Source: Macrostomum lignano (taxonomy: Eukaryota). Taken from it: a stretch of 64,000 nt of DNA. Of the stretch, positions 1-64,000 are shown in pieces. The stretch covers positions 26,928-90,927 of the forward strand of contig NIVC01003567.1 of NCBI GenBank assembly GCA_002269645.1. Reading direction: 5' to 3'. A program made the translations under genes and the position numbers. Under the pieces are notes generated by a model. That model saw only the letters and a program-made list of their open reading frames with translations. It was not told the origin of the DNA and did not search any database. Positions within the stretch are counted from its first letter, which is position 1; the number at the start of each line of letters is the position of its first letter.

Positions 1-417
1 TGCTTCTCTTGATATAGTTCAGCTTAGCTTCACTGCTGGCCGCAGCTAAAGCAATTTTAATTTGCCTGATAGCAGAGAAGACTTGAAAAAGCCATGGAAC
101 AATACTTTTAAGCGAGCCCCTCAGATTTTTTGCCATGAATTGGCTCGTTTCGCGTCCCGAGGGTTTTAGTTGTCCCTGGCTGTTTACATAGAAATGAAAA
201 GTCGAATCGTTTTAAAAGATCTATTTTGTGCAGAAGAATTTTGTAAAATATTCCTTTGTATTCTCATATGTGATTTATTTTAGGATAAATATTTTATCGA
301 ATAACATCAGAGCAGTTGTTGTGTTGCTATAAGCATCTCAGTAGTCTTTTCTCTATAGCCGTGATGGCCTTGTGGGAATCGCGGTTATGATACTCGGCTT
401 GATTTCTGAGCTGCTCA

Positions 418-3400
418 TCACTGGGTGCTTGGAGCCGCCGGTGACGGAGCCACTTTGCCCAATTTGCCTGACTTTGGAGATCTCAGAATTATGGCAGCTC
501 CCAGCACCAGCAACAGCTGAAAATGGCAGGCGAAAACTCGATCATTTTGTTCGAAATTTGATCCTTGGGTAGAGGGTCAGAGGCTCTCTACATTGGGGTA
601 AGAGGGTTAGAGGCTGTGTACATTGGGGTAGAGGGTCAGAGGCTGTGTAAATTGGGGTAAGAGGGTTAGAGGCTGTGTACATTGGGGTAAGAGGGTTAGA
701 GGCTGTGTACATTGGGGTAAGAGGGTTAGAGGCTGTGTACATTGGGGTAGAGGGTCAGAGGCTGTGTAAATTGGGGTAAGAGGGTTAGAGGCTGTGTACA
801 TTGGGGTAAGAGGGTTAGAGGCTGTGTACATTGGGGTAGAGGGTCAGAGGCTGTGTACAGTGGAATAAAGGGTCAGAGGTTGTACATTGGCGCAGGGGGT
901 CAGACACAATGTCTATGGATATATGTGTACTCAACTATAATAAAATGATAAAATGTCACCTCCGTGAGCAGAATGCACACAATGCCGATGACAAAAGCCT
1001 TGAAGTTCAGCATTGATTCCAGCTTAGTGATTAATTTGTCATGGCAACCAGTCTGATACCAGCTGGTCACGGAGTTGGTGTTATTATAACTGCAATAGTT
1101 GTCAATCTGCTCCATGCTGGTCAGGTTGAACTTGCAGCAGGTGATCGGGTAGGTTATGTCTGCGGGTGATGGAAATTCAGGCAGAATCGAGTGGCAGATT
1201 CAAGAGCGACAGATTCAGACGTGGCAGATTCAGAAGTGGCAGATTCAATGAGTGGCAGATTCAATGAGTGGCAGATTCAATGAGTGGCAGATTCAATGAG
1301 TGGCAGATTCAATGAGTGGCAGATTCAATGAGTGGCAGATTCAATGAGTGGCAGATTCAAGAGCGACAGATTCATATTCATAAGTGGCAGATTCAGGAGC
1401 GACAGATTCATATTCATAAGTGGCAGATTCAGGAGTGGCAGATTCGGGAGTGGCAGATTCAGGAGTGGCAGATTCAGGAGTGGCAGATTCAATGAGTGGC
1501 AGAATCAGGAGTGGCAGATTCAGGAGTGGCAGATTCATGAGCGACAGATTCAGAAGTGGCAGATTCAGAAGTGGCAGATACAGAAGTGGCAGATTCACGA
1601 GCGGCAGATTCCGATCTCACTGTAGGTGAAGTTCCCCGAGCTGGTCTTCAGCGTGTACTCTCTGTTCCAGTTGGAACTCAGCGAGTAGAAGTCGGTCCCG
1701 TTGGTGACCCCGCAGCAGCCGACAAAGATCTGCATCAGGTTTATGAGCAGCGACTCCAGATTTGAGCAGTCGATGCCGGTGAATTTGGTCAGAGTGTACT
1801 CCATTCCGGCCTTTGCCCACTGCCTCACCTGCGGGTGCGTAGGGCGTGAGGCTGTAAATGGTGTCTCTGTGAAGGTGTACATGGTGTCTATGAGGGTGTA
1901 CAGGGTGTCTCTGTGAGGGTGTACATGGTGTCTATGAGGGTGTACAGGGTGTCTCTGTGAGGGTGTACACGGTGTCTCTGTGAGGGTGTACAGGGTGTCT
2001 CTGTGAGGGTGTACATGGTGTCTCTGTGAGGGTGTACATGGTGTCTCTGTGAGGGTGTACAGGGTGTCTCTGTGAGGGTGTACAGGGTGTCTCTGTGAGG
2101 GTGTACATGGTGTCTCTGTGAGGGTGTACATGGTGTCTCTGTGAGGGTGTACAGGGTGTCTCTGTGAGGGTGTACAGGGTGTCTCTGTGAGGGTGTACAT
2201 GGTGTCTCTGTGAGGGTGTACAGGGTGTCTCTGTGAGGGTGTACATGGTGTCTATGAGGGTGTACAGGGTGTCTCTGTGAGGGTGTACATGGTGTCTCTG
2301 TGAGGGTGTACATGGTGTCTCTGTGAGGGTGTACAGGGTGTCTCTGTGAGGGTGTACATGGTGTCTCTGTGAGGGTGTACAGGGTGTCTCTGTGAGGGTG
2401 TACAGGGTGTCTCTGAGGGTGCAGAGGGTGTCTCTGAGGTTACTTGGTGTAAGCGAAAGCTTTGAGGTGGGCATGCTCGTGTTGCAAAATAGTTTAATTA
2501 TTACGGAAAAAGTCTGAGTAGTTGTTACCTGAGCACCATTTGTAAATGAATACAGCAGAGCCACGTTTTGAACGGTGAATATGAGGACCACCAGGACAAT
2601 GTACTGCGATTGCAAGTGCGTTGGTTCGACACTAAATATAGAATCTAACTACTTTAAATCAAGGGATTCACACAGGTCAACAAGGATCAACAGAGGTTAA
2701 CCGGTATCGATACAGGTCAACAGGGATCAACAGAGGTCAACGGGGATCAACAGAGATCAACGGGGATCAAAACAGGTGTCGACGGGGATCAAAACAGGTG
2801 TCAACGGGGATCAACAGAGGTCAACAGGGATCAACAGAGGTCAACGGGGGTCACCAGAGGTCAATAGGGATCAGCAGAGGTCAACCGGTATCGATACAGG
2901 TCAACAGGGATCAACAGAGATCAACGGGGATCAACAGAGATCAACGGGGATCAACAGAGGTCAACGGGGATCAACAGAGATCAACGGGGATCAACAGAGG
3001 ACAATAGGGATCCACAGAGGTCAACCGGTATCGATACAGGTCAACAGGGATCAACAGAGATCAACGGGGATCAACAGAGATCAACGGGGATCAACAGAGG
3101 TCAACGGGGATCAACAGAGATCAACGGGGATCAACAGAGGACAATAGGGATCCACAGAGGTCAACCGGTATCGATACAGGCAACAGGGATCAACAGAGGT
3201 CAACGGGGATCAACAGAGGTCAACAGGGATCAACAGAGGTCAACGGGGATCAACAGAGGTCAACAGGGATCAACAGAGATCAACAGAGGTCAACAGGGAT
3301 CAACAGAGGTCAACCGGTATCGATACAGGTCAACAGGGATCAACAGAGGTCAACGGGGGTCACCAGAGGTCGCCGCAGCCTCACCGCAATCAGCGGCTTC

Positions 3401-4713
3401 TTTCGCTTCTTCCTGCAGCAGCAGACCGGGCAGCAGCCGAAGCAGGCGGTCACCATGGCAACCAGACCCAGGGCCAGGCAAGCCGCCCCAGCCGGCATCG
3501 TCAAGGACGCCAGGTTGCTAAGGAGTTGCCGGGCGTCAATGTCGGACGAGCCGAGAGCGGAGTTGAGCTGCTGGCTGAGGCCGTCCGCGACCGATAGAGC
3601 TGGCGGGTACAGGGCGACCAGCAGCTGGTAGCCCCACACAAGCAGAACGCCAAGCAGGAGCAGCAATAGGGAGAGCATCTGGTGCGATGGAATTTGATTT
3701 TCCAACTAACGTAAAGTTCACGTTTTCTCCGCTGTTCACATTCACCGATTTTGCGATTTCTCGAATTTCACAATTCTCAGATATCACCTCCCCCGAATAG
3801 CACATTACCCAAATAGCACATTCCCCCAATGCCCCATTCCCCGAATAGCACATTCCCCCAATGCCCCATTCCCCGAATAGCACATTCCCCCAATGCCCCA
3901 TTCCCCGAATAGCACATTCCCAAAATAGCACATTACCCGAATATCCCATTTCCCAAGTATTAGATGCCCTAAATATCCCATTCCCCAAGTATCAGATTCC
4001 CTAAATATCCCGTTCCCCAAGTATCAGATTCCCTAAATATCCCATTCCCCAAGTATCAGATTCCCTAAATATCCCATTCCCCAAGTATCAGATTCCCTAA
4101 ATATCCCATTCCCCAAGTATCAGATTCCCTAAATATCCCATTCCCCAAGTATCAGATTCCCTAAATACCCCGTTCCCCAAGTATCAGATTCCCTAAATAT
4201 CCCATTCCCCAAGTATCAGATTCCCCAAATATCCCATTCCCTAAATATCCCATTCCCCAAATATCCCATTCCCTAAATATCCTATTCCCTAATATCACAT
4301 TCCCCAAATATCCCATTCCCTGAATATCCCATTCCCTAATATCAAATTCCCTAAATATCTCATTCGCCAAGTATCAGATTCCCTAAATATCTCATTCCCC
4401 AATATCAAATTCCCCAAATATCCCATTTCCTAAATATCCCATTCCCTAATATCACATTCCCCAAATATCCCATTCCCTAAGTATCCCATTCCCAAGTATC
4501 CCATTCCTCAAGTATCAGATTCCCCAAAATATCCCATTCCTGTAGTAGCACATTCCCTAAATCCTCAAGATGCTAGAACCCAGCCCCAAGCTGCGCATTC
4601 ACGATGATTCAAAGCTGTTGATGAAGCTGCTGACTCACCATCGCCAGCACGTTGACGACAACCAGAAATACGGTGCAGACATTGTTGCTGCAGATCAGAA
4701 GGCTCGATGGCAT
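418..4713 (-). CDS. Tetraspanin, ~316 aa; exons complement(4639-4713, 3385-3678, 2529-2603, 1621-1828, 960-1159, 418-516)
   Basis: Six phase-consistent GT-AG exons totalling 951 nt. Four hydrophobic segments, juxtamembrane Cys cluster (ACFGCCPVCCCRKKRKK), and large-loop motifs CCG, PITCC and GC. Confidence 0.88.
566..880. repeat. Intronic minisatellite, ~30-bp unit ggggtaagagggttagaggctgtgtacatt
   Basis: Tandem copies read directly; last tetraspanin intron. Confidence 0.95.
1190..1610. repeat. Intronic minisatellite, ~19-20-bp unit gagtggcagattca(at/g)
   Basis: Tandem copies read directly. Confidence 0.95.
1858..2440. repeat. Intronic minisatellite, ~23-bp unit ggtgtctctgtgagggtgtaca(g/t)
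   Basis: Tandem copies read directly. Confidence 0.95.
2665..3370. repeat. Intronic minisatellite, 10/20-bp unit ggatcaacagaggtcaacgg
   Basis: Tandem copies with the recurring variant ccggtatcgatacagg. Confidence 0.95.
3790..4560. repeat. Intronic minisatellite, C-rich graded array (cacattccccgaatag shifting to atcccattccccaagtatcagattccctaaat)
   Basis: Tandem copies read directly. Confidence 0.93.
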
Positions 4714-4944
4714 TACGTGTGCCTTTGATTAACAATTTTTTAAGATGTCAATATATAAAATATAAGTTTGATTCTGAAATCCGTGCGAGTCTCTGAGATT
4801 TGCATGGAGAAGCTGATCCGGGAGCTGATGAATTACCTATAAAGGCATTGTGCTTTAAATCATTCATGACGCGCATCCTGAGCATACGGGATCCGATCCC
4901 TGAGCCAGTGCGCCATGGCTATGGACAGTCCGAAAGGCCTTAAC

Positions 4945-4958
4945 GTCACCATGGCAAC
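4945..4958. promoter_or_regulatory. RFX X-box-like motif GTCACCATGGCAAC, ~230 bp upstream of the tetraspanin ATG
   Basis: Matches the 14-bp X-box consensus GTHNYY-AT-RRNAAC in non-coding upstream DNA. Confidence 0.5.
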
Positions 4959-5388
4959 TGCAGCACTGGTCTAACAATCCACTCACGCATTCAAACAAAA
5001 TTTATTCACCAATCTGTGAAGCTTGTAAAGTTTCCGTGAACTTTTCTGAGCATTTTCATGGCTATATTATCTAAATAATAGAGAGCCAAAAATAGTTCTT
5101 TTTAATCACCATTACGGATACTATACGGTTATATTTATTACACTATACATCTATTTCAGGCAAGTGAAAAAGCTTTGATACACAACTTTGAAAAAACCTT
5201 CAATTTCAACCATCCAATTTCCCACACAAAGCCTTTCGAAAGCATACTATTTCAGCAGAACTTTAAAGCGGCAAAACAAAGAAAAATAACTTTTCGCAAC
5301 CAAAATGCGATTTTTACTACTGCTATTGATTAAAAAAATAAGTAGCATGCTTAGGACATGTTATTTTTCTATTCTATAGAAAAGCGTC

Positions 5389-8300
5389 TCAGAAACCGCA
5401 CGAGTTGCCGACATCTACTGTGGTGTCGTCGCAGGACGGAGTTTCTGCCGGGCTGCCGGGCAGGTCGCAGCTGGGAGGCTGCGGATGCTGGAAGTAGCGG
5501 TGCTGATGAGGCTGCTGCTGCTGATGCTGGTAGGGGTAGTGCGGGTAGCCGACGTGTTGAGGCGGCAGCAGCCACCACGGAGCGGCGGCGGTGGCGGCGG
5601 CGGCGGCGGCAGCGGCCACGCTGGGCCAGGGATACGCGGCCACCGGCTGCTGCTGGCTGGGCGTCAGGCCGCCGCCCTGCTGGTAACCATGGCAACAGCC
5701 GTAGCCGCCAGTCGAGTAATAGCCCGAATGGAAGCCAAACTGAGGCGGTGACTCCGGCGATGCCTCCACGGAGGCGGCCGGCGGCTGCGGATGCGGCGAC
5801 TGCCAGGTCGGCGGCGGCGGCGGCGGCGGTGGCGGATGAGCTGCCGGGAGCTCCGTTGAGGCCGGCGCTGTCTGCTGAACCGCCTTCTCGACTCGGAACT
5901 TCCTGGTGCGCCGGCGCGGCGAGCCCGTGCCGAACATGTCGCCAGCCTGAGGGTGCAGGCGCCAGTAGTGGCCCTTGCTGCCCGCCGGAGCCTTGCCGGC
6001 CTTCTGGAAGCAGTCGTTCAGGCTGAGGTTGTGCCTGACGGAGTTCTGCCAGCGGCGCTGGCTCGCTGTGTCCCGGAAGTAGGCCCAGCGGCTGCGCATG
6101 AAAGCGTAGATCTCGCTGAGGGTCAGCCGGCCTGGGGGAAGATGGCAGGTTGGAGATTGGGCATTTTTTATTATAGGCGGTCGCTGCGACATGCTACTTG
6201 AGTGAAGTAGTGAAGTGTGAACGTATGCGGTAAAATTTTCCATTGTTGATTTGAATTTTTTATCAACCACCCTCTATCTACTATCTCAATCTACCAATCT
6301 ACTATCTCAATCTACCGATCCACCATCTCAACCTACCAATCTACCATCTCAATCTACCAATCTACCATCTCAATGTACCTATCTACCATGTCAATCTACC
6401 CATCTACCATGTCAACCTACCAATCTACCATCTCAATCTACCAATCTACCATGTCAATCTACCCATCTACCATGTCAACCTACCAATCTACCATCTCAAT
6501 CTACCAATCTACCATATCTATCCATCTACTATCTCTATCTACCCATCTATCTCATTCTACCGATCCACCATCTCAATCTACTGATCTACCATCTAAATTT
6601 ACTGATGTACCAACCGATCTATCATATCAATCTACGCATCTACCATGTCAATCTACCTACACACCATCGGGAGTGGTAATCATCAAGCTACCACCCCAAT
6701 CTACCCATCTACCATCTCAATCTACCCTTCTACCAACCCCATCTACCAGCCCAATCTACCATCTACCATCTTAATTTACCCATCTACCATTTCTGTCTGC
6801 CGGCCAATCTATGAAAAAGAAGTCAAAATGTCAAAAGCGCCCCCAACTCACCTTCAGGGGAACTCTTGATCGCCATGCTGATGATTGCCACATAGGACAG
6901 GTCGGGCCGTTGCAGATGCTCCATCAGAGGCTGCTGCAGCTGGGCCTGATTCAGCATTTCAGGATACTGTGGCTGCTGCTGCTGCTCCAACATTGCTGCT
7001 TCGGCCGACGATGGAGCTACTTCGGCGAAGCTGCGAAAGAAAGGGGAAGGTTTGAGAATCAGTTTGCTCAAATTTATAATTGCTCAGATTATGAGCAAGA
7101 TCGAGCTTGAGTAGAGTTTGAGCTCGCTGCTAACTGTATATAAAAAGTGAGAGAGGGCGAGAGGGACTGAGAGAGGGTGAGAGGGACTGAGAGAGGGTGG
7201 AAGGAACTGAGAGAGGGTGAGAGGAACTGAGAGAGGGTGAGAGGAACTGAGAGAGGGTGAGAGGATCTGAGAGAGTGAGAGGAACTGAGAGAGGGTGAGA
7301 GGAACTGAGAGAGGGTGAGAGGAACTGAGAGAGGGTGAGAGGAACTGAGAGAGGGTGAGAGGAACTGAGAGAGAGTGAGAGGAACTGAGAGAGTGAGAGG
7401 AACTGAGAGGGTGAGAGGATCTGAGAGAGGGTGAGAGGAACTGAGAGATGGTGAGAGGAACTGAGAGAGGGTGAGAGGAACTGAGAGAGGGTGAGAGGAA
7501 TTGAGAGATGGTGAGAGGAACTGAGAGAGGGTGAGAGGAACTGAGAGAGGGTGAGAGGAATTGAGAGATGGTGAGAGGAACTGAGAGAGGGTGAGAGGAA
7601 CTGAGAGAGGGTGAGAGGATCTGAGAGAGGGTGAGAGGAACTGAGAGAGGGTGAGAGGAACTGAGAGAGGGTGAGAGGAACTGAGAGAGGGTGAGAGGAA
7701 CTGAGAGAGGGTGAGAGGAACTGAGAGAGGGTGAGAGGAACTGAGAGAGGGTGAGAGGAACTGAGAGAGGGTGAGAGGAACTGAGAGAGGGTGAGAGGAA
7801 CTGAGAGAGGGTGAGAGGAACTGAGAGAGGGTGAGAGGAACTGAGAGAGGGTGAGAGGAACTGAGAGAGGGTGAGAGGAACTGAGAGAGGGTGAGAGGAA
7901 CTGAGAGAGGGTAAGAGGAACTGAGAGAGGGTGAGAGGAACTGAGAGAGGGTGAGAGGGACCTAGAGAGGGTGAGAGGAACTGAGAGAGGGTGAGAAGAA
8001 ACTGAGAGAGGGTGAGAGGAACTGAGAGAGGGTGAGAGGAACTGAGAGAGGGTGAGAGGAACTGAGAGAGGGTGAGAGGAACTGAGAGAGGGTGAGAGGA
8101 ACTGAGAGAGGGTGAGAGGAACTGAGAGAGGGTGAGAGGAATTGAGAGATGGTGAGAGGAACTGAGAGAGGGTGAGAGGAATTGAGAGATGGTGAGAGAA
8201 ACTGAGAGAGGGTGAGAGGAACTGAGAGAGGGTGAGAGGAACTGAGAGAGGGTGAGAGGAACTGAAAGAGGGTGAGAGGAACTGAGAGAGGGTGAGAGGA

Positions 8301-9542
8301 ATTGAGAGATGGTGAGAGGAACTGAGAGAGGGTGAGAGGAACTGAGAGAGGGTGAGAGGAACTGAGAGAGGGTGAGAGGAACTGAGAGAGGGTGAGAGGA
8401 ACTGAGAGAGGTGAGAGGAACTGAGAGAGGGTGAGAGGAACTGAGAGAGGGTGAGAGGAACTGAGAGAGGGTGAGAGGAACTGAGAGAGGGTGAGAGGAA
8501 CTGAGAGAGGGTGAGAGGAACTGAGAAAGGGTGAGAGGAACTGAGAGAGGGTGAGAGGATCTGAGAGAGGGTGAGAGGAACTGAGAGAGGGTGAGAGGAA
8601 CTGAGAGAGGGTGAGAGGATCTGAGAGAGGGTGAGAGGAACTGAGAGAGGGTGAGAGGATCTGAGAGATGGTGAGAGGAACTGAGAGAGGGTGAGAGGAT
8701 CTGAGAGAGACAGTGAGAGGAACTGAGAGAGGGTGAGAGGATCTGAGAGAGGATGAGAGGAACTGAGAGAGGGTGAGAGGATCTGAGAGATGGTGAGAGG
8801 AACTGAGAGAGGTTGAGAGGATCTGAGAGAGGGTGAGAGGATCTGAGAGAGGGTGAGAGGAACTGAGAGAGGGTGAGAGGAACTGAGAAAGGGTGAGAGG
8901 AACTGAGAGAGGGTGAGAGGATCTGAGAGAGGGTGAGAGGATCTGAGAGAGGGTGAGAGGAACTGAGAGAGGGTGAGAGGAACTGAGAGATGGTGAGAGG
9001 AACTGAGAGAGACAGTGAGAAGAACTGAGAGAGACAGTGAGAGGAACTGAGAGAGGGTGAGAGGAACTGAGAGAGGGTGAGAGGATCTGAGAGATGGTGA
9101 GAGGAACTGAGAGAGGGTGAGAGGATCTGAGAGAGGGTGAGAGGATCTGAGAGAGGGTGAGAGGAACTGAGAGAGGTTGGAAGGAACTGAGAGAGGGTGA
9201 GAGGAACTGAGAGAGGGTGAGAGGAACTGAGAGAGACAGTGAGAGGAACTGAGAGAGGGTGGAAGGATCTGAGAGAGGGTGAGAGGAACTGAGAGAGGGT
9301 GAGAGGAACTGAGAGAGGGTGAGAGGAACTGAGAGAGGGTGAGAGGAACTGAGAGAGGGTGAGAGGAACTGAGAGATGGTGAGAGGAACTGAGGAGAGAA
9401 GGCACATATAGACCGGGGGCACATTTAAGAATTATATCGAGACCAGCATGTCATTGAAAAAGTACAAGCCTGCAAATAATATTTAAATAAAATCTGTCAC
9501 AGAGCAGGCAACTCACTTGTGATAGAAGCCTCCGTTGTCCAT
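5389..9542 (-). CDS. Forkhead-box transcription factor, divergent and closest by eye to the FoxA/B-like group; exons complement(9517-9542, 6852-7030, 5389-6131)
   Basis: Forkhead domain QRPDLSYVAIISMAIKSSPEG|RLTLSEIY...WQNSVRHNLSLNDCF...KGHYWRLHP...RRRTRKFR, split by a phase-1 intron. A 26-nt first coding exon (MDNGGFYH-N) joins in phase 2. Subfamily not resolved. Confidence 0.9.
6265..6790. repeat. Intronic minisatellite, atctaccaatctaccatctca-like
   Basis: Tandem copies in the intron that splits the forkhead domain. Confidence 0.92.
7145..9395. repeat. 2.25-kb purine-rich minisatellite, 20-bp unit gagagagggtgagaggaact
   Basis: About 110 tandem copies in Fox intron 1; source of the 486-773 aa artefact ORFs. 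Confidence 0.98.
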
Positions 9543-9660
9543 TCGGTGAGTGAGCTGAGTGCGAGATCCTCAGTAGCTGGAGCAAACCAATGAATACAAA
9601 AATTTGGGCAAAAATTTGGGTAAAAAATCCTAGGCAAGCATGCGCTGCTGCCCGTCGAGT

Positions 9661-9666
9661 TTTATA
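9661..9666 (-). promoter_or_regulatory. TATA box (TATAAA) of the Fox gene, with CCAAT boxes near 9697 and 9722
   Basis: Minus strand reads gtctTATAAAactc ~120 bp upstream of the proposed ATG, in a CpG-rich region. Confidence 0.55.
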
Positions 9667-10249
9667 AGACCGGAGGCACCAGCGTTTGCTCGGCAGCCAA
9701 TGGGGGCAGCTGGGGCGAGGCGATTGGCTGAGGGAGGGCTGCCGGGGGCTGCCGGGGGCTGCTCCATGCCTCGGTCGCAGGGGGGGGGGCGGCGCTAAGT
9801 CCCGGGGGCGATTGCTCGAGCTCGGCTTTGAGTCCGAGTTTAATTCCGTAACAATAGAAGCTCGAGGCAGGGGCGATTTGCAGCAGAATTAAGTGAACAA
9901 TCGGGCCGAGAGAGAGAGGGTTTGGGAAGTCATTTCCAGGGGGATCTCTGCGAGGGAATGGCTGGGATGACGTAATCCAGTGGCAAAATGTGCGAATACT
10001 GTTGGCTTTGAGACTGCCAGTGAGTCAGGACGGACTTGGAGAGAACGCGCGGGATTGAGGGAAAGTCACTGCGAACTCCTGAAGGTGCCAATCGCATGTC
10101 TGCAACTCGGATCGGGCTGCTTCGGAAAGACTGAACATATTGGATGCGATGGAATGAGCTGACTTGACGATTTTAGATTGTTGTTTTGGATGCAAAGTTT
10201 GGAGATTCTAATAGCTCCTAAGTTTGGTTAAAAATGTAATTTGATTCTG

Positions 10250-10870
10250 TAAGTGGCGCCAGATAGATCTTGGGTTTAGCGCCAGATAGATTTTGTGTTT
10301 AGCGCCAGATAGATCTTGTGTTTAGTGTTAGATAATTCTTGCGTTTAGCGCCATGATAGATCTTGTGTTTAGCGCCAGATAGTTCTTGCGTTTAGCGTTA
10401 GATAATTCTTGCGTTTAGCGCCATGATGGATCTGTGTTTAGCGCCATATAGTTCTTGTGTTTAGCGCCAGATAGTTCTTGCGTTTAGCGCCATGATAGAT
10501 CTTGTGTTTAGCGCCAGATAGATCTTGTGTTTAGCGCCAGATAGTTCTTGCGTTTAGCGCCATGATAGATCTTGTGTTTAGCGCCAGATAGATCTTGTGT
10601 TTAGCGCCAGATAGTTCTTGCGTTTAGCGCCATGATAGATCTTGTGTTTAGCGCCAGATAGTTCTTGCGTTTAGCGCCATGATAGATCCTGTGTTTAGCG
10701 CCAGATAGTTCTTGTGTTTAGCGCCAGATAATTCTTGCGTTTAGCGCCACGATGGATCTGTGTTTAGCGCCATATAGTTCTTGTGTTTAGTACCAGATAG
10801 ATCTTGTGTTTAGCGCCAGATTTTTTAGGTGGCGCCAGAATTCCAGATAGATCCTGTGTTTAGCGCCAGA
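10250..10870. repeat. Minisatellite, ~23-bp unit ttagcgccagatagatcttgtgt
   Basis: Tandem copies read directly. Confidence 0.95.
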
Positions 10871-11509
10871 CTTTGTAGGTGGCCTCAGAATGCCAGTTAG
10901 ATCTTGAGAGATGCGCCAGGCAGATCCTACAGGGCGTTACAGGCCCTTTAGGGTCACAAATTGCTGTAGGCTTCAGAGTCCAACATGGGATGAGCAGAGT
11001 CGAAGAAGATTCTGATACCACGTGGACCCCTTCTGCATCTTCAGGTACATTAAACAATTTCTCCCGAGGCAATAAAAACAGATCAAATTTGCGGTGCAAT
11101 CGCAATCACCCATGGCTCGGGCATCAGCTCAAGCGTAAACAACTCAGTAAATAACAGATTCGCTAGAAGTTAATGTGGGCGGAGTCAGTCAGTCAGGGTG
11201 GATCCGACCGAGCCCTAAAGCGTCGAGTTCAGTTTGAATTGTATTGTATTTTCCTTAGCCGTTGTTTGGCCTGTTGCGAATGTAAGGTAGAGCCTGCTGA
11301 CTGCACCGTGTGCTTCTGGATCCGTGTTTATGCAGCCTGTTTATTCATAAACCAGCGCAGCCTTGAGAGAACAGCTGGAGCACATGGCTCTTGGGGTTGG
11401 GGGGAGGGTGCTCGGGGAACTGATCTCGGTTTTGCGCCTTAAGCCCTGATGAGGTGAAAAAATTTTTTTGAGCGCTTGTTGCACTCATGAAATTGGAGTG
11501 ACTTGAGAG

Positions 11510-12030
11510 ATGGAGATTGACAGAGAGGAGAGATAGAGAAGGGAGATGGAGAGGGAGATGCAGAGAAGAGAGATGGAGAGGGAGATGGAGAGCAGATGGA
11601 GAGAAGGGAGAGGGAGATGGAGAGGGAGATTGAGAGGGAGATAAAGAGGGAGATAGAGGGAGATGGGGAGGGAGATGGAGAGCAGATGGAGAGAAGGGAG
11701 ATGGAGATGGAGAGGGAGATGGAGAGGGAGATAGAGGGAGATGGGGAGGGAGATGGAGAGCAGATGGAGAGAAGGGAGATGGAGATGGAGAGGGAGATAA
11801 AGAGGGAGATAGAGGGAGATGGGGAGGGAGATGGAGAGCAGATGGAGAGAAGGGAGATGGAGATGGAGAGGGAGATAAAGAGGGAGATAGAGGGAGATGG
11901 GGAGGGAGATGGAGAGCAGATGGAGAGAAGGGAGATGGAGATTGAGAGGGAGATAAAGATGGAGATAAAGAGGGAGATAGGGAGGGAGATGGAGATGGAG
12001 AGGGAGATAGAGAGGGGAGACAGAGGGGGA
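11510..12030. repeat. Purine-rich minisatellite, ~60-bp higher-order unit
   Basis: Repeated ggagcagatggagagaagggagatgg... block. Confidence 0.92.
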
Positions 12031-12351
12031 ACTTGAGATGCAGACGCGGAGACGGACAGTGCATTCCTGTGCTGGAACAAGGCGTGATGGCTGCATTTCA
12101 GAGCCGTGAATCAAAGTACAAATTTACCAGATTTGGGGCTGGTCGTGCGCGCACAGAGCGCACTGAACACAGCAGCGGAGGCCGTCCCAGCAGCCATGGG
12201 TATCAGATGACAGTTCATCCTGTGCATGGGCGTTTAAAACGGCATGCACAGGAAAGTGGATCCGTGCTTGCATATCACGGGCTGCATGCGTCTGCTTCTG
12301 TGTGGAAAAAATAGCTAGGAAAAACTAAAACTAATTCATGCGTATAGCTGC

Positions 12352-12940
12352 AAGGGGCGGGTCTGGAATGGATTAGGGGCGGGTCTGGAATTGATTAGGG
12401 GCGGGTCTGGAATTGATTAGGGGCGGGTCTGGAATGGATTAGGGGCGGGTCTGGAATGGATTAGGGGCGGGTCTGGAATGGATTAGGGGCGGGTCTGGAA
12501 TGGATTAGGAGCGGGTCTGGGTCTGGATTAGGAGAGGCTCTAGAATGGATTAGGGGAGGGTCTGGAATGGATTAGGGGAGCGTCTGGAATGGATTAGGGA
12601 TGGGTCTGGAATGGATTAGGAGAGGGTCTGGAACGGATTAGGGATGGGTCTGGAATGGATTAGGGATGGGTCTGGAATGGATTAGAAGAGGGTCTGGAAT
12701 GGATTAGGGATGGGTCTGGAATGGATTAGGAGAGGGTCTGGAATGGATTAGGAGAGGGTCTGGAACGGATTAGGGATGGGTCTGGAATGGATTAGGGGAG
12801 GGTTTGGAATGGATTAGGGATGGGTCTGGAATGGATTAGGAGAGGGTCTGGAATGGATTAGGAGATGGTCTGGAATGGATTAGGGATGGGTCTGGAATGG
12901 ATTAGGGGAGGGTTTGGAATGGATTAGAGATGGGTCTGTA
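12352..12940. repeat. Minisatellite, ~22-bp unit ggggcgggtctggaatggatta
   Basis: Tandem copies read directly. Confidence 0.95.
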
Positions 12941-13139
12941 GGTATGCACACAGATGTGATACTACGGAATTCAACATTCCTTTAAACAAACGAGTGACTC
13001 CCAACACACAAGAACATGCACTGTTGTACGCCATTGATTTTCCTTCCGTTTCTCAGCACTGAGTAAATGGAACGGGCTACCACTCCAGCATTTAGTTGGT
13101 CTGTTGGAAAGGCTCTACACCTTTTCTGTATCAGAAATA

Positions 13140-13812
<673 letters not shown>

Positions 13813-14387
13813 AGCAGGGGAGATCCTGAGAGGATGCTGCTGAAAGAAACTGAAAGACAATCTGGAGATTCTGGACCAGATCGAGGTCACCAGAGGATAA
13901 TTATCAGAACAAACCCCGCACAACACAAACCAGAAAATTTACAAACGCTTTCAAAAAAGATGTTTAGACCAGACTCTTTTCTCTGGTTAGTAATATAAGG
14001 CAAAATAGTAGGCATTATATTTTTGTTGATGCATTATAAATTTTATTAATTGTATCCTTTTCGCCAGTGCAGTGGAGGCACGGGTAGACATGACAACTGG
14101 GAACAAATTCATGTAAAAGGGAAACCACAGGCCGACTGGCAGAACATGCAATTCTGTTCTTTCGCTGAACAACAGGGCAGAGCTGAGCTGCACAACCGCA
14201 TATTAACAATTGCGAAATGGAAAATATTTTAACTAGTTGATCTTTGCAAATTTTACAATGGGACAGTTTCGAAAAATATGATTATAAGTTTCAAAAGTAG
14301 CCTCAGACACACAGCAACCTCCATCCTAGCGTCTGCTTTGCAGGCACTGAGAAGCCTGGATTTATGGAAATATTCTGAAGAGGATTT

Positions 14388-15250
14388 TGAAGATCTGGGA
14401 GGCTGGCCCAGCAACTGAGAATCTGGGAGGCTGGCCCAGCAACTGAGGATCTGGGAGGCTGGCCCAGCAACTGAGGATCTGGGAGGCTGGCCCAGCAACT
14501 GAGGATCTGGGAGGCTGGCCCAGCAACTGACACTCTGGGAGGCTGACCCAGCAACTGAGGATCTGGGAGGCTGGCCCAGCAACTGGGGATCTGGGAGGCT
14601 GGCCCAGCAACAGGGGATCTGGGAGGCTGGCCAGCAACTGAGGATCTGGGAGGCTGGCCCAGCAACTGAGGATCTGGGAGGCTGGCCCAGCAACTGAGGA
14701 TCTGGGAGGCTGGCCCAGCAACTGACACTCTGGGAGGCTGGCCCAGCAACTGACACTCTGGGAGGCTGGCCCAGCAACTGAGGATCTAGGAGGCTGGCCC
14801 AGCAACTGAGGATCTGGGAGGCTGGCCCAGCAACTGACACTCTGGGAGACTGGCCCAGCAACTGGGGATCTGGGAGGCTGGCCCAGCAACTGAGGATCTG
14901 GGAGGCTGGCCCAGCAACTGGGGGTCTGGGAGGCTGGACCACGCAACTGAGGATCTGGGAGGCTGGCCCAGCAACTGAGGATCTGGGAGGCTGGCCCAGC
15001 AACTGAGGATCTAGGAGGCTGGCCCAGCAACTGAGGATATGGGAGGCTGGCCCAGCAACTGAGGATCTGGGAGGCTGGCCCAGCAACTGAGGATCTGGGA
15101 GGCTGGCCCAGCAACTGAGGATCTGGGAGGCTGGCCCAGCAACTGAGGATCTGGGAGGCTGGCCCAGCAACTGAGGATCTGGGAGGCTGGCCCAGCAACT
15201 GGGGATCTGGGAGGCTGGCCCAGCAACTGAGGATCTGGGAGGCTGGCGGT
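14388..15250. repeat. Minisatellite, ~28-bp unit cagcaactgaggatctgggaggctggcc (copy A)
   Basis: Tandem copies; same family as 26240-27405. Confidence 0.97.
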
Positions 15251-15594
15251 GGTGACGCAGTAACATAGAATCTGCATGGCAAATTGAAACCAGAGTTAGG
15301 AAAAAAAAGTCATCGAGTACGTACTAGAACAGTTAGCAGTTGACAAAATAGTTGTGTTTCGATGGATGCTGAGCCTCAAGCCAAAAGCTCACTCAGGCAC
15401 ACAGCAGGAAAGAAATTCACAAGTTTTCGGGTCATAGAAAATGATCAAACACGGCTGGTATCAGTAACAATGTGTGCGACATGATCTGAGTATTGTATTG
15501 TCGATTGGTTAAGCATTTCAAGTGTCAGTTTAAGGTGTCCTCTTGGCCTGGTTGGCAAGCCAGCCGACGTCAAAAACCCAGCGAAGCAGAAATT

Positions 15595-18500
15595 TTAATT
15601 ACGGCGGCTTGGAGCGCAGTATTTCTCGTAGTACTTCTCCAGGTCAGTCTCTGAAAACGGGGAGGATGGGCATCGGGTTGCTTTGTTGACTGCGAGATAA
15701 AGAAAGGGAGAGATTGGGAAATGAAGATGAAGGAGGGAGGTGACTGGGGGATGAAGATGAAGGGAGGGAGGAGACTAGGAGATAAAGATGTAAATAGGGA
15801 AAGTGGGAGATGGAGAGACTGGGAGATGAAGCGAAGGCGGCTGAGGCATGAAAGAAGGGAAAGTGTGGGAGATAAAGGGAGACTGGGGGTTAGAGGAAGA
15901 GACTGGGAGATGAAGGGAGACAGGGAGGTGGAAGGAGAGACAGGGAGATGAAGGGAGACTGGGAGATGGAGGGAGAGACTGGTAGATGAAGGGAGATTGG
16001 GGAATAAAGGGAGACTAGGGGTTAAACGGAGAGACTAGGAGATAAAGAGAGACAGGGAGATAGAGGGAGAGACTGGGAGATGAAGGGGAGACTGGGAGAT
16101 GAAGGGAGACTTGAAGATGGAGAGAGAAACTGGGAAACGAAGAGATAGACTGGGAAATGAAGGGATAATAGGATGGGAGATGAAGGGAGACTGGGAGATG
16201 GAGAGAGAGACTGGGAAACGAAGAGATAGACTGGGAAATGAAGGGATAATAGGATGGGAGATGAAGGGAGACTGGGAGATAAAGGGAGACTAGGGGTTAA
16301 AGGGAGAGACTAGGAGATAAAGAGAGACTGGGAGATAGAGGGAGAGACTGGGAGATGAAGGGGAGACTGGGAGATGAAGGGGAGACTGGGAGATAAAGGG
16401 AGGGAGACTGAGATGAAGGGAAAGAGAAACAGAACGACGTAAACACAGAATGAGTCAGTGCCTCTGAACCAGGGGTACTCTCATGAGAGCACACCAACAG
16501 CCGCTACGCAAGCTCACCTTTGGCCTGACTCATGAGGTTCCACAGTCGCTCTTCATCAGGACTGTGTGGGAAAATGCACTTGACTCCGTATCTGCACTGC
16601 TTGGTTTTGGCGATATTCTGGCACAGGAAGAACTTCGTTTGCGGCCTGTTGGGGTTCGGCACGGGCGCCCTGGCGTCGAGGCCGCTGTTGCTGTAGACGA
16701 TGATGGGCTTCACCCAGGCGTGCTGCCGCTGCTGGCACTGGCTGGGCTTATTGGGGTCGCGCGGCGATCGGCACTTGAAGCAGACGGCTTTGAGCAGCTG
16801 CTGCTGTGGCTGCGGATTCGCTGCTGAAGGCGCTGAAGCCGCGGCAGCTGCTGACTGGGCGCCGCTGCTTCCAACAGTTCCAGTCGAGGAGGCTGCGGCA
16901 GCGGCTGAGTTCGATGAGGCCGGAACTGTCGAGGCAGCGGCTGTGGATTTGCGAAGCCTGCAGACAACAGAAACATTTTAGGAGATGGGGATTTAGCCTG
17001 CAACTGATTGTAAGTGGCTGGAAATTTCCGTGGTATTGAGACCGGGTTTCTTGGAATTAGTATTTCGATTTCTAGAAATTTGAATTCTGATTAAATTTCG
17101 GATTCATATTTTGAAAATTCGGATTGCGCTTCCTAAAAACCAAATTAGGATTCCTAAAATTCAGTTTGTGTTTCTTAGAAACGAAATTAGGATTCCCAAA
17201 ATTCGGATTGTGTTTCTTAGAAGCGTAATTAGGATTCCCAGAATTCGGGTTGCGTTTCTTAGAAACGAAATTTGGGTTTTAAGAATACAGATCAAGTTTC
17301 ATGAAATTCATACTGGGATTCTTAGAATTTAGACTTAATTTCTCGGATTGCGCTGCTTAGAATCGATATCGGGGATATCTTACACTTTTGATTCATAAAG
17401 ACTTAACATTGAGATTAATATTTTAAGAATTAAGACTCAAAAAGTGTTAATCAAAAACAGCACACAGCTCTCACCTGCGCACAGCGGCGTCCAGGACCAG
17501 CGGCCCACCCGCTCCAGATTCCACAGCTGGCATTCCACTTCGCCGTGCGCGTAGTCGCAGTCGGACCTGAGGCACTTGTCCTCCACGTACAGGCGGCAGT
17601 TGTAGTACTCCCTGACCGGCTTGCTGCCTGACCGCAGCTGCCGCACCTGGCACCAGTGAGAGGCGCCGGGCGCCCGGACCAGCAGGCGGGTCTCGGCGCA
17701 GGAGTGCCCGGTCGCTGGGTCGTACTTGAACCGGGTGCAGATCACGTCCAGCGGCGTGGAGCACTGGTCGCAGGCCAGAACCATGGAGTAGTCCGGGACC
17801 GACGGGAATTCTGGCGTGGATGCGGCGGCTTGGCCGGCCGTCCGATACTGAGGGAGACGCGGGGGGGGACCCCAAAATCTTTAAACAATCTCTCCCTGCA
17901 GAATGATGGAATAAAAAAACGATCAGAATCCAAATCTACTAAATCTCACCCCTTAGAATCCATCCAAATCTACTAAATCTCATCCCTCAGAATCCAAATC
18001 TACTAAATCTCACCCCTCAGAATCCAAATCTACTAAATCTCACCCTGGAGAATCCAAACCTACTAAATCTCACCCTGGAGAATCCAAACCTACTAAATCT
18101 CACCCTGGAGAATCCAAATCTACTAAATCTTAACCCTCAGAATCCAAATACACTAAATCTCACACTATACTTGTTGTGTATGAACTTTAAGTTCTATGGT
18201 TTATGGGTGAAGCCTTATTCATATTTTAAGTATAGCAGCCAGCTACTTCGCTGCTAAAATATACGCGCTGCAGGCATCTACATGTACATAACGCTGCTAT
18301 GATCTTTACATAACGCTGCTATGATCTTTACATAACGCTGCTATGATCTTTACATAACGCTGCTATGATCTTTACATAACGCTGCTATGATTTTTTACAG
18401 TTGCGAGAAAAAGTTAGTGAACCCTGACTGAATTGTCACAAAAATCGCAATAACTTCTTTTAGCCCAAGGAAAATATTCTTAGATTTTATTCAAATAAAT

Positions 18501-21500
18501 GATATTTATATTAGTAACTGATTTTGTATATTGTTAGCAAAAATATCGCATAGTTTGGACATTGTTGACTGAAAACGTAAAACTGCTGAAGAAAAAGTTA
18601 GTGAAGCCAAAAGTTTGTACTATAAACATGCTGATTGTAATCATTCAAACCATTGAAACCACAATGCATGATGCAATTGCAGACAATCGCGGCACGTTGC
18701 ACGCAAAATCTGTTGCACCATTGTAGTTTGAATGCAATCATACGCTTGTACAAAGCTATATAAAGCCTTAAAGGCAGGCTAGCTAACAGCAGTACTTTAT
18801 TCCAGCATGTATCGTGGCAAAGAGCTCCCAGAGCATTTGAAGCAACTTGTTGTATCAGCTCACAAAACTGGCCTTGGATACAAGAAAATTGCCAGCCAAC
18901 TTCAGCTCAGTGCTTCCACTGTTAGAGCTGTCATACACAAATGGCGGAGGCACAACACTGTGACTTCACTGCCTCGAAGTGGACGACCGGCCAAAATTTC
19001 TAAGCGCACAGCAAGGAGACTAGCTCAGACTGTTGACAGTGATCCAACTGTGACTGCTAGTCAACTGCAGCATCAGCTTGCTCAATGCGGAATAGAGGTT
19101 CACAAATCAACGGTGCAGAAGTCTTTGAACCGTCAAGGACGCCATGGACGAGTTGCTCGCAAGAAGCCTCTTCTGTCCAAAAAGCATCGCCAAGCTCGCC
19201 TAAAATTTGCTCAACAGCAGCTGCAGCAGCCGGACAGCTATTGGCAAAATGTCTTGTGGACAGATGAAACAAAAATTGAACTGTTTGGGCACATTTCGCA
19301 GCGATATGTGTGGCGCAAGCCAAATCAGGCATTTAAACAAAGTAATGTACTGCCAACTGTAAAACATGGAGGTGGCAGCATCATGCTATGGGGCTGCTGC
19401 GCTGCAAGTGGAACTGGAAACATTGTCCGAATTCATGGAATAATGAACTCAGTCATGTATCAGGAAATACTGGCTGCTAATGTCCGACCTAGCGTGCGAA
19501 AGCTGAAACTTGGGCGTAATTGGCTGATGCAGCAAGATAACGACCCAAAGCATACGAGCAAATCCACTCAGGCATGGTTTCAGAACAAAAATGTGAAGCT
19601 GATGGACTGGCCAAGTCAAAGCCCAGATCTGAACATTATTGAAAATCTTTGGTTCGATCTGAAGAAGGCTGTTCACGCACGCAGACCTCGGAATCTGGAC
19701 GAGTTGGAGAGGTTCTGCATTGAAGAATGGGAGAAGATTCCTGCAGAGCGGTGCAGTCGACTGATTGACAGTTACAGAAATCGATTGCGGGCCGTTATTG
19801 CTGCTAAGGGTGGAGTTACAAAGTATTAGCTGTTGGTATTTGAAACGGGTTCACAAACTTTTTCACCATCCGTTTTTTGTTTTCGGTCAATTGTGTCAAA
19901 ACTACGCGATATTTTTGCTAACAAAGTACAAAATTTAGTTACTAAATATAACTATTTTTTTGAATAAAATCTGAGAATATTTTCCTTGAGCTAAAAAAAG
20001 TTATTGCAATTTTTGTGACAATTCAGTCAGGGTTCACTAACTTTTTCTCGCAACTGTACGATCTCTTCCTAACTCGGCATCTTGCATTCGTCTTCGTTAC
20101 TACGAAAAGTACAACATGGCGACGAGGAAAATTTAATTCGCCGCGGGACGATACTGCAGTCACCAAATCTTCATACCGATGTCTTCCGGACTCGACTTCC
20201 GACTGGGGGAGATGCCGCTGTGCTACCCCGATGTCGAACAGTATTTCAAGCGCCTCGGTTTTTACATTAGCGCAACGGAAAAGAATGACCAGAGCAAAGC
20301 CGTTCTACTTGCTACTTGTGGAGATGCCGCATTTTCACTGATTGAGACACTTGTGCAGCCAGAAGACATTTTAAACGATACAAAGTGTACGTTCGATTTC
20401 ATCAAAGAAGCGGTACTGAGCCACTTGAAACCCAAGCGCCTTCTTCACTACGACAGACATCTGCTACATACCATGGTCCAAATACAGGGTGAGTCGGTGA
20501 CAAAGTTTTTGGAGAGACTGAAGACACAGGCCAACAAATGCGAATTCGGCAACCTGCGAGAAGAGTTAATTCTTTCGCAGTATATTTTCGGACTGGCTGA
20601 TAATTCTCTGAAGCAAAAATTACTAGTGAAGGAAAAACTGGATCTAGAGACTGCGGTTAAGGATAGTCTCTTATCGGAGTCCGTATCTCAAGCTACTGAT
20701 TCGAGCAAAACCGTCGCAGCAGTGCATAAAACCACTCACAAGAAGACCGGCAGCAACCACAAGTATCCAACGGTATCCAGGCCAATGCCAACAACGCCGA
20801 ATCATTCTAAGTCTAGCTGCCATTCCTGTGGTAACCCGGGTCATCTTAGAAATACCTGCAAGTTCCGTAATGCGACATGTCACAAGTGCGGAAAAACCGG
20901 GCACATTGCCAGAGCATGCAGGTCCAACATCGGTGGCAGCAAGAAAGTCACGTACGCGGAAGTTGAAGCAACCGACGCTGATCCACCTGATTCAGCTGTG
21001 TACTCGGTGATCAAGGCTACTCCATGCGACGAACTCTGGAAAATAGTCTGCACGATCGGTGATTCCACAGTCCATATGTGCGTCGACTCTGGTAGTCAGG
21101 TAACAATTTTGCCAGTAACCATCGTAGAGCAAGCCGGATTGCACATGGTTGACGCGGACATTCGATCACTCAAAGTTTTCGGGGGAGCTTCAGTTTCCGT
21201 ACGAGGCATGGCTAAGGACGTCACGATTGAGCTGAGAAACGGCAAAACGGCATGCGGAGACATATATGTCGGGGACCCATCTAGTCAAGCCATTTTGGGA
21301 AAAAATTTTATTCGTGCCTTCAACCTATTGACGGTAGACGAATTTCTGTGCCATCCAGTGCAGTGTGATAAAAATTTAAGATTCCAGGCCAGCTTTCGCC
21401 TGAAGGACGGGGCCTCTACCGATGGAATGTGCTTTCCTGCCAGATCCCTTCCGTTCTCAATTAAAACTTTGGTTGAACTGGAGCTGAAAAGACTGGAAAG

Positions 21501-24500
21501 TGCAGGTATCATCTACCCAGTTCACTCGCCTAAGGTATCGTGCCCTATTGTTCCTGTGTTGAAACCAGAAGGATCAAAGAGACCCATTAGACTGTGTGGA
21601 GACTATTCAGTCACTCTCAACAGACTGATAGACCGAGATCGATATCGACTGCCAACTTTGAAATAAATCCTTCAAAAGATCCCAAATTCGAAAGTGTATT
21701 CAGTGCTCGACCTCGAAGACGCATTCTTGCAGATTTCCCTAACGCCAGAAAGTCAAGATCTTACGTGTATTTCCACCCACGTAGGACATTTTGCCTTCCG
21801 CAAGTTACAATTTGGGATATCGGCAGCACCACTGATATTTCAGGAAGTTATGGATATTTTGCTCAAAGGAATACCAGGCACTGCTTCTTATCAGGACGAC
21901 ATCATTCTAGGCACTGAAACAGTGGAGCAGCATCGACAGATCCTGGTGCAAGTCAAGGAAAAACTGAAAAAGCATGGATTCAAGATCAATGAGCGTAAGA
22001 CTCAGGAGTGCAAGAAAGAAGTCACATTTCTGGGATTTCTCCTCCGAGATGGGAAACTTTTGCCTGATCCTGCAAGAGTGGAAGCTCTATCCAACTTGTC
22101 AGAGCCAAAAGACCGGGATCAATTGAGAAGTGCTATATGCACCTTAAGACACTACGGGATTTTTTGTCCGAACTTCTCTATGATCGCCAAGCCGCTCTAT
22201 TACCTCCTAAAGAAAGGGGTTCAGTGGAAATGGACTGTCGTTCACTCAAGTGCGTTCTCCCAACTGAAAGCTGCTGTAACGGAAGGTCGAATCGTTTCTT
22301 ATGATATAAAAAGGCCGTTGTTTCTAACCTGCGACGCTTCTCAGAGTGGAGTCGGATTTGTGCTGTCCCACGACACGAACCAAAAAGAAGTTGTATGGCT
22401 GGGAAGCAGAGTTTTGACCAAGGCTGAGGCCAACTACGCCAACATTGAGCGGGAGGCTCTTGCAATTATCGAGGGTGTAAAATATTTTCATCAATTTCTG
22501 GCAGGCCGTCATTTTACAATCATCTCTGATCACAGACCTTTGCAGTACATCTTCTCTACAACGAAAGTTCCTGACCGAGTTTCTGCGAGACTCCAGAGAT
22601 GGGCATTGCTGCTCAGATCCTATGACTACACTGTCACTTACTCAAAAGGAGACACCATGCTCGCAGCAGATACTCTGTCCAGAATTCCTTCAACAAACGC
22701 TTCTACTTCGTTTTCAAATTTTGATGTCAATCTGCTGGAGGTAAACTCTCTCGTAGAATTTTCTTCTTCTGGGACAATTCTTCGGCGTGTCGCCAACACC
22801 AGAGACCCTGAAATTGATACTATCAAGAAGTTTGTTACTCAAGGTTGGCCAAGCTACATTTCTAAACAGCTGCTTCCGTACACCAAATCCAAGGCGGAAT
22901 ACTCCATTCAAAACGGGATTCTGTTCAAAGGGATCCGAATCGTGCCTCCAAAGTCCATGCGCAGAGAAATTCTTCAAATTCTTCACGAGAATCATCCGGG
23001 CATTGTGCGCATGATCAGACTAGCTCGAGAGTACTTCTGGTGGCCTTACATTGACGCCCAGATCAATAGCTTCGTTCAAAGGTGTCCTTCCTGCCAACTA
23101 AATTCGAGAAAGCGAACAAATGCAAATCTGCATTCATGGGAAGATGCAAAGTTCTTCTTCGAACGTGTTCATCTGGACATAGCATATTTCAAGGAGAAAC
23201 ACTTCTTGGTTCTCATCGACTCCTTCTCTCGGTGGATTGATGTACATCAGCTGTCAAATATCACAGCCAACTCTCTTATTCCAGCATGCAGACGAACATT
23301 TAAGTACATGGGACTTCCAACGTGCATTGTGACTGACAATGGAACCAATTTTCGATCAAAAGAGTTCGCAGAATTTCTCAAGAAGAATCTAATTAACCAT
23401 GTCTTAACACCACCTGGTCATCACCAGTCAAATGGGATTGTGGAAAGAGCTATCCAAGAGTTGAAAGTGACTCTGAAGCAGAACAGTAATGACATAGGTT
23501 CCGAATGTGAGAAGGTGTTGATATCATTCTGCCTTTCGAAGAACACTACACCGAATTCCGAAGGAGCGATTCCTGCTGCACAACTGTTTATGCAACGCCC
23601 AAGAACGCGCCTCACTGCAACCTTTACAGAATGGGACAAACCGCTAACTACCCCAATTCCTGTCTACATCAACGTAGAAGGAAAGTCAGACAAGGTCCCA
23701 GAAGAAATCCAAGGACTTCATGGATCAAATACCTACTTGGACAGCAAAGGACGGGTTGTCCATGCATCTGATGCAACGCCAAGGACTACAGAGAACTCAC
23801 AAGAGATTACCTCGCCTGGACCTGCCAATGTTGGCAGCAGCAATGATAAGGAAATCGAAACTATGACTCCTGCTGAAGTGGAGACAACCAGCGATCAAAG
23901 TCCCGAGTACCAAATTTCTCGTCGAAGTCAGAGGCTCCGAAAAGCCCCTGATCGGCTGACCTATTCCTGATTTATTTGATCGTTAGACAAAATAGAAAAC
24001 AGTCATTTATTTCTCTCCAGGTTAATTGCTAAAATGTGGGGGTGTTGTGTATGAACTTTAAGTTCTATGGTTTATGGGTGAAGCCTTATTCATATTTTAA
24101 GTATAGCAGCCAGCTACTTCGCTGCTAAAATATACGCGCTGCAGGCATCTACGATCTCTTCCTAACTCGGCATCTTGCATTCGTCTTCGTTACTACGAAA
24201 AGTACAACAATACTCCAAAACAACAAAATCTCATTCTAGAAGACACCCAACCCACAAAATCTCAGTCTAGAAGACACCCAACCCACAAAATCTCAGCCTA
24301 AAGACACCCAACCCACAAAATCTCATTCTAGAAGACACCCAACCCACAAAATCTCAGTCTAGAAGACACCCAACCCACAAAATCTCAGTCTAGAAGACAC
24401 CCAACTCACAAAATCTCAGTCTAGAAGACACCCAACTCACAAAATCTCAGTCTAGAAGACACCCAATCCACAAAATCTGTCTAGAAGACACCCAACTCAC

Positions 24501-27500
24501 AAAATCTCAGTCTAGAAGACACCCAACCCAAAAAATCTCAGTCTAGAAGACACCCAACTCACAAAATCTCAGTCTAGAAGACACCCAACCCACAAAATAT
24601 CAGTCTAGATGACACCCAACCCACAAAATCTCAGTCTAGAAGACACCCAACCCACAAAATCTATCTAGAAGACACCCAACCCACAAAATCTGTCTAGAAG
24701 ACACCCAACTCACAAAATCTCAGTCTAGAAGACACCCAACTCACAAAATCTCAGTCTAGAAGACACCCAACTCACAAAATCTCAGTCTAGAAGACACCCA
24801 ACCCACAAAATCTCAGTCTAGAAGACACCCAACTCACAAAATCTCAGTCTAGAAGACACGCAACCCACAAAATCTCAAGCCACAATTCACAGTCTCACCG
24901 TTGGGAAGGCGGCATTTATAGGGAATCCCCCGCTGGCGGAAGTCTTTACCTCCATTAACGGCGAGATGATCGAGGCGGCCGGAGCAGATGGCGCGAACTT
25001 CTGACCGATTGGCCTGAGCAGAGGCGCCGGTTCGTCGAAATTGTCCAATGAGTTCAAGTAGCTTTGCGACTTCTTAGCGCCCTGCTGCTGCTGCTGCTGC
25101 TGCTGGGCGGCCGCGGGCAGGGCAGCGGCGAAGCCGGGGGCGGAGTCCGGTGTGAGAAGAGACTGGCTGGCCTGCGGATCGGAAAGGTCAAATGAAGGTC
25201 AAATTGCGCTAATAATCAAATGAAAATCAGCCTTGCGCTTTTACTGCCAGTTGGTGCAGGTTAAGCAAGCCTGATGGTGGTTAGTACGACAAGAATGTCG
25301 CAGTGAGTAAGGTAGTTACACTAGAATCTTAAGTGTCAGGGAACAGAGATGGAAATCTCCAACTGTCTACTAGCAGTAGGCTGTACCCAGCTTAGCATAG
25401 CCGGCAAAATCGCTCACCGACTGAGAGGCGGATGCCGACGCGGCAGCAGCAGCCGAGTAGAGCGACGCCGTCTGCGGCTGCGGCGGCTCGTCGTTGAAGT
25501 CGTCCAAAGAGTTCAAATAGTCGCCCCCGCTGCGGCCCACCATCGGCTGGCTGTGGTCCGGGCTGAGCAAGGAAGCCGGCCGGGCAGCGGGCAGGCCGGG
25601 ATCGTAGCCGCCATAGTACACCTGCTGCTGCTCCTCCGCCTCGTCTCCTGGTGGAATCAAAGCTACGGCAGGCTGCAGACTCTGCCTGGCCTGATCAATA
25701 AAACGGGCCACGTTGAACTGGTCATCGCACTGCAGATTCCACAGGTGAAGTTCTTCGTGCCCGTGCGGGAACGGGCACTCCAAGCCGAGCTGACAGCGCT
25801 GCTTGCGGGCGAAGTGCCGGCAGAAATTGGTGAACTCCTGCCTGAAGTAGTCGGGCGGCGACCGGATAAGCTTCCAACCTTCGGAGGCTTTCTCGCGCTG
25901 ACAGACGAACAGGCAGTCCAGCTGGCAGGCGTGGCCGGAGCTGTGGTTGTCCAACATGCAGTAGGCGAACCCGTTCTGCCCGAGCAGCTCGGCCACGCAG
26001 TCCAGACAGCCCAGGCGGTACTGGTGCGTGCTGTCTAGTGGGAACTCCAGCTGATCTGCGTCCGCCTCCGCCTCGTTGCCATAGTCTTTTGAGTCCTTAG
26101 CAACGCTGTACATGGTATCGTAGCTGGCGGTGTCGCTGTAACCATAGAGACCGGATGAACCGCCGAAGGAGGAAGCCTGTATAGGGATTAAACCGATTTG
26201 ATGAACAGCACGACCGGCGTTCTTGGGATTTAAGAGGGTGGCCCAGCAACTGGGGATCTGGGAGGCTGGCCCAGCAACTGACACTCTGGAAGGCTGGCCC
26301 AGCAACTGGGGATCTGGGAGGCTGGCCCAGCAACTGGGGATCTGGGAGGCTGGCCCAGCAACTGAGGATCCGGGAGGCTGGCCCAGCAACTGAGGATCTG
26401 GGAGGCTGGCCCAGCAACTGGGGATCTGGGAGGCTGGCCCAGCAACTGAGGATCTGGGAGGCTGGCAGCCCAGCAACTGACACTCTGGGAGGCTGGCCAA
26501 GCAACTGAGGATCTGGGAGGCTGGCCCAGCAACTGAGAATCTGGGAGGCTGGCCAAGCAACTGAGAATCTGGGAGGCTGGCCCAGCAACTGAGAATCTGG
26601 GAGGCTGGCCCAGCAACTGAGAATCTGGGAGGCTGGCCAAGCAACTGAGGATCTGGGAGGCTGGCCAGGCAACTGAGAATCTGGGAGGCTGGCCCAGCAA
26701 CTGAGGATCTGGGAGGCTGGCCCATCAACTGAGGATCTGGGAGGCTGGCCCATCAACTGAGGATCTGGGAGGCTGGTGGCCCAGCAACTGAGGATCTGGG
26801 AGGCTGGCCAGGCAACTGAGGATCTGGGAGGCTGGCCCAGCAACTGGAGATCTGGGAGGCTGGCCAAGCAACTGAGGATCTGGGAGGCTGGCCCATCAAC
26901 TGAGGATCTGGGAGGCTGGTGGCCCAGCAACTGAGGATCTGGGAGGCTGGCCAGGCAACTGAGGATCTGGGAGGCTGGCCCAGCAACTGGAGATCTGGGA
27001 GGCTGGCCAAGCAACTGAGGATCTGGGAGGCTGGCCCAGCAACTGGGGATCTGGGAGGCTGGCCAGGCAACTGAGGATCTGGGAGGCTGGCCCAGCAACT
27101 GAGGATCTGGGAGGCTGTCCCAGCAACTGAGAATCTGGGAGGCTGGCCCAGCAACTGAGGATCTGGGAGGCTGGCCCAGCAACTGGGGATCTGGGAGGCT
27201 GGTGGCCCAGCAACTGAGGATCTGGGAGGCTGGTGGCCCAGCAACTGAGGATCTGGGAGGCTGGCCCAGCAGCTGGGGATCTGGGAGGCTGGCCAAGCAA
27301 CTGAGGACCTGGGAGGCTGGCCCAGCAGCTGGGGATCTGGGAGGCTGGCCAGGCAACTGAGGATCTGGGAGGCTGGCCCAGCAGCTGGGGATCTGGGAGG
27401 CTGGCGGTGGTGACCCAAGAGAGTGGAATGTATGGATCGAAGCTCCAGACTCACAGGCTGTGCAGAACTGTCTCCGAGTCCAAAGTTCGAAATTCGAGCG

Positions 27501-29971
27501 GCGGCCGCCTGGGCTGGCGGTGGCTTTTTCTGCGGACTTGCCGCCGCCGTGTTGACTTTCAGCTGGTTGACAATGTACTGGATGGTCAATGACCCACGAG
27601 CCTGCAGATTCCACAATTCGCACTCCACATCCGAATGCGGATCCTCGCACTCGTCGCCATGGAAACACTCGCCGAACGTGGCCTGATTTGAGCACAGCTC
27701 GTACACGTAGCTGTAGCCGAGATCGACTTCTTTCGGCATTCGAACCACATACCAGGTGGTTTCTTTTAAGAGGCGGGCAATGAGGCAATCGCGGGAGCAA
27801 GTCTCGCAGGGGGCATCTGCTCGATTGCCATTGTCATCCACGCAGTTGGCGCAGGCCAGGTCGAATGCGAACTTGCTGAGTTCGGCAGCTGAATTGTCCT
27901 GCTGCTGGCAGGAATAATAGCTGGAAGAAGTGGCAGATACTGAGGCAGAGGCGGCAATCGGAGCCGAAGAAGACATCGAGCCGGAAGCATATGCTGGCGC
28001 ATTCGCCGATACGGAAGCAGAAAACTGGGCGCTGTTGCTGCTGTTGCTTTTGCTGGCCTTTGCGTACTGTTGTGTAATGGGTGGTGGCGGCGGTGGTGGA
28101 GGAGGCGGATGCAGCTCAGCAGCGGACTGACTGGTTGGTGGAGCATCAACCGGAGACCTGGTGACCTGGTTGGCGGTCCAGCTGAACAGAGCTCCGATTG
28201 GGGGCAAATGAGGCTGCTGCTGAACAACTTTCGGTGGGATTTCGGCAGTCATTAAAGGCTTGACTGGTGCTGGCTCGGCAGGCTTTCGCTGCTGTTTAGG
28301 CGTTTCGCCATTGTGTTTAGCGATGAACCCGGCAACCGTGAATGCGTCCATATAGTTTTTGTCGAAATTCCACAGCTCTGTTTCAATTTCGGAATGCCCG
28401 AAGGTGCAGTTCTCGCGGCAAGGATAGCCCCCCTTGGATTTGTAGCATCGATAATAATTACCGGTATAACCCGGACGAGCTACCCGTGGTCGAATCAGTT
28501 TCCACAGAGTTTCACCAGGCTCCTTGGCAAACAGCTGGTTTCGTGGACAATTGTGCTTCTGTGGCTTGGTCGCAATTTCATAATCATATATCCGACCATC
28601 GGCAGGCTTCGAACAGTCGGAGCACGCCAAGCAGAGATCCCACTTGGCTAGGAAGGGAAAATCGCCATCCTTGATCAGTTTCAGTGGCTCGGCTGAAGAA
28701 GACTGGCCAGCGGAACCTACGCCGCCGCCGCCACTTTTTTTCCCACCAGCTGGCACAGTCTGCCACGAAGTCTCAGCCAGAGCTTGACGAAACTGCTCAG
28801 TTTCCTGCTCGTGAATTCTTGTGTCTTTCAATTTAACCGATTCTTTCTCAGCAGCAGTTGCCTGCTTGGCAATATTAGCCTTCTCAGACTGTTTTGTCAC
28901 AGCGTTCTGCTCAGACGAATCGCTCGATTTTTGCTTGGAAGACTTCTTCTTTTTCTTATTGCCACTTTGATCCGCTTGCTGCTGCTGCTGCTTTTGGTTT
29001 TCTTTGGCTGCGGCAGCTGCTGCTTTCTTTTCGTTCTCTTTTGCTTGCCGCTCTCTTTCTAATCTCTGCTTCTCCTCTTGCTTTTGTTTTTCCTGCTTTT
29101 GCCTCTCTTTCTCTTGTCTTTGCCGCTCTTCCTGCCGCTCTTTTTCTTGCTTCTGCTTCTCAAGACGCTGCTTCTCCTGCCTCTCCATTTCTAGACGTCT
29201 TGCTTTTTCTTGTTTCTCTTTTTCAAGACGCTGCCTTTCCTTTTCTTGCCTTTCCTTTTCCAGACGCTGCTGCTCCAAACGTTGTTTCTCTTTTTCTTTC
29301 GCTTGTATCTGCTTTTTATAAGCCTCGTCTTTGTCTTTCTTTTGCTGCTGCAATTTAAGTTCCTCGGCAGTGTTGTCTTCCCTAGAAACCGAAGCCTGCT
29401 TGTGCCGGCCATTTGGAGCGGGCACGGCGACTCCGGTGGCTACTCGAACTCCGCCAGTTCCACTCTCAGTTGTTACCCGGACTTTGCGGAGCTCCGAGTC
29501 CGACCAATCCGACAGGGGGTCGTCAATCACGGAATCTTCAACGCTATCGTCATCGGAGCTGTCGCCGCAGCCACCGTAGTGCTCAACAAGATCCTGTGAG
29601 GCGGACTTTGCCGCTTCATGTCTTGAATCTTTGGCGTCATCTTCCTGGCCTGCACGCGACGAAGCCAAGTCCCCCGACTGGTCCGGGCGTCTCTGCTGCT
29701 GCTTACTGAACTCTGCGGCAACATTCACCTCGGGTATGGAGGAGGAGGAGGTGGCCGAATCAGACCGCGCCTCGTGTCGATTGACGCTGCTGTTATAAGG
29801 CTGCGAGGCTGGCGGCGGCGGCGGGCGATATTCGGACAGGAATTCGAGCTCGTTGTCGCTATCCGCCGGTTCCAGAGCTGGCACGGACTCGCCAGTTTGG
29901 CTGCCCATCCAGCCGCTGAGGATTGGAATTAATAAATAGCGGAATAGCATTCTGCACAGGCAGAGCAGCAT
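15595..29971 (-). CDS. ZC3H7/HELZ2-type multi-CCCH zinc-finger protein, ~1450 aa, five modules plus an N-terminal coiled coil; exons complement(27455-29971 [or start 29908], 25418-26176, 24899-25171, 17475-17847, 16518-16957, 15595-15650)
   Basis: Five repeats of LxCxxC...HxC...WxxIR...C-x7-8-C-x3-5-C-x3-H(S/G)xxExxLWN. Splice phases agree except that a 1-nt frameshift near 17500 is needed. Start codon uncertain (acceptor-like site at ~29916). Confidence 0.8.
15705..16425. repeat. Degenerate purine-rich repeat (gggagactgggagatgaa)
   Basis: Fills the last intron of the zinc-finger gene. Confidence 0.85.
17925..18165. repeat. Minisatellite aatccaaatctactaaatctcaccctcag
   Basis: Tandem copies immediately left of the LTR element. 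Confidence 0.9.
18287..18397. repeat. Five-copy 22-bp minisatellite cataacgctgctatgatcttta at the Tc1 left junction
   Basis: Absent from the otherwise identical 3' LTR. Confidence 0.95.
18398..20056 (+). mobile_element. Tc1-family DNA transposon, IR/DR type, 1659 bp, nested in the 5' LTR
   Basis: Ends CAGTTG...CAACTG flanked by TA. About 210-bp imperfect TIRs, each with outer and inner direct repeats gaaaaagtt(a/t)gtgaa(c/g)cc (18407, 18591, 19847, 20030). AATAAA in the right TIR. Confidence 0.97.
18807..19829 (+). CDS. Tc1-like transposase, 340 aa, intact DD34E
   Basis: Paired-like HTH with GRPAK motif; WTDETK, QQDNDPKH and SPDLNIIENLW; 34 residues between the second D and E. Confidence 0.97.
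   Translation: MYRGKELPEHLKQLVVSAHKTGLGYKKIASQLQLSASTVRAVIHKWRRHNTVTSLPRSGRPAKISKRTARRLAQTVDSDPTVTASQLQHQLAQCGIEVHKSTVQKSLNRQGRHGRVARKKPLLSKKHRQARLKFAQQQLQQPDSYWQNVLWTDETKIELFGHISQRYVWRKPNQAFKQSNVLPTVKHGGGSIMLWGCCAASGTGNIVRIHGIMNSVMYQEILAANVRPSVRKLKLGRNWLMQQDNDPKHTSKSTQAWFQNKNVKLMDWPSQSPDLNIIENLWFDLKKAVHARRPRNLDELERFCIEEWEKIPAERCSRLIDSYRNRLRAVIAAKGGVTKY
20179..23970 (+). pseudogene. Single-frame gag-pol of the Gypsy element, interrupted by one in-frame TAA (21664-21666) in RT
   Basis: Two CCHC knuckles, protease VDSGS, RT YQDD, RNase H (CDAS, NIEREALAI, SDHRPL), integrase HHCC plus DDE. Both ORF-track ORFs are in the same frame and read PTLK*ILQK across the stop. Confidence 0.93.
24215..24880. 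repeat. Minisatellite, ~31-bp unit cagtctagaagacacccaacccacaaaatct
   Basis: Tandem copies right of the LTR element. Confidence 0.96.
26240..27405. repeat. Minisatellite cagcaactgaggatctgggaggctggcc (copy B), intron 1 of the zinc-finger gene
   Basis: Tandem copies; same family as 14388-15250. Confidence 0.97.
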
Positions 29972-32900
29972 TTCGCTGCCGAGATTTTGCTTCGAGTCTA
30001 AATAAAACTGATGCTACCAAATGCTTATAAAATGCGGCTTCTTGCCAGCTTGCTAGTCTTCGACACAACCTGACTGGCCAAAAAAGCCAGCCAATTGGCA
30101 TCGGCTCCCTGCTCTCAAACTAAAAGAGGCGGGAGGAGTAATTTTATCTGCTCTTTTTCCATTCTATCGATTTTTTGGAATTCTGTTTTTGGGTGTGGCC
30201 TCGATCATGTCCCCTTATCTGCTTTGGACTGCTTTTATTCTTTTTGGGCAGCCTGCACTGACGATAAACAGCTCAATAATGCAAAGAAATTGAAAGCCTG
30301 CCTTACCAGGACACTGACTGACTGACTGATTAGTAAATGATGCAGGGTGTGCCGCTTGGAACATATGTGGCCCATTCCAAGTCCAATACAGCTGACTAAC
30401 TGGGTAGAAAGTCAACACCCTTGTTTACAAAGGTAAATTTACAGTAAAATGAGCTTAGCATTAGGCATGAGCAGTATCTATCTTCTAAACTTTTAGAAGA
30501 TAGATAGAGAAGATAAATTTTTATGTCAGATCAGATTATGAAAATTGCAGATTTTTCTACCTAATCAAGATGACTGACTATTGCAATAAAGTAAAGCTAG
30601 TAGCCCTGTATACAATAGCCCTAAACAAGGAAATATGAAATATAATGTAACTTTTTAAAAGAAATTGTATCTTTAAGCAATTTTTATAAGACTCACAAAT
30701 TTTTCATTAACTTTTAGTAACTTTTTACATGGTATTACATAGTGTAACAAGGAAACTAGATAAAATAGTATTAAAAAATAGTCAATGGCTTCTAAAAATG
30801 TTCTAAACATTAGTTGTTCCATTTGCTTTTTAATTTCTTAGACTGTTTTTACTCCTTGTTTGCTTACTTGCAGCTCATCTTTAGTTAATTAATTATTTTT
30901 ATTATTATTTAGTTTTTATACTAAAATAACTAGTCAAGCATATATACTTAGCAAAACAGTTTTCTAATTTCTGTTCAGTGGCAACAATGAATAAATAAGT
31001 TATTTTATAAGAATAAAGGCAATTAATTTAAAAAGTTTAGAAGCCTTAGCTAATAGGTGTAATTAACTTACAAATTTGTTTTAACAATAGTATCCATTAG
31101 CTACTGAAAAATGCAACTATACTAGGTCTATTTACCAATATTGGGTTGTATGCTTAGTATAGCTTGCCCCCTCAATTTTTTTATATGCACCTGGTCTCTA
31201 GATTTACATATATTGTAATTGTAAAATTATATATTAGCTGGATAAAATTGAGGTTGCATAATAGCTAATATTGTTTTTTAATAACTAGAAGTCTAGCCTA
31301 GGCTAAAAAACATTGAAATAGTATGCTTGTTCTTTATTGGAATAGGTTTCAAAAATGCATGGACATGCAACACCTATGCAAAAAAATAGCTTGAATGTGT
31401 GACACATGGGACAAAAGTATAAAAAAGCATAGCACACATAACACTAATAATAAGATAATATAAGATAATAATACTACTGTTTATGCTGCTCTTTAGTAAA
31501 ATTATGAAGCATAATATAAAAAATGACAGATAACTAATAAAAAAACTATGGTACTCCTTTGGTTTTGCACATGCCCCATGCTTATAGCACCACCACCCAT
31601 CAACCACGATGCACTGCAACATGCAATGCTACCTTCCATTGCAATGCACTACCTACTATCTTGAATCTGTATGACATAATACCAGAAAATATTTAAAATT
31701 TGAAAGATAACTATTTTTGTTTTTTAACTTATTCCAATAGGGTGCTTATTTAATATACAAACTATTTATCATAGATACTAAATAAACTAGATAGGCTATT
31801 TAGGGTCAGGCATATATACTTGGTAAAAAAGCTTTTTACTTTAGTTTAATAACAAAGAATACAAAGGCTATTTTATAAAAAAGGCAGCAAAAATTGTTAA
31901 TAAATTTACAAGTCTAAGCTTGCAAGCATAAACAATCTTCCTAATTGGTTATCCAATAATATATATTAGCTAGTCTATTAAAATACACATGGCAGTTTTG
32001 GGCTAGAATTCAAATATGCTAAGTGTCCTACCTTCTTTTTGCTATTTAATTTTAGGCCTTGATAGTACAAAATTAAAAGTATATCAGAGTATTAAGTTAG
32101 AATATTAAAGTTTATTAGGCATAGGCTGACAACTTATAATATTGCTAAAGAATTTTTGAAAAATATTTTGTAACAAAAATCTATCTAAAAAACTTAGCAA
32201 GGAAATGCCATTTTAGTCTATTGAACTATGCATTTCAAAGATTATTTTTAATTTTACACCTGTATCTTTGGTTCTAATAGTAAAAATAATATCAAATTCA
32301 ACATTGAAATGCATTGCACATTGCTATATTTTAATATAGAATTTAGTGTAGGATTCAATATGAAATTTTCCATAATAATCTAGTCAAAGCATTAATATAT
32401 TCTAAACAAATTTAACCCTTATATTATTTTTTACATCCTATATACTAATATTCTTAAGCCTATTCAATGTGGAATTCAATGTGGGATTTCCTGTACTAAA
32501 CTCAACTTGAGCTTAGTTGAACTTAGCTTAGTTAAATAGAACTTTATATAAAATACTTAGCAAGGCATGCACCCCAAGATTGAGGCAAAAGGTTGATTAG
32601 CATGCCTAAGAATAGTAGAAGTTGAACTACCTGATTGGACACACTTGCTATTCATAACCAAGTTATATCATTAACTAGATTGGCATGCAGCTCAACAGCT
32701 TAAATAGGCCCTAGTATCTCAGCCATTAAGAGCTTTGCTTTTGCTCTAGTTCTGACTCGACTACATTGAGACCTTGACTAACATTGAGACCACAGTAGAC
32801 TACCTACTCTGAGACTGCACAATGGTCCTAACAAGACTACTTTGGAAAATTCTAGTGTGCACTTGGTTTGGTCAAAAAATGGCCTGCATTGGCATGCATT

Positions 32901-33515
32901 TAGGTATGTAGCCATAATGGCATAGCATGCTATGTTGTGGATTCATAGAATAGCTTGATGGCATAGAATGTGGTATAGCATAGGCTAATCATAGGACCTA
33001 GTGGGGCAGTGACAAGCTTTAGTTGTGGAAATACTTGGATTTAATTTATCCTGTTTGTTTTACTAGAAAAGAAAAGAAAAAAAAGATCCTTTATCATACT
33101 ACATGGTGCTTCCCACAAGGCAAAAAGACTAAAAAATGCCAAAGAAACTATTATCTATATTGCACACTACAACCTAGAGTGCCTCAGGTGTCTAAAACAT
33201 ACTTTTCTTAAATCTCAAGTGCACGTCTTGTCATGATATAGCCAATATAACACTTATACTATTTAAAGTGTCTTACATTCATTGTACCAAGTGTAGAAAT
33301 TCAAGTTTAATTGTTTATAAGACAAAGTACAGTCAATAACTTTAAAGTAAGGGAATAGTTGAACTCAACTCACTACCTCAAATCATGAAAAATGCCACTG
33401 ATTTTGCATATTTTGCACATATGCATATCTTATGTATAATCATAACTACTCAATCAATTTACTGTGATGATGCTTACTCTAGACTTCTTTAAAGTAGTTA
33501 TTTTATACATGGCAG

Positions 33516-33792
33516 TGGCTAGAGTTCCGGCACCGGAACCCATTTTCTAATGGCTACGGATCCGGCAGTGCCATTATAATATAGATGGAACATTATATTT
33601 TTCTTTTTACAGTTGGCTGATATTGAGATTTTGTTCTAGATTAAAATTTAAGACGATATGATAAGATTTGGGAGATGCTTCTAATATTCAGACTTCTTAA
33701 GATATGTTCTTAGCAGTCTTTATATGCTTCTATACAGCACTGCCGGATCCCTAGCTACTAAAAAATGGGTTCCGGTGCCGAAACTCTAGCCA
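33516..33792. mobile_element. MITE-like element with ~60-bp imperfect TIRs (tggctagagttccggcaccggaacccatttt...)
   Basis: Inverted repeats at 33516-33575 and 33735-33792; no clean TSD. Confidence 0.65.
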
Positions 33793-34704
33793 TTACCTTT
33801 ATACATTGCCATTATTTACATTACCAATGTGTACATTGCTGTACTGGCAGCCCATTCTGAAGGTGTTCTGAACCTTCTGATGTCAGAAACCCACCAGATG
33901 CTTGGCAGAACCAGAAAAGACCTGGCACCAGGTCTGAAGAAGAAGCTTCTTAAGGTTTGACTCAAAAGTTTGTATTTGTTACACTACACTACACTATATA
34001 TATTTCCATGGTCTCCCTTTTAGTATGAGTGCATGGTCTCCCTCAGAGCTCACAAACGGAACTCTAATAGATGAGATGACCCTTTATTTAAATGTAGAGA
34101 TATAACAAAGTCAGTTACAAAATCAACACAAAACAATAAAATATGACGAGTTCTGAGTATCAAGTCTTGTTCATAAGTTTATTATCCCACAGACAAAATT
34201 AGCTTTCACTTTTAAAACGTGTCATCGAATTGTCTAAATTTGTCACCAAAATGTCCTAAATTGTCACCGAAAAGGCTGTCACCAAAATGTCTTGTCACTG
34301 AAAATCTGAAATGTCCAGGGACCCTTTGGCTCCCCAACAGGGGGTGTAGATTGCTAGTGTGGAACTAAACTAAAGACAAAGTTGCATAATTGCATTGCAT
34401 TCATTCATATTTTTAGTTTGCCCACTATACTATACTATAGTAGGCCCTACAGTACAGTACAGTTTGAGTTTCTAATTTTTAATAGCAAATATTAATTGGA
34501 TTATAAATATTTACTGTATGTTTAGATTTAGAAAGTTTAATTTTTTGTTACGAAGAAATTTGAAGTTAAAGAGACAAAATATTAAAAAGAAAGTTGCAAT
34601 TCTGCCTAAGAAAGAACTGACAAATAAATATTATTGGCCTAGCCCTGACCCTAGGCCCTAGCCTCGAGAGTCTTGGTTTTTTTGCGCAATAGCCGAAAAG
34701 CCTA

Positions 34705-34920
34705 ACTAACTACTGAATTCACCGGCTGTTGGGTTCACCGGATTTTTAACTTTTTTTAAGGCTTAAAAATATACATAATCAATAGCGCAAGTAAAACTAG
34801 AGATGCGCTTAGATTTTTGGCTCTGCGCGTTGCCCCTGGACATCAGGAGGGCGATTTTTGTTAATTTTTGGGGAGTGAAACCGGCGGTGAACCCAACAGC
34901 CGGTGAATTCAGTAGTTAGT
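34705..34920. mobile_element. MITE, 216 bp, perfect 36-bp TIRs, 9-bp TSD AAAAGCCTA (Mutator-like TSD length)
   Basis: actaactactgaattcaccggctgttgggttcaccg and its exact reverse complement; TSD at 34696-34704 and 34921-34929. Confidence 0.88.
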
Positions 34921-37214
34921 AAAAGCCTAGGGGGGCCCAGACTTTCCGAAAAAACGGAAAACTAAATTAAAAAAAGGTTTTTTTAACTTATTTAAGAAAT
35001 AAAAAGTAAAACTAAAATAGCTAAAATAAATTAAAGCTATACAGTTTAGTAAAAAATTAGTAGTTTTGACTTATTAGCTTTAAAATTAATAAAATTTTGC
35101 AAGCAGTTAATATAAGTCGTAATATGTATTTTCTATTTCGGCGTATTTCGTGTGCGTTAAAAAATCCGTTGGCGTAGTACCGGGTAAATACGATCTTTAC
35201 CCTGTTGTATAGGTAGGCTCTCCAGTGAGATTTAAAAAAATTTTTTTTGAAAGTATGATTTTCAAACATGACAGAGGGCATCAACAGTATTCCAAACTGG
35301 CTTCATTTATGAAAATTAATTGAATAATAAAAAAGTTATGAAGATTTTAGTGACGAGTTTTGTATTCAATTCAATAGGAGAAAATAGTAAAAATACATTT
35401 AAAAAGCAGAACTTTTGTTGCGAAAATTAAAATTTTTGTGTTCAAATGTATTTAAATCAATGATTTTTAGTAAAAAATGTATTGGCTTTGGTGTATTTGA
35501 AAGATAATTTTGTTTTCTATGTAATTAAATTAGAATCAATCTAATTCTAGGGCCTAATATAACTTAAAGTAGCAATTTTTGTCAATTTCTGCTAATGTAT
35601 AGCATAAAAAGATACATTTTTTCCTGGGAAAATTTTTAACTTTCCAGTTCCATTCTGTAGTTATGTGGTTTCCATGCCATAATTTTTCTTATTTAGGTTA
35701 AAAACAGCTGGTACTATATTGCAAGTAAAATATTATTGAATAGGCCCAGGCTACCCAGCTCTAATGTTGTCTATAAAAGTTTATTTTAGCATTTTTTTAT
35801 TTTTTAATACAGGTTCTAGTGGGGAAAAATAGGCCTACAGGACCACATTTATAAAGGTACCAATTGTTTCAGTGACAGACATTTCGGTAACAAATAGTCG
35901 TTTCGGTGACAAGTTGCTTTTGTGATAGACACATTATTTTTGATTAAAAATTAAAAATTTCATGAGTATTGACATTTTAATAGTAAGAGGTGCTTCATAA
36001 TATTAGCTTGTAGTTATTTTGTTAAGATTTATGTTTTGTATTATATTTAAAAAATTTTATCAAAGGATTCATATATTTAAGAAAAGAAATCAAACTAATT
36101 ATATTGTTTTCTTCTTGTGCAGATAGGGATTGCAATCCCGGGATCCCAAATCCCAGGAATGTAGACAGGTTTTGGCCTGACAGGATCCTGGGATTGGAAA
36201 CTTTTATGATAAAGTTGGTGATATCCAGGAAATCAAAATGTTTGTACATGTATTTTAAATACATTGCACAAGTAATATTCACGCGTCGTGATCATGAGTT
36301 GTAACATGACTCTCGATTCTCAAATTGTGACATGATATAATACAAATTATACAATACACAATACATGCAAGTCTCAAACTTGTGTTGTGTTTATGTATTC
36401 GACTACTTGTGTTACTTGTGTTATGTACATAAAAAGCATTGAAAAATGAATCATTGACGTTTGCTGGGAGTTCAACGCATTTACTGAAATTAGCCTGCAT
36501 ATACATGTACTTTTATAGGCTTTGGAAGGAAACAAAAGCATGCCTAACTGCCTTTGGGCATTGGACCTTGAGCCAAAGGCAATTTTTAAAACAAACTAGA
36601 GGTCGGACAAGCAGAAAATTTTGGTTAGGAGTGAAATTTTGGGAAATTTTCAAAGTCAGGCGTGATTCAAAGTCGGCCGAGTTGGCCGATCCGGCTGACC
36701 AATTTGGCGGCCAACCAAGGAAGTTGCAAAAATGCCCACCCCAAAAAATACCAAAGTAGTAGTACTAAGTAGCTGACGAGGCATTTTGATCTAATAAGAC
36801 AGTCATAGTTACTTCTGCCGTTTACCCAAAGTTGCGTTAATTTTGCATTAGTTTTTTTACATGTAAGTCGCATTTTTGACCAAAAACTACGTCGCATTTT
36901 TGTTAAAACTAAGTTGCATGGCCGACCAAATTTTGGAGGTTGCGCATGTATGATTACAAGCCTAAACTAAAGACAAAGTTGGTATACAATGTGCTATTGC
37001 TAAAGTGCTTATAATTTTGCCATTAGAATCAATAATGAATATGTCTGCCAAATAGACTATGAAAAATAAATTGTATTTTTACCTTTCAATGGCATATCAC
37101 ATGCATTTTGGTAGAAACTTTAAACTGATATCTTTTTTGGTGATATAATCAACAAATGGTTTTTCGCAAGGTATCATGACAGCATTGGAAAGCTAACCTT
37201 GTATTAGAGAAGAA

Positions 37215-37500
37215 TGACAGTGGTGGACATAGACTGGTATCTATTAGCAATACAAATGGCATCCTTCATTATTCTCCATGCCACCAGAGACTTTTGTAAC
37301 AAGTTTAGAAGTAGTATCTCTTTGTGTATAGATAATCCATTTTCAATTGTTGCATTGCCATAAGACATAACCAGTGCCATGGTGATGGCCTTCTAAAAGG
37401 CAGTAGAATTTTGGTACTGAAATGTAGGCTTAATTAACCCTTGCTCACAAAGAGGCTTGCATTGAGTTTGTCTAGCCTTTCAATTCTAGAAGAGAACTGA
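37215..37500 (-). pseudogene. Decayed hAT-type transposase C-terminal (dimerization) fragment
   Basis: Minus strand reads ..FSSRIERLDKL.. then, frameshifted, TAF*KAITMALVMSYGNATIENGLSIHKEILLLNL..SLVAWRIMKDAI. This resembles the recalled hAT motif LVLSHGxAxVERGFSxNK. Confidence 0.55.
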
Positions 37501-37666
37501 AGCCATACCCATTTGACTCTTCATTGCACTGATTCTTTAGTCCACAAAGGGCCTAAAAACTTGCTACATAGCATCAGCCTCATTAGTAGTGAGGTGGTTG
37601 GCTTCAACTAGTTCCAAGAGTAGCAGTTAAAATATCTTCTCATTTTTGCAAGGCATGTTTGGGCGC

Positions 37667-38148
37667 AACCTAGGGATTCACCTAGGGATTCACCTAGGGA
37701 TTCAACCTAGGGATTCAACCTAGGGATTCACCTAGGGATTCAACCTAGGGATTCACCTAGGGATTCAACCTAGGGATTCACCTAGGGATTCAACCTAGGG
37801 ATTCACCTAGGGATTCAACCTAGGGATTCACCTAGGGATTCAACCTAGGGATTCACCTAGGGATTCAATCTAGGGATTCAACCTAGGGATTCACCTAGGG
37901 ATTCAACCTAGGGATTCAACCTAGGGATTCACCTAGGGATTCAACCTAGGGATTCACCTAGGGATCCAACCTAGGGATTCACCTAGGGATTCAACCTAGG
38001 GATTCACCTAGGGATTCAACCTAGGGATTCACCTAGGGATTCAACCTAGGGATTCACCTAGGGATTCAACCTAGGGATTCACCTAGGGATTCAACTTAGG
38101 GATTCAACCTAGGGATTCACCTAGGGATTCAACCTAGGGATTCACCTT
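37667..38148. repeat. Minisatellite, 12/13-bp unit cctagggattca(a)
   Basis: Tandem copies read directly. Confidence 0.97.
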
Positions 38149-38307
38149 CATAATTTACATTGTAAAAAAAGCAGTTTGTTAGTTTATAATAATCGAAATT
38201 TGGTCTGATCCTCAGTGATAAGCATTATTAAGTATGATAAGTAATGCAATTAAAAGTAAATCACCCATAAATCTTGTCGCTTGCCTTCATGTCCGTTAGT
38301 CAGTGCC

Positions 38308-40964
38308 ATGGGCGATGGCTGGGAAGCCGCAGCCGAGCTGGAGTTCTCAGCTCAGTTCCCGCTGCATGCCGCTTGCAAATCTGGCAGTGCTGAGCTGCTG
38401 CGCTCTCGGCTGCAGTCTCACTACCAGCACCTGCTGCTGGAGGACCCCGTGCACCAATGGACTCCGTCTCACTGGGCCGCATACTGTGGGCATGTAAGAG
38501 TTTGGAGAGTTTCCAGTTTGGCAAGTTTCGAGTTTGGAAAGTTTTGAGCTTAGGATGTTTCGAGTTTGGAAAGTTTTGAGTTCGGGAAGTTTTTCTTTTT
38601 AAAAAAATAAATTCCGAGCTTTTGCTCAATTCCATGTGTCGACTGTAGTTGCAGCTCAAAAGTTTGCATTGCGTAAAGCGGTTGCTATAGTTACCCTTGT
38701 ATTTCATCCGGCTTTCAGATGGACTGCCTGACCGTGATCAACCAGGTTGAGTCTTTGTTCGACCACCCGCTGACCCGGTCGCTGCAGACTCCGCTCCATC
38801 TCGCTTGCTTTGCGGGCCAATTCATGACTGCCAAGTGGCTGCTGCAGCGGGGCGCCGTAATTGGGAAAGAGGTTCGATTTGAGGCCTTGAAGCTGCCGAA
38901 TCAATTAACTTTGCCAGTAGGGCTCCTGTGTAATCTCCGTTCCTCAACTGATCAGTAGAATCGCCCTCAATTGAGTCCTACTCAGTCCTACTCAGAGAAT
39001 CCCCTCAGAGAATCGCCCTCAGAGAATCGTCTTCAGAGAATGGCCCTCATTGAATCGCCTCAGAGAATCGCCTAATAGAATAGCCTCATTAAATCGCCCT
39101 CATCAAATCACCCTCAATAAATCACCCTCAATAAATCACCCTCAATAAATCACCCTCAATAAATCACCCTCAATAAATCACCCTCAATAAATCACCCTCA
39201 ATAAATCACCCTCAATAAATCACCCTCAATAAATCACCCTCAATAAATCACCCTCATTAAATCACCCTCAATAAATCACCCTCAATAAATCACCCTCAAT
39301 AAATCACCCTCAATAAATCGCCATCATTAAATCACCCTCATTAAATCGCCCTCATTGAATCGCCTCAGAGAATCGCCCAATAGAATAGCCTCATCAAATC
39401 ACCCTCATCAAATCACCCTCATTAAATCACCCTCATCAAATCACCCTCATCAAATCACCCTCATTAAATCGCCCTCATCAAATCACCCTCATTTAATCAC
39501 CCTCATCAAATCACCCTCATTAAATCGCCCTCATCAAATCACCCTCATTTAATCGCCCTCATCAAATCACCCTCATTAAATCGCCCTCGTCAGATCATTC
39601 TAATTAAATCGCCCTCGTCAAATCATTCTAATTAAATCGCCCTCGTCAGATCATTCTAATTAAATCGCCCTCGTAGAATCACCCTCAAAGAATCGCCTCA
39701 CTGATTGCCCTGACTAAATACCCTCATTAAATCGCCCTCACTGAGTCGCCATCTTTAGATCCCTATAATACACTGTCTCCCTATTTGAGTCAGACATTGC
39801 ACATTTTCGAATGGAATTACTGAATCAGTGCCAATTCTAAACATTCGCACTGGCCGCAGGATTACATGGGCGAAACACCGCTGCACAAAGCTGCTCGAAA
39901 TGGCAGCCTCGATTGCGTTCAACTGCTGCTGTCTCAGGGAGCCAATAGGGGGTGAGTGGCCTGTTCACCAACTGTCTGTTCACAGTGATATTCGCCGGGT
40001 GCACTGTCCATCCACAGGGGATATTCACCGGGTACACTGTCTATTCACAGGAGATATTCACCGGCTGCAATGTCCATTCACAGGGTATATTCACCGGCTG
40101 CAATGTCCATTCACAGGGTATATTCACCGAGTGCAATGTCCATTCACAGGAGATATTCACCGGCTGCAATGTCCATTCACAGGGTATATTCACCGGGTGC
40201 AATGTCCATTCACAGGAGATATTCACCGGTTGCACTGTCCATTCACAGGGAATATTCACCGAGTGCAATGTCCATTCACAGGAGATATTCACCGGCTGCA
40301 ATGTCCATTCACAGGGGATATTCACCGGGTGCAATGTCCATTCACAGGGGATATTCACCGGGTGCAATGTCTATTCACAGGGGATATTCACCGGGTGCAA
40401 TGTCCATTCACAGGGGATATTCATTGAGTGCAATGTCCATTCACAGGGGATATTCACCGGGGCACTGTCTATTCACAGGGAATATTCACCGGGTGCAATG
40501 TCCATTTACAGGGGGTATTCACCGAGTGCACTGTCCATTCACAGGGGAGCAAAGTTCTCACAGGTGACATTCACCGGGTGCACAGTCCTCGAAGATGACC
40601 CAATCAGCTGACCAAGCGTCCACAATGCCCTGCCCGCAGCACTCGAAGCCATAGCGGCCTGACTCCCCTGGACGTCGCCCAGATGCAGCGCCACGAGTCA
40701 TGCGTCGAAGCGCTTCAACGAAACTCCTCCAGCAACGAAGCTGCCAGCAGCTGCGAGTCGTTGCTGCTCCCGCCAGGTGTCCAGCAGACTCTAAAGCGTT
40801 GCCATGACAACGGCAGCTTCGATCCTGTAGTTGCTAAGCGACCGCGCTGCTCAGACGAATGGCGATTATTGGAGGCCGAGCAGCAGGCGGAGGCTGGGCC
40901 GGCACCACTGCGCACCTACCAGCAGGTAGCGAGCTGCTCCATCAGCGGCTGGCACTTCATGTAG
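38308..40964 (+). CDS. ANKRD10: Ankyrin repeat domain-containing protein 10 orthologue; exons 38308-38493, 38719-38871, 39860-39951, 40640-40964
   Basis: FPLHAACKSG...WTPSHWAAYCGH...QTPLHLACFAG...DYMGETPLHKAARNGSLDC...SGLTPLDVAQ, plus C-terminal LKRCHD...KRPRC. Matches the recalled ANKRD10 layout; splice phases agree (exon 2 donor is weak). Confidence 0.85.
38960..39745. repeat. Intronic minisatellite, ~14-bp unit aaatcaccctcaat
   Basis: Tandem copies read directly. Confidence 0.95.
39975..40580. repeat. Intronic minisatellite, 33-bp unit tcaccgggtgcaatgtccattcacaggggatat
   Basis: Tandem copies read directly. Confidence 0.96.
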
Positions 40965-41874
40965 GCTTGTTAAAGTTTTCACTTACCAGCAAAATTTATG
41001 CAAGATTGGTCAGTCCATTGTGACATGTCCTACTCAAAGTAGTAAGAATGATTTTATTGTTGCCAATCGTGTCGCTGTGTGCGCGCCTTCAATTCCCTGC
41101 TGATTGGGTGGGCAGCTTCTCTCTGTATCCAAGGCTGGTTTTGGCCACAGACACTGGAATAACTAGATGGGCCACTCAGGACATTTGCATGTAAACTACT
41201 TTCAGTTCAGTAGTAAGTTAAATATAAGCATTTTAGTGTTAAATTCAAGGATTATTTATTGGCTCCCTCTAACTTTAAACCATCCAACCGCGCCTTTTCA
41301 CGCTGCCCCGCCCCAGTGTTTATTGCCTCTCTTGGAATTCCAGCCTAAAGCTACCATGTACATTTCAGTAGACTGGCTAATGTACATTATTGCTGAACCA
41401 ATTAGCAAATTGTTAGCGCCTGCAAGCTTGGGCTTCTGAACTTATCAAAGTAATTTCAGCTGCCTTTATTTAAAAAATAGCTCATGTATTCTTCTTTGCT
41501 ACTGAACTGAGAGTAGACAGCTGTTTTACTCAGTAAATGTGCCTGAGTGGCCCATCTTATTGTTTTATAGTAAGTATCTGTTGTTTTGGCGAAGTGACTC
41601 GCATTTTCAACTATTGATATTGATGTTATTTATTAGTCTGCAGTGATGTCATATCAGTGGATAGCGCGTGTGGCAGCCAGGTTCAAATTTTCATAACTTG
41701 TGCAGCTGTGCCAATATGCAGTCTGGCCTGTGTGCACCCGTTTATTGTGTGTTCTGTGTTTACCCATGGCTAAAGTGAAACTAACCAAATATTTATAATC
41801 AGTCAACGAGAATTTGACTTTATTTAAACCAGGGGTCGGCTAACTCTGAGAAGCCTCTCTGACCTCATGTCTGT

Positions 41875-42840
41875 TTTGAGCTCTCTCTCCTCTCCTCTCG
41901 CTCTTCTCTCTTCTCTCTTTACTCTCCTCTCCTCTCTTCTCTCCCCCTTTTACTCTCTTCTCTCTCCTCTCCCATCTTCTCTCTTATCTCCCCTCTCTCC
42001 CTCTCCTCTCGAATTTCTTCTCCCCTTTTCTCTCCTCTTGCTACTCTCTCGCCTTTACTCTCCTCTCTTCTCTCTTCTCTTCTTATCTTCTCTCCACTCT
42101 CTCCTCGTCTCTCCTCTCTCCCTTCTTCTCTCTTCTCTCTCCTCTCCCCTATCACCTCCTCTACTCTCCCCTCTCTCCCCTCTCCCATCGCTCTCCCCTC
42201 TTCTCTCTCCTCTTATCTTGTATATTTTCCCTCATCCCATATGTCGCCTCTGCTCTCCACTCTCATCTGTCATCTTCAATCCCCTATCATTTCCACTCTC
42301 ATCTGTCATCTTCAATCCCCTATCATTTCCACTCTCATCTGTCATCTTCAATCCCCTATCATTTCCACTCTCATCTGTCATCTTCAATCCCCTATCATTT
42401 CCACTCTCATCTGTCATCTTCAATCCCCTATCATTTCCACTCTCATCTGGCATCTTCAATCCCCTATCATTTCCACTCTCATCTGTCATCTTCAATCCCC
42501 TATCATTTCCACTCTCATCTGTCATCTTCAATCCCCTATCATTTCCACTCTCATCTGGCATCTTCAATCCCCTATCATTTCCACTCTCATCTGTCATCTT
42601 CAATCCCCTATCATTTCCACTCTCATCTGTCATCTTCAATCCCCTATCATTTCCACTCTCATCTGTCATCTTCAATCCCCTATCATTTCCACTCTCATCT
42701 GGCATCTTCAATCCCCTATCATTTCCACTCTCATCTGGCATCTTCAATCCCCTATCATTTCCACTCTCATCTGTCATCTTCAATCCCCTATCATTTCCAC
42801 TCTCATCTGTCATCTTCAATCCCCTATCATTTCCACTCTC
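41875..42840. repeat. Pyrimidine-rich tract (41875-42215) followed by a 36-bp minisatellite tcatctgtcatcttcaatcccctatcatttccactc (42250-42840)
   Basis: Read directly. Confidence 0.95.
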
Positions 42841-44379
42841 ATTTTTGTAACTTTGTGTTTCTTTATGCTGATAGCCACAATGATTTTTATTTTATTTGTG
42901 ACAACATTAGCTTTTTTTTGTCTAATTATTAGTGCCCATTAACAGTGAAAATTTTTCACATGTGTTTTATTTATTTATAAAACGACAACCCACAGCTCCA
43001 TTCGTTTGTTCTGTACATCCGCAGCTGAACTGTTTTTACTAAACAACTTAGTTTTTATTTTTTATTAATTTTTGTTAGACTTTTTCAAATATAACAGTAA
43101 AAAACTTGGCGCTCGTGTTGGTTAGTAGCAGCGAATGCGTTTTGTCACCATTATTTAGGCTGATTTAAGATTTTATAGCGTGCGCCCAGTTTTTTTGCCC
43201 CCCTCGGGCTTGTGTTCGTACACACTGAACCGCTAGCTCTGCTGTTGCTCAATTCTAAGTGATTTTTGTGTGTTTATCTAATTTCAGTTTTAAACTGGCC
43301 AGTGTGAACTTGCAAGCTATTCAGGTACATTGAGTCATTTCTTATCTGATCGGTTTTTACTGGGCCAAAAATCGCATTCATCCTAGTCTAGAGTACATGC
43401 AGAGTACTTATGAGCCTGCATCTATACCAGATTCATTATGCACGGCCGTACTTGAGGAAGGAAGAAGAGAACAAAGAAAGAAGACGCAACGGTAGAAATT
43501 TGCAATGCCACAACACGAATACTAAAAGCAATTTTTTTAATCGATTTAACAAATTTTAACCATAATCGCAAAGTGTAAATGACTAAATATATTAAAACAA
43601 TAAATTCTAATGTCACAACATCTAAATATTGATTTTTCTATTATTATTAACGCGTTAATGAATAAAAATTCATTGGTACATTCCTCTCAGATAGCAACCT
43701 TCAAAACCAGGTACATCAAAATCAAAAACATTCCGTGACATTTAATTAATAATTTCAGGTGAATTGCAGCATTGCAGAATAATAAATCGTAAACAGAATA
43801 AATAAACTGTCAAAACAGTGACAAGTACAGCTCGTAAATATTTAAACTGACTGAAATTTCAACAGCTTGCGAAAACCAGCTGTATGAGGTTAAAGGATCA
43901 TGGCGGATTAGGACCCAATAGATTAAACGGCAGCTTTATATAAATAGAGATGTCTAAACACCTGTGACTGCGTGCTAATAATAATGCATGAATTAAAGCG
44001 ATAAACTTGCTAGTGTGACACGGAAACGCCCTAGCAACAAAAAGCAGCTGACTAAATTAAACAAGAAAAATAACAAAAAACTAACTAGACTACTGAATAT
44101 GAGTAGCAATATAAAAAGGAATATCGCGACCGCTTGTGTTAAGCAGATAATTATGCATTTTTGTTATAGCAAGAATTCGCCTTGGGTAATGACCGCCGGA
44201 TCAGCTGCTGACGTTCTGCTTCAAATGATTTCTTGACTGAGTTTGCTCAAATTGATGTGCAGCTGATGCCGAGGGTCTTGAGAAAACTTTCTCGATAAAC
44301 ATTACTTTCTCATCATCATTTCGTGTATTGACCATATCATAAGTTATTCGTTAGCCGAGCTTTTTAAAATTGTTGAAAA

Positions 44380-45180
44380 TCATCAAGTCACTGATTGATT
44401 ATCAATAAGTCACTGACTGATCATTAATACATCACTGATTGATCATCAATAACTCACTTGTTGATCAACAATAAGTCTCTGATTGATCAGCAAAATATCA
44501 CTGATTGATCATCAATACCTCACTGATTGATCATCAATACCTCACTGATTGATCATCAATACCTCACTGATTGATCATCAATACCTCACTGATTGATTAT
44601 CAATAAGTCACTGATTGATCATCAATATATCCCTGATTGATCATCAATACATCACTGATTGATCATCAATACCTCACTGATTGATCATCAATACCTCACT
44701 GATTGATTATCAATAAGTCACTGATTGATCATCAATAAATCACTGATTGATCATCAATACCTCACTGATTGATCATCAATACCTCACTGATTGATCAAAA
44801 ATAAATCACTGATTGATCATCAATAAATAACTGATTGATCATCAATAAATCACTGATTGATCATCAATACCTCACTGATTGATCATCAATACCTCACTGA
44901 TTGATCAAAAATAAATCACTGATTGATCATCAATAAATAACTGATTGATCATCAATAAATCACTGATTGATCATTAATAACTCACTGATTGATCATCAAT
45001 ATATCACTGATTGATCATCAATACATCACTGATTGATCAACAATAAATCACTGATTGATCATCAATAAATAACTGATTGATCATCAATAAATCACTGATT
45101 GATCATTAATAACTCACTGATTGATCATCAATAATTCACTGATTGATCATCAATAAATCACTGATTGATCATCAATAAAT
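44380..45180. repeat. Minisatellite, 22-bp unit atcactgattgatcatcaataa
   Basis: Tandem copies just 3' of the V-ATPase stop codon. Confidence 0.96.
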
Positions 45181-45277
45181 TACAAAATAACAACCAAACA
45201 AACCTCCAGTCTTGACTACTCAAAACCAGGCTCCCATCCTTATCAGTCCCTGTGAAACCCCAGTCCACCAACCAGAG

Positions 45278-48200
45278 TCACATCTCCAGCTCTGCCCTAG
45301 CAAATGAGAACGGCTCAAACTTGTAGCCCTCTCCCTTGTAGAACTTGTTCATGAACTCCACCCAGTGCAGCCGCAGGGCATGCAGAAATGCCGACAGGCC
45401 CTCCATGAGCAGCAGCACAACCACGGTGAGCAGAGCCCAGAATGAGAAGGCCACGAACAGGGCCAAGCAGCCGCCGAATCCTTCACGCTTGAGTCCGATG
45501 GCCAGCACCATGCCCCACAGCACCTCGGACAGCTGGGCGTGGGCCAGCGACAGGGCCCACAGCCGCAGGTAGCTGGCGGTGTTGGAGATGCAGCTCAGGC
45601 AGTACTCGATCGTGTGGATGGCCTGGTGCACGAACACCTCACCGATGTCCACCTGCGGGTGCCGTGACGGGCGGGGTGACTGTGACAGTCAGGCTGGTGA
45701 CACTGTGTGACAGTCATGCTGGTGACACTGTGTGACAGTCAGGCTGGTGACACTGTGATAGTCATGCTGGTGACACTGTGTGACAGTAATGCTGGTGACA
45801 CTGTGTGACAGTCATGCCGGTGACACTGTGTGACAGTCAGGCTGGTGACACTGTGTGACAGTCATGCTGGTGAAACTGACAGTCATGCTGGTGACACTGT
45901 GAGACAGTCAGCCTGGTGACGCTGTGTGACAGTCATGCTGGTGACACTGTGTGACAGTCAGGCTGGTGACACTGTGTGACAGTCAGGCTGGTGACACTGT
46001 GTGACAGTCATGCTGGTGAAACTGACAGTCATGCTGGTGACACTGTGTGACAGTCAGCCTGGTGACGCTGTGTGACAGTCATGCTGGTGACACTGTGTGA
46101 CAGTCATGCTGGTGACGCTGACAGTCATGCTGGTGACACTGACAGTCATGCTGGTGACACTGTGTGACAGTCATGCTGGTGACACTGTGTGACAGTCATG
46201 CTAGTGACACTGTGTGACAGTCATGCTGGTGACACTGTGTGACAGTCAGGCTGGTGACACTGTGATAGTCATGCTGGTGACACTGTGTGACAGTCATGCT
46301 GGTGACACTGTGTGACAGTCATGCTGGTGACACTGTGTGACAGTCAGGCTGGTGACACTGTGATAGTCATGCTGGTGACACTGTGTGACAGTCATGCTGG
46401 TGACACTGTGTGACAGTCATGCTGGTGACGCTGACAGTCATGCTAGTGACACTGACAGTCATGCTGGTGACACTGTGTGACAGTCAGGCTGGTGACACTG
46501 TGTGACAGTCATGAGTCATGCTAGTGACACTGTGTGACAGTCATGCTAGTGACACTGTGTGACAGTCATGCTAGTGACACTGACAGTCAGGCTGGTGACA
46601 CTGTGTGACAGTCAGGCTGGTGACACTGTGTGACAGTCAGGCTAGTGACACTGTGTGACAGTCATGCTAGTGACACTGTGTGACAGTCATGCTGGTGACA
46701 CTGTGTGACAGTCAGGCTGGTGACACTGTGATAGTCATGCTGGTGACACTGTGTGACAGTCATGCTGGTGACACTGTGTGACAGTCATGCTGGTGACACT
46801 GTGTGACAGTCAGGCTGGTGACACTGTGATAGTCATGCTGGTGACACTGTGTGACAGTCATGCTGGTGACACTGTGTGACAGTCAGGCTGGTGACACTGT
46901 GACAGTCATGCTGGTGACACTGTGTGACAGTCAGGCTAGTGACAATGTGACAGTCATGCTGGTGACACTGTGTGACAGTCATGCTGGTGACACTGTGTGA
47001 CAGTCATGCTGGTGACACTGTGTGACAGTCATGCTAGTGACACTGTGTGACAGTCATGCTGGTGACACTGTGTGACAGTCAGGCTGGTGACACTGTGTGA
47101 CAGTCATGCTAGTGACACTGACAGTCAGGCTGGTGACACTGTGTGACAGTCATGCTAGTGACACTGTGTGACAGTCATGCTAGTGACACTGTGTGACAGT
47201 CATGCTAGTGACACTGTGTGACAGTCATGCTAGTGACACTGTGTGACAGTCACCGCTCACCTCCTCTCCGTGATCCCCATATCCGGCTCCCATATCGACA
47301 GCCTTATCGCCGTCATGGATATTGTTGCCGCCATCCTGCTGCTGCCCCATGCCCAGCTCAGTTTGATCTCCACCATCGACTCCAGCATCCGGCTGCATCT
47401 GCGGCTGCGGCTGCTGGTGCCCCATCATGGCGCCGCCCCTGGCCAACATCTGCTGACGGCGGCGCAGAATCAGCGGCTTGACCAGCAGCATCCAGGGAGC
47501 GCAGGGGATGATGAGCAGCACCAGGAAGGTCTGCAGGCCCTGATAGCCCGTGTAGATTGGCGGGCAGCCGTTCGTGGCTTTGTCGTAGCGGAACAGGAAC
47601 ATGTTGATGAGGCCTGCGGGCGGGCGATGGTGAGCGCTCAGCATCCCGACTGGTACCTTCCAATCTGACTGATCTATAACCCTAGCTAAAATATCTAACA
47701 CACTATCATACGGGTTGCAGAGATCTCTAACACCCTCGCTTAGATCTCTAACAGTCTTGCTTAGATCTCTAACAACCTCGTCGTAGATCTCTGACAACCT
47801 CGGCTTACATCTTTAACAACCTCGTGTCGATATTTACTATATATACCCTCGCTTAGACCTCTAACATCCTCGCTTAGATCTCTAACACCCTCGCTTAGAT
47901 CTCTAACAACCTCGTGTTGATATCTAACACCCTCGCTTAGATATCTAACACCCTCGCGCAAACTTTTAACACCTCGTTTGAATCTCTAACACCCTTTAAC
48001 CGCAGATGTCTAACACCCTTTAACCGCAGATGTCTAACACCCTTTAACCGCAGATGTCTAACACCCTTTAACCGCAGATGTCTAACACCCTTTAACCGCA
48101 GATGTCTAACACCCTTTAACCGCAGATGTCTAACACCCTTGAACCGCAGATGTCTAACAGCCTCACCAATGAGCAGGTTCGGGGCGCAGTTGCTGTTCCG

Positions 48201-51200
48201 GCCAGAGTAGACGGCCCACTTGTACAGGATGAGGATCACCAGGTAGCCGAACATGCCCAGCAGGAACAGGACCTGCGGCACGAACTCGCCAACAACTGAC
48301 AGCATGTCCCGGCGGTGCAGATGGTTAGTGAGGCTGACAAACACGCCAAACAGCATGTGGATGACGCCCAGCACCACGGAGGTCTTCATCTTGATGCTGT
48401 TGGTGAAGGTGATCTTGTTGCCGGACACCTGCCACACCGGGTCCAGGCCGAACGGGTAGGGGTTGGCCCGCCAGGCCTTCGCCTGGGCGTCGTTGGGGTT
48501 CAGCTGGAGCGACTCGATGCCGCGGACCTGAGTTCGAATCTGGTCGGGCGTCAGGGACTGGTTGAACTGGCCGCGTACGCTCCAGCCGGAGCCGAAGATG
48601 TTCACCGACCTGCATGGCCGATGGGGATAAATGAGAGAATTTGTCCCTGCACGATCTCCATCTCAGAAATCCGAAGATCATAAACAGCATTGATGCGAGT
48701 TTGCTTAGACAAGCTTTTTAAATTACTAAACTCGACCCAATTTCACCTCTTGAATCCCAAATCCCAAATATTTGATATAGTATGACAAATCTCAAATCCT
48801 AGAGTCAAACGCTGTTATCGGAGATCTCGAATCCCAAATCCGACATCCCAAATCCCAAATCCGACATCCCAGATCCCAAATCCGACCTTGATTCCAAATC
48901 CGAAATTAGAGATCCCAAATCCGAAATCCTAGAGCCCAAACCCAAAATCCTAGATCCCAAATCCGACATCCCAGATCCCAAATCTGACATCCCAGATCCC
49001 AAGTCCGACATCCGAGATCCCAAATCTGAAATCCCAGATCCCAAATTCAAAACCCCAGATCCCAAGTCCAAATCCCAGATCCCAAGTTCAAAATCCCAGT
49101 GCAGATCCGAAATCCAAAATCCCAGTGCAGATCCCAAATCCGAAATCCCAGATCCCAAATCCGAAATCCCAGACTCCAAATCTGAAATCCCAGATTCCAG
49201 ATCCCAGATCCCGAACACAAAAAACGGACACAGTTCAGGTGCGCAGAATACTACTAGAACCCGGTGGGTGGGCCTCACCTGGAGAAGCAGTCATTATAAA
49301 TAAGCCCGGTGTAGATGGAGAAGGCCCCCATCATGAGTATGATGTAGCGGCCATTAAAAAACGTGGCCCAGATCTCGGACAGCTTGGCAGTAGGCGCCAG
49401 CTGCTTCTCCCGCAGCACCATCCACAGCGCAGCCAGGAACATCAGCGTGCCGTGCCCGAAGTCGCCGTACATCACGGCGAACAGGAACGGGAAGGTCACG
49501 ATGGCGAAGGGCGAGGGGTTCGCCTCGCGGTAGGACGCCACGCCGTACGCGTCGATGATGCTCTGGAAGCCGGAGGTCAGCTTGTTGACCCGGAAGTAGG
49601 TTGGGGGCATCTCCCTGCGGGGGGGGGTTCAAGAGCTGTAAGTTTGGCGAGCTCAGGATGCGGTTCACAATCTGTGAATGATGGAGTTTAGGATGCAGTT
49701 CACAATTTGTGAATGATGCAGTTCACAATCTGTGAATGATGCAGTTCACAATTTGTGAATGATGCAGTTCACAATCTGTGAATGATGGAGTTCACAATCT
49801 GTGAATGATGGAGTTCACAATTTGTGAATGATGGAGTTTAGGATGCAGTTCACAATTTGTGAATGATGCAGTTCACAATCTGTGAATGATGGAGTTCACA
49901 ATCTGTGAATGATGGAGTTCACAATCTGTGAATGATGGAGTTCACAATCTGTGAATGATGGAGTTCACAATCTGTGAATGATGGAGTTCACAATCTGTGA
50001 ATGATGGAGTTCACAATCTGTGAATGATGGAGTTCACAATCTGTGAATGATGGAGTTCACAATCTGTGAATGATGGAGTTCACAATCTGTGAATGATGGA
50101 GTTCACAATCTGTGAATGATGGAGTTCAGGATGCAGTTTACATTCAGTGAATTGGACAAGTCAGTGAAGCAGCGCCTAACCTGGTGGACATCCGGTTGAG
50201 AATAGGAGGAATCGAACTCCCGGCCCTCTCGGTGCCACGCCTCAGCGCCAAGTGAATCTTGTCCAGATCGTCAACAGCGCACCAGGCCTCGGCGATAAGG
50301 CACTTGTTGGTGGCCTCAACATTGAACATGTTCAGTGTGTGGTAGATGGCTTTGATCTTGCCGACCTTGATGAACCACAGGCGGAGGTTCTTGGCCGCGG
50401 CCATGAGCACTCGCATCCGATGGTCCACCGTGGTGTTGAGCACGGTGTTGAGGTCCTCGATCCGCGTCATCACGCTGATGGCCATCTCGCGCCGCTCCGC
50501 CTGGCTGTCCGGGCACGGGTACAGCGTGGCCCGGAATCCTTCGCAGATCTTCTTCACCCGAGTCTTCAGTTGCTCGCCCTGGAAGAAGATGATAAACACC
50601 GACTTGAGCACCTTGTCGCCGGTGGCCGGGTCCTCCAGGGCCGTGTCGATCTCCGCCTGCTTGAGGAAGACGTTGCCCCGGCAAACTCGCCACAGCATCC
50701 GCTCGAATGCCGGCAGGCGCTCACGAAGAATGACGCCGGCCACCGATCTGGGTGGGGGAGGGGGCGGCGGGACTCAAACTTCGAGCTGGTTGCTATGGCA
50801 GCGTTGTTAAGGTGTTTAGGCAAATTTTAGAGTTCGTTGTGAATTTACTACAGGATTTTCATCTAATGGTAGTAATTGGTTGTTAAGGGAAATCTAAATG
50901 CTAGACATTAGTTGCTAAGGGAAATCCAAATGCTAGCTAATCGTTGCTAAGGGAAATCCCAATGCTAGACATTAGTTGCTAAGGGAAATCCAAATGCTAG
51001 ATAATCGTTGCTAAGGGAAATGTGCTTGCTAGATAATGGTTGCTAAGGGAAATCCCAATGCTAGATAATGGTTGCTAACGGAAATCCCAATGTCAAATGA
51101 TGGTTGCTAAGGGAAATTCAATATGGTTGCTAAGGGCAGTTTTTTATGGTTGCTAACGAAAATCCCAATGTCAAATGATGGTTGCTAAGGGAAATTCAAT

Positions 51201-54200
51201 ATGGTTGCTAAGGGTAGGTAGGTATAAAAAAGAATATTTAGATTGCTAAATTTCTGCACAAAAGTAAAAACAGTCTCAATAGAGCTTTGCCCAGCAAAGT
51301 GAAATAAAGATGTGCACACCGAGCACTGCAGAGGTTAAAATGAGAGGTGCGAGCCCAACGCAAACGAATAAAATATTCCTGCTGTAAAATCGTGTAAAAA
51401 TGCACAGACAGGCACTGACACAGCACACACAGGCACTGACACTGCACACACACGGGCACTGACACTGCACACACAGGCACTGACACTGCACACACAGGCA
51501 CTGACACTGCACACACTGACACTGCACACACAGGCACTGACACTGCACACACTGACACTGCACACACAGGCACTGACACTGCACACACAGGCACTGACAC
51601 TGCACACACAGGCACTGACACTCCACACACAGGCACTGCACACACAGGCACTGACATTGCACACACAGGCACTGCACACACAGGCACTGACACTGCACAC
51701 AGACGCACTGACACTGCACACAGACGCACTGACACTGCACACAGACGCACTGACACTGCACACAGGCACTGACACTGCACACAGGCACTGACACTGCACA
51801 CAGACGCACTGACACTGCACACAGGCACTGACACTGCACACAGACGCACTGACACTGCACACAGGCACTGACACTGCACACAGACGCACTGACACTGCAC
51901 ACAGGCACTGACACTGCACACAGGCACTGACACTGCACACAGGCACTGACACTGCACACAGACGCACTGGTACCAGGGATAAAAGTCAGCACAGCTGAGG
52001 ATCACAAATCAAAGTCATTATGGATCAGCAAAAGCCACATCAAAGATTCCCCAAGCAGTCAGTTGCAGGTCTCACTCAAACTGCAAATGCTTTAATCCGC
52101 CGATGTCGCTGCCACCATTATTACTACTATCGCCGCCATCCACAGCAGTAGTATCTGAGGCAGTTCTTGTGGCGTCGCCATCGCCTCGGAGGCTGACCAG
52201 CTGCAGCTGGGAGCCGCCCTGCGCCATGCCCGCAGCTGGGTCCTCTGCGCTGGGCAGGCCTTCAGTCTTGTTGAAAGCATTTTTTGTTTTTAGAAAACGG
52301 TTACAACATCCTCACCACACTACCTAGTGAAGTATTTATAGTTTTATCATAGCTTAAACTCACAACGGTTTTAAGTTGATTGCCTTAAGAATTTGATTTT
52401 TTCTACTTTATAAAGTTTCTAAAATAAAAAAAACTATTGTGTCAAGCTTTTTAAATCCCCCAACCCTCCCAATTACCCATTTTCCCAATCCACAAACTTC
52501 CCAATCCACAAACCACCCAATCCACAAACTTCCTAATCCACAAACCTCACAATTCACAATCTTCCCAATCTACAAGCTTCCCAATCCAAAATCTTCCCAA
52601 TCCAAAATCTTCCCAATCCACAATCTTCCCAATCCAAAATCTTCCCAATCCACAATCTTCCCAATCCAAAATCTTCCCAATCCAAAATCTTCCCAATCCA
52701 AAATCTTCCCAATCCACAACCTTCCCAATCCAAAATCTTCCCAATCCACAACCTTCCCAATCCAAAATCTTCCCAATCCAAAATCTTCCCAATCCACAAT
52801 CTTCCCAATCCACAATCTTCCCTTTTTAATTACTTCGATTCCTCAACCTGAAATCCGCAGCCGCGGCCGCAGCACTCAACAGAAAATGGATTGACAATAA
52901 ATTTATGCAAAAGAGTGTAGGACAACACTGAAACTGAAAAACTAGAATTCTAATAATGCAACACCAATAATAGAATATTCAAAAGTACATCGTCTACTAC
53001 TCTCAAGACGAACTAAAAGGAAATTGAGGTACACGTAGACAACATTTAAATATTTAATATATTGCATTTTCTATAAACGTATGAGTGATGCGAGGTTGCC
53101 ATAGCAACAAAGCCAGGCACTCACTGCAGTCGAAGGCCAGCTGCCTGACCGCCAGCCATCATGCCCTCCTCGGTCATGAGGCCGACTGCCTCTTCGGTCA
53201 TGTGCTGGTCGTGCAACGCCTTCGAGTATGTGATGTTTTGACCAGGGTTACTTTTTTGGTAGCTGTTTTTGAAGCTTACTACTTACAGTAGGTGAAAAGA
53301 GAATTAAAAACACGAAAAACTATTTTTAGGACTATTAGAAGATACTATACTTGTCTTTCATGTATAAGGATTTCCTTGGGTCAGGCATCTGTGCTCATGG
53401 TAGGAAATCGCACATGCCCCAGTCAGGAATGTGTGCTCATGTGAGGGAATCGCACATGCCCCAGTCAGGAATGTGTGCTCATGTGAGGGAATCGCACATG
53501 CCCCAGTCAGGAATGTGTGCTCATGTGAGGGAATCGCACATGCCCCAGTCAGGAATGTGTGCTCATGTGAGGGAATCGCACATGCCCCAGTCAGGAATGT
53601 GTGCTCATGTGAGGGAATCGCACATGCCCCAGTCAGGAATGTGTGCTCATGTGAGGGAATCGCACATGCCCCAGTCAGGAATGTGTGCTCATGTGAGGGA
53701 ATCGCACATGCCCCAGTCAGGAATGTGTGCTCATGTGAGGGAATCGCACATGCCCCAGTCAGGAATGTGTGCTCATGTGAGGGAATCGCACATGCCCCAG
53801 TCAGGAATGTGTGCTCATGTGAGGGAATCGCACATGCCCCAGTCAGGAATGTGGGCTCATGTGAGGGAATCGCACATGCCCCAGTCAGGAATGTGTGCTC
53901 ATGTGAGGGAATCGCACATGCCCCAGTAAGGCAGAGTGCAGAGCAACTGGGAATTATTCCACCCGTTTCCAGATGTACTTTTGCAAATAGCCACACCGCT
54001 ACCGCCCGCTCACCTCTTCAAAGAAGGTCTGCGTCTTGCGCAGGATGTGCTTCAGCTCGGTGAGTTCCAGGAAATTCTTCTTCAACGATTCGGCGTAGGC
54101 GTTCACCTCGCGAAGCTCGTTCTCCAGCTTCTCCAGGGTGGCCTCCAGATCGACCATCTCGCGCGGGTTCGGAGCCTCGGGGTTGTCGCCGGTGTCAAGG

Positions 54201-54436
54201 ATGGGGATGCCGTCTTTGCGGATCTCCTTCTCCAGGTAGCGCAGCTTCCGCTCCATCTCGTCGCAGCGGCGGATTTCGTTGACAAATTTCCTCTGGAAGG
54301 CGTTGGTGTCGGGCTTGAGGTCGCGGAACTGCACCAGGCCGAGCTCCCCCAGCTCCGACACGCAGGCGTAGGCAGCTTCAGCCTGCAGGAACAGTTGGCA
54401 GAGGGTCATCTCCTGACTGCGGAACAGGTCGCCCAT
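45278..54436 (-). CDS. ATP6V0A1: V-type proton ATPase V0 subunit a, ~863 aa with exon A; exons complement(54014-54436, [53125-53219 OR 52076-52266], 50181-50747, 49279-49614, 48167-48609, 47261-47613, 45278-45652)
   Basis: [92 protein letters not shown]. All phases agree. The symbol indicates the a1-like family, not a strict paralog call. Confidence 0.96.
45680..47250. repeat. Intronic minisatellite, 25-bp unit gtgtgacagtcatgctggtgacact
   Basis: Fills almost the whole intron. Confidence 0.97.
47700..48155. repeat. Intronic minisatellite, 24-bp unit aacaccctttaaccgcagatgtct and variants
   Basis: Tandem copies read directly. Confidence 0.92.
48780..49215. repeat. Intronic minisatellite cccagatcccaaatccgaaat-like
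   Basis: Tandem degenerate copies. Confidence 0.9.
49660..50140. repeat. Intronic minisatellite, 23-bp unit agttcacaatctgtgaatgatgg
   Basis: Tandem copies read directly. Confidence 0.96.
50870..51215. repeat. Intronic repeat array of ~11 gttgctaa(g/c)ggaaat units (X-box-like)
   Basis: Counted by eye. Confidence 0.88.
51400..51968. repeat. Intronic minisatellite gcactgacactgcacacacag
   Basis: Tandem copies; source of the Cys/Val-rich artefact ORFs. Confidence 0.96.
52450..52820. repeat. Intronic minisatellite, ~17-bp unit tcttcccaatccaaaa
   Basis: Lies between the two alternative exons. Confidence 0.94.
53095..53108. promoter_or_regulatory. Near-palindromic RFX X-box GTTGCCATAGCAAC, 16 bp beyond the donor of V-ATPase exon A
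   Basis: Full consensus match in non-coding DNA. Confidence 0.5.
53385..53925. repeat. Intronic minisatellite, 42-bp unit gtcaggaatgtgtgctcatgtgagggaatcgcacatgcccca
   Basis: About 13 near-identical copies. Confidence 0.97.
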
Positions 54437-56668
54437 GGTTGCTGGTCAAACTGTTTTTACAAGTTCTGATGCAAGTGGAACTGCTGGGAACCAAATCAGA
54501 AGTTATATTCAATTTGTATGTAGATTTCCCCTAAAAATCAATTCAGTTTTTAAAAAAGTTTAAATAAAAAATTTTAAGGACTTTCTTAATTATCTTGAAA
54601 GATTCTTATAAAAGTGAAAAACTGATTAAAAATGCCATTAAGGCAGTTTCTGTGAGTGCTGTACTTTGGTATACGATTTTTAATCTCACTATTAGAAGCA
54701 GTTACAATGCATTTTAATAAAATAATTTCATTATATTCTAGATATAATAAAAGCTCACAAAAGTTAGATACTGCACTGGTATAATTTTCAATATAGCAGA
54801 TAAATTTCAAAGGTAGACCCAATTCAATTTTCTGCTACAATTTTAAAATAAATAGATAACCTTTAAAATTAAATACTAATACTAATAAGTAGATCATAGA
54901 TATATCTTAGATCTATAACTTAAAATAAAACCATTACATTAATACTTGTTGAATTGGACCAAATGTAACAGAAGGATTTTAGAGACCTTCGAACCAAAAT
55001 TTGGCTCCTTGGATCACATCACACTATTTTATTAGCACTATAGCAAATTGTCAAAATGTCTAAAACTTTGATTTAACTCAAAAATATAAAAGTTTTGTGA
55101 TATTGATATATAAAGCTATAGAGTTATCTGTGAACCTATCTATAACTCAAAGGAATATATAAAAAGATTATAGATAGCAAGTGTCATGAATAAGTATCAT
55201 AGCTTCATGAAAATTGTACTTTAACTTTCACCAAACCATTAGAATAAGTGTCAAAATACACTTCCTTCAATTAGTCATTGATAACAGTGTTCAACTGACA
55301 AGAAATAAAAATTTTACCAGAAAAATATGTTTTCCAATGACCTCAAGTATGCTGAAATGCCAGAAAAACACTATTTACTAAAGCATATAAAGCATAAACC
55401 AGAAGCAGCTACAGTGATCCACAAAATTTTGCATTCGAAGAAAAAAATAAGATTTTATTAAAAATCTAAAATGTTTAATTTGCCTCATCGCGATAATTTT
55501 ACGTATACAAACAAAGTTTCGAAAGAATTATTTGTCGCGAAAACGCAAAGTCTAACGCGCAAGTATATAGTTTTTCTAAGGTTTTTATTGCAATCGATAC
55601 GTTTACATTTACTTTACAACTCTTAGTGGTTGATGTTGACGCTGCTTCAACAACGGCAGATTTAAATTGCGTAATGATGCAGGTTTTTTAGTTATTTTAT
55701 ATCGACGCTAAAAACGATATAGTTCGCAAATAATCTTGATTTTGTGTCTAAAAATAACCATCTTCATAAAAATTGCTTTTTGTGTTTGTTAGCCATCAAT
55801 AGAACAAAACTTCTATACAAACATTCTCAATGAATCATTCAATACGAGCCATACTTGAAAATTAAGATCATGAATAAGGAGCACTGTCGAAATATGTAAC
55901 AGTAGTTTAGTTGATTATATGTTGGTCTCGAACTCGAAACGGAAAATACTGTTCATTTTTTAATTAGTACATAAGTTTAATTTGATTTTAAAGTTCATAT
56001 TTACCGTGTCAACTTCAATTAGTTTGAGTTTAGTATTGCCTAACATTATTTAGCGAAATGGGCGACGCTCGCCTCCCCGCTGCGTCTTCGGACCGCCCTG
56101 CAGCTGCCTAACATTATTTCCAATTAATTCATGTTACATTTTAAGTTGTTACATGTTGCAATGCTTTATGTTAAAAATAGAATTTTAAGAACTCAGCATC
56201 AATTTTCAGGAGTTAAAAGCATTGGCCTTCAACCTTAGTAGAAATTATTTTTTAATATTATTCCTTGCCATCATTTTAACAGCAGCATTTATGCAAACTT
56301 GAGTTTAAAAATAGAAACTAAACTATGCCCTAATTCATAAAAAAGGAAAAGTAACTTTCGTAGAAATGAAATACAACCTTTTGGGTGCATGTATAGGCAT
56401 GCTTTTGATTCATATTATTTTTAATTGACTGAGGGTTAATGAAGTTATATTTCAAATATTTTTTCCTTATTTTAAGCGCTCTAATATTGGTAAAAAAATT
56501 TTTAATTATGGTGAAAAATCTCCCACATGGTATTTTAGGATTCGATTAGGCCGGTCAGAATTTTAATAACCTAAGTTGATTCATTCCCACAGAACCCAGA
56601 GCTGTTAGGTCACTGCAGCTCTATTTCTATTAAGCCACTGCACAGAGAGACCCAATAAGTCAGGCACA

Positions 56669-59600
56669 ATGGAAGTGGAGGTGGCTCATCCCTCCCAGCC
56701 TAACGCTAGCAGATTTGACGAGCCAGCAGCCGCCGCCATGTCGCTGCCGCAGCCGCCGGCGCCGCAGCAGCGGTCGGGCAACACGCGCAGCGGCCACACC
56801 AGCCTGCAGCAAAAGCGTCCAGCGCCCGTCGATGGCTCCAAAGTTCTGCGTAACGACGAAGTTTACCGCCAGCTGTTCGAGGCGCAGGTGCAGCTCACGG
56901 ATCAGCTGGCCGGCACCCGGTGGTGGCGCGAGAACAAGCCGGCCGTGAAGCAGGTGAAGTCCTCCCGGGACCTCAGCCTGCCGGTGGTCCGCAACGCCGC
57001 CCCAGCCACCAGCCGCGGCATGCTGGCCGGCCGTCAGGCCGATTGGACGCGCGCCTTGGAGAACGACGGCCGCACGGAGAACCCGGTTGTGGCCAGGCAG
57101 ACGGCGGAGTGGCTGGACCTGGTGTCGGCCGAGACCGAGTCCGGCCAGCACGCCACCGAGGTGGCCGACCTGCCCGATCAGGTGAGCTGAAACTTTCAAG
57201 CTGGCTGTAGGACACCGAAAACTTGAGCACCATCATGGATACGGAAGCAAAAGCCCCGGGCCGAACCCACTGAAATCGATAGTTTGTCGGGCCACTCGGC
57301 TAAAGAAAGGCCATAAAGACCAACAGCACTTGGCGTGACTCAAGACGCTAAGCAGTTGAATGGGAGTTTTAAATAAGCATTTTAATCTCGCCGAAGAGTC
57401 GTAATGCAGATCATTGAGTATTGCAAGTACTCTCGTGCATGTAGACAGTCGAGATTGGTGTTTCTGTCCGATCGGATGTCCGATGTCCGTGTGACTCTAC
57501 TATAAATTTTTTGTTTCATTCTATAGCCTTAAGTTGGTAGCCTATGGTCGTAGTCTAGAGGGGTTGTAGCCGAGTGTTTAGAGTGTCTGACTTAAACAAC
57601 TGAAAGGTCGAAGGTTCGATTCTCGACCCACTTGGAACAATTTGTGTCGTTGAGCAAGACACTTAACTCTGCATTGCATCAGTTCAGTTGTAATATGGGT
57701 GCCAGCATTAGCTGGGGGTAAGTGAGGGTGTGCATGTGTGGTGACTTCCAGGTCCTTCAACTGAACAGCCGTACGCATCCTTCAGATGCGCTGCGTAATA
57801 GCTGCGGCTGAGCTGTCGGTTGCACGTCTGCACATTAGGGCAGGTGTACTCAATCTCAAATTAGGGCAGGTTCACCCGCTCTGCTCTGAGGGATGTCGGA
57901 GAATTCATAATCGGTCTTCTTCAAACACCAACATCCCAGGTCCGACCGTCAAAACTGCGCTCCGACGTGATCGACCGGATCAAAGAGAAGCGACGCGAGC
58001 GACACAACCTCACACTGGAGGAGATGCACCAGGAGCTCTATCAGGTCGGCGTCTCCTTTGAGCCGCTGATTGTCCAGCGTTGCCAGAACCTACACGAGAC
58101 GCTGGCCAAGCTCGAGGAGGAGCTGGACCGTCGGCTGAGCCCGCTGGCGACCAACGAGTCACTGATGGCGCTGGACCAGCACCAGCTGCTCGGCCTGTGG
58201 CAGGGCGTCGCGGAGGTCTTCGCCGATAGACGCAACGCCATCGGCAGCCTCGACGAAGACCTGCTGGGTGAGCGGTGCCGGGTTTCAGAACTCATATCAT
58301 CTGCAGATTTTTCTACAAATGTCATCCAAACATCTCAGAACTTCCCATATCCTGGATGATTTATTTTGTTAAATGTACAATTTTATTGGAAGATTCGAGT
58401 CCCCACTTCTCCCCCGTGTAGAGTGTGGTGTTTCGGGAAATAAGTTCGCAATGAGCTGCACGTCTTTCCTGGAAATCTTTCATCTTATTTACATTTAGAT
58501 CGGCTGCTTAATTTCTAAGAAAACGCACTCGAAAGGCTTAATTTCATTAAAGTCATTAATTCTGGATGTTCTGTGTCTTGGAAATCTCATGCATCGCATA
58601 CTCATCGAAATAAGTGCATTCTGAAACCTCAATTTCCTGGGAAATATTTCGCGCGCGTTTTGAATGATTTTCAAGCCTCAAACCCCGCCCCCAGCCCTGG
58701 AGTCCGACCGGGTCACCGAGATCCGCCGGGTGTTCCACTCCTACAGCGAGGTCCTGGAACGCGTCAGCCACCTGGCGCCAGCCGAGCTGCACCGGATCGT
58801 GGACGACGAGGCTGTGCAGATGAACCAGACCCTGCTGGGCAACCAGCGCAGCTTCGCGGACCTCAACGCTCGATTGGTCATGTCCGAGCTGGACAGAGAG
58901 CGCCGGATGCGCGCCCAGTGGCAGGACAAAATTACCGAGTGGCGCGCCGGACACGTGGAGGTCGCCGTGGCCGGATTTCATCAGTTCGTTCAGAGCCCGC
59001 AGGTAAGATTCAATTAGCTCCTATTGGTGCCTTATCTTGCCGATCAAATGACGATCAATGCCGAGCTAGCAATTTTTAGAATCGTGATTACAAGTGCATG
59101 TGTTTTTTTTCTATTTTTTCAAGCCTTTGATGTGCCACCACAATCCACCTCGAATGCTTTGATATGCCGCCACGAACATCTCCAATCCTTTTATATGCCG
59201 CCACGAACATCTCAAATCCTTTTATATGCCGCCATGAACGCCTCAAATCTTTTGATGTGCCGCCTCGATCCACCTCAAATCATTTGATATTTCGCCTCGA
59301 TCCACCTCGAATCCTTTGATGTGCCGTCTCGATCCACCTCGAATCCTTTGGTGTGCCGCCTCGATCCACCTCGAATCCTTTTGTGTGCCGCCTCGATCCA
59401 CCTCGAATCCTTTGATGTGCCGCCTCGATCCACCTCGAATACTTTGATGTGCCGCCTCGATCCACCTCGAATGCTTTGGTGTGCCGCCTCGATCCACCTC
59501 GAATACTTTGATGTGCCGCCTCGATCCACCTCGAATACTTTGATGTGCCGCCTCGATCCACCTCGAATCCTTTGGTGTGCCGCCTCGATCCACCTCGAAT

Positions 59601-62600
59601 ACTTTGATGTGCCGCCTCGATCCACCTCGAATCCTTTGGTGTGCCGCCTCGATCCACCTCGAATCCTTTGGTGTGCCGCCTCGATCCACCTCGAATACTT
59701 TGATGTGCCGCCTCGATCCACCTCGAATACTTTGATGTGCCGCCTCGATCCACCTCGAATACTTTGATGTGCCGCCTCGATCCACCTCGAATACTTTGAT
59801 GTGCCGCCTCGATCCACCTCGAATCCTGTGACCCACCCCGCACTCCAGGTACAGTCCCCGCCCAGCCTGGAGTCCATCCTAAGCAACATGCGCGCCGAGC
59901 AGTCCGAGATCAACTCCCGCCGACTCGAACTCATCGAGGAGTTGAGCAGCTTAGCCCCGCCCAACGCCTGCAAGTCTGGGGTGGCTGCCTGGCACCAAAA
60001 AATGCAGCAAGTTTGCAAGATGCTGGGTAAGTGGCAATCTGCTGTTCTACTAATTAGACTACTAATAGTAACGTGAGGCAACACTCTAAAGCGCAGGGTG
60101 CACACCTGCCCCTGAATTTCTCACGAGGCCTATGGCTACGGACTCTTTAGAGTATAAACTGATGGAAAGTTTTTGAAGGCCTAATTGGCGTAAACCATTA
60201 AAAACCTCTAAGACTCAATCAGTGGCGTGCCCAGGAGTTTTCATTGGAGGGAGTCGCAACCCTAAAGGGCGCCAGCCAATATTTGGTGTCTTGGCGTGCG
60301 CGTCCTTACCCCAGTCTCTTAGGCCGGTGGATGCCACGTCCTAAGACAGCTTAGCTGACTCTTTCAATCTATTTTTTTAAGAAGCGCAATTTTGAATTGG
60401 GGCGATTGGCCCAAGGTTGCGCAGGCCACTGGGGCTCAATGAAGACTTGCCTTGATGATGAAAGCTCTTACTGTAGTAAACTTACGAAACCGGAGACTAA
60501 AAACAACGCATTGCATCCACTGCGGCTTCAGACGAGACCAACCAGAAGTACCTGCAGCAGGTGTACGAAGACTACGAGAGAGTCTGCCAGCACTGCCTGG
60601 AGGCCATGGACCAGCTCAAGCAGGGCCTGGTGAGCGACGGCGTGTCCACTGAGCAGGAGGCGGACGCCATGGTCAAGGAGCGCTGCCTGCCGCTCATCAG
60701 CGCGCAGCAGCGCGTGTTCGAGGAGCGACTGGAGGCTATGGATGTGAGCTGCAGATGGAAATTCTACCCTGAACCCTACCCGGATTTCTCCCATGTCAAA
60801 ATAAAATGCCCAGTAATTTACTCATTTCTACGATAATCTCCCCACAGTAGATTTTCCCAGCTCTCCGAAATCCTACTGGGTTTTCCCCGCCAAATTGGGG
60901 TTGCACAAAATTATCCCTTGGCCTGCATAGAAAACCCCAATTACCCCTTATCGCAGCGTCTATTTGAGGCCAACGCCAAGCGAATCGGCGTCCAGTTGAA
61001 GTCGCTGTACAAGCTGGCACAGGGCGCCGCGCACCTGTGGGATCGGCATCAGCTCGACCTCGCCGGCCTTGAGCGCACCCTGGTAGAGCGCCTGGACGCC
61101 AACCGGGAGCAGCACAACCGGCAGAACCAGGACCGGGAAGCCCAGCTGGACGTCGTGATGGACAAGCTCCGCCAGGAGTCCACGGAGGCCGGCCTGAAGC
61201 ACCAGCTCAGCCGGGCGCTGGACACGCTGAAGGCCATCGAGGGCACGTACCGGAAGTTCAAAGACGAACAACTGGTTGAGGTTCGAACCTACCCGAAACT
61301 GGTCGAAGAAGAGGTCGAAAACCTGGAACGAGCGGTCTGCGAGTACTTCGGACTGGAGAGAGCGGACAAGAAGAAGGTGAGCTTTCTGCAGTGGACTCCC
61401 TCCTCCAATTCACCTTTGATTAGTGGCGACCATAGCGACAAAAGTATGATTCACTTGATCCTTTCATGTTCCGTGTCTCTCAGCAAAACCTTAAATTTAC
61501 TGACTGCAATCTGTGCTTCATTTGATGCACGTTGTGACGCCTCCTGACTCACAGCAGTGACACCTCCTGACACACAGTTGTGGCGCCTCCTGACACACAG
61601 TTGTGGCGCCTCCTGACTCACAGCAGTGACACCTCCTGACACACAGTTGTGGCGCCTCCTGACACACAGTTGTGGCGCCTCCTGACTCACAGCTGTGACA
61701 CCTCCTGACACACAGTTGTGGCGCCTCCTGACACACAGTTGTGGCGCCTCCTGACTCACAGCTGTGACACCTCCTGACACACAGTTGTGGCGCCTCCTGA
61801 CACACAGTTGTGGCGCCTCCTGACTCACAGCTGTGACACCTCCTGACACACAGTTGTGGCGCCTCCTGACTCAGCTGTGACACCTCCTGACGCACAGTTG
61901 TGGCGCCTCCTGACACACAGTTGTGGCGCCTCCTGACACACAGCTGTGACACCTCCTGACACACAGTTGTGGCGCCTCCTGATACACAGTTGTGGCGCCT
62001 CCTGACACACAGTTGTGGCGCCCCCTGACACAGTTGTAGCGCCTCCTGACACACAGTTATTGCACCCTGACTCGCATTTTTGCCCTCCAGAAACCCAGTT
62101 TTGGGGCTTCCCTGACGAATCAATTTCCTCTGACTATATTTATGATTTTCAATTGACTTAACCGCCTCCGACTTTGTCTGAATTGTTTGGTCAATCAGTC
62201 GGATTCCGAGGAGGCCTCAGAGCCCGATAATGCCGACACAGCCCCCCAGCCTTATCAGGCTGACAGAGTGGGCGCTGGGTCTCAACCGGACGCTCAGCAG
62301 CAGGTTGGTTGCAGACGTTGTCAAATTTTCCCGTATAGTTTTACTATCGCTGCAATCCTTCCTGCACTGCCTTAAACATTTTTTGCGATACACAAAAACT
62401 CATTTTGTACCTGCATGTCACAGTGAGAAAACTCTATTTAAATCTTTAACTTATTTTTTCCACTGTACTTCTTTAGCTCCTACAATTTAATCGGAAATCA
62501 CACTCACGTATTTTCACAATAATTCTGTGCTGCATATTTATACAATTGGAATTTATATACGGACCTATTAGAAACTCAATATTGGCCATTTGCTAAAATT

Positions 62601-64000
62601 TTCTAATAAAATGCATTTACTTCTACTTTCTTATGGGCATACGAGTGCGCACGAATTCCTAAATTTTTTTGCTGCGCCAAAATCTTCTATACGACGTAGT
62701 TTTAAAACAGACAGTCCAAGCCGTAAATTCCTGGATAATTTAGCAAACTTAGTGCGTAAACAACTTGTTTTCGATGCAGTCTGTTATGATGTACTTTAGC
62801 GAGCACCACTGAGAATGTACATGGCTGAGGGAGGCAATAAAATGGGGATGGGGACGCTCCCGGGTACGGAGAGAGGGAGGAGAGGCTGCGTGCGGTCAGA
62901 GGGTTTGAACTGGGGGTAAGAGGAGATCGATAAATGAACCAATAGGAAGTCACGAGGAGGAAAGAGAGGATTGCATTGTACATAGCGTAGTCAAAGATGT
63001 GCTAAATAAAATCAATTATAAAATTTACTTCGCGCGGAAATTTAACCTAAAAACTCCAATTAGACGCCCAATCGAAAGTAGCTTAGCATGGTTCATTTAG
63101 TCCAGCTATTAATCGTTTTACAACACTTAAATTTTACTTCGTATCCTGAGGGGTTGTTGCCTGAGGGGTTGTAGCCTGAGGGGTTGTAGCCTGAGGGTTG
63201 CTGCCTGAGGGGTTGTAGCCTGAGGGGTTGTAGCCTGAGGGGTTGCTGCCTGAGGGGTTGTAGCCTGAGGGGTTGTAGCCTGAGGGGTTGCTGCCTGAGG
63301 GGTTGTAGCCTGAGGGGTTGTAGCCTGAGGGTTGCTGCCTGAGGGGTTGTAGTGAGTGGTTGTAGCCTGAGGGGTTGTAGCCTGAGGGGTTGTAGCCTGA
63401 GGGGTTGTAGCCTGAGGGGTTGTAGCCTGAGGGGTTGTAGCCTGAGGGGTTGTAGCCTGAGGGGTTGTAGCCTGAGGGGTTGTAGCCTGAGGGGGTTGTA
63501 GCCTAGTTGTTAGGGCGTCGGACTCGCGACTTGAAGGTCGGGGGTTCGATTCCCGATCCCTTGTGTCCATTGTGTCCTTGAGCAAGACACTTAACTCTGC
63601 ATTGCTTCAGTTCACCCAGCTGTAAAATGGGTGCCAGCATTAGCTGGGGGTAATAAGGCGACCCCCGGTCCTACGCCAGAGACGACAGAGCCTCCTACAG
63701 CCGTACGCAGCCTTCAGATGCGCCGCGCAATAGCTGCGACTGAGCTGTCGGTTGCACATCTGGCCCAATTGGGGCAGGTGTAATCAGTGTAATCACAATA
63801 ATAATTTCTACTATTTTAGTTTCCAAACTATTTTAGCTCAGAGGCTCAATGTTTTGCATTGAAGTCAGTGTTCTGCATATTACGATCTATTATTCTTAAC
63901 CTTCTAAATCACCTGACCGGTTTTACTTCAGGTGGAGAAGAAGAAAGTCAAAGCGAATCTGAAGCCGGCGGAGCTCGCCAAGATCAAAGCCGCGCAGGAG
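56669..64000 (+). CDS. CCDC180: CCDC180/CFAP76-like coiled-coil protein, 3' end outside the window; exons 56669-57181, 57940-58267, 58695-59002, 59849-60026, 60532-60743, 60957-61376, 62199-62303, 63932->64000
   Basis: EVYRQLFEAQVQL, ENPVV and HRIVDDEAVQMNQTLLGNQRSFADL...W match the recalled CCDC180 N-terminal (DUF4455) sequence; all splice phases agree. Confidence 0.82.
57558..57870 (+). mobile_element. tRNA-headed CORE-type SINE, copy 1 (more diverged)
   Basis: A box tagccgagtg, B box ggttcgattct, core gtgtcgttgagcaagacacttaac...tgtaatatggg; colinear with copy 2. Confidence 0.82.
59120..59825. repeat. Intronic minisatellite, 32-bp unit gtgccgcctcgatccacctcgaatactttgat
   Basis: Tandem copies read directly. 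Confidence 0.96.
61540..62060. repeat. Intronic minisatellite, 23-bp unit cctcctgacacacagttgtggcg
   Basis: Tandem copies read directly. Confidence 0.96.
63145..63495. repeat. 15-bp minisatellite gaggggttgtagcct, identical to the 5' end of the adjacent SINE
   Basis: About 23 copies running directly into the SINE head. Confidence 0.96.
63490..63810 (+). mobile_element. tRNA-headed CORE-type SINE, copy 2
   Basis: A box tagcctagttg (63499), B box ggttcgattcc (63543), MIR-like core gtgtccttgagcaagacacttaac...cagtt...ctgtaaaatggg (63572-63631), structured 3' part, short repeat tail. Confidence 0.86.

Follow-up and report, generated by a model that had tools for sequence, protein, structure and literature searches.

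A 22-bp minisatellite between a target TA and a Tc1-like element in one LTR of a Macrostomum lignano retrotransposon, with the ancestral site kept in the twin LTR

The stretch of DNA analysed here, called the window, covers 64 kb of the Macrostomum lignano genome and holds a Ty3/gypsy-type LTR retrotransposon whose 5' LTR is interrupted by a short tandem array and a Tc1/mariner element (Table 1). The hallmarks looked for in the Ty3/gypsy class are present, namely direct LTRs of the TG...CA form, a target duplication within the 4-6-bp range, and motifs resembling a primer-binding site and a polypurine tract beside the LTRs. Pfam matches place the coding domains in the Ty3/gypsy order protease, reverse transcriptase, RNase H and integrase. 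One in-frame stop is found in gag-pol (21664-21666), within the reverse transcriptase region. The pol product is at most 58% identical to any database relative, the nearest named source being Macrostomum lignano (58%), and an exact-protein look-up of gag returned no record. The empty site, GCATC-TA-CGATCT, can be read in the 3' LTR at 24145-24157.

The element within the 5' LTR has a TA at either side (18396-18397 and 20057-20058), which represents its target-site duplication. Its terminal inverted repeats of about 210 bp (arms 18398-18608 and 19847-20056) begin with CAGT, and the two ends are identical over their outer 48 nt. Each arm contains an outer and an inner direct repeat, with repeats of the GAAAAAGTTAGTGAACCC type at 18407, 18591, 19847 and 20030. 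The transposase has a DD34E triad together with a paired-like HTH domain. Based on this architecture, the element is assigned to the Sleeping-Beauty-like IR/DR subgroup. With its intact reading frame, DD34E triad and matching ends, the copy looks functional, and it may be autonomous. The closest database relative of the transposase is 67% identical; Macrostomum lignano is among the named matches at 56%, with several named fish proteins scoring above it, and an exact-protein look-up of the transposase gave no record. An nhmmer search of the 64-kb window found no other LTR copies and no Tc1 relics; there is a single Tc1 element (n = 1).

Table 1. Features of the retrotransposon, the Tc1-like element and the tandem array, in window coordinates
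Feature	Position	Strand	Remarks
Ty3/gypsy-type LTR retrotransposon	18172-24209		167-bp LTRs (TG...CA), 5-bp target duplication ATACT
Left copy of ATACT target-site duplication (5 bp)	18167-18171	+	flank ends ...ATACT before TGTTGTG
5' LTR, left part (LTR positions 1-109), ending in target TA 18279-18280	18172-18280	+	110/110 and 167/167 identity to 3' LTR
TACATGTA, target TA plus CATGTA	18279-18286	.	palindrome that resembles a footprint joint of the 2-nt-overhang type (C. elegans Tc1)
22-bp minisatellite, last unit ending in the TA that abuts Tc1	18287-18397	+	four exact CATAACGCTGCTATGATCTTTA and a 23-nt variant
Tc1/mariner element, IR/DR (Sleeping-Beauty-like) type, 1659 bp	18398-20056	+	ends CAGTTGCGAG...CTCGCAACTG
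Intact 340-aa transposase ORF	18807-19829	+	Pfam HTH_SB, HTH_Tnp_Tc3_2, DDE_3; D153, D244, E279
Right TA of Tc1 target-site duplication	20057-20058	.	
5' LTR, right part (LTR positions 110-167)	20059-20116	+	identity to 3' LTR
Primer-binding-site-like TGGCGACGAGGA (TGG...)	20117-20128	+	directly 3' of 5' LTR; read from sequence
gag-pol, single reading frame: zinc knuckle, aspartic protease, reverse transcriptase, RNase H, integrase	20179-23970	+	Pfam matches
Polypurine-tract-like AAAATGTGGGGG	24031-24042	+	directly 5' of 3' LTR; read from sequence
3' LTR, intact, 167 bp, TG...CA	24043-24209	+	keeps ancestral empty site
Ancestral 22-nt segment TACGATCTCTTCCTAACTCGGC, resembled by the array unit	24150-24171	+	16/22
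Right copy of ATACT target-site duplication (5 bp)	24210-24214	+	same pentamer directly after 3' LTR

From left to right, the junction consists of the target TA, CATGTA, four exact 22-bp units, one 23-bp variant, Tc1, a second TA and the rest of the LTR. The left border reads GCATC-TA (18279-18280)-CATGTA (18281-18286)-array-CAGTTGCGAG, with Tc1 starting at 18398, and the right border reads ...CTCGCAACTG (ending at 20056)-TA (20057-20058)-CGATCT. An earlier note on this DNA had described an array in the 5' LTR between TA-catgTA and the Tc1 end, set against gcatc-TA-cgatct in the 3' LTR, and all of these elements are present. Its count of five copies holds for four exact 22-nt units (CATAACGCTGCTATGATCTTTA, n = 4, 18287-18374), while the fifth (18375-18397) is a 23-nt variant carrying one C>T change and one additional T. 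Tandem Repeats Finder delimits the array at 18285-18395, with a period of 22, 5.0 copies, 98% matches and a score of 215. That each copy is bounded by TA, as was also remarked, is true but near-automatic, given that the unit has three TAs. The unit was not found elsewhere in the window at up to three mismatches, and shuffles of the window gave 0 matches to it. Exact DNA scans of metagenome, prokaryotic-genome and viral collections for the 22-mer and the Tc1 terminus returned none, apart from chance 18-mers in bacterial MAGs.

Two other identities for the inserted DNA were considered and rejected. A MITE or a second element is ruled out as the 117-bp insert, which, read from its sequence, is without terminal inverted repeats. 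An aberrant 22-bp target duplication is likewise ruled out, the flanks of Tc1 being TA and not an end of the 22-mer.

The twin LTR gives the order of events. When 18172-18280 was joined by script to 20059-20116, the reconstructed 5' LTR equalled the 3' LTR at 167/167 positions, and the pair differs only by the 117-bp segment, Tc1 and one TA. An array in the other LTR of the same retrotransposon, which had been named beforehand as a sign that the array is part of a mobile element, was looked for, and the 3' LTR is without it. The array is therefore younger than the integration of the retrotransposon, since it is absent from an otherwise identical 3' LTR; the earlier note was right in placing it after the formation of this near-identical pair. 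The 117-bp segment arose in the 5' LTR after integration. The 0/167 differences between the LTRs bound their divergence only to less than about 1.8% and are thus a loose time stamp.

No LTR or Tc1 bases are missing at the junction, and the array spans exactly the interval from the target TA to the left end of Tc1. Because the array fills exactly this interval, a link with Tc1 is the economical reading. Two unconnected events, in which a minisatellite formed after integration by duplication and slippage and Tc1 later inserted at the TA on its right edge, are rather unlikely. Such a history would be at home in a very array-prone genome, where 45 arrays make up 34% of the window; minisatellites within LTRs are known, as the citation of Kelly 1994 in PMC9659126 indicates; and the unit resembles the adjacent LTR segment as a degenerate edge repeat would. 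However, Tc1 would have had to hit the boundary TA, 1 of about 18 in the insert and with thousands nearby, and the start of the array would also have had to coincide with the ancestral TA and with the footprint-like TACATGTA. An array born by duplication is moreover expected to be exact, yet unit and LTR differ at 6/22 positions against 0/167 between the LTRs. An assembly artefact, or a chance resemblance with no biological connection between array and Tc1, is highly improbable. The structure was observed once, in a window very rich in repeats, but four perfect copies with one variant, and clean element boundaries on both sides, are untypical of assembly error, and the precision of the junction and the match of the unit to its site are each improbable by chance.

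The source of the 22-bp unit was sought in the surrounding DNA. Written in TA phase, as TATGATCTTTACATAACGCTGC, the unit matches TACGATCTCTTCCTAACTCGGC at 16/22 positions without gaps. The latter segment is the target TA with the next 20 nt of the LTR, and its counterpart in the 5' LTR (20057-20078) now lies across Tc1 from the array. When all 22 rotations and both strands of the 64 kb were compared, the unit reached 16/22 or more without gaps, outside the array, only at the target site, in both LTR copies. In the TA-anchored register, a test that was picked after the alignment had been seen, unlike the window-wide and shuffle tests, 0 of about 6,229 other TA sites reach 16. The match of unit and target site has a P of 0.008-0.01 per random 120-bp segment, and a P of 0.0023 when shuffled units are compared with the region ±30 bp around the TA. 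The similarity of the unit to the Tc1 ends is at the null mean.

The resemblance is inexact throughout. The unit is 73% identical to the LTR segment, with six scattered mismatches and exact runs of at most 5 nt, and the longest word that it shares exactly with local sequence, an 8-mer, lies in the left part of the LTR. The unit had previously been read as stitched together from LTR words. The words themselves were reported correctly, cgctgcta near 18249 being placed at 18249-18256 and tacgatct being changed to tatgatct; the stitching is at chance level. An 8-mer shared within the 414 bp of local context has a P of about 0.10, the shared word also occurs at 7125, and mosaic coverage of the unit by local 5-, 6- or 7-mers gives P values of 0.02-0.3. 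From the alignments it is concluded that the array unit is related to the target site without being a faithful copy of it. The six differences between unit and LTR cannot reflect ordinary ageing of a copy, because the LTR pair has zero substitutions.

Breaks left by Tc1 have been studied in the germ line of C. elegans, where polymerase-theta end joining repairs them and 24% of the products carry inserts templated by nearby sequence (PMC4490562). In that system, TACATGTA is the product when both 2-nt CA overhangs of the break are kept (PMC4490562 supplement). The motif had been called a known Tc1 excision footprint in the earlier note, which holds for a C. elegans-type joint but does not extend to the Sleeping-Beauty-like subfamily, in which the canonical footprint is TACAGTA or TACTGTA (PMC6943129). 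The octamer fits the 2-nt type and not the latter; alternatively, it may be a partial repeat, TACAT-G-TACAT. It occurs four times in the window.

The best explanation, to which we assign slightly less than an even chance, is that the 117-bp insertion was seeded when a break made by Tc1 at this TA was repaired, and was then amplified. The seed would have formed during repair of the break at the target TA. Tc1 would have been excised first, and the left flank, with its CA overhang, would have started end joining onto the right flank to give TACA-TGTA. After this joint, the right flank would have been copied with low fidelity, in a stop-and-go manner. Tc1 would next have regained its place beside the filler, copied from the sister chromatid or re-inserted locally at the adjacent TA, and ordinary replication slippage or unequal exchange would have produced the five copies. 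Beyond a post-integration array bound to the junction, we infer every one of these steps.

The proposed path departs from the known reaction in several respects. Templated end-joining inserts are identical to sequence near the break and accompany the loss of Tc1 (PMC4490562). Compared with such polymerase-theta inserts, the best local match is here 16/22, and an intact Tc1 adjoins the insert. The retention of Tc1 therefore calls for an extra step, in which the element is restored from the sister chromatid or inserts again at 1 of about 18 TAs. The suppression of aberrant and single-ended reactions in IR/DR elements (PMC5224488) also speaks against the simple version of the path. Simple excision followed by templated end joining is not supported, since there is no faithful template, Tc1 is kept and TACATGTA is non-canonical for the subfamily. 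The earlier proposal of break repair by templated end joining thus agrees with the position of the array at a Tc1 junction but not with the 73% identity, the lack of an exact template and the retained Tc1. The proposed path leaves the 27% difference between unit and source without explanation. The mechanism of array birth is uncertain, and with a single locus at hand, the array may still be one that is carried by an element.

Both the retention of Tc1 and a unit without an exact local template would be accounted for if the 117 bp were donor sequence to the left of Tc1, carried in by cleavage at an upstream TA|CA through end bypass or transduction. A TA stands at each side of the composite 18281-20056, whose first two bases are CA, and end bypass by TIR elements has been discussed (PMC8277862). 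In that case the array would have been born elsewhere and would be undated by this LTR. We regard this origin, and the loss of the date that comes with it, as unlikely. The outer boundary, CATGTACATAAC..., is unlike a Tc1 terminus or a transposase-binding repeat, and the unit scores no better than the null mean against the Tc1 ends. In IR/DR elements, reactions that are aberrant or involve a single end are strongly suppressed, and they amount to 0.54% for Sleeping Beauty (PMC5224488). Furthermore, it would have to be a coincidence that the unit matches the target site of the recipient (P about 0.002).

The six mismatches are scattered, resembling evolutionary divergence more than copying errors, which brings in a diverged paralogue as a source. 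Here a homologous 22 nt would come from a related LTR subfamily with a tandem repeat, by ectopic repair or conversion at the TA break. Ectopic recombination repair of transposon breaks with paralogues has been proposed (PMC9659126). However, nhmmer found no related LTR in the window, an identity of 73% is too low for homologous repair, and the right boundary falls exactly at a clean Tc1 end with TA, a junction made by transposition rather than the place where a conversion tract stops. Such an import is distinctly unlikely.

The wider window was examined for arrays of comparable origin. Array clusters number 45 and occupy 22.0 kb, or 34% of the window, and because of this share the genome seems prone to expansion by slippage or unequal exchange. 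No other large array in the window abuts a Tc1 end, and no footprint-like motif lies within 30 bp of the edges of the other sizeable arrays in the window. The only other footprint-edge case is a weak 24-bp repeat at 36864 (2.4 copies), which follows a TACATGTA in AT-rich DNA. The earlier note had extended break repair to the many private arrays of this genome. This is not borne out within the window, where the units of 20 of the 45 arrays are without TA, and a transposon-break origin fails here as a general source of arrays. The arrays are also not all private, because one family is present twice (14388-15247 and 26234-27405). Together, these arrays suggest that the genome readily expands any short duplication and that the seeds come from several sources.

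A tRNA-derived SINE was also seen in the window with an amplified 5' head, the array at 63141-63504 consisting of 24 copies of a 15-mer. A second copy of the SINE, at about 57521, has only three to four degenerate units.

The birth of a minisatellite is almost never caught together with its ancestral state, and at this locus the twin LTR provides an internal before/after control, while the Tc1 junction offers a candidate cause. Should the pattern recur at other Tc1 junctions, break-repair seeding, which is now mostly argued in reviews, would become countable, and an unusual repair outcome would be indicated, with the transposon retained and the filler drawn from the opposite flank. This one locus is an anecdote, though an instructive one; it gives no account of why a third of the window is arrays and lends no support to a genome-wide role of Tc1-linked array birth. 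It is very unlikely that repair of Tc1-type breaks routinely writes low-fidelity, phase-locked copies of the flank beside a retained transposon and has them amplified at once, making cut-and-paste transposition a general minisatellite engine and the main source of unrelated arrays.

Several parts of this picture are known already. Minisatellites associated with transposons and the idea that repair of transposon breaks seeds tandem repeats have been put forward in a review (PMC9659126), and flank-templated inserts at Tc1 breaks have been shown experimentally (PMC4490562). What is unusual here is that the transposon is kept, that the filler, read in TA phase, is akin to the flank on the other side, and that the twin LTR still shows the ancestral site.

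Compared with Sleeping Beauty (PMC6943129, PMC5224488), the element is alike in its 340-aa transposase with D153, D244 and E279 and an HTH of the Sleeping Beauty type, and in its inverted repeats of about 210 bp, two binding repeats per arm, TA duplication and CAGT terminus. The two differ in the footprint, which for Sleeping Beauty reflects 3-nt overhangs, whereas TACATGTA is found here. Compared with the polymerase-theta joints at C. elegans Tc1 sites (van Schendel et al. 2015, PMC4490562), the locus is alike in having TACATGTA as an unprocessed joint, a TA break with CA 3' overhangs and added DNA that is akin to break-adjacent sequence. The inserts in C. elegans are short, identical to their template and not tandemly amplified, and Tc1 is lost. 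The Macrostomum insert, in contrast, is 117 bp long, 73% identical to its best local source and repeated five-fold, and Tc1 is kept.

The tRNA-SINE head array is similar to the Tc1-junction array in lying at the exact edge of a mobile element and in having a unit related to adjacent sequence. It differs in that its unit is a near-exact 5' head of the element and no cut-and-paste transposase break is involved; the head repeat belongs to the SINE, because both copies carry some units. The TE-derived minisatellites reviewed in PMC9659126, such as the LTR-borne minisatellites of mouse and MITE arrays, are alike in being TE-associated, and for these, seeding by break repair followed by slippage has been proposed. 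Most known TE minisatellites are an amplified piece of the element itself and are present in all its copies. Unlike these, the unit described here lies outside Tc1, does not occur in the twin LTR and is placed between the element and its target duplication.

The window has another minisatellite that borders a mobile element, and Tc1 is not involved in this one. Two copies of a tRNA-derived SINE-like repeat are present, with ~77-85% identity between them, and a tRNA match from Rfam falls at 63492-63561, in copy B. The 5' head of copy B is adjoined by a 15-bp array, GTAGCCTGAGGGGTT, which is an amplification of the initial ~15 nt of this head; copy A carries 3-4 degenerate units only.

The earlier note had proposed that minisatellites seeded by transposase-induced breaks could explain the many private arrays of this genome. 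The arrays of this region are not all private, because a 28-bp array family is present at two loci, 11 kb apart and in the same orientation, with units that are ~92% identical. Comparison of the flanks of these two loci revealed no homology. A 1072-aa ORF that partially overlaps a 28-bp array gave no Pfam match, and is probably a stop-free repeat artefact instead of a gene.

Coordinates of arrays, SINE-like copies and the overlapping ORF
Feature	Position	Strand	Unit or remark
Array left of LTR retrotransposon	17923-18163		30-bp units
Array right of LTR retrotransposon	24223-24877		31-bp units
SINE-like copy A	57521-57852
SINE-like copy B	63464-63786
15-bp array	63141-63504		GTAGCCTGAGGGGTT, x24
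28-bp array family, first locus	14388-15247
28-bp array family, second locus	26234-27405
1072-aa ORF	26753-29971	-	partial overlap with 28-bp array

The footprint-like octamer TACATGTA, known from the left of the 22-bp array at the Tc1 end, occurs three more times, at 36245, 36502 and 36858, in an AT-rich stretch. The last of these is directly followed by a weak 24-bp repeat (2.4 copies, 36864-36919), an adjacency that is not significant alone (P ~0.16, calculated for the three additional octamers, with 5.6% of the window lying close to the edge of an array). The ~7.5 kb at 30000-37500 are low in GC (31-34%) and without arrays, and their surroundings are array-rich, with GC ~50%.

The LTR retrotransposon that carries Tc1 integrated into pre-existing array DNA, or at its border. 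Its flanking arrays differ in unit length, and AAATCTCA is common to both units. The gag-pol frame is continuous except for one in-frame stop codon (21664-21666), which falls in the N-terminal portion of the domain for reverse transcriptase and is present although the LTRs are identical. Within the LTR, a short inverted repeat was found at 18232-18256 (ATAGCAGC ... GCTGCTA), which is why the GCTGCTA word of the 22-bp array matches the LTR on both strands.
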